Shown piece after piece: positions 1-64,000 of a stretch of DNA of 64,000 nucleotides. This DNA is from Squalus acanthias (lineage: Eukaryota): positions 132,806,001 through 132,870,000 of the forward strand of contig CM059431.1 of assembly GCA_030390025.1 (NCBI GenBank). The letters are read 5' to 3'. Numbering within the stretch: position 1 is the stretch's first letter; each line of letters opens with the position of its first letter. The notes below the pieces were generated by a model. It ran no database searches. It was not told the origin of the DNA and saw nothing but the letters and a program-made list of their open reading frames with translations. Both the position numbers and the translations under genes were made by a program.

Positions 1-3000
1 TCTACCTGTCGCAGATGCATCTGTCCATGACAGTATTGTCCTGTCTTCACACTGAGGTCACTGAGGTTGTGTTGTGTGGCACTACCACAGTGCTAAATGG
101 GATAGATTCAGAACAGATCTAGCAGCTCAAAACTGGGCATCCATGAGGTGCTGTGGGCCACCAGCAGCAGCAGAATTGTATTCCACCACAATCTGTAACC
201 TCATGGCCCGACTGTAAGCATCGAACGCAGGCCCCAAGTTCATTTCAGACTTTTTGAATGATTATTACCAACAGCCTGTTTGGAGAAGATGGGAGGGGCC
301 CAGGTGTTCGTGAACAGGAGATTCCAGCCAGGCCTACAAACTAATTATGGGAGAATGTCTGGGCAGACAGAATTCTCTGGGAAGACAATGGGTCTGGGGA
401 GGTGACTCATATGGTCACAAGCACCTAGATGAGATAGCCCCGAAGGCGGGAACCAGACAAAAGAGAGCCATTGTAAATTAATGGGAAGCCACTTAACCCA
501 GGATCAGGTGAGAAGTGTGGCCCATCATCTGCCATTATCACCAGCACCTAGTTGGGATAGCCCCGAAAGGCAGGAAACCAGACAAAGAAGACAAAGAAGG
601 GTGATTAAAAAGACATCACTGCAACTACACAGACCGGAGAGGACATAGAGAAGGCAGCTTTGGCCTTTCGCTCTCTCTCTCGCTTGCTCTAAACCACCAC
701 GAGCAACAAGAGCCTCGCCTTGCTCTTCGAACCTCGAAACTAGGACTTGGATACTGCATCGGCGATACGGAACCAGGAGACACGTTCTACACAGGGGAGC
801 AGCGAGCAAGAAAACGGACAATCAGGGTGAGCATTGTCCAAGCCCACGCATCCTTAAGACCACCGGTACTGTGTGAGGGGGTGTTGTGTGTCCCAACCAA
901 GCCAGAGGGGTTTAGTGGGGAGGTTCTGTGTGTATTATATAGTGTATGTTCCGGGGTTTGTGGGACAAGTCCGTGTTATACTCTGTATAGCAACACAGTG
1001 TGATTTTAGGCGTCTTAATACGAGACAGGGGCCTGTTCGACGGTCCAAGTTGTATTGTTGTACTATTTGTTTTACGCCACCAGGCATTTTACATACTGGA
1101 GGCGGGTGTGTGTATTAACTTTATTAAACACCGTACGGTTGAGTCCGAAAAGCTTGTCTGTGTCCCAATCCTGTTCACCGTAATTCCTGTCGTATAGAAC
1201 TAAGTAGGGGGGGGGGTGATTCGAACCACCAGAGCAAACCACCTACAGGACATATCCCTCACTCTACCATTACCATCAAGCCAGGGACCAAACCTGGTTC
1301 AATGAGGAGTGTAGAAGAGCATGCCAGGAGCAGCACCAGGCGTACCTAAAATGAGGTGCCAACCTGGGGAAGCTACAACACAGCACTACATACATGCTAA
1401 ACATTGGAAGCAGCATGCTATAGACAGAGCTAAGCGATCCCACAACCAATGGATTAGATCAAAGCTCTGCAGTCCTGCCACAACTAATCACGAGTGGTGG
1501 TGGACCATTAAACAAGTAGCAGGAGGAGGAGGCTCCATGAATATCCCCATCCTCAATGATGGCGGAGCCCAGCACGTGAGTGCAAAAGACAAGGCTGAAG
1601 CATTCGCAACCATCGTCAACCAGAAGTGCCGAGTGGATGATCCATCTTGGCCTCCTCCAGAGGTCCCCAGCATCACAGAAGTGAGTCTTCCAATTCGATT
1701 CATTCCACATGATATCAAGAAATGGCTGAATGCACTGGATACAGCAAAGGCTATGGGCCCCAACAACATCCTGGCTATCATGCTGAAGACTTGTGCTCCA
1801 GAACTAGCCATGCCTCTGGCCAAGCTGTTCCAGTACAGCTACAACACTGGCATCTAACCAACAATGTGGAAAATTGCCCAGGTATGTCCTGTCCACAAAA
1901 AGCAGGACAAATCCAATTCGGCCAATTACCACCACATCAGTCTACTCTCAATCATCAGCAAATTGATGCAAGGTTTAATCAACAGTGCTATCAAGCGGCA
2001 CTTACTCACCAATAACCTGCTCACTGATGCTCAGTTTGGGTTCCGCCAAGACTACTTAGCTCCAGACCTCATTACAGCCTTGGTCCAAACATGGACAAAA
2101 TGGCTGAATTCCAGAGGTGAGGTGACAGTCACTGTTCTTGACATCAAGGCAGCATTTGACCGAATGTGGCATCAAGGAGCCCGAGTAAAACTGAAATCAA
2201 TGGGAATCAAGGGGAAAACTCTCCACTGGCTAGAGTCATACCTAGCACAAAGGAAGATGGTTGTGGTTGTAGGAGGCCAATCATCTTAACCCCAGGACAT
2301 CGCTGCAGGAGTTCCTCAGGGCAGTGTCCTAGGCCCAACCATCTTCAGCTGCTTCATCAATAAACTTCCCTCCAACATAAGGTCAGAAGTGGGGATGTTC
2401 ACTGATGATTGCACAGTGTTCAGTTCCATTTGCAACTCCTCAGATAATGAAGTAGCCCGTGCCCGCATGCAGCAAGACCTGGACAACATTCAGGTTTGGG
2501 CTGATAAGTGGCAAGTAACATTCGCGCCTCACAAGTACCAGGCAATGTCCATCTCTAACAAGAGAGAGTCTAACCACTGCCCCTTGACATTCAACGATAT
2601 GCCATCACCGAATCCCCTACCATAAATATCCTGGGGGTCACCATTGACCAGAAAGTTAGGGCTGGGTATTCTGCGGTGAGTGACTCACCTCCTGACTCCC
2701 CAAAGCCTTTCCACCATCTACAAAGCACAAATCAGGAGTGTGATGGAATACTCTCCACTTGCCTGGATGAGTACAGCTCCAACAACACTCAAGAAGCTCG
2801 ATACCATCCAGGACAAAGCAGCCCGATAGATTGGAACCCCATCCACCACCGGCGTACCGTGGCTGCAGTGTGTACCATCTACAAGATGCACTGCAGCAAC
2901 TCGCCAAGGCTTCTTCGGCAGCACCTCCCAAACCTCTACCACCTAGATGGACAAGGGCAGCAAGCGCATGGGAACACCACCACCTCTAAGTTCCCCTCCA

Positions 3001-3226
3001 AGTCACACACCATCCTGACGTAGAAGTATATCGCCGATCCTTCATCGTCGCTGGGTCAAAATCCTGGAACTCCCTCCCTAACAGCACTGTGGGAGTACCT
3101 TCACCACACGGACTGCAGCGGCTCAAGAAGGCGGCTCACCACCACCTTCTCAAGGGCAATTAGTGTTGGACAATAAATGCTGGCCTTACCAGCGATGCCC
3201 ACATCCCATGAACGGATTTTTAAAAA
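1..3226 (+). mobile_element. LINE-X copy (CR1-group-like non-LTR retrotransposon, APE-RT, decayed), interrupted by a solo LTR at 213-1247
   Basis: ORF fragments 1321-1857, 1864-2289 and 2389-2625 carry RT motifs (QFGFR, LDIKAAFD, FTDD). Stops and frameshifts are present. The A-rich 3' end is near 3226. Colinear with 31219-34770. Confidence 0.9.
213..1247 (+). mobile_element. Solo LTR-like insertion (1035 bp)
   Basis: TGTA...TACA termini and a 4-bp TSD with one mismatch (CGAC 209-212 / GGAC 1248-1251). It interrupts LINE-X where another copy reads contiguously (CATGGCCCGGCATATCCC). Internal ~45-bp duplication (420-467 / 543-590) and ATTAAA near 1123. Confidence 0.8.
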
Positions 3227-3227
3227 G

Positions 3228-4265
3228 CAGCCAGGTAGTGACCATATCAAATAAGAGAAAGCTCAGCCATCTTCCCTTGATCGTCAATGGTACCACTACC
3301 ACCTTAGGGATCACCTTTGACCAGAAGCTGAACTTGAGCAGCCACATCAACACCAAGGGTACAAGAGCAGGGGAGAGGCTGGATAGTCTGCGATGAATAG
3401 CTCACCTCCTGGCCCCTCAAAGCCTCTTCACTATCTACAAAGCTCAAGTCAGGAATGTGATGGAATACTCTCCAGTTACCCAATTAGATAAAGCTGCAAC
3501 AAAACTCAAGAAGCTCAATAGTAAGACAGAGCAGTTCACTTTTTATTTATTCGTGCCAATCAAGCGGGCTGCTTTGCCCTGGATGGTGTCGAGCTTCTTG
3601 AGTGTTGTTGGAGCTGCACTCATCCAGGCAAGTGGAGAGTATTCCATCACACTCCTGACTTGTGCCTTGTAGATGGTGGAAAGACTTTGGGGAGTCAGGA
3701 GGTGAGACACTCGCCACAGAATACCCAGCCTCTGATCTGCTCTTGTAGCCACAGTATTTATGTGGCTGGTCCAGTTAAGTTTCCGATCAATGGTGACCCC
3801 CAGGATGTTGGTGGTGGGGAATTCAGCATTGGTAATGCCGTTGAATGTCAAGGGACGGTGGTTACACTCTCTCTTGTTGGAGATGGTCATTGCCTGGCAC
3901 TTGTGAGGTGCGAATGTTACTTGCCACTTATCAGCCCAAGCCTGAATGTTGTCCAGGTCTTGCTGCATGCGGGCACGGACTGCTTCATTATCTGAGGAAT
4001 TGTGAATGGAACTGAACACTGTGCAATCATCAGCGAACATCCCCACTTCTGACCTTATGATGGAGGGAAGTTCATTGATGAAGCAGCTGAAGATGGTTGG
4101 GCCTAGGACACTGCCCTGAGGAACTCCTGCAGTGATGTCCTGGGGCTGAGATGATTGGCCTCCTTGATCGGTACCCCTGCTACTGTGCTACTTCTCTGTG
4201 CAACTAGGGATGGACAATAAATGCAGCCTTGCCAGAAGTTGCCCACATACTGAAAATAAATAAAG
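3228..4265 (+). mobile_element. Older, diverged LINE-X-related 3' fragment, split by the inverted copy at 3552-4163
   Basis: Similar to the RT C-terminus (DQKLNLSSHINT, MEYSP). The 3' tail TAGGGATGGACAATAAATG...AAATAAATAAA lies at 4205-4264. Confidence 0.6.
3552..4163 (-). mobile_element. LINE-X RT fragment
   Basis: ORF 3543-4046 (MFADD...YKAQVRSVMEYSPLAW) is near-identical to 33855-34340. Confidence 0.9.
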
Positions 4266-4776
4266 AAGACAGGGCCTAGAAATTCGGGTGGTTTGCGTCA
4301 CTCATTAGCACGGAGTAATGTTTAGAAAATGGCAGCCTGCGCTCTTCCGCCAGCTGGTGGCGGATTCCGTGGCAGGCGCCATTTTGGAACTGCCAGTAGT
4401 GCTGCCGGTAAACGCGATCGCTAGAGCAATTTAAATGAGCGAGATCGTGACGTCAGTGAGTATGCAACGCTCACCTGATGCCCGATCTGCAGGGTTGGTT
4501 CTTGCCATTGAACTTACCGGCAGGTCTAAACAATGACAGGGAGAGCAGGTGTCCAACAGCAGGAGGAAGGCTCCAGCAGTGATATGTAAAGGGATTAGCC
4601 GCAATCCGTTGCACTTGACATGGTTCTGCAGTTTGAATGGCTCTGTGCTACGTTCTGCAATTCCACCAGCTTTCTTTACTTATTTCAAGGTTATTTGGTA
4701 ACAGAGAGTGTTGTTGCAAGTAAAGAATTCCCTCATTCTTTTTAAAGGCTTCTGCTCACAACACTTGCTCACAGTC

Positions 4777-5903
4777 ATGGGGGCTATACTGGCAGTCGCC
4801 CTCGCCCTCCAGGATCTACGGCAGTGGAAGTGACAGCAGCGAGGAAGACAGGAACATATGCGCAGAGGGAGGAGGAGGAGGGCCTTGAGGGCTCTCAACA
4901 AGAGGCCTTATCCACCTAGGGTCTTCCGACAGCACTTATTCTACCTCCAATTAAGCGAGGAGCAGAGTCTTAGAAGGCTACGCTTCACCAAGGAGGTGGT
5001 CACAGAACTCTGCCACGGCTACCACGGCTCTCCCAGTGGCAGTCAAGGTCACCGTGGCTCTCAATTTCTTTGCCAGTGAATCCTTCCAGTCTGCAGCAGG
5101 AGACTTAGCTAACATCTCACAGTTCGCCGTCCATCGCTGCATCTGGGAGGTCACTGAGGCTCTCTACACCAGGGGAAGTGACCACGTTGGCTTCTCTCTC
5201 AGCAGAGAGAAGCAGGACGAGCGCGCTTGTGGCTTTGCCAGTATAGCGGGCTTCCCCATGGTGCAGGGCGCCATCAAATGCACCCATGTGGCTTTGTGGG
5301 CACCGCAAAACAATCCTGAGATCTTCCGTAACCGCAAAAGCTACCACTCACTTAATGTGCAGCTGGTGTGCGACCACACACAGCGAATCCTCAGTGTCAA
5401 TGCCCGCTATCCTGGCAGCAGCCATGATGCCTTCATCCTTCACCAGTCTGATGTGCCAGCAATTTTCCAGCCACCACAGTAAACTCAAGCGCGGCTGCTC
5501 GGAGACAAGTGCTATCTGCTCTGCACCTGGCTCATGACTTCCCTCCACAACCCCAACACTCGTGCCCAGCACTCACATAATGAGAGCCGTGCTTCCACCA
5601 GGAACATCATTGAGCAGACCATCAGGCTACTGAAGCAATGGTTCCACTGTCTTGACTGCTCGGGAGGAGCCCTCCAGTACTCGGTGGAGAGGGCGTCCCA
5701 TTTCGTGGTGGTCTGCTGCATACTTCACAATTTGGCCATCATGAGGGTGAAGCTCTTGCCAGCTGGGATTGCAGGAGGAGGACAAGGAGGAAGAGGATGA
5801 GGACGAGGAGCAAGAGGAAGAGGAGGGAGGGAGGAGGCAGGCACCCAATTGTCCATCCGGACAGGCTGTCAGTGAGTGGCTCATCAGACTCTGATTCCAA
5901 TGA
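4777..5903 (+). pseudogene. Harbinger DDE transposase pseudogene (A)
   Basis: Fragments 4858-5079, 5036-5482 and 5534-5800 are homologous to 8424-9584, with stops and frameshifts. Catalytic IDCTH is changed to IKCTH. Confidence 0.9.
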
Positions 5904-6089
5904 ATGAAACCCCAGATCCCCGTTGCTCACCACATCTCCATCTTACCATCCCTGTCTCATGGAATATCACATCCTTCTCTTGGGCACAAAGATGAAATGA
6001 GAGACACAACAAAAGATTCCAAACAAAATTAATAAATTTATCAATACTCTTTACAATAATATTACTAACTAATCACCCTTGTGCAATCC

Positions 6090-7947
6090 CTTAGTGTCTG
6101 TCTTTCGTGTGTGTTTTCCTAACCTAGTGCTCCTACGAAGTGCTCCCCCAGTGGCTGCAGCATAGCTGGTGCAAGGCTGCTGAGTTTCCGTGCGGGAGAC
6201 TTCAGGTGGCCTTGCAGGATGACCTCAAGCAGCTCTGGACCTAGAAGGCCTGGCTGTAGACTACACCACCTCGGCATGGGCGACAGCAGTCTGGGCTGCC
6301 TGGCTAACAGGCAGTAACAAGGGCAATGGCGGAGTGGGAGTAGGAATGCTGTCATCCTGAGAGAGGATAGCAGGGTCCTGCTTCAATGACCCACTGCCAC
6401 TCCCCCGAATGACTCAGCATTCCTAGCAATCTTTTGGCGCACAGATTGCTGGCCTGCAGCAACACCCTGCAAGCCCCCGGTCGACGTTGGTAAACCCAGT
6501 GACGATGGCAGCAGTCAGAGCTTGGGAGGATTCAAGCTGCGACTACATGACAGCAGTCTGAGCTTGGGTGGCTTCAATCTGAGACTGCATGAGAGCAGTC
6601 TGAGCTTCCGCTGCAGCACGAAGACATTGGGTCACTTCCGCCTGTGCTGCAATGGAAGCTGCGACATCACCCATCATGCGCGTCATCATGTTTGGCTCGC
6701 CACGGTCTCTCTGGGAGTGTATGATCATTTCCAGGCTGGAAATCCTTGGCTCCATGCTCTGCGCAGAGCCCCGTGCAATGTTGGAGTGGGATTCCTCCAC
6801 ACTCCTTGACATTGCCAAGATGCTCTCTGGCAGCCTTGCCATTGCACCTAGCAATTCGGTGTGCATGCCCATCACCCTTTATCTGAAGGCCATCCCATCG
6901 AGGTCCTCATCTGAGTCCTATGCAGCAGAATTTGCCCTCCGGGGAGCTGGCCCCCGAGCTACCCTTTCCACCTGGCCTTGCTGCAGCCCACTCGTGACCC
7001 GTGCATCACCCAGTGCAGATCCCGCTGCTACACTCGCCTCTAAAGTATGTGCAATGCCAGTTTCTGAGCTGGTGTCTGCAAGTGACAGATGCAGTGACAC
7101 TTCTTCTTCTTCTTCTTCCCCCTCGCTCTCAGCAGTGCCCTCAGGGACAGGCTGCTCCAGTGCCTGTTGATTATCTGAAAGCAGAAAGGCACAAGAGTCG
7201 GGTTATGGTGAGGGGAGGTGATATGCATGCATACAGCATGAGTAGTTTGAAAGTGAGAAAAGATTGTGGGTTGAGGGGGGAAGTGGGATGTGAGAAGAAG
7301 GATTAGGAATGACCATACCGTTGTTGTCCCCAAGGGGCTGAACCTCGCTGGCGGCCACGGCCTCTACCACGTGGCGCCCAATGATTTTGAGTACTCTATT
7401 CTCGAGATGGCTGAGGTGTTGAAGGGCCGCTTGGCCCCCACCTGTTTGCTCCTGCTCCCTCTGATTATGAGCGAGTTTACCCTGCAAGAGAGAGAGAAGT
7501 GTGTGAGTGAGTTTAGTGCAATGTGTTTGGGTGATGTACCTGCCATAGTTGAACAACTGCCATTGTGTGCAGGGTGTGAGATGTGGGTGTGAGTGTTGCT
7601 AGGTAGAGATTGTTGGATTGTTGCTGGGGGTGTGGTGCATTGAGCAGTGTGTGAGGCTTGTGGTGCAGACGGTGGTATGTGGCATTTGCTGAAGCCTTCA
7701 CTCACCTTGACCACCCGTGTGAGGTTGGTAAACTTCTGCCTGCACTGGGTGTGCGTCCTGGGGACCTCAGTGCTGGTTGTGACATGGTCCGCCACCTCAT
7801 GCCACATGGTCCGGGATGTGTGCTGGGAGGGCCTCCTGCTAGTCTGCAGGTACAGTACCGCCCGCCTCCTCTCCACCGCAAATATCAGTGCCTGCAGAAC
7901 TTCATCGGCGAATCTATGGGCTCTCTCCCTCCACTTCGTTCTGCCAT
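6090..7947 (-). pseudogene. Harbinger Myb/SANT-like gene pseudogene (A), 3 exons
   Basis: Myb motif RF...W.EVA...RTHTQCRQKFTNL. Exons are 7947-7706, 7481-7319 and 7174-~6090, with GT/AG boundaries and in-frame stops in exon 3. Confidence 0.8.
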
Positions 7948-8278
7948 GAGCACTTGTAACTTCGGTTCCTTTTCGTGAGTCTTCTTTACTTTGATGTTGG
8001 GGCAGCTGAACAGCCAACCACCCTGACAATGAACTGCTGCAGCATGTTAATAAAGAGTGAGCACAAATTTTGCGTGCTACCTAGATGATTTTCAGGTGGC
8101 GCAATTAACCTCATTTAGTCTTAACACTGCACATTTCTTAGCTAACTCCAATTTCTAGGCCAAGATCTCCACATATGGTGATTCACAGTATAAGGGCTAG
8201 AAATTCATTATAGCCAAGGAATGGGCGGTGTCAGTAGAAAAGTTGGGGAATTAGCGCCAGGCTATGCACCACTCGTTC

Positions 8279-8319
8279 TGAGAGAGAGAGAGAGATTCGG
8301 AGAGAGAGAGAGAGAGAGA
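8279..8319 (+). repeat. (GA)n microsatellite upstream of the transposase
   Basis: Direct reading of the sequence. Confidence 0.9.
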
Positions 8320-8423
8320 CTTCTACATTGACTCAACGCTTTGTGAGGTAGTTTTGCCTAGTTCATCCTAACTTTGCTGCTACTTTCGTTGCTGTACCTC
8401 ATTACTTTTCTGGCAAAGAGAAG

Positions 8424-9584
8424 ATGGGGGCTGCAATGATTGGGGGCGTCGTCCTGCTCCAGCTCAATCGGAGCAGAGTGAGACGCAGACAGAGAGTGGC
8501 AATGATGGCCAGACGGAGGAGGCCCATCAGGCGCATGTACAGGAGAGCTTACCCTCCCAGGGTATATCGTGAACAGCTCTCCTACATCCACATGTCCGAG
8601 GAGCTGTGTTTGCGAAGGCTGCGATTCAGCAAGGAGGTGGTCACTGAGCTCTGCCACCTGCTGCAGCCAGATCTGCAGCCTCAGCTGAGGTCCAGGACGT
8701 CTCTGTCGGTGGCAGTGAAGGTCACAGTGGCCTTGAACTTCTACGCCACTGGCTCATTCCAAGCTGCTGTTGGGGACCTCGCCAATATCTCCCAGTTTGC
8801 GGTGCATCGCTGCATCCGGCAGGTCACCAATGCCCTCTTCACAAGGAGACGAGACTTCATCTCCTTCCCTATGACCCCAGACAAGCAGCATGACCGTGCT
8901 ATGGGCTTTGCGAGGGTAGCGGGCTTCCCCATGGTGCAGGGCGCCATTGACTGCACGCATGTGGCTTTGCGTGCTCCGCGAGAGAATGCAGAGGAGTTCC
9001 GGAACAGAAAGGGGTTCCATTCCTTGAATGTGCAGTTGGTCTGTGACCACAGACAGGTGATTCTCGCTGTCAATGCCCACTATCCGGGCAGCTGCCACGA
9101 TGCTTTCATCCTGCGCCAGAGTACTGTGGCAGAAATTTTCGAGGCACCGCATCAGCCAGTTGGTTGGCTTCTGGGGGACAAGGGGTACGCATTGAGCACC
9201 TGGCTGATGACACCGCTCCGTGCGCCAAACACCCCTGCTGAGCTGCGGTACCAGGAAAGCCAACAAGCAACGAGGAACATTATTGAGCGCACAATCGGCG
9301 TGCTCAAACAACGATTCCGCTGTCTGGACCATTCCGGAGGAGCCCTGCAGTACTCGCCTGAGCAAGTTTCCAAATTCGTAGTGGTGTGCTGCATGTTGCA
9401 CAACATGGCAATCCTCAGGACGCAGCCAATGCCACCAGGCCTTGCAGCACCACAAGAGGAGGAGGAGGAAGAGGAGGAACAGGCCGAGGACGATGATCAG
9501 CAGCAGCACCAAGGCAGGAGGGCGGCCCACAATGGTCAAACTGCAAGGGCCGTCCGTCAACGACTAATAGCAAGCCGCTTCTAG
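8424..9584 (+). CDS. PIF/Harbinger DDE transposase, 386 aa (HARBI1-like family)
   Basis: Intact ORF with GAIDCTHV, RNRKGFHSLNVQLVCD, PGSCHDA, LLGDKGY and RNIIERTIGVLKQRF motifs, plus an acidic C-terminal tract. Confidence 0.95.
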   Translation: MGAAMIGGVVLLQLNRSRVRRRQRVAMMARRRRPIRRMYRRAYPPRVYREQLSYIHMSEELCLRRLRFSKEVVTELCHLLQPDLQPQLRSRTSLSVAVKVTVALNFYATGSFQAAVGDLANISQFAVHRCIRQVTNALFTRRRDFISFPMTPDKQHDRAMGFARVAGFPMVQGAIDCTHVALRAPRENAEEFRNRKGFHSLNVQLVCDHRQVILAVNAHYPGSCHDAFILRQSTVAEIFEAPHQPVGWLLGDKGYALSTWLMTPLRAPNTPAELRYQESQQATRNIIERTIGVLKQRFRCLDHSGGALQYSPEQVSKFVVVCCMLHNMAILRTQPMPPGLAAPQEEEEEEEEQAEDDDQQQHQGRRAAHNGQTARAVRQRLIASRF

Positions 9585-9879
9585 GACCCCTGCCAGTGCT
9601 ACAAACACGAATCAACCCAGCACGCAACCCCTAAGCCGGCCAAGGCACCAATAATTCCAACCACCAGCCATGTATATTTTGAATACAGAAACTTATTTAT
9701 TGTACAAACTCTGTGTGTGTCAATTCCTCATGACAAACTCATAGAAATAAACACAAAAAAAACAGTCAATAACATAACTGGTTCTCACAACCTGGAGATA
9801 ATGTCCAAAACACTAAACAAAAGTTGGGCCATGAACCTCGGCCTTTAATAAAAAAATGACCAGCATTTTGGCACACCTC

Positions 9880-10946
9880 CTACTTTTTGCCCTTCGAGGG
9901 TGATCTCCTTCCCTTGCGCACTTCCCCCCTTCTAACCCTACTGCTCCTCCGTAATGGGACCTCAGTGGCTGCAGCAAGGCTGGTGGAAGGCTGCTGCTTG
10001 TCAGACCCTGACAGTGCAGATGCCCCTGAAGGACGGCCTCGACCACTTCTGGGCCTGGAGGGCCCGGCTGCAGACTGCACCAACTCTGCATGGGCGGCAG
10101 CAGTCTGTCCTACAGGCGGTGGCAAGTGCAGTGGAGAAGTGACAGTGTTGGCAGCAGGAATGCTGTCATCGTGAGAGAGGACAGCAACTCCCTGCTCGCC
10201 CGACACACTGGCACTCCCACGGGGCAGCACTTCAGCATCCGGAGCAATTTGCCTGAGAACAGATTGCTGGCCTGCTGCGGCGCGGTGACAGCCCCAGGGA
10301 CATGTGCACGAACCATCGAGGATGGCAGCAGTCAGTGCTCGCGTGGCCTCAATCTGAGTCTGCATGAGAGCAGGCTCAGATGGGTTCCTGGCAGCCAGTG
10401 ACTGAATTGCAGCAGTAAGCTTTAGTGTGGCATCCGCCTGTGCTACAGCGAAGTGCTCCACACTCCTTGCCAGTGCCTCAATGCATTCGGGCACCCTTCC
10501 CACTGCACCCATGAGCTCAGTGTGCATGACCACCGCCTGGCTGTTCATTTCTGCAATCAGCCGCTCCTCCTCTGCGTCCATTGCATTAGGAGTGTCTGGC
10601 ATACTCTCCCTCTGGGGAGAAGGCTCCCGTTCTTCCCTCCCCCCCCCATGGCGTTGCTGCAGCCCGCTGGGTCCTGGAACTTCACCATCATCAGCCCCTT
10701 CCCCCCTGCTCCCCCGTTCTTCCCTCCCCCCCCCATGGCGTTGCTGCAGCCCGCTGGGTCCTGGAACTTCACCATCATCAGCCCCTTCCCCCCTGCTCCC
10801 CTCCGGGGAAGGCGTGTTCCCAGTGTGGCCATGGGCTTCCTCGGGAGAGGGTGGCACTGATGCTCCGGCTTCCTCTTCCTCCTCAGCTGCAGCATCACTC
10901 CCAGTGGCAGCTTCAGGGACCATCTCCTCAGCTGGTGAATCACCAT
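9880..10946 (-). CDS. Harbinger B Myb/SANT-like protein, exon 3
   Basis: Acceptor CCCTGCTTTCAG joins in frame to ORF 9880-10923. The spliced CDS is 1467 nt (488 aa) with a basic NLS-like C-terminus. Confidence 0.85.
10626..10800. repeat. 87-bp in-frame tandem duplication (2 copies)
   Basis: The 29-aa segment GSRGEGADDGEVPGPSGLQQRHGGGREER is repeated. Confidence 0.95.
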
Positions 10947-11105
10947 CTGAAAGCAGGGAGGTACAAGAGTGGCTTTAGCGTGAGGACAGGGTGGCAGTAA
11001 GGGAGGAATAAGTGCAGCGAGTTAGCAAGTTGGATTGAAAGTGTCAAAGGCTGGTATTGTGAGGGACAAGTGGAAGGACAGAGGACAAAAAGGTGATGAC
11101 CTTAC

Positions 11106-11268
11106 CATTGCTGTCCACAACGGGGTCGGCGTCTCCAGTGGCGACGGGACCGATCACCCGGCTTGCCACAATCCTGTGGACGCGCTCCTCCAGATCGCTG
11201 AGGGGTTGCAGCTGAAGCCGCCCTCCACCCGTCCGTTGCTGCTGTCTCCGATTATGAGCCAGCTTAGC
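11106..11268 (-). CDS. Harbinger B Myb/SANT-like protein, exon 2
   Basis: Acceptor TTTTCTTGCAG. Encodes AKLAHNRRQQQRTGGG. Donor ATG|GTAAG; 163 nt, phase 1. Confidence 0.85.
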
Positions 11269-11295
11269 CTGCAAGAAAAAGGACAGCATCTGAGT

Positions 11296-11520
11296 CAATA
11301 TACAGCCATGGTCTTGCCTGATGTGCCTCCCATAGGTGAATAGCCCTTACAATATGCAGCCATGGTCTTGCCTGATGTGCCTCCCATAGGTGAATAGCCC
11401 TTACAATATGCAGCCATGGTCTTGCCTGATGTGCCTCCCATAGGTGAATAGCCCTTACTGTATGCAGCCATGGTCTTGCCTGATGTGCCTCCCATAGGTG
11501 AATAGCCCTTACTGTATGCA
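11296..11520. repeat. 54-bp minisatellite, ~4 copies, in intron 1
   Basis: CAGCCATGGTCTTGCC recurs at 11303, 11357, 11411 and 11465. Confidence 0.95.
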
Positions 11521-11660
11521 AAGTGTGGAATGTGTGTGTGTGTTTGATGAAAGGGCCATAGGTGTTGGATGAGTGTTGTGCATTGGGGTTTTAAGACCCT
11601 CTGGCCATAGAGTGAGGTTGAGATGGAGGGATGGAGAGGTATTGAGAAAAAGCCACTCAC

Positions 11661-11897
11661 CCTGACGACCCGAGTGAGGTCGTTGAACTTTTTGCGGCAC
11701 TGGACATGGGTCCTGGGCACCATGCTCCTGGAGGAGACGCTCTGAGCCACCTCCCTCCACACTCTTCTGAACTCGCGTGGCAAAGGCCTCCTGCCACTCT
11801 CTGGGAACAGCATGCATCGTCTGCGCTCCACTGCGTCAACCAGAGCATCCAAGGCCCGCTCGGTGAAGCGATGAGCGCGTTCTCTCACCCTCTCCAT
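11661..11897 (-). CDS. Harbinger B Myb/SANT-like protein, exon 1
   Basis: ATG in good Kozak context (CCAAGCATGG). Encodes RFTERALDALV...VWREVA...RTHVQCRKKFNDL. Donor AGG|GTGAGT, phase 0. Confidence 0.88.
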
Positions 11898-12362
11898 GCT
11901 TGGCAGCAAAATGGATTACAGGTCTCTCCAGGCTGAGATTCAAGGCTGCAATGAGCAGGGTGTGGCTGGGGAGCAAGTGGCCCCCCCCGCTTTAAGAAGT
12001 GTCCGGCGCCAGTGTGTCTGTGTTCCATCGCTAACTGGCAGCAGCTGCGCTGCGCTCGTGCGCTGAGTTAGCGCCTCACTCCTAGGCCTTTGCGCCTTAA
12101 GAGAGGTGTGCAGCGCCTAATTTAGCGCTCCACTCACCTCCCGGGGCGGTAAAAGTGAAGTTTCCTGTCAGTGCCGATAATTAGCGCCAGGCGCTAATAT
12201 TTGCGCGCGGACGATATTTGCGCCCCAAATGGGGCGCGACCTAATTTCTACCCCTAATGCTTTAGACTACACGCAAAATTCGTGCTCGCTGCTCAAGAAA
12301 ATGATTAGAGTCCTAATTCAAGTCTTAAAGCCCAAGCTCATTGGCGTTACACTCAAAGGGTG

Positions 12363-12507
12363 CACGCTCGAGGCATTCTACGACCGGTGGGCACCGGAGG
12401 GACTGGAGTGCATCATCACCCCCAGCAACAACATTTTTATTTAAGTTGTTAAGTTTCCTTTAATGTGTTTTTGTTAAGTTACAGTTTTATTGTTTAAACC
12501 AGAAAAG
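12363..12507 (+). mobile_element. 5'-truncated Tx1/L1-clade LINE 3' end
   Basis: Perfect 15-bp TSD TACACTCAAAGGGTG (12348-12362, 12508-12522). Encodes TLEAFYDRWAPEGLECII...*, resembling a Tx1 ORF2 C-terminus. T-rich 3' UTR. Confidence 0.7.
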
Positions 12508-12709
12508 TACACTCAAAGGGTGGACCAATATCAGGTGCAGTCTAATCGCAAGTCATGATTGCCACAGACTTTTCTCAGTACTTCAAGGGGGGGTTCATTG
12601 ATGCTGCAGCACCTCATTCTCAGCATCGCTGGCTGTGCAGCTGCCTCAGCAAGCAGAAGCAGAAGCAAGACAAGGAGCCAAGGACTGAGCCGGAGGACTG
12701 AACCAGGTG

Positions 12710-14304
12710 TACTCATCCACACCCCAGAGAGAGAGAGCCTGCAGATTCTGCGTTGAAGCATTGGGGGCATTGTTTCTTGCTGTGGAGAGATGAAAGGCAG
12801 TGCTCTACCCGGCAAGGGGCAGGAAGCCCTCGCCACAAGTCTTCCGCACCATGTGGAGGGAGGTAGCACAGCACGTCTTGGGCGGAACTGTGGTGCCCAG
12901 AACCCACACACAGTGCAGGAAGAAATTTAACGACCTCACTTGGGTGGTCAGGGTGATTGAATGCTTCAACAAATGCTACATACCACCATCTGAACCATAG
13001 TCTGCACACACTGCCCAAAGCACCACACCCCCAGCGCTCACCCATCAACAATCTCTACCTAGCAACACTCACACCCACATCTCACACCTTGCACACAATG
13101 ACAGCTATTCAACTATGACAGGCACATCACCCAAACACATTGCTCCACACTCGCTCACACACTTTCCTTTCTCTAGCAGGCCGAGGTGGCTCACAACAGG
13201 AGGGAGCAGGAGCGCACAGGCGGGGGACAAGCTCACACCCAACCACTGTCTGTGCTGGAGAATAGTGCTGCAAATCATTGGGCGCCAGGTGGTGGGTGCC
13301 GTGGCCACCGGCGAAGTTGACCCTTTTTGGGGACAACAACGGTATGTTCATCCCGACTCCTTCCTCTCACATCCCACTTCTCCCTCACCCCACAAGTGTT
13401 TCGCGCTTTCCAGCTAATCATGCTGTCTCCATGCATTTCTCCCTTCCTGCCCCCCTCCCCTCACCTTAACTCGACTCTTGTGCCTTTGTGCTTTCAGATA
13501 ATCAGCAAGCACCTGAGTAGCCTGTCCCTGAGGGCACCGTAGAGAGCGAGACGGGGGAAGAGAAGGAGGAAGAACACACATGTCTCACCCACAGGCACCA
13601 GCTCAGATACTGGCACTATGCATTTAGAGGCTAGTATATTAGCGGGATCTGCACAGGGTGAGGCACTGGGGACAAGTGGGCTGCAGCAAGGCCAGGGGGA
13701 AAGTGTAGCTCGGGGGACAGCTCCCCGGAGGACGAGTTCGCGTGCGGGTTCTGCTGCACAGGACTCAGATGAGACCTCGGTGGGGAGGCGTTTAGAAGAA
13801 GGGTGATGGGCATACACACGGAGACGATAGATGCAATGGCAAGGGTGCCCGACAGCCTCTCGGTAATGATAAGGAGCATGGAGGAGTCCGCCTCCAACAT
13901 TGCACAAGGCTCTGCGCACATCATGGAGCCCATCATTTCCAGTCTGCAAAGGATGGTGGACTCCCAGAGAGACCATGGCGACCCAGACCAGATGTCACAT
14001 ATGATGGGCGATCTGGTAGCTTCCATTGCAGCACAGGTGGAAGCGACACAATGTCTTAGTGCTGTAATGCAGTCTATGCTTGGTGGCATCCAGTCTCAGA
14101 CTGCTCTCATGCAGTCTCACCTTGATGCCACGCAAGCTCTGACTGCTGCCATTGTGGCTGGCTCTACCACCATCGACCGGGGCTTTCACGGTGTTGCAGC
14201 AGGCCAGCAATCTGTGCTCTAACAGATTGCTAGGGATGCTGAGGTGCTGCCCTGGTGGTGTGGCAGTGGGTCAGTGTAGCAGGAACCTGCTGTCCTCTCT
14301 CAAG
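12710..14304 (+). pseudogene. Myb/SANT-like pseudogene (C)
   Basis: MWREVAQ...RTHTQCRKKFNDL motif. Exon 2 is 13180-13341 and exon 3 starts at 13498. Stops and frameshifts are present. Confidence 0.8.
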
Positions 14305-17300
14305 ATGGCCCCTCGAGCCTGCTCTGCCATTCAATAAGATCATGGATAATCTTCTACCTCCACTCCACTTTCTTGCAATATCCCCATATCCCTTAATTCC
14401 ATTAATATCCAAAAATCTATCGCTCTCTGTCTTGAATATATTCAACAACTGAGCCTCCACAGCCCTCTGGGGTAGAGAATTCCAAAGATTCACCACCCTC
14501 TGAGTGAAGAAATTTCTCCTCAGCTCAGTCCTAAATGGCCGACCCCTTCTTCTGAGACTGTGATCCCCCGGTTCTAGACTCCCCAGCCAGGGGAAACATC
14601 CTCCCTGCATATATCCTGTCAAGCCCTGTAAGAATTTTGTATGTTTCAATGAGATCACCTCTCATTCTTCTAAATTCTAGAGAATATAGACCTAGTCTAC
14701 TCAATCTCTCCTCATAGGACAATCCCCCATCCCAGGAATCAGTCTGGTGAACCTTCTTTGCACTCCCTCTAAGGCAAGTATATCCTTCCGTAGGTAAGAA
14801 GACCAAAACTGTACACAATACACCAGGTGTGGTCTCACCAGGGCCCTATATAATGGCAGTAAGATGTCTTTACTCTTATACTCAAATCCTCTTGTAATAA
14901 AGGCCAACATACCATTTGCTTTCCTAATTCCTGATTGTTAACTTTCAGTGATTCGTGTACAAGGACACCCAGGTCCCTCTGAACACCAACATTTCCCAAT
15001 TTCTCACCTTTTAAAAAATACTCTGCTTTTCTATTTTTCCTACTAAAGTGGATAATTTCACATTTCTCCATATTATATTCCATTTGCCATGTTCTTGACC
15101 ACTCACTTAGCCTGTCTATATCCCCTTGAAGCCTCTTTGCATCCTCCTCACAACTTACATTCCCACCCAGCTTGGTATCATCAGCAAACTTGGATATATT
15201 ACAATTGGTCCCCTGATCCAAATCGTTGATATAGATTGTGAATAGCTGTGGCCCAATCACTGAACCTTGCGGTACCCCACTAGTTACAGCCTGCCAATCT
15301 GAAAATGACCCGTTTATTCCTACTCTCTGTTTTCTGTCCGTTAACCAAGCCTCAATCCATGCTAGTATATTACCCCCAATCCCATGAACCCTAATTTTGT
15401 TTAATAACCTCTTCTGTGGCCCTTTATCGAATGCCTTCTGAAAATCCAAATACACCACATCCACTGGTTCTCCCTTATCTATTCTGCTAGTTACAACCTC
15501 AAAAAACTCTAACAGATTCGTCAAACACGATTTCCCTTTCATAAATCCGTGTTGACTCTTCCCAATTCTATTATAATTTTCTAAGTGCCCTGTTACCACA
15601 TCTTTAATAATAGATTCTTGCATTTTCCCTACTACTGATGTCAGGCTAACTGGTCTGTAGTTCCCCATTTTCTCTCTCCCTCCTTTCTTAAATAGTGGGG
15701 TTACATTTGCTACTTTCCAATCCATGGGAACCATTCTAGAATCTATGGAATTTTGACAACCAATGCATCCACTATCATTATAGCCACCTCTTTCAAAACC
15801 CTAGAATGTAGGCCATCAGATCCAGGTGTTTTATCAGCTTTCAGTCCCATTAATTTCTCCAGTACTATTTTTTTACTAATACTAATTTCTTTCAGTTCCT
15901 CATTCTCGCTAGAGCCTTGGTTCTCTACTATTCCTGGGAAGTTTTTTGCGCCTTCTTCTGTGAAGACAGACACAAAGTATTTGTTTAATTTCACTGCCAT
16001 TTCCTTATTCCCCATTATAATTTCTCCTGTCTCAGCCTGTAAGGGACCCACATTTACTTTTGCTAATCTTTTCCTTTTTACATACCTATAGAAGCTTTTA
16101 CAGTCTGTTTTTATGTCTCTCGCTAGTTTACTCTCATATTCTATTTTCCCTTTCTTTATCAATTTCTTGGTCCTCCTTTGCTGAATCCTAAAATCCTCCC
16201 AATTCTCAGGGTTATGACTCTTTTTGGCAACATTATAAGCCTCTTCCTTTCATCTAATATTATTTTTAACTTCTCTTGTTAGCCACGGTTGGACCATTTT
16301 TCCTGTGGGGTTTTTGTACCTTAAAGGAATGTGTATTTGTTGTAAATTATGTATTAATTCTTTAAATGCTAGCCATTTCTTCTCTACCATCATACCTTTT
16401 AATGTAGTTTCCCAATCTACCTTAGCCAACTCGCCCCTTATACCTATATAGTTTGCTTTGTTTAAATTTAAGACTCTAGCTTCGGATTTAACTAAATCAC
16501 TTTCAAACTTAATATAAAATTCTATCATATAAAAGGCCCCTTTACTACAAGGTTATTAATCAACCTTTTCTCGTTGCACAATACTAGATCTAAAATAGCC
16601 TGTTCCCTAGTTGGTTCCTCAGCATACTGATCTGGAAAACTATCTTGCATATATTCCATGAATTCGTCCTTCTATTACTGCCAATTTGGTTTGCCCAGTC
16701 TATATGTAGATTAAAGTCCCCCATGATTATTGTATTACCCTTGTTGCATGGGCCTTTAATTTCCTGATTTATACTCTGCCCTACATTACTGTTTGGGGGC
16801 CCATAAACAACTCCCACCAATGTTTTCTGCCCCTTTTATTTCTTAGCTCCACCCAAACTGATTCTACTTCTTGATTTTTCGGAGCTAAGATCCTTTCTCT
16901 CTACTGTTTTTATCCCATCCTTTATTATCAGGGCTACTCCTCCTCCTTTTCCATTTTACCTATCTCTTCTAAAAGTTAAGTATCTTGGAATATTTAGTTC
17001 CCAACCTTGGCCATATTGTAACCACGTCTCTGCAATGGCTATTAGATCAAACCTATTAATTTTTACCTGCACTATTAATTCATCTATTTTGTTGCAAATG
17101 CTTCACGCATTCAGATACAGTGCCTTTACCTTTGACTTATTTCTATTTTTCCCTGATGTCATCTTAGTCACTGGTGCCGTATTACCTTGGTTACTCTCTC
17201 TGTCCCTTCCTGACCCACTCTGCTAAATTTTACCCAAAACTCTACTCTGCTCTAGAGCCTTGGCATTTCTCTCGCTGCTTTTAAATTTACTCTTTCCTGA

Positions 17301-18500
17301 ATCCTCCCACCCCCCCCTTCATTAGTTTAAAGCCCTGTCTACTGCCCTAGTTATTCGGTTCGCCAGGACACTGGTCCCAGCCCGGTTTAAGTGGAGCCCG
17401 TCCCAACGGAACAGCTCCCTCTTTCCCCAGTACTGGTACCAGTGCCCCATGAACTGAAACCCCTTCCTCCCACACCACTCTTTGAGCCACGCATTTAAAC
17501 CTCTAATCTGTCTGTCCCTATGCCAATTTGCGCGTGGCTCAGGTAACAATCCAGAGATTATTACCTTTGAGGTTATGCTTTTTAATTTGGATCCTAGCTC
17601 CTCAAACTCCTTCAGCAGAACCTCATTCCTAGTTCTACCTATGTCGTTGGTTTCTACGTGGACCATGACAACTGGATCCTCCCCCTCCCACTCCAAGTTC
17701 TCATCCAGCCATGAGGAGATGTCTTTAACCCTGGCACCGGGCAGGCAACACAACCTTCGGAACTCTCGGTCGCGGCTGCAGAGAACAGTATCTATCCCCC
17801 TGACTATACTGTCCCCTATCACAACTACATTCCCTTTCACTCCCCCCACTTGAAAGCCCTCCTGCGCCATGGTGCCATGGTCAGCTTGCTCATCCATCCT
17901 GCAGGCTTTTCCCTCATCCACACAGGCAGCAAGAACCTCATACCTGTTGGACAAGGGCAAAGGCTGAGGCTCCTCCAGCACTGCACCTGGATTCCCCTTA
18001 CCTGCCTGATTTGCAGTCACACCCTCCTGTCCCTGACCACTAACCAGACCTGTACCACTACCTAACCTAAGGGGTGTGACTGCCTCCTGGATCAAAGTGT
18101 CCAGGTAACTCTCCCCATCCCTGATGCCCCGCAATGTCTGCACCTCAGACTCCAGCTCAAAAACTCAGAGCTGATGTTCCTCAAGATGCAGGCACTTACT
18201 GCAAACGTGGTTGTCCGGGATCACAAAGCTCTCCACAAACTCCCACAAGCTGCAGTTGCGGCACACCACCTGCACTGCCATCCCTATATGACCTTGTTTT
18301 ATTTAATTAAATTTAATTAAATTTGTAACTAGGTAACTTAGTTTACAGTGTAGTTTCTTGACTACTTACTTGATCTAGATTAATTTATGGGTACTGAAAT
18401 TAAATATCGACCTGTAACACAAAGCACTACAAGTAGTGGAGGCAGAAAGCAGCAACTCCTTCCCCCTTTTCTCCGAATTCCCACTCTTTCCAAATTCCCA
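14305..18500 (-). mobile_element. Near full-length CR1 LINE (HER1-like), decayed
   Basis: ORF1 with zinc finger and esterase, followed by ORF2 APE-RT fragments ([23 protein letters not shown]). The extreme 3' tail is missing. Confidence 0.9.
17322..18281 (-). pseudogene. CR1 ORF1 (CxxC..CxxC zinc finger plus SGNH esterase)
   Basis: MAVQVVCRNC...CSKC, then GDSIVR, PGA, TND and DGLH motifs. One internal stop near 18166. Confidence 0.85.
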
Positions 18501-18769
18501 AATAAAACACTCTGTTTAAGTCCACTCCGCTTTAATCCTGCTCTGTGCAGAGTAGGCAAAGGCACAGTAACAAGAGGCACTAAGGGATTGCACAATGGTG
18601 AATAGTTAATATTTTTGGTGTAAATATGTGTTCACTGATTTTTGATAAAGTTATTAATTCAGTTTGGATTCTTTTGTGGTGTGTCTCATTTCAGCTTTGC
18701 GCTGTGATATGGCCTGCGACAGGGATGGAATGATGGGGATGTGGTGAGCAACGGGGATTTGGGGTTTAA

Positions 18770-19914
18770 TTAATTCAAACCAGTCTGATGAGGCGATCAC
18801 GGACCGCCCTTCCGGAAGGCCAATTGAGTGGCTGCCTCCTCCCTCGGTCCTCGTTCTCCTCCTCTCCCTCTTCCTCCTCCTGAGGTGGTCCTGCAATCCC
18901 TGGTGGCAAGGGCTGGGCCCTCATGATGGCCAAGTTGTGGAGCATGCAGCAGACCACCACGAAATGGGACACCCGCTCAGCCGAGTACTGGAGGGCTCCT
19001 CCCAAGCGGTCAAGGCAGCTGAACCGTTGCTTCAGCAGGCCGATGGTCTGCTCGATGATGTTCCTGGTGGCAGCATGGCTCTCATTATATGAGTGCTAGG
19101 CACGAGTGGTGGGGATGTGAAGGGGAGTCATGAGCCAGATGAAGAGCAGATAGCCCTTGTCTCCGAGCAGCCAGCCACGAACTTGATGTGGTGGCTGGAA
19201 GAGTGCTGGCACACCAGCCTGGCACAGGATGAAGGCATCATGGCTGCTGCCAGGATAGCGGGCATTGACATTGAGGTTTCGCTGTCTGTGGTCACACACC
19301 AACTGCACATTAAGTAGTGGTAGGCTTTGCGGTTAAGGAAGATCTCAGGATTGTTCTGCGGTGCCCACAAAGCCATATGGTACAGTCAATGGTTCTCTGC
19401 ACCATGGGGAATCCCACTATCCTGGCAAAGCCACATGCATGCTCATCCTGCTTCTCTCTGGTGATGGGGAAGGAAATCTAGTCCCTTCTTCTACTGTAGA
19501 GAGCCTCTGTGACCTCCTGGATGCAGCGATGGACAGTGAACTGCGAGATGTTAGCTATGTCTCCTGTTGTAGACTGGAAGGCTCCGCTAACGAACAAATT
19601 GAGGGCGACGATGACCTTGACTGCCACTGGGAGAGCTGTGGTCACCCTGGTCTGAGGCTGGAGGTCTGGTTGCAGGAAGTGGCAGAGTTCTGTGACCACC
19701 TCCTTGATGAAGCGGAGCCTTCTAATACACTGCTCCTCACTTAATTGGAGGTAGGAGAAGCGCTCTTGGAATACCCTCGGAGGGTAAGACCGCCTGTTGA
19801 AAGCCCTGATGCCCTCCTCCTCCCTCTGGCCACATGTTCCAATCTTTCTCGCTGCCTCCGCTCCCTCCGCCGTAGATCCTGGAGGGCGAGGTCGACTGCC
19901 AGTACAGCCCCCAT
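18770..19914 (-). pseudogene. Harbinger transposase pseudogene (C)
   Basis: Fragments 19478-19984, 19096-19308 (LLGDKGY) and 18775-19005 are homologous to 8424-9584. Confidence 0.9.
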
Positions 19915-20577
19915 TAATGTAACCAAGTGTAGCAGTTTGATTCTTTGAAGAAGAAATGTAACTAATTTTTAGTTGCCACAACACTCCCGATACAAAAGAA
20001 CCTTGAATTTACAAACTGACAAGAAACCACAGAAACTGCACTAACCTGACAGCTGCGAGTCATTACTGGTGATCCCTTTAAATAACGTCCCTGGAGCCGG
20101 CTTCCTGTTGCTTTGCGCCAGCTCTCCCTGTCGGTGTTTACTCCAGGCGCTAAGGTAGGTGGCGACAATCAATTTAGCAGATCGGGCGATCAGTGAGTGT
20201 TGCACACTCACTGATGTCACGATCCACCTGATGTTGATGTTCCCGGCGATAACGCTTACCCCCGGCACTACGGGGGGGGGGGGGCGCGGGATTTGGCGTG
20301 CGCCGCTGGATTCGCCTCGCCCCGGTGATACTGGTCTAGTGCCCCCGTTAGCGCCATCTGCTGGCACTAATGGGAGGTGCCACGGGGACAAATTTTTCCC
20401 CCTTGGAGTCCACGTACCTCAGAATCTACTGCATATCTTGATATACCAATATCATGACATAATTCAATGTCATTGTTGTACTTAGTTACTAACCCAAGTA
20501 CAATTGCTCATTTTGACCCGAATTGTGTGCCAGTATGAAATATTAATTTTGTCTAAAACCAAATGCTCCTGTATAAG

Positions 20578-21028
20578 AGACTCGCATTCCTATAGCACCT
20601 TTCACGACGTCCCAAAGCACTTTACAGCCAATGAAGTACTTTTGAAGTGTAGTCATTGTTGTAATGTGGGAAACACGCCAGCCAATTTGCGCACAGCAAG
20701 CTCCCATAAACAGCAATGTGATAATGACCAGATAATTTGTTTTTTAGTGATGTTGATTGAGGGATAAATATTGGCCAGGACACCGGGGATAACTCTCCTG
20801 CTCTTCTTCAAAATAGTGCCGTGGGATCTTTTACGTCCACCTGAGAGAGCAGGTGGGGCCTCGGTTTAACGTCTCATCCAAAAGTCAGCACCTCTGACAG
20901 TGCAGCACTCCCTCAGCACTGCACTGGAGTGTGTGTCTAGATTTTTGTGCTTAAGCCTCTGGAGTGGGACAATGAACCCACAATCTTCTGACTCAGAGGT
21001 GAGAGTGCTATCAACTGAGCCATGGCTA
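20578..21028 (-). mobile_element. tRNA-derived DeuSINE (SacSINE1-like)
   Basis: A box TGGCTCAGTTG at the 5' end on the minus strand. The body matches 61335-61790 and 21811-22075. The family name is from recall. Confidence 0.75.
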
Positions 21029-21739
21029 ACCCAAATATTAGAGCACATTACTGTTGCCATGCATGCACTAGTATATACACAAAGCATGACATCATGCATT
21101 ACATGTGTGGATCGGCATGTATACGTGATGGTAGCTCCAAGATTTTGAGGAAGAATATTTGTGTAACAAGTCCTGGCTAGTACAGGTGAGGTGCATCAAA
21201 CACCCAAGAAATTGAGTCATGTACAGTAAGTTAATTATAACAGCAGCTAACACCCTCAGCTCAGCCCTTTATTAAACAAAAAAAGACCCACAGATAATTA
21301 TTTATGTATTTTAAAGTACAGCCAGGAAACTGAAGTGCAGAGTCTAGCTTGACAGGACCATAAATTGGAGAATTAGGTGCAGAAGTCAGAGGCCTAAATC
21401 TGGACAATATAATCAATGGCTAGTAGGGCAGGAACACTGCAAATCAGGCTGACTGACCTCCATGCCTGATTCTCTAATCTGTGCTCCCATCAAGCAAGAC
21501 TGCAATTTCAGGGCTTATATTGTACCAATTCCTGGATCTTTTAAAGACTTCAAGTGAAGGTGTAATGCCACTTTTTTCATTCAGAAATGCACATTGATCC
21601 AAAAGTGGCAATATAACTCAACAGACAGATTGGCAATCTAAAGCAAGAGATGTGAAGCTCTCTCCAGTAGTTAGTTTTATGCTGCTTTAAGTTGTAAGTG
21701 ACGTGCAACTCCAACAGTTGTAAAGTCGCATTTTAAAAA

Positions 21740-21810
21740 GTCATTTTTTAAAATCATTCTTGGGATATGGTTGTCGCTAGCAAGGCGAGCATTTATTGCC
21801 CGTCCCTGCG
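21740..21810 (-). mobile_element. LINE-X 3' tail fragment
   Basis: Reverse complement of GGGCAATAAATG...CCTTGC.AGCG...CCCA plus an A-rich tail. Confidence 0.6.
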
Positions 21811-22075
21811 TCAGCTGTGGCTCAGTGGTAGCACTCCCACCTTTGAGTGAGAAGGTTGTGGGCTCAAGTAGGGACTTAAGCATATAATCTAGGCTGCGGT
21901 ACTGAGGAAGTATTGCATTGTCAGAGCTGCTGTCTTTCAGATGTGAGGTTAAACCAAGGCCCTTTTAGGTGGATGTAAAAGCTCCAATGGCACTATTTTG
22001 AAGAAGAATAGGGGAGTTCTCCCTGGTGTCTTGGCCAATACTTACCCGCAACCAACATTATTGACAAAACAGATT
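21811..22075 (+). mobile_element. DeuSINE 5' half; its 3' half is at 37777-37918
   Basis: TGGCTCAGTGG A box. It ends at AAAACAGATT and resumes as ATTATCGGTCATT after Harbinger D. Confidence 0.75.
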
Positions 22076-22080
22076 GGGGG

Positions 22081-22125
22081 ATACTGCCTGGCCTGCTGAG
22101 TTTTTCCAGCGTTTTCTGTTGTTAT
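22081..22125 (+). mobile_element. Penelope-like terminal fragment inserted in the left TIR of D
   Basis: Matches 36839-36880 and is flanked by ATTGGGGG / ATTGAGGG. Confidence 0.55.
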
Positions 22126-22389
22126 ATTGAGGGTTATTTTGGCCAAAGGGTGAAAACAAGCACTAAATAGGTGCTGTGCTGATAAGAAACGCCTGTTTGA
22201 AAGTATGGATTTAGCACACAATTTTCGGGCTAATTGATGACTATCATGATTTAAATGTGCCTTCAGGCGCTGAAATTGACAACTGCTGGTTCAGCACTCA
22301 AGTGCTGATTTGACACAATTTTCCTGGAGCTGTAAATTTAGCCTGCACTCACCCACTTCCACTGTGCGCTGGCTGGGAGAGAAGCCAAC

Positions 22390-24310
22390 ATGGAAGGATG
22401 TAGAGAGAGGGCGCCCAGGTTCTCGGACACGGCACTGGAGGTCCTGCTGGAGGAGGTCCAGAGGAGGAGAGATGTCCTCTACCCACAGGGGGGAAGGACG
22501 CCACAGAGGCAGCTAATGCAGTGCATGTGATAGGAGATCGCCCAGGAGGTGACAGCCAGGAGCCCTGGCCTCAGGACATGGCTCCAGTGTCACAAGAAAT
22601 TGAATAACTTGACACGAGTGGTCATGGTAAGATCCCATCTCACAAACACACTTCTCAATAACCGCACCACCACCACCAGCATCACAACCTCAACATACTT
22701 CATCCACCATCTAACTATACACTGACATTCATACACCCACACTATTGCATCCTTCACTGGCACCACTCACACATCAGGCACATCTTACAGCTCTTCAACC
22801 ATGTGAGGCATCATACAGACGCAAACACACCTATCAATACACTCATTCACAATCACCACTCTTTCTCTTCCAGGACAAGATAGCACATAAAAGGCGGCAA
22901 CAGGACCTGACTGGGGGAGGTCAACCACACCTGCATGATGTCACTCCCCTTGAGGAGGCAGTGCTGGCCGTGATCGGGAGGGGGGTGGGAGACCCCATGG
23001 CTAGAGGCAGAGCAGGGGGCATATCGCCTAGAGGTATGTGGGCACTGCAGCTTCCTTACAGATGCACAACTATTCCTGATCCCTAATCCCCCAAACCTAT
23101 CCTCATTCCCAAGTTACATATGGTCTCATCACACACATCCTCCTATAGTGACCACACGTGCTACACCTTAATCCTTCCAGCTTTATCACTACAGGCTCTC
23201 AGGAGCAAGATCCACCTTCGCTCCCTGGAACAAGTGCAAGACCCCCCCGGAGAAAGAGGAGGAGAGTGAGGAAGAATGCAGTGCGTCAGTGGCTACCACT
23301 GTCGCAGGCAGCAGCTCAGAGACTGGCACCACGTGTAACTTAGAGGCTCGCTTAGAAGAGCGATCCTCACAGTGGGACGTACCAGGCGCTAGTGGGCAGC
23401 AGCCACGCCGGGTGGAAGGGCCACCACAAGTGCCACCTTTCCATGGGACAAGGTCGTATACTAGTTCTGCTGTAGAGGAGTCAGATAAGGACCTCGCAGT
23501 GCCAAGCTTCAGAAGAAGGCTGATGGGTGCGACAAACCAAATGCTTGGTGCAATGGAGAGCCGGCCTAAAAGCCTACGGGTCATGGCTAGAGGGATGGAG
23601 GAGTCCGCCTCCACCTTGGTCTGTGGCTTGACACAGAGCCTGGAGCCCATCCTCACCAGCATGGAGAGGCTGGCCAATTCCAGCCAGCAACCTGTGGAGC
23701 CCAACATCATGCAACATCTGATGACTCAGGTTGTAGCTTCCAATCCAGTCATTGCAGCTTGCATGGAACAACAAAGTGCTGCGTTGGAAGCCCAATCAGC
23801 TTCCATTGCACTACTTGCGTCTCCATGGAATGGCAAAGTGCTGCAATGGAAGCTCAGGCAGCTGCCATGGTGGCTCTGAGCTCTTTGGTTGAAAGGGGCT
23901 TGCAGAGTGTCTCCAATGGCCAGAGATCTGTCCTCCACCAGATTACTGGGCGGGCTGAACAGAGGCCCCGAGGTAGTGGTGTGGGAATCATGGGGTAGGA
24001 ACCTGCTCTCCTCTCTCTGGATGCCAGCATTGCTGCTCCCTCCCTCGCCACTCCATCATTGCCCTTGCCGTTGCCTGTCAGCCAGGCGGTCCAGACTGCT
24101 GAAGCCCATGCTGAGGTGGTGCAGTCTGAGGCGGGGCCAACACGGCCCATTGCCTCTCAGGGCATCCTGGGAGGACATCTAAATTGCCCTCTTCAGATTC
24201 TCAGCAGCCATCCACCTCGCCTGCTGCTGCCACTGGGATTGCACTTTGTAGAAGCTCCAGATTATGTAGAAGCTCTAGATTACGCAATAGCACTCATCGA
24301 TAGCCACTAA
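22390..24310 (+). pseudogene. Myb/SANT-like pseudogene (D)
   Basis: RAPRFSDTALEVLL...RTWLQCHKKLNNL. Exons are 22390-22626, 22874-23033 and ~23195-24310, with stops and frameshifts. Confidence 0.8.
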
Positions 24311-24574
24311 GGGTAAGCACCAGGGTAAATAATTTAATATTTCTAAGTGCTGTTGGTTGTGTCATGTTTCCATTGTTGGATTTTGATGTAGATAAAGGGT
24401 TATGATGGTAATTGGGTATTGGCGGAATTGGTGGTCTTTTTTATTGTGATCTTCATGGGGAAGGAGTTGAAAGGATTGAGTGCAGATGATGGACTGCCTG
24501 ATGGATCCTAAATCGTGGAAGGTACCTCATGTGGCCAACAGTGCACCGGAGTCTGATGGTGGAGCACGTCTATC

Positions 24575-25812
24575 AAAAGCGCTCTTCAATTAGACGGTGG
24601 TGAGCGTCCATCCCAGGTGTGGGCCGTCTACCTGGAAGCCTCTGGTGCTCCCCCCAGTCCTCCTCTTCCTCTTCCTCTTCCTCCTCTTCCTCTTCCTCTT
24701 CCTCCTCTTCCTCCTCTTGTGGCTCCTGAGCTTAACCCTCTGGCACAATTGCTGGTGGTAACAACTGGCCTCTCATGATTGCCAGATTGTGGAGCATGCA
24801 GCAAACCACCACAAATCTGGACACCTTCTCAGCCCAACAGTGCAGGGCACCTCCTGACCAGTCAAAACATCTAAACCTCTGCTTGAGGACCCCAGTGGTC
24901 TGCTCAATGATATTCCTGGTGGCTGACTGGCTCTCATTGTATGAGTGCTCAGCTGGTGTCTGGGGATTTCTCAGGTGACTCATGAGCTTTATCATCAGAG
25001 GGTATCCCTTGTCACCTAGTAGCCAGCCATGCACATTGCACTGGGGCTCAAAGATCAGTGGGATGGATGACTGTCTCATTATAAATGCATCGTGGCAGCA
25101 TGCTAGATAGCAGGGATACACCTGCATGATGCGCTGCCGGAATCCTCAATCCCCTTCCTGTTCCTGAACACCTCCGAGTTTAAATGAGGTGCTCGCCTGG
25201 CCACATGTGTGCAGTCAATGGCTCCCTGGACCATGGGAATCCTGCAATCCTGTCAAATCCTAGAGCTCTCTGCCTCTGGTCTTCTCTGGCAATACGCAAT
25301 GATATATAGTCATTCCTCAGAGCATATAGAGCTGCAGAGACCTCACTTAGGCAGACATGCACAGAGGATTGTGAGATGTGACTTATATCACCTATGGCAG
25401 CCTGGAAGGTTCCAGTAGCATAAAAATTAAGTGCTACTGTGACCTTGACTGCCACAGGCAATGCAGTCTTGGCTGTGCTGTGACATCTGAATCTTCCATC
25501 CACGAGGCCACAGATTTCTGTAATGACCTCCTTGGTAAAGCGCAGCCTCCTCATGCACTGGTCTTGGGTCATGTGAATGTAGGAGTATTGCCCTCTGAAG
25601 ACCCTGGGTGGATAGCGCCCCCTGCTGAGAGCCCTACTCGCTCTCCTGTCTCTCCCTCCTGCAGCAGCTGGTGCTGCTCTACCTGCCCTCATCTCCTCCA
25701 ATTCTTCATGCAGAGCAAGGGGAGCCCATAGCAAGATGCCATTACCAAGCACTTCCTTTCTCCTGGTGACTCCTATAAGGTGTCCAATAAGGTAGGGTAG
25801 CACAGCACTCAC
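24575..25812 (-). pseudogene. Harbinger transposase pseudogene (D)
   Basis: ORFs 25180-25812 and 24732-25127 (LLGDKGY, RNIIEQT), with a (GAG/GAA)n acidic tail at 24658-24718. Confidence 0.9.
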
Positions 25813-25829
25813 TCTTTTTAGGGGAATGG

Positions 25830-25904
25830 TTGCATAGTGGTAATGTCACTGGGATAGTAATCCAGAAGACTGGACTAATGATCCAGAGATGTGAGTTCAA
25901 ATCC
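25830..25904 (+). promoter_or_regulatory. Pol III type-2 internal promoter-like boxes
   Basis: A-box-like TTGCATAGTGG (25830-25840) and B box GTTCAAATCC (25895-25904). Confidence 0.7.
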
Positions 25905-25968
25905 CACCACGGCAGCTGGGGAATTTAAATTCAGTTAATTAAATAAATCTGGAATAAAAAGCTAGTAT

Positions 25969-26231
25969 TGTGGCGGATCGCCACCTAAAACGGGCATAAT
26001 CCACTCTTCCGTCTGTGGACAAATTTCCAGCACCTTCCCCTTTAAGGCACCTTACCTTTAAGGCAGAAGGGGGCAGGGCCTCAGGTTTTACCCGGCGAAT
26101 TCTGGGAGTTTTTCCAGAGAATTCTGGGAGCAGCTCTCTCAGCCATTTTGTGTGCCATGCAGTGAATTAAAGTTTTCTTGTTTTCCACATATGGATTCAG
26201 CCTCCATTCGTGTTTCGCGGCAGCCTCAACA
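25969..26231 (+). repeat. 5' LTR
   Basis: Differs from the 3' LTR by 3 substitutions and 1 indel (by eye). Confidence 0.95.
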
Positions 26232-26232
26232 T

Positions 26233-26246
26233 TGGTGACCCCGACG
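26233..26246 (+). promoter_or_regulatory. Primer-binding site, tRNA-Trp
   Basis: TGGTGACCCCGACG is complementary to the 3' end of tRNA-Trp. Confidence 0.9.
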
Positions 26247-26271
26247 CTCAGAACGTATTCCGAGCACTGCA

Positions 26272-29200
26272 ATGGCGGACACGAACGCAGTTTCCGTGAA
26301 ACTGCCGGAGTTTTGGGAAAACCAGCCCGAAGCCTGGTTTCTCCAAGCTGAATCTCGCTTCCGGCTGCGAAATATCACCACAGATGGGACGAAGTACGAC
26401 TATCTCGTCACATCACTCAGTAGCGCCGCAGTTTCCAAGGTTTGGACAACGCTGCAGAACCCACCAGAGGAAGGCAAGTACGCACATCTCAGAACAGCGC
26501 TCCTTAAAAAATTTACGGCCTCGGCATACCAGCGAAACTGCCACCTCCTCGACCTTCCAGGCCTCGGTGATGCCTCACCGTCAGACCTCCTCTCCCACAT
26601 GCTCTCCCTCACCGACGAGAGCCCACCCAGATCCCTCTTCCGCACGCTGTTCATCCGCCAGCTCCCTCTCAGCATCCGCCCAGCAATCGTGGCGTCCGGC
26701 CTGACGAACCTGGAAGCCCTGGCCGATGAGGCCGACAAGCTGCTGTCCGCTCACTCCAGCCGCGACGTCACTCCGGACCAGGCAGCCAATGCCTGGGCGC
26801 GCCCCTCACCATCCAGCACACGGCCACAAGGGCCTGTCACCAGGCCCACGGGGCCTTCACGCCCCACTAACCCGGGCCACTGTTACTACCACGCACGGTT
26901 CGGCGCCAGGGCACAACGGTGCACACCTCCCTGCTCTTTCAAGTCCGCCCCCGTTCCAGCCCCCGCGATGGCCGTGGGCCACGCGGGCTCCCTGCTGTTC
27001 GTCACGGATGACAAAACCGGCCGCCGGTTCCTGTGCGACACTGCGGCTCAGCACAGCATCATCCCGGCCTCCTCCCTCGACATCCAAAAGGGCAAACGAG
27101 GACCGGCGCTGGCTGCTGCTAACGGCTCGGAAATCCGGACGTACGGCACCCGGACAGTCACCCTCGACCTCGCTGGTCACCGCTACCGATGGGAGTTCAT
27201 CACTGCCAAGGTGCTCTCCCCCCTCATCGGCGCAGATTTCCTGTGTGCCCACGGCTTACTGGTAGACATCCCTCGTCACCGCCTCGTGGACATGAACACC
27301 ATGTCCCCCATCCTGGGTGCCATGGCCCCCCGTCAACCCGCCGACATGGTGTCACAGTGCCACGCCCGGGCCACGGATGACTACTCGGCACTCCTGGCCG
27401 AATTCCAGCCCTTACCAATCCGACCTTCTCCGCGGAGGCCGTCAAACACGGGGTGGAACACTTCATCCCCACCACAGGCCCCCCAGTGTACGCCCACGCC
27501 CGCAGGCTGGACCCGGCCAAACTGGAGATCGCGCGGACCGAGTTTGCCACCATGGAACAGCTCGGCATCATCCGCCGCTCCAACAGTCCCTGGGCCTCCC
27601 CACTCCACATCGCCCCCAAACCAGGCGGAGGTTGGCGCCCCTGCGGGGATTATCGCCGCCTCAATGACGCCACCACCCCTGATCGGTACCCCATGCCGCA
27701 CATTCAGGACTTCTCGGCTAGACTGGCCGGCCGCTCAGTCTTTTCCAAGGTCGACCTGGTGCGCGGCTACCACCAAGTCCCCGTCCACCCCGCGGACGTC
27801 CCCAAGACGGCCGTAATCACCCCCTTCGGCCTGTTCGAGTTCCTGCAGATGCCCTTCGGCCTCAAAAACGCGGCCCAGGCATTCCAACGGCTCATGGACT
27901 CGGTCCTTCGGGACCTGAAGTTCCTGTTCGTCTACCTGGACGACATCCTGGTAGCCAGTTCCTCCAAGCAGGAACACCTCGAACACCTTCGCATCCTGTT
28001 CGGGCGCCTCAGCGACCACGGGCTCATCCTCAGCCCAGCCAAATGCCAGTTCGGCCTGGACAAGATCGACTTCCTCGGCCACCACATCACCCATGCTGGG
28101 GCCATTCCCCTGCCCACCAAGGTGCAGGCCGTTCAACAATTTCCTCGCCCCACCACCATCAAAGGCCTCCAGGAGTTCCTTGGGATGGTGAATTTCTATA
28201 ACCGCTTCATCCCCAAAGCGGCGTCCCTCATGAGGCCCCTGTATGAAGCCCTCCGGGGCAGGAGCGGCAAGATGGCGGTCGAATGGACGGCAGATGCGTC
28301 CGCCGCCTTCGATTCCACCAAGACCGCGCTCGCCAACACCACCCTGCTCGCGCACCCACGGCCCAATGCCAGGGTAGCGCTCACCACGGACGCCTCCGAC
28401 CACGCGGTCGGCGCCGTGTATGAGCAGTGGGTCGACGGCGCCTGGCAACCACTTGCCTTCTTCAGCCGCCAACTACGCCCCACGGAGGTCAAGTACAGCA
28501 CCTTCGACTGCGAGCTCCTCGCGCTGTTCCTGGCGGTCCGCCATTTCCGGTTTTTGCTTGAGGGCCACCCCTTCACTGCGTTTGTCGACCACAAGCCCCT
28601 GACATTCGCAATGGCAAAGACAACCGACCCCTGGTCCGCCAGGCAGCAGCGCCAGCTCGCGGCAGTGTCCGAGTTCACCACGGACATCCAACACGTCTCC
28701 GGCCGAGACAATGTGGTAGCCGACTGCCTCTCCCGCCCCGCCATCCACGCCGCACACCTAGCAGTCGACTACGCTCAACTCGCAGCAGACCAGATCACCG
28801 ACCCTGATCTGCTCTCCGCACCCACCAACCTACCAGGGCTACGCCTGGCCGACGTCGCCTGTGGCCCGACCGCAGTCACGGTCAAGTGCGACATATCCCT
28901 ATGTCAACCTCGGCCCGTCGTCCCAGCGTCCTGGCGCCGCCGGGTATTCGACATTCTCCACAACCTCTCCCACCCCGGCGCCCGCGCATCCATCAAATTG
29001 GTAGCCAACTGCTTTGTCTGGCGCGGCCTTCGCAAGGATGTGCGTACTTGGGCCAACTCCTGCCTAGCCTGCCAACGGGCCAAGGTACAGCAACACACGA
29101 AAGCACCCCTCGAGGAGTTTACCGTCCCCTCGCGGAGATTCGACCACATCCACGTGGACATCGTCGGGTCCCCTGCCGCCGTCGCAAGGCCACACGCACT

Positions 29201-30084
29201 TGCTGACCATCGTTGACCGCACCACACGCTGGCCTGAGGCAATTCCACTGACCTCTACCACCACCGCCGACATCGCCAGAGCCTTCGTCAGCACCTGGGT
29301 CGCACGGTTCGGCGTCCCCTCCGACATGACGTCGGACAGAGGTCCGCAATTTACCTCTGAACTCTGGACTGCCGTCGCACGCAATCTCGGGGTGACCATT
29401 CACCGCACCACAGCGTACCACTCCCAAGCCAACGGATTGTGTGAGCGGTTCCACAGATCCTTGAAGGCATCTCTTCGAGCCAGCCTCCAAGATGGCGCCT
29501 GGACCGACCGACTTCCGTGGGTCCTCCTCGGCCTGCGCACCGCGGTTAAAGAAGACCTCCACGCATCGGCAGCAGAGCTCGTGTACGGTCATCCGCTGTG
29601 CGTACCCGGTGAGTTCCTGCCCACCGCCACGACACCCTGGTCAGCCGACCAGCAACGCCACGACTTCGCCTCACCGGCGCTGCAGTTCGCCCCGGTGCCC
29701 ATTGCCCGACACGGCGAATCCACCTCACACGTCCCACTAAGCCTGCACCAGGCACGGTTTGTTTTCGTCTGGCACTACGCCCACCGCGGACCCCTTCAAC
29801 CCCCGTACGACGGGCCCTACAAGGTGCTACAGGCTGGGGACAAATTTTTCACCCTGCAAGTGGGCGATAGGACTGAAAAAGTGTCGGTGGACCGACTGAA
29901 GCCAGCACACTCGGAGCCTGGGGAGCAGGTCCCTGTAGCTCGTCCACCTCCACGCGGCCGACCTGCCCTCAAGCCGGTTCACCCAGGCTGCTCCACGCCC
30001 AGCCGTTCCACGTCCACCGGCGTCCTACAAGAGCCGCTCCGGCCGGCCCATCAGACCGCCGCACCGTCTCGTCCACACCTCCTA
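26272..30084 (+). pseudogene. gag-pol: gag-pol polyprotein with three frameshifts (~27405, ~29168, ~29960-30020)
   Basis: Gag knuckle C-X2-H-X9-C-X3-C (CYYHARFGARAQRCTPPC), protease FLCDTAA, RT YLDD, RNase H TDAS, integrase H-H-C-C plus D/SDRG/E, and GPY motif. A C-terminal SRSGR motif ends at TAA 30084. Confidence 0.9.
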
Positions 30085-30105
30085 AGCGGATTCTGGGGGG
30101 AGCTG

Positions 30106-30367
30106 TGTGGCGGATCGCCACCTAAAACGGGCATAATCCACTCTTCCGTCTGTGGACAAATTTCCAGCACCTTCCCTTTAAGGCACCTTACCTTTAAGGC
30201 AGAAGGGGGCGGGGCCTCAGGTTTTACCCAGAGAATTCTGGGAGTTTTTCCAGAGAATTCTGGGAGCAGCTCTCTCAGCCATTTTGTGTGCCATGCAGTG
30301 AATTAAAGTTTTCTTGTTTTCCACATATGGATTCAGCCTCCATTCGTGTTTCGCGGCAGCCTCAACA
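30106..30367 (+). repeat. 3' LTR (preceded by polypurine tract GGGGGGAG)
   Basis: Direct repeat of 25969-26231. Confidence 0.95.
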
Positions 30368-32193
30368 GTATCAGTAATGGTGACCATGAAACTTACCGGA
30401 CTGTCATTAAAAACCCATCTGGTTCACTAATGTCCTTTAGGGAAGGAAATCTGCCGTCTTTACCTGGTCTGGCCTATATGACTCCAGACCCACAGCAATG
30501 TGGTTGATTCTTAACTGCCCTCTGAAATGGCCTAGCAAGCCACTCAGTTGTAACAACCGCTACGAAACAAAATAATAAAAATGAAATCAGACAGACCACT
30601 TGGCACCAGCTACGGACATGGCAATGGCAACAGCACACCCAGCCCAGTCAACCCTGCAAAGTCCTCCTCTGGGGACTTGGGCCAAAATTGGGAGAGCTGT
30701 CCCACAGACTAGTCAAGCAACAGCCTGACATAGCTCATACTCACATAATCATACCTTTCAGCCAATGTCCCAAACTCCTCCATCACCATCCCTGGGTATG
30801 TTCTATCCCACCAGCAGGACAGACCCACCAGGGGTGGCGGCACAGTGGTATACAGTCGGGAAGGAGTGGCCCCTGGGAGTCCTCAACATTGACTCCGGAC
30901 CCCATGAAGTCTCATGGCTTCAGGTGAAGCATGGACAAGTAAACTTCTGCTGATTACCACCTACCGCCCTCCCTCAGCTGATGAATCAGTACTCCTCCAT
31001 GTTGAACACCACTTGGAAGAAACACTGAGAGTCGCAAGGGCACAGAATGTACTCTGGGCGAGGGATTTCAATGTCCATCACCAAGAGTGGCTCGGTAGCA
31101 CCAGCACTGACTGAGCTGGCTGAGTCCTGAAGGACATAGCTGCCAGTCTGGGCCTGTGACAGGTGGTGAGAGAACCAACACGAGGGAAAAACCTACTTGA
31201 CCTCGTCCTCACCCAACTACCTGTTGCAGATGCATCTGTCCATGACAGTACTGGTAGCAGTGACCACCGCACAGTCATTGTGGAGATGAAGTCCCGTCTT
31301 CACACTGAGGACACCCTCAATCGTGTTGTGTGGCACTACCACCGTGCTAAATGGGATAGATTCAGAACAGATCTAGCAGCTCAGAACTGGGCATCCATGA
31401 GGCGCTGTGAGCCATCAGCAGCAGCAGAATTGTATTCCACCACAATCTGTAACCTCATGGCCCGGCATATCCCTCACTCTACCATTACCATCAAGCCAGG
31501 GGATCGACCCTGGTTCAATAAGGAGTGTAGAAGAGCATGCCAGGAGTAGCACCAGGCGTACCAAAAAATGAGGTGCCAACCTGGGGAAACTGCAACATGC
31601 ACTCCTAAAAAGCAGAAGCAGCATGCTATAGACAGGGCTAAGTGATTCCACAATAAACAGATCAGATCAAAGCTCTGCAGTCCTGCCACATCCAGTCGTG
31701 AATGGTGGTGGACCATTAAACAACTAACGGGAGGAGGAGGCTCCTCCATGAATATCCCCATCCTCAATGATGGTGGAACCCAGCACGTGAGCGCAAAAGA
31801 CAAGGCTGACGCGTTTGCAACCATCTTCAGTCAGAAGTGCCGAGTGGATGATCCATATCGGCCTACTCCTGAGGTCCCCACCATCACAGAAGCCAGTCTT
31901 CAGCCAATTCGATTCACTCCACGTGATATCAAGAAACGGCTGAGCGCACTGGATACAGCAAAGGCTATGGGCCCTGACAACATCCTGGCTATCATGCTGA
32001 AGACTTGTGCGCCAGAACTAGCCGCGCCTCTAGCCGAGCTGTTCCAGTACAGCTACAACACTGGCATCTATCCGACAATCTGGAAAACTGCCCAGGTATG
32101 TCCTGTCCAAAAAAGCAGGACAAATCCAATCAGGCCAATTACCGCCCCATCAGTCTACTCTCAATCATCAGCAAAGTGATGGAAGGTGTCATC

Positions 32194-33447
32194 TTTTGAG
32201 GAGGTAACAAGGAGGGTAGATGACGGGTAGTGCGTTTGATGTAGTGTATATGGACTTTAGCAAGGCTTTTGATAAGGTTCCACATGGCAGACTGGTCACG
32301 AAGTTAAAAGTCCATGGGATCCGGGGCAAAGTGTCAAGTTGGATTTAAAACTGGCTCGGAGACAGGAAGCAGAGGGTAATGGTTGATGGGTGTTTTTGTG
32401 ACTGGAAGGCTGTTGCCAGTGGGGTTCTGCAGGGCTCAGTACTAGGTCCCTTGCTTTTTGTGGTATATATCAACGATCTTGACTTGAATATAGGGGGTAT
32501 GATTAAAAAGTTTGCAGATGATACTAAAATCGGCTGTGTGGTTGATACTGAAGAAGGAAGCTGTAGACTGCAGGAAGATATCAATAAATTGGTCAGGTGG
32601 GCAGAACAGTAGCAAATGGAATTCAATCTGGAGAAGTGTGAGGTAATGCATTTGGGGAGGGCTAACAAGGAAAGGGAATACACATTAAATGGTAGGACAC
32701 TGAGTAGTGTAAAGGAACAAAGGGACCTTGGAGTGCATGTCCACAGAACCCTGAAGGTAGCAGGCCAAGTAGATAAGGTGGTTAAGAAGGCATACGGAAT
32801 GCTTGCCTTTATTAGCCATGCCATAGAATACAAGAGCAGGAGAGTTATGCTTCAACTGTATAAAACACTAGTTAGGCCTCAGCTAGAGTACTGCGTGCAG
32901 TTCTGGTCACCACATTACAAGAAAGATGTGATTGCACTAGAGAGGGTACAGAGGAGATTTACGAGGATGTTGCCGGGAGTAGAGAATCTTAGCTATGAGG
33001 AAAGACTGGGTAGGCTGGGTCTGTTTTCCTTGGAACAGAGGAAGCTGAGGGGAGACCTTATTGAGGTGTATAAAATTATGAGGGGCATAGATAAAGTGGT
33101 TAGAAAGGATCTATTTCCCTCAGCAGAGGGGTCAAAAACCAGGGGGCACAGATTTAAAGTAATTGGGGGAAGGTTTAGAGCGGATTTGAGGGGAAATTTC
33201 TTCACCCAGAGGGTTGTGGGGGTCTGGAACTCACTGCCTGAAAGGGTGGTAGAGGCAGGAACCCTAACCACATTTAAAAAGTACTTGGATGTGCTCTTGG
33301 GATGCTCTAACCTGCAGGGCTATGGACCAAGAGCTGGGAAGTGGGATTAGGCTGGAAAGCTCTTTGTTGGCCGGCGCGGACACGATGGGCCGAAATGGCC
33401 TCCTTCTGTGCTGTAACTTTCTATGATTCTTTCTATGATTCTATGAT
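32194..33447 (+). mobile_element. 5'-truncated CR1 LINE
   Basis: RT C-terminal ORFs 32379-32612 and 32616-33350, (TTCTATGA)n tail, and TCATC on both sides. Confidence 0.9.
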
Positions 33448-34981
33448 TCATCGACAGTGCTATCAAGTGGCACTTACCAATAACCTGCTCACTGATGCCC
33501 AGTTTGGGTTCCGCCAAGAGCACTCAGCTCCCGACCTCATTACAGCCTTGATCCAAACATGGACAAAGGAGCTAAATTCCAGAGGAGAACTGAGAGTGAC
33601 TGCCTTGACATCAAGGCAGCATTTGACCGAGTGTGGCATCAAGGAGCCCTAGTGAAACTGAAGTCAATGGGATCGGGGGGAAAACTCTCCACTGGTTGGA
33701 GTCATACCTAGCACAAAGGAAGATGGTTGTGGTGATTGAAGGTCAATCATCACAGCCACAGGACATCGCTGCAGGAGTTCCTCAGGGCAGTGTCCTAGGC
33801 CCAACCATCTTCAGCTGCCTCATCAATGACCTTCTCTCCAACATAACGTCATAAATGGGGATGTTCGCTGATGACTGCACAGTGTTCAGTGCCATTCACA
33901 ACTCCTCAGATAATGAAGCAGTCCATGCCTGCATGCAACAAGACTTGAACGACATTCAGGCTTGGGCTGATAAGTGGCAGGTAACACTCGCACCACACAA
34001 GTGCCAGGCAATGACTATCTCCAACAAGCGAGAGTCTAACCACCGCCCCTTGACATTCAATGGCATTACCATCGCCGAATCCCCCACCATCAATATCCTG
34101 GAGGTCACCATTGACCAGAAGCTTAACTGGACCAGCCACATAAATACTGTGGCAACAAGAGCAGGTCAGAGGCTAGGTATTCTGTGGCGAGTGTCTCACC
34201 TACTGACTCCCCAAAGCCTTTCTACCATCTACAAGGCACAAGTCAGGAGTGTGATGGAATACTCTCCACTTGCCTGGATGAGTGCAGCTCCAATAACACG
34301 CAAGAAGCTCGACATCATCCAGGACAAAGCAGCCCGATAGATTGGAACCCCATCCACCACCTTAAACATTCACTCCCTCCACCACCGGCGTATCGTGGCT
34401 GCAGTGTTTACCATCTACAAGATGCACTGCAGCAACGCACCAAGGCTTCTTCGGCAGCACCTCCCAAACCCGCGACCTCTTCCACCTAGAAGGACAAGGG
34501 CAGCAGACGCATGGGAACACCACCACCTCCAAGTTCCCCTCCAAGTCACACACCATCCTGACTTAGAAGTATATCACCAATCCTTCATCGTCGCTGGGTC
34601 AAAATCCTGGAACTCCATACTTAACAGCACTATGGGTGTACCTTCACCACATGGACTGCAGCGGTTCAAGAAGGCGGCTCACCACCACCTTCTCAAGAGC
34701 AATTAGGGATGGGCAATAAATGTTGGCCTTGCCAGCGATGCCCACATCCCATAAAATGAATTTAAAAAAAGATCAAGTCCTGAGAGAATTTCCGGACAAA
34801 ATGTTGATTGAGTGTTGGTGAAATCCTGACAAAGTTTGCCGGAAGGTCTCCCGATGTGTCTCAACAGTCCTGTTCAAACGTAGTATAGTCAATTGATCTC
34901 ACTCAGCAAGTCAACATTGAAAGCTGACTGTGGCTTTAAGTAGCGCTCAAAATCCTCAGCAAGGACTTGATTACTTGAGAA

Positions 34982-36910
34982 CTTATCTCTTCCTATCTCG
35001 ACTCTATTTTTTCTCCCCCTTGTACAGTGTCTTCCCACCTACATCCGCGACTCTTCCGACGCCCTCCGCCACTTTAACAGTTTCCAGTTTCCTGGCCCCA
35101 ACCATCTCCTTTTCACTATGGACGTACAATCCCTCTACACCTCCATCCCCCACCAGGATGGCCTGAGGGCGCTCCGCTTCTTCCTTGAACAGAGGCCCAA
35201 CCAGTGCACATCCACCACCACCCTCCTCCGCCTGGCTGAACTTGTTCTCACATTGAATAACTTCTCCTTTGACTCCACTCATTTCCTCCAAATCAAAGGT
35301 GTTGCTATGGGTACCCGCATGGGTCCTAGCTATGCCTGCCTTTTCATGGGATATGTGGAACACTCTTTGTTCCAGTCCTACTCGGGTCCCCTCCCTCACC
35401 TCTTTTTCCGGTACATTGATGACTGTATCGGTGCCGTTTCCTGCTCTCGCCCTGAACTAGATAATTTCATTCACTTTGCTTCCAATTTCCACCCTTCCCT
35501 CACCTTCACATGGTCCATCTCCGACTCTTCCCTTCCCTTCCTCGACTTCTCCGTCTCCATCTCTGGGGATAGGTTATTGACAAACATTCACTACAAGCCC
35601 ACTAACTCCCACAGCTACCTGGACTACACTTCCTCCCACCCTGCCTCCTGTAAGGACTCTATTCCATTCTCCCAGTTTCTCCATCTCCGCCGCATCTGCT
35701 CTGACGATGCCACCTTCCATACCAGTGCTTCCGACATGTCTTCCTTTTTCCTCAACCGAGGATTTCCCTCTACAGTGGTTGACACGGCCCTCGACCGTGT
35801 CTGTTCTATCTCCCGCACTTCTGCCCTCACCCCTGCCCCTCCCTCCCGGAACCACGATAGAGTTCCCCTTGTCCTCACCTTTCACCCCACCAGCCTCCAC
35901 ATTCAACGGATCATCCTCCGCTATTTCCGCCACCTCCAGCATGATCCCACTACCAAACGCATCTTCCCCTCACGTCCCCTTTCAGCATTCCGTAGGGACC
36001 GCTCCCTCCGCGACACCCTAGTCCACTCCTCTATCACCTCCAGCACCCCTTCCCCTTCGCCTAGCACCTTCCCGTGCAAGCGCAGGAGATGCAACACATG
36101 CCCTTATACCTCCCCCCCTTCCCACTGTCCAGGGCCCCAAACACCCCTTCCAGGTGAAACAGTGATTTACTTGTACTTATGCAATCTAGTATACTGTATT
36201 CGCTGCTCACGATGTGGTCTCCTCTACATTGGGGAGACCAAACGCAGATTGGGTGACCGCTTTGTGGAACACCTCCGTTCAGTCCGTAAGGGGGACCCCG
36301 AGCTCCCGGTGGCCTGTCACTTTAATTCACTGCTCCACTCCCACTCAGACCTCACCGTCCTTGGCCTCTTGCATTGTTCCACGGAAGCTCAACGTAAGCT
36401 TGAGGAACAGCACCTCATCTTTCGATTAGGCACTTTACAGCCTTCTGGTCTCAACATAGAGTTCAACAATTTCAGATCATAACCTCGGCCCCTATCACAT
36501 TTATATTTTTTATCCACACTTTTTGTTTGTGCCTTTTGTTCTTCCCTCCCACATGGCAGCTGTCTTTCATTCTGCCAGCGCAATTCACACCCTATCTAGA
36601 GCCATCCTTTGTTTCTTAACCCGTCCCATTACCATCTCCTTTTGCCTTGAATATCTCTTAATGTCTCTTAATCTCTCCTGCCTTCTATCCTATCACAGAC
36701 CTTCCCTTTTGTTCTTTCATCCCCTCCCCCAATTCCCAGCCCCTTACTTGCTTTAAAATCTGTTCCATTTCCTGCTTTTTTCCAGTTCTGACAAAAGGTC
36801 ATCGACCTGAAACGTTAACTCTGTTTCTCTCTTCACAGATGCTGCCTGACCTGCTGAGTTCCTCCAGCATTTTTATTTCAGATTTCCAGCATCTGCAGTA
36901 TTTTCTTTTT
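34982..36910 (+). mobile_element. 5'-truncated Penelope-like element
   Basis: RT plus GIY-YIG ORF, followed by a terminal repeat with a hammerhead-like motif at 36784-36820. Confidence 0.9.
35118..36482 (+). pseudogene. Penelope RT and GIY-YIG endonuclease (truncated)
   Basis: MDVQSLYT, GVAMG and RYIDD motifs, then NLVYCIRCSRCGLLYIGETKRRL. Probable compensating frameshifts near 36110-36180. Confidence 0.88.
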
Positions 36911-37017
36911 CATTACTCCTGTTCAGCTGGTTGCAGTTAGGAGAGGTTGTTAAATGAAGCGTTACCCACCAAAATGATTTGCAGCCTCTTTAATGAGCAC
37001 TAGCAGGCGATTTGATT

Positions 37018-37453
37018 GGGCAACACGGTGGCATAGTGGTTAGCACTGGTGCCTCACAGCGCCAGGGACCCGGGTTCGAATCTGACCTCGGGTGACTGTC
37101 TGTGTGGAGTTTGCACATTCTCCCCGTGTCTGCGTGGGTTTCCTCCGGGTGCTCCGGTTTCCTCCCACAGTCCAAAAATGTGCGGGTTAGGTTGATTTGG
37201 CTATGATAAATTGACCCTTAGTGTTAGGGGGGGATTAAATATGTGGGGTTATGGGGATAGGATGGGATATGTTAGGGGGAATTAAATACGTGGGGTTACG
37301 GGGGTAGGGTGGGATATGTGTACTGTGGGGATTAAAGCAGGGACAGGGTACTGGATTTGAATGATCAGCCATGATCGTATTGAATGGTGGAGCAGGCTCG
37401 ATGGGCCGAATGGCCTACTCCTGCTCCTAGATTCTATGTTTCTATGTTTCTAT
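37018..37453 (+). mobile_element. V-SINE (HE1-like) with CR1-derived tail
   Basis: A box TGGCATAGTGG, B box GGTTCGAATC and a V-domain-like core. The 3' end matches CR1 ends (61248-61334) and carries (TTCTATGT)n. TGATTG flanks both sides. Confidence 0.85.
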
Positions 37454-37776
37454 GATTGTCTATCAGCCCCTTAATGATACTCTGGGAGGTCGTTCCTAGC
37501 TTCAAATCCTTTACCAAGATGGTGTCTTGTGCTAAACCAGCATTGCAGCTCCAGACCCCATCTTGGCCACTTCGGAGGCTCTTTAGCACCTAAACTACCG
37601 GTGCTACCATGGGGAAAATAGCCCCTTTCATCTTTAGTCATTCAGGGAGCTCTAGCTTTGGATGCCCTTCCTTTCCCTCTCATAGGAAGTGTGCAGTCTG
37701 TACCCAAACTAAGATCCCCATCTTGGCCACCTCAGAGGCTCTTTAGTGCCCATAGTATCCGGGGAAAATCACCCCC

Positions 37777-37918
37777 ATTATCGGTCATTATTACATTGAT
37801 ATTTGTGGGACCTTGTTGTGTGCAAATTGGCTGCCATGTTTCCTACATTACAGAAGTGACTACACTTCAAATGCTTTGCAACGTCCTGAGGTCATGAAAG
37901 GAACTACATAAATACAAG
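37777..37918 (+). mobile_element. DeuSINE 3' half
   Basis: Reverse complement of 20578-20735. Confidence 0.7.
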
Positions 37919-37919
37919 T

Positions 37920-38370
37920 ATTTTTTTTTAGTTGCCCTTGAAAAGGTGGTGGTGAACCTTCTTCTTGAACTACTGCAGTCCATGTGGTGAAATTTCTCCC
38001 ACAGTGCTGTTAGGTGGAAAGTTCCACGATTTTGATCCAGCAATGATGAAAGCTCGTAATTTCAAATAAAACTGTTGGACTATAACCTGGTGTTGTGCGA
38101 CTTCTCATTTTTGTCCACCCCACTCCAACACCGGTATCTCCGCGATATGTGTCCAAGTCAGGATGGTGTGTGACTTCGAGGGGAACTTGGAGGTGATGGT
38201 GTTCCCATGTGCCTGCTGCCCTTGTCTTTCTTGGTGGTGAATGCTGCGGGTTTGGGAAGTGCTGTTAAAGAAGCATTGATGAGTTGCTGCAGTGCATCCT
38301 ATAGATGGTATACATGGCAGTCATGGTGTGCTGGTAGTTGGGAGAGTGGATATTTATGGTGGTGGACAGG
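37920..38370 (-). mobile_element. LINE-X 3' fragment, with a Penelope terminal fragment inserted at ~38050-38140 (+)
   Basis: Matches 54120-54470. The insert matches 53657-53714. Confidence 0.75.
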
Positions 38371-38377
38371 CCTCCGA

Positions 38378-41300
38378 TCAGAACATAAGAAATAGGAGCA
38401 GGAATAGGCCACTTGGCCCCTGGAGCCTGCTCCGCCATTCAATAAGATCATGGTTGATCTTGGGCTCAAAGCCACTTCCCTGCCCGCTCCCCATAACCCT
38501 TCACTCCCTTATCTTGCAAAAATTTGTCTATCTCCACCTTAAATGTATTTAATGACCCAGCCTCCACGGCTCTCTGGGGCAGAGAATTCCAAAGATTCAC
38601 GACCCTCTGAGAGAAGAAATTCCTCCTCATCTCCATTTTAAATGGGCAACCCCTTATTCTGAAACTATGCCCCCTAGTTCTAGATTCCCCCACGAGGGGA
38701 AACATCCTCTCTGCATCTACCTTGTCGAGCCCCCTCAGTATCTTATATGTTTCAAAAGATCACCTCTCGTTCTTCTAAATTCCAATGAGTATAGGCCCAA
38801 CCTGCTCAACCTTTCTTCATAAGTCAACCCCCTCATCTCAGGAATCAACCGAGTGAATCGTCTCTGAACTGCCTCCAATGCAAGTATATCCTTCCTTAAA
38901 TAAGGAGACCGAAACTGTACGCAGTACTCAAGGTGTGGTCTCACCAATACCCTGTACCGTTGTAGCAGGACTTCCCTGCTTTTATACTCCAACTCCCTTG
39001 CAATAAAGGCCAACATTCCATTTGCCTTTTTGATTACTTGCTGTACCTACATGCTAACTTTTTGTGTTTCATGCACAAGGACCCCCAGGTCCCTCTGAAC
39101 TGTAGCATTTTGTAATCTCTCTCCATTTAAATAATAATTTGCTTTTTTATTTTTCCTGCCAAAGTGGATAACCTTGCACTTTCCCACATTATACTGAAGG
39201 GATAATTACAAGTCCTAGCCCTTTTCGGGCTACCCCAGATCAGGCGTATTCCCCAGACATTCACCTTCAACTAAAGTTCGCGGTAGCCGAATCCTAGAGA
39301 CGCTTAATTGGTTCTAAAGGTCAGACTACCTTTCCCTAAAGGAAAGAAATGGCCTGAAGATGTTACTGTCCTCCGGATAGCACTTTTAACAAGTTTAACT
39401 AGACTGTAACCTTCCGGATATTATGAGGGTCCGGAAAACCCCCAGAATTCTGCAACTCCTTACAAAAGCGTGCACAGAAATTGAGTTCGTGAGATTGATG
39501 CAGAAGTACTCTTTGAGATAATTTTGAAAATATATAGATTTATTAAAGAACCGACATTTAGTTAACAGCTGGTATGGCAATTGCAACTTTAACCGTTCAA
39601 AATACAAATAGCTTACATTTCTTATCAGAATTCTTATTCTCAAATCTTAATTTTGTTACATTTCCACACTTCTACTTATTTCTTAATCCAGAATATCCAC
39701 CAAAATTAAATACCTTGATTACCCGAGACTCAGAGTTGAAAACTTACAGAGCGTGCCTGTGAAGTTGAGAAACGCTTGCCCTTCCAGCGACTTCTTACTC
39801 TCTATCTGAAAAGCTCTATTTTTATACCTTTTTAGTGGTATTTTCTTTGAAGTTTCCTGCTGATGTAAGCTAATTATCTCCAGTGATTCTTTATTGAATT
39901 CTTTTCTATTCTTACTGTCATTTCAGCTGCCAACTTTTAGAATTCTGTCTCTACCTTTAAGTGTTTCAAAAACTTATCATTTTTATGGTTATTGTCGATT
40001 TATCTATTTGATGCTATTCTTAGGAAGTCTTTCTACTGAATTCTTAATATCACTTAACTGCTTGTAAGCCAGACGTCGTGACTCCGTGGTGTTCCAAGTT
40101 CAATACAAACAAAATGTAATTGCTTGGTGTCATCTATTGATATTATATTTTCAAAGCCTTCCTATTTGTACATTTTACAACTTGTAAATGAAAAACACTT
40201 CAACCAGGGTGTTTTTTGCATTTCTTAGCTATTTCAATTGGTTGCATATTTAATTGTGTTTCCTGTTTCTAAGTTTAACATAAAACTATTTTACGGCAGG
40301 TATTTCTTTTACTTGATGTCATTTTTTCAAAGGCACTTGGTTTTTTAATGTTCAGTGCACCTGTTCGACGTGTTAGATTTTGACACTTTACTTGGGCATT
40401 GCTATTGTTTTGTCCCAAACTCCAGACCTTCTGGAAGCGCCAATGGTTTGCTTCAATAGGTGCATTGTTTTTGTGTTTACAACCATCTCCCATTTCAAAG
40501 CTTGTGGTGTTTTACAGCTTTTGTTAACAATTCACCTTATCTCAGAAGCCTGTATTGTGTTTGCAGCCTGTGTCGCCGAGGCTTTCCAGACTTTTAAACT
40601 CAGTATGTCTTGTATTAATAATATCAAAATCTGTTCATAGGATGATGTATTTCTTGGAATATGGCTTATTCCATTACAATACTCCATCTGTCAAATGTTT
40701 GCTCACTCACTTAGCCTGTCTACATCCCTTTGCAGATTCTTTGAGTCCTCTGCACAACTTGCTTTCCCACCCATCTTTGTATCATCCGCAAACTTGGCTA
40801 CATTACACTCGGTCCCTTCATCCAAGTCATTAATGTAGATTGTAAATAGTTGAGGCCCCAGCACTGATCCCTGTGGCACCCCACTAGTTACCGTTTGCCA
40901 ACCGGAAAATGACCCGTTTATCCCGACTCTCTGCTTTCTGTAAGTTAGCCAATTCTCTATCCATGCTAATAGATTACCCCCAACTCTGTGAGCTCTTATC
41001 TTATGCAGTAACCTTTTTTGTGGCACCTTATCGAATGCCTTCTGGAAATCCAAATACACCACATCCACTGGCTCACCCTTATCCACCCTGCTCGTTACAT
41101 CCTCAAAGAACTTCAACAAATTTGTTGAACATGATTTCCCTTTCATAAAACCATGCTGACTCTGCTTGACTGCATTATGATTTTCCAAATGCCCTGCTAC
41201 TGCTTCCTTAATGAAGGACTCCAGCATTTTCCCAACGACAGATGTTAGGCTAACTGATCTATAGTTTCCTGCTTTCTGTCTCCCTCCTTTCTTAAATAGG

Positions 41301-43650
41301 GGTGTTACATTTGCGGTTTTCCAATCTGCGGGGACCTCTCCAGAGTCCAGGGAATTTTGGTATTTTGCAACCAATGCATCCACTATCTCTGCAGCCACTT
41401 CTTTTAAGACCCTGGGATGTAGGCCATCTGGTCCAGGGGACTTGTCGTCTTTTAGTCCCATTATTTTACCACGTACTTTTTCCTTAGTGATAGTGATTAT
41501 CTTTAGTTCCCCCCTCCCTGTGGCCCCTTGATTATCCATTATTGGGATGTTGTTAGTGTCTTCTACCGTGAAGACAAAAACAAAATATTTGTTCAGAGTT
41601 TCAGCCATTTCCCCGTTCCCTATTATTAATTACCCAGTCTCATCCTCTACGGGACCAACGTTTACTTTAGCTACCCTCTTTCTTTTTATATACCTGTAGA
41701 AGTTCTTACTTTCTGTTTTAATATTTCTTGCCAGTTTACTCTCATAATTCATCTTCTCTCTCTTTATTATTTTTTTAGTCATCCTTTGCTGGTTTTTAAA
41801 AATTTCCCAATCCTCTGGCCTCCCACCAATCTTGGCAACATTGTATGCCTTTGTTTTCAATTTGATACCATCCTTTACTTCCTTAGTTAGCCACGGATGG
41901 TGTTCCCTTCTCTTAAAATCTTTCTTTCTCACTGGAATATATTTTTGTTGAGAGTTATGAAATATCTCCTTAAATGTCCGCCACTGCATTTCAACTGTCT
42001 TGCCCTTTAATTTGTTTTTCCAGTCCACTTTAGCCAGTTCTGCCCTCATGCCACTGTAATTGCCTTTGTTTAAGATCAGGACACTGGTTTGAGATACAAC
42101 TTTCTCACCCTCCAACTGAATTTGAAATTCAACCATGCTATGATCACTCTTTCCTAGAGGATCCTTTACTATGAGATCATTTGTTAATTCTGTCTCATTA
42201 CACAGTACAAGATCCAAGATAGCCTGCTCCCTGGTTGGTTCCATTACATACTGTTCTAGGAAACCATCCCGGAAACACTCTATCAACTCCTCCTCAAGGC
42301 TGCCATGGCCAATTTGATTTGTCCAATCAATATGGAGATTAAAATCACCCATGATTATTACCGTACCTTTTTTACAGGCCTCCATTATTTGTTGATTTAT
42401 ACTCTGTCCAACAGTATTGCTACTGTTCGGGGGCCTGTAGACTACACCCACCAGAGACTTTTTCCCCTTATTATTTTTTATCTCCACCCAAACCAATTCT
42501 ACATCTTGATCTTCTGAGCCAATATCACTTCTCACCACTGCACTGATCCCATCCTTTACCAACAAAGCCACCCCACCTCCCTTTCCTTTCTGTCTATCCT
42601 TCTGAATTGTCAAATACCCTGGAATATTCAGTTCCCAGCCCTGGTCACCTTGCAACCATGTCTCTGTCATGACGATCAGATCATACCCATTTGTATCTAT
42701 TTGTGCCGTCAACTCATCTATCTTGTTACGAATACTGCGTGTATTCAGATATAGAGCTTTTAACTTTGTCTTTTTACCATTTCTCCTTGTTTTGGCCCCA
42801 TTTTCTGTTGCACTCTTATTTTTAAACATTCTGTCCCTTCCTGTCACACTCTGGTTATTATTTCCCCCATCTCTGTCCTGCTCTATTGTTTTCTCATTTC
42901 TGATTGAATTTTTAAATTCTCGCTCACCTGGACCCTCCCCCCCACTATTTAGTTTAAAGCCCTCTCTACAGCCCTGGTTCAAGTGAAGCCCGTCCAAACA
43001 GAACAGCTCCCTCTTATCCCAGTACTGGTGCCAGTGCCCCACAAATCGAAACCCATTTCTCCCACACCAGTCTTTGAGCCACTCGTTCATTTCTCTGATC
43101 TTATTGACCCTATGCAAATTCGCTCGTGGCTCAGGTTGTAATCCAGAGATTATTACCTTTGTGGTTCTGCTTTTTAATTTAGCCCCTAGCTGCTCATACT
43201 CCCTCAGCAGAACCTCTTTCTTTGTCCTACCTATGTCATTGGTATCTACGTGGACCATGACAACTGGATCTTCTCCCTTCCACTCCAAGTTCCTCTCCAG
43301 CCCAGAGGAGATGTCCTTAACCCTGGCACCGGGCAAGCAACACAACCTTAGGGACTCATGCTCTCGGCTGCAGAGAACAGTATCTATCCCCCTAACTATA
43401 CTGTCCCCTATCACTACAACATTTCTTTTTACTCCCCCCACTTGAATGGCTCCCTGTACCACGGTGCTGTGGTCAGATTGCTCATCCTCCCTGCAGTCCC
43501 TGCCCTCGTCCACACAGGGAGCAAGAATCTCGTACCTGTTAGACAAGGCCAAGGGCTGAGGCTCCTCCATCACTACCTCCTGGATCCCAATACCTGCCTC
43601 GCTTGTAGTCACACCCTCCTGTCCCTGACCATGGGCCAAATTAGAAGTAA
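38378..43650 (-). mobile_element. CR1 LINE (esterase ORF1 plus ORF2), interrupted by a solo LTR
   Basis: ORFs 41630-43639, 40703-41608, 38735-39016 and 38466-38705. The tail is near 38380. Confidence 0.9.
39195..40678 (-). mobile_element. Solo LTR (1484 bp)
   Basis: TG...CA ends with an imperfect inverted repeat and a perfect ATAC TSD (39191-39194 / 40679-40682). Minus-strand TATAAAAA (39819-39826) precedes AATAAA (39539-39544). Confidence 0.85.
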
Positions 43651-43659
43651 TTACTCTAG

Positions 43660-44275
43660 TGGGTGCCTTGTCCTAGATGGTGTTGAGCTTCTTGAATGTT
43701 GTTGCAGTTGCACTCATCCAGGCAAGTGGAGAGTATTTCATCATACTCCTGAACTATGCCTTGTAGGTCGGTGGTGGAGAGATTTGGGGAGTCAGGAGGT
43801 GAGCCATTTGCCACAGAATACCCAGTTTATGACCTGCTCTAGTAGCTATGTCATTTATGTGGGTGGTCCAGTTGAGTTTCTGGTCAATGGTGACACCTAG
43901 GATGTTGATAGTGGCGGATTTGGCGATGGTAATGCCATTAAATGTCAAAGGGAAATGGTTAGGCTCTCTCTTGTTGAAGATGGTCATTGCCTGGCACTTG
44001 TGTGCCGTGAATGTTAATTGCCACTTATCAGCTCAAGCCTGAATGTTGTCCAGGTCTTGCTGCATGCGGGCACAGACTGCTTCATTATCTGAGGAGTTGC
44101 GAATGGAACTGAACACTGTGCGGTCATCAGCGAACATCCCCACTTCTGACCTTATGATGGAGGGAAGATCATTGATGAAGCAGCTGAAGATGGTTGGGCA
44201 TAGGACACTGCCCTGAGGAACTCCTCCAGCGATGTCCTTGGGCTGAGATGATTGGCCTTCAATAGCCACAACCAT
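43660..44275 (-). mobile_element. LINE-X RT fragment
   Basis: GVPQGSVL...MFADD in ORF 44033-44287. Confidence 0.85.
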
Positions 44276-44276
44276 T

Positions 44277-46890
44277 AGTAAACTCATGGCTAAGGTTAGA
44301 ACATCTGGAGTCAGGGGACAAGTAGCAGAATGAATAGAAAGCTGGCTACAAAACAGAAAACAGAGAGTAGGGGTAACTCAGACTGGCAAAAGATGGGAAG
44401 TGGTTTTGCACAAGGATCAGTGCTGAGACCACTGTTGTTCATCATTTACATCATTTGGACTCTGGAATCAGACATACAATTTCAAAATTGGCAGACGACA
44501 TCAAATTGGGGGGTGTAGTTAATACAGAGGAGGACTGTGACAAAATACAGGCAGACTTTAAATAAAATTGCAGAATGGGCGTGTAATTGGCAAATTAACT
44601 TCAATATAGATAAGTGTGAGGTGATATATTTTGGTAGGAAGAATAAGGAGGCTGCATACTCCTTGGAAAATAAGTGTCTAAATTGGGTAAAGGAGCAGAG
44701 GGATATGTGGGTACAGATACACAAATCACTAATAGTAGCGACGCTGGTTAAACTATCCATAAAAATAGCAAACAAAGCACTGGAGTTCATTTCTAGAGGG
44801 ATAGAATTGAAAAGCAGAGAAGTTATGTTAAACTTGTATGGCACCTTTGTTAGACCACACTTGGAGTACTGTGAACAGTTATAGAGGCACTGGAGAAGGT
44901 GCAAAAAAGATTTACAAGAATGATACCAGAACTGAGAGGTTATACCTATCAGGAAAGATTGAACAGGCTGGGGCTCTTTTCTCTAGAAAAGAGAAGACTG
45001 AGGGGTGACCTGTGACCTGATAGAGATCTTTAAGATTATCAAAAGGTTTGATAGGGTAAACGTAAAGAAGATGCTTCCACTTGCGGGGTTGATGGGGTTA
45101 GATAAAAAATGGTGGGACGAGGCTCGTGTGGAGCATAAACACTTGTAGAATTTGCAATATATCGCGATTTTATTAATAAGGAGAAAAACACATAGTTTCG
45201 TTCAAACAGCTTTTATTTCAGCAGAATGCTGTCAGGTTTTCAAAGTGGACACAAGCAGCTTGTAAAATGGCCGCCGCACCTCGTGGCAGAACATTCTAGA
45301 CTTTTCAACAGGCAGACAAGATGGCGTTCCAATAAACATTTGTGCAAGATCGATTAAGACTCAGCACATTGAAGATAATACACGAGACATCATGGGTTCA
45401 CAGTATACACATAAATACTGAAATCGGTCTCCCAGGTACGAATAAAAGTTATTGTACCAAGTAATCAAGAACCCATCCAAAGACATTAATATGTAAAATC
45501 CCAACGACTCTACGATGAGAGAGCCGTTAGCGGGTAGTTACAGAAAACGCTTGGAAGCCCCAAAACCCCTCCAGGGAGAACACCGACCGATTAAACAATG
45601 GGAGAAATATTAACAGGTACTCAGACAATTACGAGTAGCCCCGAAACCCATTAAAACGAAGATCACCATATACAAGACATTTGAGCGCCAAAACCCTAAC
45701 AAAAGAAAAGACATTAAGGTTGGGCGGGAAACGGAAGATTTTGCACTATAATTGCAAGCTCCAAACCGTCCATCTTTCTCTTATCTTGCTGGTGTTTATC
45801 CTCGTGGCTGCCCTTGACTCGCCGTCTTGTTCCTGCTTGCCTCGTGTCTCTTTTCAAAAAGACTGTTGAACTTTACGATCCGCTCGAATCTACCTCGTGT
45901 CGTGTCGCGAAGACCTGTGTAGAACTGGGCTCTGAAGCCTTGAAGCGGGCGCACCATTCCGATAAGTCGGTAAACGGTGTTGGAACCGAAGGCCCGAGAT
46001 GAGATGAGATGAGATGAGATGAGAAGAGAAGAAGACCATACTTATCGCCACGGTCAGTAAGCCCCGACCGCGCCTGTAGGTCGAATAGACATTTTCCTTG
46101 CCAGGAAGACTTCTTCGAGTTTTACAGAACTGACAGGAAGACTACTTTTCGAATTCTATCGCATCCGTGCGAGGGCACAGGAAGACTCTTTTTTGAGTAG
46201 AGTCGGAACTCCGAGGACAACACAGATCTTCATGACAGCAGACGTTCCAGCCTGCTAGCCGGAGCAGAAACGAGTAAACAAGTGGGGCCAGGAGACCCCC
46301 TGATCGACACGTGGGTGCTGCGGTGAAAAACATCCGATCAGAGTTTTCGGAATTCTCCGAGTTATCACGAGTGGTGAGCATGAGTCTCGAATCCTACGAA
46401 TCTAGCTTAGGACAGATATTGATAGGGGAGGGTTTCAAGTATTAAGGATAATTGTAATGTGTGCCCCCATTTACGATGTGTGGTTCGTTCCTCGTTTCCC
46501 TGAAATTAGTTACATAACTGCGTGTAAGATTGTACTGTCATTAATCTGTGCTTATGACATGTATTTCATAATCTTAAGTACTATGCAATAAAGATTTTCC
46601 ATTTCGTACCATTCAACCGAGTCTACCTGAGTTTCATCTCCATTACTGCTCTCGCATCTAAGTCCAGTGTCTAGAACCGTAAGGGTGAGTGGGTCGAACC
46701 ACTCACAGGTGTGTCTAGTGCTCCCAGACTGGCCGGAGACCAGAACAGGCAACAAGGCCTAAACCCGCACTAGCACCCGGGCTGCACAGAGCCACACGAA
46801 TCTCACAGGCTGAGAGACATAAACCCTTACACACTGGCGTGGGACTGCTGGGCCAAATGGCCTGTTTCTGTGCTGTAAATACTATGTAAT
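44277..46890 (+). mobile_element. Decayed CR1 3' part, interrupted by a solo LTR
   Basis: RT C-terminus (RPHLEYC). The 3' UTR resumes at 46832. Confidence 0.8.
45144..46831 (-). mobile_element. Solo LTR-like insertion (1688 bp)
   Basis: TGTA...TACA termini and a perfect CACT TSD (45140-45143 / 46832-46835). Minus-strand AATAAA at 45212-45217. (GAGAT)n at 45996-46025. Orientation is tentative. Confidence 0.8.
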
Positions 46891-48640
46891 CTTCCTTTGG
46901 GCTAGGTATGACTCCAGCCACTGGAAAGTTTTCCTCATGATCCCCACTGACTTTAATTTTATTAGGGCTGTTTGGTGCCACGCTCGGTAAAATGCTGCCT
47001 TGATGTCAAGGGCAGTCACTCTCACCTCACCTCTGGAATTCAGCTCTTTTGTCCATGTTTGGACCAAGGCTATAATGAGGTCTGGCACTGAGTGGTCCTG
47101 GCGGAATCCAAACTGAGCATCTATGAGAAGGTTATTGGTGAGTAAGTGCTGCTTTATAGCACTGTTGATGACTCCTTCATCACTTTGATGATTGAGAGTA
47201 GGTTGATAGGATGGTAATTGGCCGAGTTGGATTTGTCTTGCTTTTTTGGACAGGACATACCTGGGCAGTTTTCCAGATTGTCGGATAGATGCCAGTGTTG
47301 TAGTTGTACTGGAACAGCTTGGCTAGAGGCGTGACTAGTTCTGAAGCACAAGCCTTTAGCACTGCAGCCAGGATGTTGTTGGGACCCATAGCCTTTGCTG
47401 TATCCAGTGTGTTCAGCCGTTTCTTGATATCACGTAGAGTGAATCGAATTGGCTGAAGACTAGCTTCTGTGATGGTGGGCACCTCAGGAATAGGCCGAGA
47501 TGGATCATCCACTCAGCACTTCTGACTGAAGATGGTTGCAAACGCTTCAGCCTTGTCTTTTGCACTCGCATGCTGGGCTCCGCCATCATTGAGGATGGGG
47601 ATGTTCATGGAGCCTCCTCCTCTCGTTAGTTATTTAATTGTCCACCACCATTTGTGACTAGATGTGGCAGGATTGCAGAGCTTTGACCTGATCTGTTGGC
47701 TGTGGGATTGCTTAGCCCTGTCTATAGCATGCTGCTTCCGTTGTTTAGCATGCATGTAGATCTGTGTTGTAGCTTCACCATGATGCACCTCATTTTCAGG
47801 TATGCTTGGTGCTGCTGGCGGCATGCTCTTCTACACTCCACATTGAACCAAAGTTAGTCACCTGGCTTGATGGTAATGGTAGAGTGAGGGATATGCTGGG
47901 CCATGAGGTTACAGATTGTGGTGAAATACATTTCTGCTGCTGCTGATGGCCCACAGCGCCTCATGGATGCCTAGTTTTGATCTTCTAGATCTCTTCTTAA
48001 TCTGTCCCACTTAACACGGTGATCGTGCCACACGACACGATGGAGATTGTCCTCAGTGTGAAGATGGGTCTTCGTCTCCACAAGGACTGTGCAGTGGTCG
48101 CTCCTATGAATACTGGCAGGGACACATGTATCTACAACGGGTAGGTTTGTGAGCACAAGGTCAAGTAGGTTATTCGATCATGTTGGTTCTCTCACCACCT
48201 GCTGCAAACCCAATATGGCAGCTATGTCCTTCATGACTCAGCCAATTTGGTCACTGTCAATGGTGGTAACACTGATCCACTTTTGATGATGGACATTGAA
48301 TTCCTCTTTCCAGCGTACATTTTGAGCCCTCAGTGCGTCCGTCAAGTGGTGTTCAACAGGGAGGAGTACTGATTCATCAGCTGAGGGAGGGCGATAGGTG
48401 GTAATCAGCAGGATGGTGTGCCTTCATTGTGTCTGAGTTTGATGCCTAGGTTGCAGTTAAGTGATCTGTCCTGTTTTATTCTTCTTATCCTTTTTTGTAG
48501 TGGTTTGATACAACTGAGTGGCTTGCTAGGCCCTTTCAGAGGATAGTTAAGAGTCAACCATGTTGATGTTGGACTGGAGTTACATAAGGACAACAGGTAT
48601 CCTGTCCCTAAAGGCACTCAATTCATTAGACCAGCTGTGC
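46888..48640 (-). mobile_element. LINE-X 5' half, including part of the 5' leader
   Basis: APE and RT fragments. 48410-48640 matches the leader at 30410-30640 (GGCCTAGCAAGCCACTCAGTTGTA). Confidence 0.8.
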
Positions 48641-49051
48641 ATTTTCTAATCTTACTTTCAATGCATTTAATATTAGTAGAGGCTGTTCTTTTCTAATATT
48701 TCACAGAGCAGATTCTGTATGTGTCCAAACACACACATGCCAAACTTCTTGTGGTAAATTCACAACAATTACAGCTGACAATATAATTTGATTCTCACAG
48801 CAGAACATCACACTCTAGCTACAGTATCAATATAGCATTTAATTTTAATCTTTGTCATATTGTTTGAATACCTGGAGTTAATTTTCTATTTGAAGTTACT
48901 TAATGCTAATCTCAGTAGTCCAGTTATGACAGGAGCACTTTAAATTACAGACATAATTCAATGAATGTTAGATTTGAATTGATGAATGGATATTACCATC
49001 TTTTTATTATGATAAATGTGATACTTTTTATTTGGGTGACTGTTGGATCAA

Positions 49052-52000
49052 GATAGGAAACATAGGAACTGGAGTAGGCCATTCAGCCCCTCAAGCCCGT
49101 TCCACCATTCAATTAGATCATGGCTGATCTGTATCTTAACTCCATTTACCTGCTTTGGTTCCGTAACCCTTAATACCCTTGCCTAACAAAAATCTATCAA
49201 ACTCAGTTTTGACATTTTCAATTGACCTAGCCTCAACAGGTTTTTGGTGGATAGAGTTCCAGATTTCCATTACCCTTTGTGTGAAGAAGTGCTTCCTGAC
49301 ATCACCCTTGAAAGGCCTAGCTCTAATTTTAAGGTTATGCTCCCTTTGTTTTTTGTACCTGTCCACTAGCTTTTAGTGGATTCTGTATTTGGACCTCTAA
49401 ATCTCTCTGCTCATCCATGTTTCTCACCATTTAGAAAATACTCTGATCTATCTTTGTTAAGTCCAAAGTCCTACCTCACACTTTCCCACATTGAACTCTC
49501 TCTGCCACAGCTTTGCCCACTCACTTAATCTATCAATGTCCCTTTGCAACTTTCTGCTTCCATCTACACTACTTACTGTGCCACCTAACTTAGTGTCGTT
49601 AGCAAACTTAGATATATGGCTGTTAATTCCTTCATCCAAGTCATTTATAATTATAGTGAAAAGCAGCGGCTCCATTACAGATACCTGGGGGACACCACGA
49701 GTCACATCGGCCGCGATTTTGCCAGTGCTCAGAGGGCGGGTTCGGAGGCGGGTCAGCTGTTAAATTCAAACTGATTGACAGCGGGTTGCAAACCCGCCAC
49801 GATCCCACCTCCGTGTGAGTTTCCAAAGTGTCGGGTCTGCGATTTCAGAACTGGCAGTTTAAGTGCTTAGGGAGGTGCCCCCACTTGCATGTCCCCTCCC
49901 ACCATCATCCCTCTCATGGGCCACCCGCACTTCTCTGCTAGCAAGTAGCTGGAGAGCACCTTGCTGCACATCAGTGGGGCCATGAGGACCCGCGTCTGTG
50001 CTGACATTCCTCATAACAAGGACGCCCATGAACCTCTGGTTTCTGTCCTCGATAGATGCCCATCGATCCTCCATAGGTGACCATCTATTTAGAAGTGTTA
50101 CCATGTTGTTTTGAGTCTGGCGATTTATCTCCTCCATGGAGGTTGCCATCTTTTCCATGGCAGTACCTATATTTGCCATTGTGTGCGCCATGGCATTGCT
50201 CAAATTTGTGATGGACTCCTCCATTCTATGCACACTCGCAATCACCATGGTTACAAACCCAGTCAGAGCCTTCTGCACTTGTTCCTGAACCTCCTGCACC
50301 ACTCTCTTTCTGGATGGCCCCAGAGGCTCAGCGTCTACATGCAGCTGAGCAGAGCTAGAAGCGTCCTGCAGCCTCCAACGAGGACTCTCCACTGCTGTCC
50401 CTGCCTCCACCATCTGCTCTTGCTCACTCGTGAGTTGTGATACACCAGGTATCTCGCATACGACTCGCCGAGGTGTGTGTCTCTGCGCTGGTGCTGGGTG
50501 CACTCATCTCTGCTGACGCTGCTCCCTCAGAGGATGCAGCATCCTCTGAGGAGTCCTCCTGCTCTTCCTCCTGGACAGTAGGGAGGGGGGCTCTTGATGG
50601 TCCTGTGGGAGAGTAAAGATATGAGTTAGACATGTGATATGTAGATTGCAAACACATCCCATTGTGCACATGATGAGCATTCAATTTCTATTGACTTCAG
50701 ATCCCATATGAGTCACTCATGAATGCCAAATAAGATGGATGGAGAATTATTCTGTCACCAGTTTGTTCTACTGAGCCCCTCTCTCCGTCCCCCACTTTGA
50801 GCTCTTCAACTGTTCCCGCAATGTTGAGAGCGGCCTCCTCAGCTTGTGTGAGCTGTGAGAATGTTGGTGGTCCTCCTCCTGTTCTCTCCCTCTCCATCTT
50901 ACTGTGGCCTCTCTTTTCCTGCAATGAGGGAAAGAAGTGAGGTTTCAGTGAGAGTGATGTAATGAGTGTAAAGAATGGATAGGAGAGATGTTTAGAGGGA
51001 GACTATGATGGAGTGGGTTCCCATGACCAAGTTTCCTCCTTTTGAGTTGTTGTCATTGCATAACATTGAGAGTTAGTGTGAGGGGTGCATAGTAAGATGG
51101 GGATGTGATTCTGTACATAGGGAGAGAGGGATGGGTGACAGTGCAAGGGATGTTGGGGTGATTTAGGATGTGCAGGAGTAGGGTTGGCAATGCAGTGTGA
51201 TCGGGATGTGATGACAGGCACAGCAGAATTAAGGTAAGTGTGCTTTATACTCACTTTTCCAGAACGCAGGAGATCATTGAACCTCTTCCTACACTGGACC
51301 CAGGTGCGACTGAACACACACCTTGCAGTTATCTCCTCAGCTATTTGCAGTCAGGCTGCCTTTGTCTGCTGAGGAGGTTTCCTTCTTCCATTCCCTGGGA
51401 ATAGTACCTCCCGACGTCCTCTGACTCCTCCACAAGAACATGGAGGGAGTCATCGTTGAAGCGGGGAGCAGCCTTTGGTCTCTCTGCAGACATCGTGGAG
51501 AGCAGCAGCACTCAGGAGCATCAGAAACCAAGTGAGAGCTAATGGGGACACGGCCCCCTTAAATACACCGGCTGCAAACGCATCATCAGAGCAGCTCAGC
51601 AAACCTGCACCTTGTGATGAGGTCGGGTAACGCGCATGGCGGGCTTAACAAGCCCAATCAACTGAAAATTGTTTTAGCAGACTGGCTGGAGCCAGGAGCG
51701 GGAGCAGAACCCGCCGACTACCAGTCCCATAGCCAACCTGCCTCCACTCAGAAAATCCAGCCCATCATGTCAGTTTGAGTACATACCCATTATCCCTACT
51801 CTCTGTCTCCTACCTCCTAACCAATTCCTTATCCAAGCCAATAGGTTGCATCCAATTCCATGCACTCTCATATTGTTAACAGTCTCTTATGTGGAACCTT
51901 GCTGAATGCCTTCTGGAAGTCCATATAAATAACATCCATTAACACTCCCTTAACTACCAGGTTAATTACCTCCTCAAAAAATTCAACCTAGGTTCATTAG

Positions 52001-52240
52001 ACATGACTTACCCTTTGCAAATCCATGCTGGCTCTCTCTGATCAGATCATATTTGTCCAAATGCTCAGTCATTCTGTCCCTAATAACAAATTCTGGTAAC
52101 TTCCCCACAATTGATGTTAGACTAATAGGCCTATAATTTCCTAGTTTATCTGTTCTACCCTTCTTAAATTATGGAATGGCATTGGCAGTTCTCCAATCCA
52201 AGGGGACAATTCCTGACTCGAAACAGTTTTGGAAGATCAG
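49052..52240 (-). mobile_element. Decayed CR1, interrupted by Harbinger E
   Basis: RT fragments 49457-49705 and 49136-49366. Continues at 51764-52240. Confidence 0.8.
49709..51763 (-). mobile_element. Non-autonomous Harbinger E carrying only a Myb-like pseudogene
   Basis: ATC TSD and imperfect TIR GGCCGCGATTTT / AAAATCCAGCCC. Motif SRTWVQCRKRFNDL; exon 2 at 50918-50759 (RERTGGG); exon 3 ORF 49859-50503. Confidence 0.8.
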
Positions 52241-53107
52241 TGGAGGCTATGACCATCATTTTCCAATTCTCAACAGGTGTGGTGCCAGAGGACTGTAGGA
52301 CTGCTAATGTTGTACCGTTGTTTAAAAAGGGAGAAAGGGATAGACTGAATAATTACAAGCCAGTCAGCCTAACCTCAGTGGTGGGCAAATTATTGGAAAA
52401 AATTCTGAGGGATAGTATTAATCTTCATTTAGAAAGGCACAGATTAATCAAGGACAGTCAGCATGGATTTGTTAAGGGAAGGCTGTGTCTGACGGACTTG
52501 ATTGAATTTTTTGAGGAGGTAACAAGGAGAGTCAATGAGGGTAATACGTTTGATGTAGTCTACATGGATTTTAGCAAGGCTTTTGGCAAGGTCCCACATG
52601 ACAGACTGGTCAGAAAGGTAAAGCCTATGGGATCCAAGGGAAAGTGGCAAGTTGGATAATGGTCGACAGGTGTTTTTGTGACTGGAAGGCTGTTTCCAGT
52701 GGGGCTCCGCAGGGCTCAGTACTGGGTCCCTTGCTTTCTGTGGTATATATCAATGATTTAGACTTCAACGTGGGGGTCATGATTAAGAAGTTTGCAGATG
52801 ATACAAAAATTGACCGTGTGGTTGATAGTGAGGAAGAAAGCTGTAGACTGCAGGATATATCAATGGACTGGTCAGGTGGGCAGAAAAGTAGCAAATGGAA
52901 TTCAATCCGGAGAAGTGTGAGATAATACATTTAAGGAGGGCTAACAAGGCAAGGGAGTACACAATAAATGGTAGGATACTGAGAAGTGTAGAGGAACAGA
53001 GGGACCTTGGAGTGCATGTCCACAGATCCCTGAAGGTAGCAGGACAGGTAGATAAGGTGGTTAATAAAGCATACGGGATACTTTCCTTTATTAGCCGAGG
53101 CATAGAA

Positions 53108-53714
53108 ACCCAGTCGGATTCCCTTCAGCAGTCAAGGACATTCAGCCTCGGATCTGCGGGTAAGCGTTCTCCAAGGCAACCTTAGAAACACACGACAACG
53201 CAAAATCATCGAGCAGAAACTGATAGCCAAGTTCCGCACTCATGAAGACGGTCTCAATCGGGATCTTGGGTTTATGTCACGATACATGACGTGATCCGGA
53301 CTCGAGTCGTCGTTAGCTTGTTCACAGATGTGATTCCCAGTAAAAAAGTAAAAATTTTCCCAGTAAAAAAGTAAAAATTTTAAAGCTTTTCGTTTTACAT
53401 ACAGACGGCAGCTTTTGACACGTTAGAACCCCTGCGACTACACCTCATTGTCTCAGTTGTATCTTGCTATGTCTTTGATGTGGTACCTTCCTGGCTGACT
53501 TAATTAACTTTATCACACCTCGGCAGATAGTCAGGATGATTTAATTTAGTGGTCTGCAATTGTAAGGTACACATGCTTTGTTTTCTATCTATATATGCTT
53601 TGGCGATTCTGTATCTAATTTACTTCACCTGAGGAAGGAGCAATCGATAGCTCCGAAAGCTTGTGATTTCAAATAAAACTGTTGGACTATAACCTGGTGT
53701 TGTGCGACCTCTCA
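53108..53714 (+). mobile_element. Penelope-like 3' fragment (second family)
   Basis: ATAGAA TSD, GIY-YIG C-terminus (RKIIEQKLIAKFRTHEDGLNRD) and a hammerhead motif. Confidence 0.8.
53625..53666 (+). ncRNA. Minimal type I hammerhead ribozyme motif
   Basis: TCAC-CTGAGGA-A-GGAGC(loop)GCTCC-GAAA-GC-TT-GTGA. Confidence 0.7.
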
Positions 53715-54056
53715 ATAGAATATAAGAACAGGGAGTTTATACTAGAACTGTATAAAACACTAGTTAGGCCACAGCTAGAGTACTGCGTACAGTTCTGGTC
53801 ACCACATTACAGGAAAGATGTGATTGCACTAGAGAGGGTACAGAGGAGATTTACGAGGATGTTGCCGGGGCTGGGGAATTTTAGCTATGAGGAAAGATTG
53901 TATAGGCTGGGGTTGTTTTCTTTGGAACAGAGGAGTCTGAGGGGAGACTTAATTGAGGTGTATAAAATTATGAGGAGCCAAGATAGCGTGGATAGGAAGG
54001 ACCTATTTCCCTTAGCAGAGAGGTCAATAACCAGGGAGCATAGATTTAAAGTAATT

Positions 54057-55702
54057 TTTTTTTATTCCTTCATGAGATGTGGGCATCACTGACAAGGCCA
54101 GCATTTATTGCCCATCCCTAGTTGCCCTAGACAAGTTGGTGGTGAGCCGCCTTCTTCAACCGCTGCAGTCCGTGTGGTGAAGATACTCCCACAGTGTTGT
54201 TAGGGAGGGAGTTCCAGGATTTTGGCCCAGCGACGATGAAGGAATGGTGATATGCTTCCAAATCAGGATGGTGTGTGACTTGGAGGGGAACTTGGAGGTG
54301 GTGGTGTTCCCATGTGCCTGCTGCCCTTGTCCTTCTAGGTAGTAGTGGTTGCGGATTTGGGAGGTGCTGCAGTCGAAGCTTTGGCAAGTAGCTGCAGTGC
54401 ATCTTGTAGATGGTACACACTGCAGCCACGGTACGCCAGTGGTGGAGGGAGTGAATGTTTAAGGTGGTGGATGGGGTGCCAATTAAGCGGACTGCTTTGT
54501 CTTGGATGGTGTCGAGCTTCTTGTGTGTTGTTGGAGCTGCACTCATCCTGCAAGTGAAGAGTATTCCACCACACTCCTGACTTGCGCCTTGTAGATGGTG
54601 GAAAGTGCTTTGGGAAGTCAGGAGGTGAGACACTCGCCGCAGAATAACCAGCCTCTGACCTACTCTTGTTGCCACAGTATTTATGTGGCTGGTCCAGTTA
54701 AGTTTCTGGTCAATGGTGACCCCCAGGATATTGATGGTAGGGGATTCGGCGATGGTAATGTTGTTGAATGTCAAGGAGCGATGGTTAGACTCTCGCTTGT
54801 TGGAGATAGTTATTGCCTGGCACTTGTGTGGCGCAAATGTTACCTGCCACTTATCAGCCCAAGCCTGAATGTCATCCAGGTCTTGCTGCATGCGGGCATG
54901 GACTGCTTCATTATCTAAGGAGTTGTGAATGGTACTGAACACTGTGCAATCATCAGCGAACATCGGCACTTCTGACCTTATGATGGAGGGAAGGTCATTG
55001 ATGAAGCAGCTGAAGATGGTTGGGCCTAGGACACTGCCCTGAGGAACCCCCTCAGCGATGTGATGATTGACCTTCAACCACCACAACCATCTTCCTTTGT
55101 GCTAGGTATGACTCCAGCCAGTGGAGAGTTTTCCCCCCCGATTCCCATTGACTTCAGTTTTACTAGGGCTCCTTGATGCCACACTCGGCCAACTGCTGCC
55201 TTGATGTCAAGGGAAGTCACTCTCACCTCACCTCTGGAATTCAGCTCTTTTGTCCATGTTTGGACCAAGGCTGTAATGAGGTCTGGAGCTGAGTGGTCCT
55301 GGCGGAACCCAAATTGAGCATCTGTGAGCAGGTTATTGGTGAGTAAGTGCTGCTTGATAGCACTGTCGACGACCCTTTCCATCACTGTGCTGATGATTGA
55401 GAGTAGACTGTTGAGGCGGTAATTGGCTGGATTGGATTTGTCCTGCTTTTTGTGGACAGGACATACCTGGGCAGTTTTCCACATTGTCGGATAGATGCCA
55501 GCATTATAGCTGTACTGGAACAGCTTGGCTAGAGGCGCAGCTAATTCTGGAGCACAAGTCTTCAGCATGACAGCCGGGATGTTGTCAGGTCCCACAGCCT
55601 TTGCTGTATCCAATGCGCTCAGCCGTTTCTTGATATCACATGGAGTGAATCGAATTGGCTGAAGACTGGCTTCTGTGGTGGTGGGTCCTCAGGAGGAGGC
55701 CA
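54057..55702 (-). mobile_element. 5'-truncated LINE-X with poly(A)
   Basis: RT ORFs 55074-55613 and 54127-55086, flanked by AATT. Confidence 0.9.
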
Positions 55703-55979
55703 AATTGGTAGAAGGATTAGAGGGGAGTTGAGGCGAAATCTTTTTACCCAGAGGGTGGTGGGAGTCTGGAACTCACTGCCTGAAAGGGTGGTAGAGGCAG
55801 AAACCCTCATCACATTTAAAAGGTACTTGGATATGCACTTGAAGTGCTGTAACCTACAAGGCTACGGACCAAGAGCTGGAAAGTGGGATTCGGCTGGATA
55901 GCACGTTTTCAGCCGGCACAGACACAATGGGCTGAATGGCCTCCTTCTGTGCTGTAAATTTCTGTGTTTCTGTGATGAC

Positions 55980-56385
55980 AAGCTCATCAAGAATTTCATC
56001 ACCTACTTCTTTTAATACCCTGGGGTGGAAACCATCGGGTCCTGGAGATCTTTAATCTCATTAGTTTCTCCATCACCATTATTTTAACTTATATTGAATC
56101 TAGTTAGTTCCTCCCCTTGATTTATTTTTACCTTTCCTTGTATCTCTGATATTTTATCCTCGGCCTTTCCTGTGAAGACCGATACAAGGTAGCTATTCAG
56201 TAAGTCTGCCATTTCCTGATTTACAATTACAATATCACCTACATCTGTCATTAAGGGACCCACATAACTCTTAGCCTCTCTCTTTCTCTTAATGTATTTA
56301 TAAAAACCTTTAGTGTTGTCCTTAATATCCCTTGCCAGCTTTTTCTCGTATTCCCTTTTTGTAGCTCTTACCACTTTCTTTGTAT
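55980..56385 (-). mobile_element. CR1 ORF2 linker fragment
   Basis: KREYEKKLARDIKDNTKGFYKYIKRKR. Confidence 0.75.
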
Positions 56386-57330
56386 AATTTTGTAAGATGA
56401 CAAAATGCAGAACCAGAAACAAGAATAAGAACAAGCTGCTGTCTAAAAGCTGAATTAAAGGTAATTAAAACTTCTGTTGGTTGCTTTGGTGGTCACAGAA
56501 AGACTGATTGACTGAAACAGGCTTGAAACTGGAAAGAAGAAAAGGTTTCTACAGCTTTTAAATACAAACAGGTGCACAATCAGCAAGGAAATGAATGTTT
56601 CTGAGATGGTTATGTGCAGTATTTAACTCCACAACTAAACTGCATAGTCTGTAAAGATGAGAGATTTAAAGCTAAATTATTTTTTAAAAGAACAAATAAA
56701 TCTCCTAGCTTTGCATACACTTCATTCCTTGTGCTGTGCTGATACAGTATTTATTTTCACATCCAGTTTGTGATGTAGTTACAAGAATCAGTATACCGTT
56801 TGGATTAAATTCATTCTGTCAGCTATTTCTAGTTTAGATAGGTACAGTACTTGAACAAGCCATTCTGTGATAAGACCATCATCCATCATGCTTTGCAACC
56901 TTCAGAACTAGCAGATTAGTTATTAAGGAAACAATTGAATAAGAAGTGTACATTATTGCTCTGCACTCTATCATTTGCTTTCCTGGTGAGATGTGCTTCA
57001 TATATTCATTCCAATCTACATTATTCTCTATTAGAATAAAACAGTACACTAAATAGAATATGCAAGAGAAGAACATGGTAACATGTGTGAATTATTTCAC
57101 TCCTCATGTAATCTGCATTGACAATATAGTTGGTGACTAATTATTAGTGTATGTATTTCTATGTCTATAATACTTCCATATGCATTGCATTTCATTGTAG
57201 GTTATTTCCAAAAGATTAATCATACATGAAAAATTACTGAATAAACAGTGTCTAGGACATTGTGATGGGAGGATTACAGAAAAACAGCTAATGCTTTTAA
57301 CATTCAATAATAACATTTATTTCATATTAA

Positions 57331-57572
57331 CAAAAGCAAAATACTGCAGATGCTGGAAATCTGAAATAAAAGCAGAAACTGTTGGAAACACTCAGCTGGT
57401 CAGGCAGCATCTATGGAGAGAGATAGTGAGTTAATGTTTCAGATCGATGACCTTTCATCAGAACTTACATCAATAGTTCTGATGAAAGGTCATCGACCTG
57501 AAACGTTAACTCTCTTTCTCTCTCTACAGGTGCTGCCTGACCAGCTGAGTGTTTCCAACATTTTCTGCTTTA
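57331..57572. mobile_element. Inverted pair of Penelope termini
   Basis: 57331-57465 (-) and 57475-57572 (+) match 36784-36910 and are separated by a 9-bp spacer. Confidence 0.85.
57475..57511 (+). ncRNA. Minimal type I hammerhead ribozyme motif
   Basis: AGTT-CTGATGA-A-AGGTC-ATC-GACCT-GAAA-CG-TT-AACT. Confidence 0.7.
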
Positions 57573-58199
57573 ATTATTTATTTTATATTTTTTGTTTAAA
57601 TAAAAACTCAAGCCGCCTGCATGACAGAATGCAGTGTCTGCAATCCCACTTGTAGCAAATTCCACACTCTATATATCAATCAGAAAAAAAATGCTTGGCG
57701 GGTGAAGCTCTTATACACCTATAAGAGTAATAGAGTAATGTTCATGGAGGTCAAGGACCAAGTCACCTATTTATCTTCTTGTCCAGGGAATAGTAAGTGA
57801 CACAAAGGATGATTTTTTGTTTTCTTTTTAAACTCAACCCTGTCACTTGTGCTAATCCTTAAGGCCAATGTTTTCTATAGTGGTAATAAATAATAATGAG
57901 CAGTGATTAACTTCAAGATCATCTTTTATCAGTAGTGTACAAGTTATCTGTGATGACATTGGACACTTTATATTATTGTCAGTTTAGAGAACCTGAGAAG
58001 TACACATAAATATACAACGTGCTTGACATTTCGTCATAGATATAATTAACAAAAAACACAGATGGAAACAATGCACACCATACAGGAATACAGAATATAG
58101 ATGACTGAAAGGTCTGACAGGCAATTTAACACAGCGGCATTTGGTCATTATAATTTTTAGTTAATCAGTGAAATGACAATAACCATGAGAAATCACAAT

Positions 58200-59405
58200 G
58201 ACAGGATTTCATCCAATGGGATGAAGTCCCATAGTCCAAGTGGACAGGGGAATGTCTATGGATATTATTTATATGGAATTCCAGAAGGCATTTGATAAAG
58301 TCCCTCATAAGACACTATTAGCTAAAGTTGAAGCTCATGGAATTGAAGGCAAATTATTGACCTGGTTAGGAAATTAGCTGAGCGGCAGGAGACAGAGAGT
58401 GGGGATAATGGGCAGATACTCAAATTGGCAGGATGTGACTAGTGGTGTCCCACAGGGATCTGTGTTGGGGCCTCAACTATTCACCGTATTAATTAACGAC
58501 TTAGATGATGGGCTAGAAAGCCACTTATCCAAGTTTGCCGATGACACAAAGATAGCGGCATTGTAAGCAGTGCAGATGGAGCATAAAATTACAAAGAGAT
58601 ATTAATAGAATAAGCAAATGGGCAAAACTGTTGCAAATGGATTTCAATGGAGTTAAAAAGCATAGAACAGGGTACTTTCTAAATGGTGAAAAGCTAGAAA
58701 CAGTGGAGGTCCAAAGAGATTTAGGGGGTCCATGTACATAGATCATTAAAATATCATGAACAGGTACAGAAAATAATCAAAAAGGCTACTGGAATGCTGG
58801 CCTTTATATCTAGAGGACTAGAATACAAGGGGGCAGAAGTTTTGCAACAGCAATATAAAGCTCTGGTTAGACTACACCTGGAGTACTGTGAGCAGTTCTG
58901 GGCACCACACCTTAGGAAGGATATATTGGCCTTGGAGGGACTAAAATGATACTTGGACTCCTGGGGCTAAATTATGAGGAGAGATGACTAGGGTTGTATT
59001 CCCTAGAAGTTAGAAGATTAAGGGGTGAGTTGATCGAAGTTTTCAAGATATTAAGGGGAACAGATAGGGTAGATAGAGAGAAACTATTTCTGCTGGTTGG
59101 AGATTCTAGTACGAGGGGGCATAGCCTAAAAATTAGAGCCAGGCCTTTCAGGAGTGAAATTAGGAAACACTTCTACACACAAAGGGTGGTAGAAGTTTGG
59201 AACTCTCTTCCACAAACGGCAATTGATGCTAGATCAATTGTTAATTTTAAATCTGAGATTGATAGATTTTTGTTAACCAAAGGTATTAAGGGATATGGGG
59301 CAAAGGCAGGTATATGGAGTTAGATCGCAGATCAGCCATGATCTCATTGAATGGTGGAACAGACTCATGGGGCTAAATGGCCTACTCCTGTTCCTATGTT
59401 CTTAT
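58200..59405 (+). mobile_element. Decayed CR1 3' part
   Basis: [14 protein letters not shown] and HFYTQRVVEVWNSLP motifs, followed by the tail. Confidence 0.85.
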
Positions 59406-59448
59406 GGGATGCTGCTTTGCTCATAAACATTTTGCATTGAACTCACTT

Positions 59449-59548
59449 GGGGTAACTTTGACTTTGGGTGATATTGGGAGAGATGTATAAAGGGTAGCTG
59501 AATCAATATCGCCCGTTTTACACTATCACCCAAAGTCAAACTTACCCC
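59449..59548. mobile_element. 100-bp hairpin MITE (Harbinger-type ends)
   Basis: 25-bp TIR GGGGTAACTTTGACTTTGGGTGATA / TATCACCCAAAGTCAAACTTACCCC (1 mismatch). Confidence 0.75.
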
Positions 59549-59837
59549 CACTGTGACAAAGATGAAATAAGAAATGTTCTGCTAAAATAATGTATATTTT
59601 TAACATTTGTTAATAAGGTTATAATATGCTTTCTTTTATTTTCTGTAATATCTAAGAAAAATAATTGTCTCTACGCTGGGATATTTTCATTTGGTATTTA
59701 ATTAATAAAATGGGATAGAGTACAAACAGTACTTTAAAACCGTAAATTATAAAAGTCATTATAAATTAACCAGTCATTTTTTGCAGATGCAAAGAAACAA
59801 AGAAAGAACTTGCACTTAGAAAATTATAATATGATTG

Positions 59838-60035
59838 TGATGCGGAGATGCGTTGGACTGGGGTGGACAAAAGTGAGAAGTCGCACAACACCAGGTTATA
59901 GTCCAACAGTTTTATTTGAAATCACAAGCTTTCGGAGCGGCTGCTCCTTCGTCAGGTGAAGTGAAGAAATACCTCCGAAAGCTTGTGATTTCAAATAAAA
60001 CTGTTGGACTATAACCTGGTGTTGTGCGACTTCTC
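59838..60035. mobile_element. Inverted pair of Penelope termini (second family)
   Basis: Perfect 12-bp TSD ATAATATGATTG (59826-59837 / 60036-60047). The arms are reverse-complementary. Confidence 0.85.
59922..59959 (-). ncRNA. Minimal type I hammerhead ribozyme motif
   Basis: TCAC-CTGACGA-A-GGAGC-AGCC-GCTCC-GAAA-GC-TT-GTGA. Confidence 0.7.
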
Positions 60036-61334
60036 ATAATATGATTGAGCAGAGTCAACACGGATTTATGAAAGGGAAATTGAGTTTGACAAATTTAATA
60101 GAGTTTTTTGAGGTTGTAACTAGCAGGTTAGATCAGGGGGAACCAGTGGATGTAGTCTATTTGGATTTTCAGAAGACATTCAATAAGGTGCCACACAAGA
60201 GGTTAGTACACAAAATTAGGGCTCATGGGATTGGGGGTAATATATTAGCATGGATTGAAGATTGGTAAATGGACAGAAAACAGAGAGTAGGAATAAATGG
60301 AACATTTTCGGGTTGGCAGGCTGTAACTAGTGGGGTGCCGCAAGGATCAGTGCTTGGGCCTCAGCTATTTACAATCTATATCAATGACTTAGATGAGGGG
60401 ACCGAGTGTAATGTGTCCAAGTTTGCTGACAATACAAAGTTAGGTGGGAAAGTAAGCTGTGAGGAGGATGCAAAGAGGCTGCAAAGAGATATAGACAGGT
60501 TAAATGAATGGGCAAGAACATAGCAGATGGAATATAATGTGAAGAAATGTGAAGTTATATACTTTGGTAGGAAAAATAGAAAAGCAGAATATTTTTTATA
60601 TGGTAAGAGATTGGGAAATGTTGGTGTTCAGAGGGACCTGAGTGTCCTTGTACATGAATCACTGAAACTTAACATGCAGATACAGCAAGCAATTAGGAAA
60701 GCAAATGGTATGTTAGCCTTTATTACAAAAGGATTGAAGTACAAGAGTAAAGAAGTCCTGCTGCAATTATACAGGGCCTTGGTGAGACCACACCTGGAGT
60801 ATTGTGTACAGTTTGGTCTCCTTATGTAAGGAAGAATATACTTGCAACAAGATTCACTAGACTGATACTTGGGATGGGGGGATTGTCCTATGAGGAGAGA
60901 TTGAGTAGACTAGGCCTATATTCCCTAGAGTTTAGAAGAATGAGAGGTGATCTCATTGAAACATACAAAATTCTTAAGGGGCTTGACAGGTGCTGGGAGT
61001 ATGTTTCCCCCTGGTGGGGATTCTAGAACTAGGGTCACAGTCTCAGAATAAGGGGTCAGCCATTTAGGACTGAGATGTGGAGAAATGTCTTCATTTAAAG
61101 GGTTGTGAAACTTTGGAATTCTCTACCCCCGAGGGCTGTGGATGCTCATTCGTTGAGTATATTCAAGACAGAGATCGATAGATTTTTGGATACTAAGGGA
61201 ACCAAGGGATATGGGAATAGTGCGGGAAGGTGGCGTTGAGGTAAAAGATCAGCCATGATCTTATTGAATGGCAGAGCAGGCTCAAAGGGCAGAATGGCCT
61301 ACTCCTGCTCCTATTTCTTATGTTCTTATGTTCT
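60036..61334 (+). mobile_element. 5'-truncated CR1
   Basis: RT ORF fragments 60041-61026 and a (TTCTTATG)n tail. Confidence 0.9.
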
Positions 61335-61790
61335 TGTTTATATAGTGCCTTTCACAACCTCAGCATGTCCCAGAGAGCTCCACAGCCAAGTAAGTACCTT
61401 TTGAAGTGTAGTCACTATTGTAATGTAGGCAAAGGTGGCAACCAATTTGTGCACATCAAGGCCCCACAAACAGCAATGAGATAAATGACTAGATAATCTT
61501 GTTTTTTTAATGATTTTGGTTTAAGGATGAACATTAGCCAGGACACTGGGAGAACTCCCCTGCTCATCTTTGAATAATTCCATGGGATATTTTACATCAA
61601 CCTGGTAGACCAGATGGGGCCTCAGTTTAATGTCTCATCCGAAAAATGGCATTTCCAACAATGCGGCACTCCCTCAATAATGCACTGAAGTGTCAGCTTA
61701 CATTATGTGCTCAGGTCTCTGGAGTGGGACTTGAACCCATGACCTTCTGACTCGGAGGCAAGAATATTGCCACTGACTCAAGGCTGACAT
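61335..61790 (-). mobile_element. DeuSINE (SacSINE1-like)
   Basis: Colinear with 20578-21028. B box GGGTTCAAGTCCC on the minus strand. Confidence 0.75.
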
Positions 61791-61994
61791 GCTTGGCTCA
61801 GTTATAGCAATATTTTAAAATATTTAGGTTTTTTTAAATGACATCAATGTAGGTGAAGTTTTCTTTCAATAAATGACAGGTGGGACTCAACAATAAAAAT
61901 AGAAAATGTCAAATTTTAAAAATAACAGACTGTGATTTATGAAGAATTGGGTCTTTAGAAAAAAATTATAATAAGCAGGAAGTGAGGAGCTATT

Positions 61995-62726
61995 GGCCCA
62001 GGTTTTGCTGTCAAAATAGCAGTGAGTTTAAAGGTGCTCACCATTATTAATGTGTAAATTGTTCAGCAACTTGTGGCGAGCAAGAGATACCCCATGAATT
62101 TCAAATCGCCACAAATTGTGCCGATCTGCCGTTAGCCTCGCATAAACGGCAGCTCGCCCGCAACCTCCCCATGAGTTTCATGAAGTTGCTGCATTTGCAC
62201 ATGAATTGCCAATTAAACTCGCTGTAGAAAGTTAGGGCTGCTACTTAACAGTGTAATTACCTTTTTAATCAGGAGATTTATATTCCTGCAATTCCAATAA
62301 GCTTCTCTGGGCCAGAAAGGGGACAATTTATGAGTGGAATCTCATTCCTACAGGTAGTAAATTGTTGTCAGACATTTTTAAAGTTTAAAATTTTATATTT
62401 TTAAAATTTTTTCTTACTTTTCCTTTCTGTCTCTTTTTCTCTCTCTCTTAATCCAATCTTTCTTTCCCTCTCTGTACTTGATTTGGCATTGAATTCACCC
62501 ACTCTAATTCACCCTATTTCTTTCTCGGTCATTCCTCTGTTTCTTTCTCAATCCTTCAATCTCATTCATTAAGGAGATAGACTGTTGGTCCCATCATTCA
62601 CCAAGATCCCAGATGCCCTGTTGCCATTATCCTCTTGCACTTCCAGCACTACAGGGAAAAAAAACTTCAGCAGAAAGCTGAGAGAAAGTCTAACTAACGA
62701 TGCCCCGCTCCAGAAAAATCTGGACC
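61995..62726. mobile_element. Non-autonomous DNA transposon (Harbinger-type TIR)
   Basis: GGCCCAGGTTTT / AAAATCTGGACC ends and no coding remnant. TSD is unclear. Confidence 0.55.
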
Positions 62727-63754
62727 AATAACTGGAAATCATTTAGTCCTTCTGCAAAATGTTCCGAAAATGAATTTAACAGAATCAAAATGTCGCTTTC
62801 TTTTCCTTCAAGAGCCATTATTGGATACCATGAAAATCAGCTTGCAGCATTTAAACTTTGTTTTCTCTCCTTCTCTTTTGTCAGCATTACCTCTTATCAG
62901 CAAGTTCCTTTCAAGCAAATCCTGAGCAACTTTTACACGCCTGAATGCCTTCCAGAATTAACGAAGAGTCGACACCATTGTTTAATTTTTTTTAGTGTTT
63001 ATTGAGATGACAAATGTCATTGCTAGGGAACAGAAAACTTTTTTCCACTTTTGGTATCTTGAGTCAGCATCAAGCTCCTACAGGTCAGATATTGCATTAA
63101 TTGAATGCAAAGCAAGGCTCCTGCAATTCTTCTCCAGCAGTAGGCTTTCCCTCCAGTTGTAGAACAACAATCCCACTGCACCAGTCTGATATTTTAGATT
63201 TCCCACACCAATTTTATGTTAACTTGTGATGAATTGTAGCTAGCTTGGGTATCAAGGGGGTGCTTGGATTCGTACTGTACAATGTCCTTTCATTCTGGAA
63301 CTTGAACTGAATCGAGCTTGAGCTGCTAGGATGAACTTAGACAAGTCCTAAATTAAATAAGTTTGGGTATATCAACCTAGTTTCCAATGGCCAAAGATAC
63401 ATATTACAAGACTACCCAGAAATGTGTAATAATTGCCATTCACTCAGCGATCTCAAAAGGATAGCTGGTGTGGGAAAAAGAATAGTGCAGTAAGAGGTGC
63501 TCTTCTGAGGTTGACAGTAATGCACGTTGCTAGGGCCATGTACAGCTTTACTCTGCATCTAACCAATACTGCACCTAACTTGGATCGCTCAACGCTATCA
63601 CAGTGCAAAAAATGGAAAAGTATTTAATTCCCCAGTGCTGACATCATTCCTTTTGCTGAGCCAAAATAAATGACAAAACCTACAAATTAACATGCACACA
63701 ACACGGTTAGAACTACAACACAACTGCATCCAAGCAAACATCCTCTAAAAAGAG

Positions 63755-63876
63755 AAAATTGCAAATGCTGGAAATCCAACATAAATAGAGAACATGTGAG
63801 AAATACACAACAGCTCTGTCGGTGTGTACAGAGAAAAGACAATTTAAATTTCAGGTATAGACCCTTCATCAGAATT
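63755..63876 (-). mobile_element. Old Penelope terminal fragment
   Basis: Degenerate match to 57340-57465, including CTGATGA...GAAA. Confidence 0.5.
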
Positions 63877-64000
63877 CCAAATTATTATTATTTACCGAAA
63901 CCATATATTCTACTCACTAATATTTCAATCATTGTGAACTGTACACTTACACCATATTACATGTACACCCAATGCCAATTATTTTTGTTATCATAGTTGT

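Follow-up and report, generated by a model that had tools for sequence, protein, structure and literature searches.

A probable nested, end-deleted copy of a young and very abundant PIF/Harbinger family in the Squalus acanthias genome

In the 64,000-nucleotide stretch of Squalus acanthias DNA analysed here (the window), the interval 8194–12254 has the appearance of a complete two-component Harbinger transposon, with a DDE transposase and a Myb/SANT gene enclosed by similar terminal inverted repeats (TIRs), and the question it raises is whether those two ends belong to the same element. The best reading is that the TIR match and the flanking TAAs of this interval pair two different elements. 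The larger part, 8263–12254, is a young copy (hereafter B), with two open genes, of a PIF/Harbinger family that is very abundant. The first 69 nt, 8194–8262, form the Myb-side end of C, an older Harbinger that resumes at 12255. In all probability B was nested in C and its transposase-side end was then deleted. B is not intact because its apparent left end is that of C, the older neighbouring element in which it landed, and its own left end has most likely been lost.

The gene content of B agrees with the original prediction. The transposase ORF (8424–9584, + strand) is unbroken and encodes 386 aa matching PF13359 (130.6 bits), with the acidic residues D176, D226, D252, and E288 all present, which we take to be catalytic as in HARBI1-type proteins. 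A structure model of the protein had a pLDDT of 82.9; in a fold search nothing reached E ≤ 0.001, with DDE transposases and integrases leading the weak hits, and a search of solved structures by sequence gave only one match, spurious and of low complexity. The nearest relatives of the transposase are cartilaginous-fish proteins annotated as ‘putative nuclease HARBI1’, an automatic label that carries no evidence of orthology to HARBI1. The protein P0001 from Pristiophorus japonicus aligns at 65% over 90%, and among the best 120 of 372 matches none exceeds 66% identity or belongs to the same family. Many of these HARBI1-labelled proteins lack the catalytic glutamate or one aspartate, whereas B retains all of them.

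The convergent Myb-like gene, on the minus strand, has the three predicted exons (exon 1, 11661–11897, 237 nt, with the Myb/SANT domain; exon 2, 11106–11268, 163 nt; exon 3, 9880–10946, 1067 nt), which are separated by GT..AG introns of 392 nt (11269–11660) and 159 nt (10947–11105) and splice into one open frame of 488 aa. Exon 1 matches PF13873 at 38.3 bits (cut-off, 21.7), intron 1 contains a 54-nt tandem array of ~4 units (11296–11520), and exon 3 contains a perfect in-frame 87-nt duplication (10626–10799). A search with exon 1 among longer proteins produced one match from 158 candidates, and P0006 aligns over the exon 1/2 junction (47%, 109 aa). The splice model holds, for intron 2 at the level of the family and for intron 1 by homology. 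Junction 11106/10946 was borne out in public contigs of X17 and X19, which leave out intron 2 at precisely the predicted positions. Skipping occurred in both of the runs guessed to be RNA (X17 and X19) and in neither of the DNA runs (X3 and X9). Among the runs listed for this sequence none is on record as RNA, and four are guessed to be RNA. Junction 11661/11268 is absent from the joints listed (15 of 90), and the case for it comes from homology, the splice positions being the same in the paralogues A, C, and D. In X17, one contig crosses the border of exon 1 and intron 1 unspliced and another runs through intron 2; such read-through points to unspliced RNA or DNA in that run and is no evidence that intron 1 stays unspliced.

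The right end of the interval (11898–12254, − strand; TIR, 12243–12254) is the genuine Myb-side end of B. It is CpG-rich and possesses a TATA-like box, repeated TTAGCGCC-like motifs, and a 19-nt palindrome (12180–12198) that is a candidate site for the Myb protein. CpG richness had been described for both ends and is evident in the right 300 nt (observed/expected, 0.91) but not in the left 300 nt (0.58, with 0.43 for the window); in A and C, the ends on the transposase side have 0.85.

Assigning the left end depended on two neighbouring elements. Element A (4273–8161, + strand), an older, decayed, complete Harbinger that served as the anatomical reference, has a transposase (~4778–5800, + strand) and a Myb gene (~7947–6087, − strand) that both contain stops and frameshifts, identical 12-nt TIRs, and the flanks CAG and AAG. 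Element C spans 8194–20402 in this reading, beginning with its Myb-side terminus (8194–8262, − strand), which consists of the TIR at 8194–8205 and a subterminal half-palindrome centred at nt 66. The decayed Myb half of C (12258–14307, + strand; 76.8% to A over 1618 columns) continues this terminus in register, and a probable transposase half with the far TIR lies beyond LINE insertions (18553–20402, − strand; 77.1% to A over 1730 columns). That 8194–20402 constitutes one element is only probable, since the outer flanks (TAA and TTG) differ and there is no clean target duplication.

Past the TIR, the 8194–8262 segment matches the Myb end of A at 29 of 57 positions in register (0 of 10,000 shuffles) and the Myb end of B itself at 23 of 57 (57 of 10,000 shuffles), while the ends of A and C on the transposase side match at chance level (17/57 and 11/57, respectively). 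Independently, the right flank of B matches the Myb end of A (0 of 2,000 shuffles). Contigs from two runs with two organism labels (X3 and X19) join 8262 to 12255/12256 with two letters between, supported by 2 + 2 contigs in X3 and two contigs in X19 that have 50 letters on the short side, and another X3 joint leads from 8246 to the B palindrome at 12180. The left joints have depths of 27–35, the same order as the joints over a copy-specific 160-nt insertion in C (26–106). These results draw on 15 of the 90 joints, on 40 of the 295 variant rows, and on a minor share of the loose ends.

The original prediction had taken 8194–12254 to be one naturally intact autonomous element, with two ends of its own and a true TAA duplication. 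There is much in the interval to suggest this, as a TAA lies on both sides, the TIRs nearly match, both frames are open, the subterminal motif occurs at nt 66 from either end, and the length of 4,061 nt is close to the published mean for consensus sequences of autonomous PIF/Harbinger elements (~4,124 nt; PMC4482050). Yet the terminal 12-mers, although similar, match at 11 of 12 letters rather than all 12, the left one belongs to C, and the shared TIR is uninformative because that of A is the same 12-mer but for one letter. The TAAs are present at 8191–8193 and 12255–12257, but the left one adjoins the end of C and is reassigned from the target duplication of B; the right one fits insertion at a TWA-type 3-bp target into the TAA of C, with the left copy lost. 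Both the contigs of two runs in which 8262 continues into the right flank and the Myb-side architecture of the segment speak against an intact element, as does depth. The left TIR is at least 25-fold lower in all four runs (summed depth of the left 11 nt at most 50,511, 0, 36, and 243 in X3, X9, X17, and X19, respectively; of the right 30 nt, ~1.27 million, 14, 5,119, and 14,999), where contig depth is not copy number and drops near ends, and the right side would be inflated if non-autonomous copies share the right end. In X9, the depth of bin 8205–8405 fits either a contig starting near 8255 or cover of 8205–8279 plus 8329–8405.

The leader of the transposase gene bears on the same point. What remains of the 5’ leader of B is 161 nt (8263–8423, + strand), including a GA microsatellite at ~8280–8320, and the transposase ATG is at nt 231 from 8194 compared to nt 505 and 489 in A and C, respectively, a leader shorter by 258–274 nt. 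The leaders of A and C possess a TGACRTCA motif and a TATA-like box, together the putative transposase promoter, that are absent from B, and so short a leader without promoter boxes is a further argument against intactness. B probably cannot express transposase from a promoter of its own and may still supply the Myb protein. Of the features of an intact autonomous copy, both uninterrupted ORFs are found, and two termini of its own and the transposase promoter region are not. An intact element is thus very improbable, given that an older and different element contributes the left terminus and that B lacks its own transposase-side end and probable promoter. The hybrid resembles an intact element because related families share the short TIR and the end of C also adjoins a TAA. 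Scans of metagenomes by protein pattern and by TIR pattern did not recover the left end of B; the protein pattern matched 595 stretches with no relatives among them, and two loci matching an 18-nt TIR pattern were rejected as chance, with similarity stopping where the pattern ends.

For the nested composite, the following history is proposed. B would have landed in the subterminal palindrome of C, at the TAA of its right arm, duplicating the triplet, of which 12255–12257 (+ strand) would be the surviving copy. Subsequently ~5 nt of C and ~320–345 nt of the transposase-side end of B would have been lost, the latter presumably comprising the TIR, CpG-rich subterminal DNA, and a TATA-like promoter. 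The putative deletion junction between the end of C and B falls in the zone 8245–8262 (+ strand), the breakpoint being approximate, and may have formed by a microhomology-joined deletion, with a presumed microhomology on the B side, or when the gap left by excision was repaired incompletely; the available part of PMC10288884 contains nothing on repair. A different account of 8262/8263 would be an error of assembly, in which a short shared motif led to a collapse or mis-join while the actual locus contains C with a complete B inside it. None of the contigs listed spans this position and the neighbourhood is dense in related repeats, which both speak for such an error, but only ~330 nt are gone within otherwise ordered sequence that contains no N. 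Mis-joins at <20 nt of similarity are unusual in long-read assemblies, which would also count against an artefact if the assembly was made from long reads, and we give this account little credence.

The composite structure could also be real and the end of C together with B still be excisable by family-B proteins supplied in trans, which would make the hybrid a newborn element. The near-identical TIRs, the shared motif at nt 66, and the TAA adjoining each end are compatible with this, and half hybrids of rice mPing and mPong could be hyper- or hypoactive (PMC9921582, in part). However, the right flank is still the continuation of C, so B and the end of C have not moved together, and the low depth of the left TIR argues against many progeny. 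The left end also has one copy of the subterminal motif versus six at the right end when one mismatch is allowed, and the lone TIR mismatch is at position 4, which is sensitive in mPing, a different family (PMC9921582, in part). No literature on symmetric mPing ends was found. A newborn element is unlikely, and the nested, end-deleted composite remains the preferred reading.

Family B itself is multi-copy. In X3 (one DNA run), 50,084 contigs match the region and summed depth is 313,000–991,000 over the gene body versus 101 in one flanking bin, an abundance that implies dispersal and is not a copy count. The family was found under six organism labels, with 41–89% of words. The X9 pieces of ≥200 nt (six of the eight listed) differ from B at 35 of 2,287 letters, and all eight at 53 of 2,577. 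The family is young and transcribed. Among the displayed differences between the transposase and the family majority, a support-ranked subset of rows, seven are synonymous and five non-synonymous, an excess (p = 0.010 versus a flat rate; 0.063 allowing for transitions) that fits selection on active source copies. The same differences and the open frames would suit a domesticated single-copy transposase/Myb pair, an option that the original prediction had allowed and that is excluded by copy abundance. Unlike domesticated genes of the HARBI1, NAIF1, and MSANTD type, which are single-copy without TIRs, B retains a TIR, and it is nested among decayed transposons, leaving domestication a negligible probability.

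Horizontal transfer of the family was considered, as X9 carries B at ~98.5% yet has zero depth in most flank bins of A and C, but thin cover of a related species, with only the consensus words of a young family assembling, accounts for this pattern equally well. It is unlikely that family B is functional in its native form and active at present as a shark Harbinger, with complete copies elsewhere in the genome whose genes, unmodified, support transposition in vertebrate cells, and that the hybrid here is in addition a newborn element movable by the proteins of B; a bolder version would have the family spread recently between the six organisms that carry it. From known Harbinger biology, its mobility would be two-protein cut-and-paste, in which the Myb-like protein would bind subterminal motifs and partner the DDE transposase.

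Among known systems, the zebrafish Harbinger3_DR is alike by anatomy, with a DDE transposase, a Myb-like protein, short TIRs, and repeated subterminal motifs as candidate binding sites for the Myb protein. Harbinger3_DR uses CWG as its insertion triplet, whereas that of B is TAA. It is a reconstructed element (as cited in parts of PMC9710019, PMC8151067, and PMC9179366), whereas B is a natural copy with open frames and one end absent. The features of the PIF/Harbinger (PHIS) superfamily are present, namely a DDE_Tnp_4 domain with acidic residues, a Myb/SANT second gene, and multiple copies. As described in the available part of PMC4482050, NuwaI and NuwaII likewise have two ORFs (DDE and Myb/SANT) and the TIR of NuwaI begins GGG as in B, but the target of B, C|TAA|T (the C taken from joints), is not the CWG of NuwaI and only half fits the C|TNA|G of NuwaII, and a single site cannot settle the group. 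The original prediction implied that intact vertebrate Harbingers are rare, an overstatement given that natural ones have been published. Harbinger-Snek of sea kraits has 269 intact copies in L. colubrina and one in L. laticaudata, reads from RNA covering both genes, numerous deletion derivatives, and demonstrated horizontal transfer (PMC8437027, in part). Like family B, it is young, massively expanded, and has naturally open frames; it differs in host clade, and B is a nested copy with one end deleted.

As it stands, the locus is a nested transposon copy of an ordinary kind, deleted in part, and it offers a caution that the ends of two Harbingers can pass as one where the TIRs are short and shared and the 3-bp target is fixed. 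Shark Harbingers are little described. In the parts available, a 2022 survey of fish reported no Harbingers in elephant shark and called for the study of other cartilaginous fish (PMC9179366), and a 2025 shark genome paper only names Harbingers, as the commonest DNA transposons (PMC12498223). No description of family B was found in the literature searched, which covered main texts, with most subscription journals and Repbase outside the scope. What is worth keeping is the family, which is young and very abundant, with a Myb gene spliced in public RNA-type data and an open transposase with putative catalytic residues, and the tool candidate is family B rather than the copy at 8263–12254. If complete copies are active, vertebrates would have a natural equivalent of both the reconstructed zebrafish element and Pong, the plant system reported to be used for targeted insertion (PMC11254759).

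Both genes of B, the focal Harbinger copy (8263-12254, first taken as an intact element at 8194-12254), have open frames, and judged by its proteins B is a member of PIF/Harbinger. The unbroken DDE transposase of the original prediction was borne out, with an open frame at 8424-9584 (386 aa) that matches DDE_Tnp_4 at 130.6 bits in a Pfam profile search and keeps the acidic residues D176, D226, D252 and E288 in alignment. Its closest relatives among the matches listed (120 of 372) are shark and ray proteins with at most 66% identity, which points to a cartilaginous fish as the probable host. The structure model is confident (pLDDT 82.9), and a fold search with it returned weak matches only, with DDE transposases and integrases ranking first. 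Variant scoring covered 25 rows in or adjoining the ORFs from 40 listed of 295 (15 more fall in non-coding or flanking sequence), and among these rows the transposase has seven synonymous and five non-synonymous differences (P34, I35, V212, I238 and K317), none of the latter on a column conserved in the transposase protein alignment. The Myb gene has three synonymous and eight non-synonymous differences in the same rows, two of the eight being minority alleles in codon 65 and six lying away from the Myb domain in exon 3.

The proposed three-exon Myb/SANT gene was verified in its exons, GT..AG introns and open frame. It lies on the minus strand (exons of 237, 163 and 1067 nt; introns of 392 and 159 nt) and reads as one frame of 488 aa, with the Myb/SANT domain located within exon 1 by profile search. 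The three frames of exons 2 and 3 hold 1, 7 and 25 stops, the lone stop of the first being the terminal one. Of the two splice junctions singled out for RNA evidence, 11106/10946 was present with CT..AC ends in both public runs guessed to be RNA (X17 and X19, at depths of 367 and 622; the runs come from two studies and carry two organism labels) and missing from both DNA runs (X3 and X9) among contigs aligned to 7200-13200, confirming intron 2 splicing at the level of the family, not for copy B itself, while the intron 1 joint, 11661/11268, was not among the 15 joints listed of 90. The intron 1 model is supported by sequence comparison, with its GT and AG at identical codon positions in the other Harbingers A, C and D of the window, and by the shark protein P0006, which aligns over the exon 1/2 junction (47% over 109 aa). 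Exon 3 contains a perfect 87-nt in-frame duplication (10626-10799) and intron 1 an array of about four 54-nt units (11296-11520); the duplication is bridged with a gap of about 90 nt in a few contigs of X3, and long X9 and X17 pieces begin at 11491, so both repeats may be specific to B.

At least four further Harbinger relics lie in the window: A (4273-8161), older and decayed, complete in outline and used as the anatomical template; C (8194-20402), the older element in which B is most likely nested; D (about 22390-25690); and, near 51300, a Myb fragment. In A, C and D alike, stops or frameshifts interrupt the transposase. The Myb half (12727-14307) and probable transposase half (18553-20224) of C are about 77% identical to A and separated by LINE sequence, and its far end at 20402 is TIR-like. 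The Myb-side ends (termini nearer the Myb gene) of A and C face each other 32 nt apart (8162-8193). As B lies some 70 nt within C, about 110 nt of the original sequence holds three Harbinger ends. A TGACRTCA box recurs at nt 176 in the transposase-side end of A (4273-4900) and at nt 184 in that of C (19913-20402), with a TATA-like box at nt 311 and nt 319, respectively; the two boxes together form a candidate conserved Harbinger promoter. In both RNA-guessed runs the highest depth outside B falls on the Myb intron 1/exon 2 region of A and C (7401-7601 and 13029-13200), which is covered even in X9, suggesting unusual conservation among Harbinger families. An insertion of about 160 nt in C (12348-12522), with a perfect 15-nt duplication either side (12348 and 12508), is skipped by X3 and X17 contigs and may represent a truncated 3' portion of ORF2 from an L1/Tx1-type LINE.

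The claim that B is a naturally intact element is most likely wrong, and B fails as an intact autonomous Harbinger copy. Both TAAs of the predicted target-site duplication are present (8191-8193 and 12255-12257), but the terminal 12-mers of 8194-12254 match at 11/12 positions rather than all 12, and the structure they enclose is composite. Among the joints listed, X3 and X19 contigs pass from 8262 to 12255/12256 across just two letters, which means that in other genomic copies 8194-8262 adjoins the right-flank sequence of B. This joint has a depth (27-35) comparable to that of joints across the copy-specific insertion in C (26-106), and one further listed joint runs from 8246 to the B palindrome at 12180. 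Beyond the TIR, 8194-8262 matches the Myb-side end of A in register at 29/57 positions (0/10,000 shuffles) and that of B at 23/57 (57/10,000), with chance-level matches to the transposase-side ends of A and C (17/57 and 11/57). The right flank of B matches the next portion of the Myb-side end of A (0/2,000 shuffles), and each of the three Myb-side ends has the centre of its subterminal motif at nt 65-66. The transposase ATG lies 231 nt from 8194, versus 505 and 489 nt from the ends of A and C, and the transposase leader of B lacks the TGACRTCA and TATA-like boxes. CpG-rich ends, also predicted, hold for the right (o/e 0.91) but not for the left 300 nt (0.58, compared with 0.85 for the transposase-side end in A and C). 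Summed depth, which is biased near ends, is at most 50,511, 0, 36 and 243 (X3, X9, X17 and X19) over the left 11 nt and about 1.27 million, 14, 5,119 and 14,999 over the right 30 nt. The joints, four in-window checks and depth all agree, and 8194-8262 is very probably an end borrowed from C; counting against this, the outer flanks of C do not match (TAA versus TTG). The contigs listed include none spanning 8262/8263, and metagenome scans did not recover B's own left end.

B would have inserted at a TAA within the subterminal palindrome of C, after which some 320-345 nt of B's end, together with about 5 nt of C, would have been lost, either in a deletion joined through microhomology or because gap repair stayed incomplete. 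Since the right flank is still C, B has not moved as a hybrid. Harbinger movement requires both proteins; in zebrafish, a 9-bp subterminal motif is the binding site of the Myb-like protein, which carries the transposase into the nucleus (PMC9710019, PMC9179366). A TTAGCGCC-like motif, a candidate Myb-protein binding site predicted from sequence, occurs six times at no more than one mismatch in the right end of B and once in the borrowed left end. The B/C hybrid ends may or may not allow cutting; mPing/mPong hybrids went either way (PMC9921582).

The stretch was matched in 20 of 24 listed runs under six organism labels, with at least half of its words in 13, and four runs were aligned on 7200-13200. 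In X3, 50,084 contigs aligned, and summed contig depth, which does not equate to copy number, was 313,000-991,000 in gene-body bins versus 101 in bin 7803-8003. This depth excludes a single-copy gene pair, and the suggestion of a domesticated pair was rejected on it. Long X9 pieces differ from the window at 35 of 2,287 letters (six pieces of at least 200 nt; 53 of 2,577 for all eight listed), differences few enough to indicate a young family. In X9, B is represented at about 98.5% by long contigs of low depth, and 7/30 bins, all of them A/C flanks, have zero depth; either a relative is thinly covered or B was acquired separately by the genome in question.

Just past the transposase gene of D sits a young Gypsy-type LTR retrotransposon (25969-30367; LTRs of about 263 nt, 98.5% identical, with 4-nt GTAT flanks), with gag-like, RT, RNase H and integrase domains across three overlapping ORFs. 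A 454-aa ORF at 35118-36482, with weak reverse-transcriptase and GIY-YIG matches under Pfam cut-offs, probably belongs to a Penelope-like element, as its 3' part.

B is predicted to act in the manner of Harbinger3_DR. Laticauda colubrina has 269 natural intact Harbinger copies and L. laticaudata has RNA over both genes (PMC8437027), expression and expansion are reported in teleosts (PMC9179366) and a newt (PMC5741667), and PMC12498223 names Harbingers as the most common DNA transposons in one shark genome. A search of journal literature, not extending to Repbase, found no description of family B. The original coding observation is real, and what merits further attention is the young family B, with any complete copies it has.

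What the first reader, a model, noticed from the sequence alone, without database searches (positions are those of the whole stretch)
25821..34770. ORF1-less LINE with a tRNA-like Pol III head and no internal Pol III terminator
Seen: after removing the Gypsy and CR1 insertions, a ~3.3-kb element remains. It runs A box, B box, leader (~360 nt from 5' end to ATG, ending in an A-rich stretch), ATG 30581, a single APE-RT ORF and an A-tail. A second copy (48410-48640, minus) has the same leader joined to APE sequence, so the join is probably not a chance SINE neighbour. By eye the sense strand has no TTTT run. Other copies have one only at the 3' end (3217) or at one mutated site (46989), whereas neighbouring CR1s have many. 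Known: Pol III terminates at runs of four or more T, and Pol III heads are reported for a few Ingi-type LINEs. Inference: this is an autonomous protein-coding LINE transcribed by Pol III, which would need cap-independent translation and could spawn SINEs by internal deletion.
Basis: partly seen in the sequence, partly recalled or inferred. Interest (0 to 1): 0.8.

Follow-up and report, generated by a model that had tools for sequence, protein, structure and literature searches.

The report
Shark LINE with tRNA-type promoter head
This is a worn copy of a known shark and ray jumping gene (a Zenon LINE) that is built from end to end like a product of RNA polymerase III, the enzyme that normally makes only short non-coding RNAs, although it codes for a 970-residue protein.

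Summary
Real, and a family trait. Without the Gypsy and CR1 inserts a 3.3-kb LINE remains; 28 of 29 head-selected copies run into coding sequence. The family is known: elasmobranch Zenon (PMC13343379; no ORF1, poly-A). Its five published shark and ray consensuses all begin with this A/B-box head, yet the paper's text never mentions tRNA, promoter or polymerase. The 3,316-nt consensus has no sense TTTT or TVTTT; TTT is 0.25-0.28 of expectation, against 0.72-2.6 in 65 related ORFs. TTTT absence alone is not significant (P 0.11); TTT depletion is (P 0.003). T-runs of four or more appear at the 3' end (10 of 29 copies) behind AATAAA, as in polyadenylated Pol III SINEs. A 490-nt SINE family arises by internal deletion. 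Correction: ATG 30581 is out of frame; no in-frame AUG precedes the endonuclease, so translation must be non-canonical. Best reading: Pol III makes the full-length RNA (about 0.7), which is also translated (about 0.5). No transcript evidence. The scan noted this family twice before elsewhere in this genome.

The parts
25821..25916 (+). tRNA-like head; 5' end of the element
   Evidence: 44 of 58 copies starting within the first 15 nt start at consensus positions 1-3, with unrelated flanks (includes head-selected loci). ARAGORN calls the head of L006 tRNA-Thr, 95 nt; 1 of 6 family loci tested, none in the window.
25830..25840 (+). A box (mutated in this copy; consensus fits TRGCNNARYGG, motif recalled)
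   Evidence: also in the five published elasmobranch Zenon heads, read by eye
25895..25904 (+). B box (fits GTTCRANNC, motif recalled)
   Evidence: clear in four of five species' published heads, one base short in HypSab (by eye)
25917..25968 (+). leader, first part (A/T-rich)
25969..30367 (+). Gypsy LTR retrotransposon, later insertion (not part of the LINE)
   Evidence: LTRs 25969-26231 and 30106-30367, 98.5% identical; 4-nt target duplication; 0 of 20 other LTR loci lie in this LINE's head
30368..30553 (+). leader, second part; retained in full by the derived SINEs; several short upstream ORFs
   Evidence: nine ATGs in the first 361 nt of the consensus
30581..30712 (+). short AUG-initiated ORF (48 codons in the consensus), out of frame with and overlapping the start of the APE-RT ORF
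   Evidence: the ATG is in all five species' Zenon-1 consensuses (by eye) but is ATA in 20 of 84 copies here
30554..32193 (+). APE-RT ORF, 5' part (basic N-terminal stretch, AP endonuclease, linker, start of RT); no in-frame Met before residue 287
   Evidence: (PF14529, PF03372 on L021; PF00078 on L014)
32194..33447 (+). 5'-truncated CR1 insertion (not part of the LINE)
33448..34706 (+). APE-RT ORF, 3' part, to the stop codon
   Evidence: (PF00078 on the copy at 54130-55101)
34699..34753 (+). 3' stem-loop containing AATAAA (34715-34720)
   Evidence: consensus 3246-3300 folds at z -3.55 against 200 shuffles; coordinates
34761..34770 (+). short T-run and A-tail; candidate worn Pol III terminator plus poly(A)
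   Evidence: T-run of 4 or more near the tail in 10 of 29 3' ends against 19 of 5,199 internal windows
46889..48640 (-). older copy of the family, 5'-truncated (no head), internally deleted
1251..3226 (+). another copy of the family with its 3' end (T5 before the A-tail)
54055..55701 (-). 5'-truncated copy with 3' end

Best explanation
An elasmobranch Zenon LINE whose ancestor, before sharks and rays split, took a tRNA-derived type 2 Pol III promoter as its 5' end. TFIIIC binds the internal A and B boxes; Pol III starts about 9 nt upstream of the A box and reads 3.3 kb because the sense strand has been purged of terminators; it stops in the T-run at the 3' end and the RNA is polyadenylated from AAUAAA, as in T+ SINEs. 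The uncapped RNA is translated without a conventional start, either by a -1 shift from the short AUG ORF into the APE frame or by non-AUG initiation in the A-rich stretch. The APE-RT protein binds the 3' stem-loop and inserts the RNA by target-primed reverse transcription. Internal deletions keep promoter and tail and so give complete SINEs in one step. Shown: anatomy, family-wide head, T depletion, 3' T-run, missing in-frame AUG, SINE derivatives. Inferred: polymerase, polyadenylation, translation route. Known for the class: target-primed reverse transcription.
For: Head and ORF are one unit: 40 of 40 scored hits span the leader-APE join; 28 of 29 head-selected loci hold at least 150 nt of coding sequence; 0 of 20 APE-selected loci have another shared 5' end. 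A and B boxes persist in five species while the spacer diverges (by eye). Consensus: 0 TTTT, 0 TVTTT sense; 14 and 8 antisense; TTTT and TVTTT are the minimal terminators in PMC8466645. With protein and codon usage fixed, T3 runs 5 vs 11.4 (P 0.003) and 4-of-5-T windows 1 vs 9.4 (P 0.005). TTT observed/expected 0.25-0.28 vs 1.06-1.40 in seven window neighbours and 0.72-2.6 in 65 related ORFs, all with TTTT. 3' T-runs of 4 or more in 10 of 29 ends vs 19 of 5,199 internal windows. Nine upstream ATGs and no in-frame Met before residue 287 fit poorly with cap-dependent scanning. ORF intact in the consensus; recurrent non-CpG variants 13 of 28 synonymous (P 0.049).
Against: TTTT absence alone is expected by chance under several nulls: synonymous shuffle P 0.11, codon-order shuffle 0.15, first-order Markov 0.22; under the Markov null T3 is not significant either (0.13). 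The strand is only 19-20% T, and most control ORFs are T-richer; 2 of 65 controls reach P<0.01 for 4-of-5-T windows and 2 of 65 for T4. Only two metagenome loci fall in the near clade. AATAAA plus poly(A) fits Pol II equally and all Zenons have poly(A). The 26-nt 3' window includes some flank; 8 of the 10 T-runs sit directly before the A-tail, and 8 of 29 ends have a single T. PMC10886601 states that non-LTR elements use Pol II and that Pol III processivity limits length. No conserved fold was found for the leader (z -1.47; covariation term 0.17). No canonical slippery heptamer or downstream structure (z -0.43, -1.85). The last third of the consensus rests on 6-11 copies.
Confidence: 0.5

Rival explanations
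1. Pol II only. The LINE captured a SINE-like 5' end that now serves as a Pol II promoter or enhancer, or rides along; the capped RNA ends at AATAAA. T-poverty comes from composition or from avoiding U-rich decay or silencing signals.
For: Standard view (PMC10886601). 3.3 kb is far beyond SINE lengths of 100-700 nt given there. TTTT absence alone P 0.11-0.22. All Zenons have poly(A). Lepidopteran Zenon derivatives lack a Pol III promoter (PMC6740152).
Against: Copies start at the tRNA-like +1; boxes are kept across five species; only T homopolymers are depleted (TTT 0.28; AAA 0.89, CCC 0.78, GGG 1.25); T-runs return at the 3' end; a capped RNA still lacks an in-frame AUG.
Confidence: 0.27
2. 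Division of labour. Pol III makes the full-length RNA that is reverse-transcribed, but the protein comes from capped Pol II read-through transcripts of the same or sister copies; the element would act as a giant SINE that still carries its own enzyme gene.
For: Accounts for the head, T depletion and 3' T-run without translation of uncapped RNA. Many copies with large internal deletions exist, and SINEs are mobilised in trans.
Against: The ORF is intact and leans synonymous, which is easiest to keep if the copied RNA is the translated one (inference). The start-codon problem remains.
Confidence: 0.2
3. Chance neighbour: a SINE inserted beside a truncated LINE at this locus.
For: A SINE with the same head exists in the genome; the window's second copy lacks the head.
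Against: The join recurs at 40 of 40 scored loci, in an older subfamily and in five species' published consensuses.
Confidence: 0.02

Closest known systems
Elasmobranch Zenon LINEs (CR1 group): SquAca_Zenon-1, CarCar_Zenon-1, RhiTyp_Zenon-1, ScyCan_Zenon-1, HypSab_Zenon-1 (PMC13343379, 2026)
   Same: No ORF1, single APE-RT ORF, A-tail, 3.24-3.31 kb. The first 400 nt of SquAca_Zenon-1 differ from my consensus at about four places by eye; the other four share head and leader.
   Different: Not a different family. The paper's main text has 0 hits for tRNA, promoter, polymerase, Pol III and start codon. The first 400 nt of the hagfish and coelacanth Zenons show no A/B boxes and do hold TTTT runs (by eye; the coelacanth 5' end is low quality).
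Persaeus SIDE and lepidopteran Zenon (PMC6740152)
   Same: Non-autonomous elements born repeatedly by internal deletion of a Zenon, keeping the 5' UTR and 3' end.
   Different: Persaeus has no tRNA homology and no Pol III promoter; the shark derivative has both and is a formal tRNA-SINE.
T+ SINEs (B2, Dip, Ves; PMC8466645)
   Same: A/B-box head, AATAAA, variable short T-run, A-tail; terminators worn in many copies.
   Different: Those are short, non-coding and mammalian, with polyadenylation shown by experiment. Here the RNA is 3.3 kb and coding, AATAAA lies about 45 nt before the T-run inside a stem-loop, and nothing is shown by experiment.
Bipartite RTE/Vingi-derived SINEs and RTE-1_DAn (PMC5786205)
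   Same: SINE body and tail come from LINE 5' and 3' ends; RTE-1_DAn is noted there as a LINE with a tRNA-like sequence.
   Different: There the tRNA head is added after deletion, and only RTE, Ingi, Vingi and R2 are listed as making ORF-less bipartite elements. Here the head is already on the autonomous CR1-group LINE. Pol III heads on some Ingi families are recalled; that paper was not held.
L1Tc/ingi and R2 (PMC3383444; R2 recalled)
   Same: LINE RNAs proposed to be uncapped and translated cap-independently.
   Different: Their 5' ends come from an HDV-like ribozyme acting on Pol II or Pol I transcripts, not from a Pol III start.

Membership tests
Zenon (CR1 group) | no ORF1 | tested here: met
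   360-nt leader holds only ORFs of 48 codons or fewer in the main consensus, 76 in an older subfamily; no other 5' end in 20 APE-selected loci
Zenon (CR1 group) | APE and RT in one ORF | tested here: met
   973-codon consensus ORF; Pfam hits on natural pieces
Zenon (CR1 group) | poly-A tail | tested here: met
   A-runs at most of 29 3' ends, short and worn
Zenon (CR1 group) | RT groups with Zenon references | tested here: inconclusive
   Quick tree of 107 rows: apart from the window's CR1s, in a 28-row clade (SH-aLRT 90) with moth, lancelet and unnamed 940-1,000-aa proteins; no labelled Zenon was available
Zenon (CR1 group) | sequence identity to published elasmobranch Zenon | tested here: met
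   A 13-nt leader motif occurs 7 times in the supplement, each in an elasmobranch Zenon row; first 400 nt compared by eye only
tRNA-derived SINE (SINE2), full-length element | internal A and B boxes at the 5' end | tested here: met
tRNA-derived SINE (SINE2), full-length element | short and non-coding | tested here: not met
   3.3 kb with a 973-codon ORF. Met by the 490-nt derivative.
tRNA-derived SINE (SINE2), full-length element | transcribed by Pol III | not testable with these tools
   only assembled contigs were offered
T+ SINE-type 3' end | AATAAA, terminator or its remnant, A-tail | tested here: inconclusive
   AATAAA at consensus 3261; T4 or longer in 10 of 29 ends, a single T in 8 of 29
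T+ SINE-type 3' end | beta and tau signals; polyadenylation of the Pol III RNA | not tested
   signals not looked for; polyadenylation needs experiment
DeuSINE (SacSINE1) and other conserved SINE bodies | Deu, Meta, V or CORE domain in the body | not testable with these tools
   No reference sequence was reachable. Leader motifs gave no relevant hit in the supplements of three SINE papers. From recall the Deu domain is a different sequence.
Ingi/Vingi/RTE LINEs with small-RNA heads | RT of the Ingi, Vingi or RTE clade | tested here: inconclusive
   No labelled references in my tree; PMC13343379 places the matching family in the CR1 group

The most novel reading that the evidence does not exclude
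A protein-coding, autonomous retrotransposon whose 3.3-kb RNA is made by Pol III, polyadenylated like a T+ SINE, and translated without a cap or an in-frame AUG; kept in sharks and rays since their common ancestor and repeatedly spawning ready-made SINEs by deletion.
Probability: 0.45. Interest if true: 0.87.

Novelty: new variant of a known kind. Interest (0 to 1): 0.62.

Why it matters
The LINE/SINE divide is usually drawn by polymerase: Pol II for coding LINEs, Pol III for short non-coding SINEs (PMC10886601). A natural 3.3-kb coding Pol III transcript would break that rule and the assumed length limit of Pol III. It would supply a natural cap-independent, non-canonical start signal, and a one-step route to SINE birth. 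All of this can be tested with a minigene in standard extracts. If Pol II does the work, it is still a described family with an unremarked SINE-type head and an unexplained start codon.

Tried and rejected
Deu domain/SacSINE1 identity of the leader: first suspected, dropped; untestable here, and motif searches of three papers' supplements gave no relevant hit. Gypsy targeting of the head: 0 of 20 LTR loci lie in it. Rfam: 2 weak matches in the window, none in the element. ARAGORN on the window: 0. IRES-like pseudoknot in the leader: no support; two of my hand-drawn helices were mis-registered and are not used. Coding constraint on the stretch before the APE domain: 8 of 17 differences synonymous in the APE frame against 31% expected, P 0.13, best of three frames, not significant. 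Readthrough from an in-frame ATG at consensus 304: a second stop blocks it in most copies here (A at 330 in about 70 of 84). Target-site duplications: none convincing in 9 SINE copies or the window copy. Expression: no RNA holder listed; contigs only, so no start, strand or level. Metagenome scan with P0012: 26 pattern hits, none confirmed. A/B-box pairs in relatives: 0 of 65 by a simple pattern; tRNA of 21 metagenome loci. ESM Atlas gave only generic endonuclease clusters. PDB: L1 and R2 proteins only, distant. Full-length T counts in published Zenons: supplement cells are cut at 400 letters. The careful tree did not finish; the quick tree is used. Novelty searches of the paper library; none returned a Pol III-transcribed autonomous LINE or this head. 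Repbase, Dfam, subscription journals and the Zenodo files were not searchable.
Full report
1. Observation. Removing the Gypsy (25969-30367) and CR1 (about 32194-33447) inserts leaves 3,296 nt with further copies in the window. A majority consensus from window copies and fetched loci is 3,316 nt; depth is 30-59 over the first 2,200 nt and 6-15 beyond, and one base in the thin part was set from the copies shown. The window copy is 94% identical to it and broken into three frames. Copies differ from the consensus by 3.7% on average (76 segments).

2. The head belongs to the LINE. A query across the leader-APE join gave 40 of 40 scored hits spanning it, from 6,409 candidates; 19 of 29 fetched loci reach within 25 nt of the 5' end. 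A head-only query gave 29 non-self loci, 28 with at least 150 nt of coding sequence. Of 20 loci chosen on APE sequence alone (20's 39 non-self hits), 4 reach the first 25 nt, one is split by an LTR, one meets a gap, and the rest are truncated. Among 88 upstream flanks only 5 pairs share sequence, none as a common extension. Of 12 loci picked with the older window copy, 8 reach the first 25 nt. Top hits favour young copies, so these are not genome-wide proportions.

3. Identity. The protein has APE and RT domains. Pieces occur in gene models of Heptranchias, Heterodontus and Pristiophorus. The nearest full-length relatives are 940-1,000-aa proteins at 35-40%, from lancelet, a moth and unnamed short contigs. 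A quick tree separates it from the window's CR1s. PMC13343379 (passages, one section, supplement rows cut at 400 letters) reports Zenon LINEs in five elasmobranchs, without ORF1 and with poly-A, absent from repeat databases. Its seven elasmobranch Zenon rows carry this leader, and SquAca_Zenon-1 matches my consensus by eye at all but about four of 400 positions. All five species' heads have an A box, four a clear B box. The main text never uses tRNA, promoter, polymerase, Pol III or start codon.

4. T-runs. The consensus has no TTTT and no TVTTT on the sense strand, and 14 and 8 on the antisense strand. For TTTT alone: synonymous shuffle mean 1.84, P 0.11; pooled third positions 2.75, P 0.04; base shuffle 4.0, P 0.016; Markov 1.5, P 0.22. 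Sub-terminator signals are stronger: T3 runs 5 vs 11.4 (P 0.003) and 4-of-5-T windows 1 vs 9.4 (P 0.005) with codon usage fixed; the Markov null, which absorbs TT depletion, gives 0.13. TTT is 0.28 of expectation while AAA, CCC and GGG are 0.78-1.25; seven neighbouring elements give 1.06-1.40 (one of them, 60036-61329, was scored on the + strand without checking its sense). Of 80 related metagenome loci, 65 with ORFs of 400 codons or more give 0.72-2.6 and 2-67 TTTT each; 15 were dropped as shorter or unmatched. Four controls reach P<0.01 on one measure, none on T3. Decayed copies hold 12 TTTT in 110 kb.

5. 3' end. AATAAA lies in a stable stem-loop (z -3.55) about 45 nt before a T-run and the A-tail. 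T-runs of four or more occur in 10 of 29 ends (8 directly before the A-tail), against 19 of 5,199 internal windows; 8 ends show one T. PMC8466645 (abstract and passages) describes this layout, and worn or re-extended terminators, for polyadenylated Pol III SINEs, and gives TTTT and TVTTT as minimal terminators. Slippage in old tails could also lengthen T-runs.

6. Translation start. ATG 30581 opens a 48-codon ORF; the APE frame is -1 to it in 48 of 56 copies and, by eye, in the stingray consensus. The first in-frame Met is residue 287, past the endonuclease. Close relatives elsewhere have an ordinary Met before the domain. The ATG is in all five species but reads ATA in 20 of 84 copies here, where an upstream ATG in the same frame is open. 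I rate a -1 shift just before the first APE strand and non-AUG initiation about equally; neither has positive support. PMC3383444 (passages) proposes cap-independent translation for uncapped L1Tc RNA.

7. SINE derivatives. A locus flank held leader joined to tail. Searching that join gave 39 non-self hits, nearly all spanning it. Sixteen of them plus the seed give a 490-nt element: LINE 1-343 plus 3171-3316, 95-96% identical to the LINE consensus, with one common junction and at least three others. Contigs of other, coded organisms show the same 5' start (X1, X9) and leader joined to tail at other points (X9, X13, X17). Several breakpoints point from LINE to SINE, as for Persaeus (PMC6740152, passages), but here with a Pol III promoter. 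How the LINE first got its head is not resolved.

8. Mechanism and verdict. The start at a tRNA-like +1, boxes kept across sharks and rays, sense-specific loss of terminators and near-terminators, and their return at the 3' end are what Pol III transcription of the whole element predicts. I put that at about 0.7, and translation of the same RNA at about 0.5 overall. All of it is sequence inference. PMC10886601 (passages) gives the opposing standard view. [quoted passage not shown] Other papers: PMC5499810 parts 1-3 of 6; PMC7245038, PMC4824008, PMC3747384, PMC5753468, PMC4494074 passages; supplement searches of PMC7245038, PMC4824008 (one file not searched) and PMC11481361. Unseen supplements (PMC5499810, the Zenodo files) and Repbase or Dfam notes could already name the head or the SINE. 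Two earlier AI notes on other copies in this genome reach the same idea; they are not independent support, and their listings do not name Zenon. Verdict: a known family with an unremarked, testable variant anatomy; interest 0.62.

Noticed in passing
L061-L080 (APE-selected copies): 6 of 20 5' ends fall at consensus 196-219; possible reverse-transcription stop or processing site inside the leader. Not tested statistically.
   Followed up: partly
window 25969; L075 153-250: A second, more distant (85%) LTR of the same Gypsy family sits at nearly the same leader position, in the opposite orientation; 0 of 20 other LTR loci are in the head.
   Followed up: yes
L081-L100: The Gypsy family is young (LTR hits 98-99% identical); about 5 of 20 loci look like solo LTRs.
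   Followed up: partly
consensus 275-505; window 30500-30712: An AUG-initiated ORF in the same frame survives in nearly all copy types: from ATG 275 where 361 reads A, from ATG 359 where a stop arose at 332; 2 of 84 copies have both the stop and the ATA. One event each, so anecdotal.
   Followed up: partly
consensus 45-66 and published Zenon heads: Between A and B boxes a hairpin like a long tRNA variable arm seems kept by paired changes across species (by eye); the family fold alone is not unusual (z 0.07).
   Followed up: no
L032, L040, L051, L054, L055: Many head-bearing copies have large internal deletions with differing breakpoints.
   Followed up: no
P0002, P0004, P0005, P0006: Shark gene models (named aldo-keto reductase-, SVEP1- and LRRC32-like, and one uncharacterized Ig-domain protein) include 74-85% identical pieces of this ORF; exonisation or annotation error.
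   Followed up: no
L117 120-490: The closest metagenome relative (37%) is ORF1-less with an in-frame AUG, a 1-kb UTR and 33 TTTT runs; its UTR resembles RTE-type ribozyme leaders (resemblance recalled, untested).
   Followed up: no
window 4955-5482, 8352-9584, 19478-20008, 25180-25845; 7364-8080, 11295-11915: Several nested Harbinger-like transposase and Myb/SANT-like ORFs (labels recalled, not scanned); the LINE's 5' end abuts one of them.
   Followed up: no
window 34971-36482: 503-codon ORF that looks like a Penelope-type RT with GIY-YIG nuclease (label recalled).
   Followed up: no
window 41633-43672: CR1 with a GDSL esterase ORF1 region read into the endonuclease.
   Followed up: partly
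window 57432-57508: Near-perfect 77-nt palindrome scoring weakly (35 bits, cut-off 59) against MIR6146.
   Followed up: no
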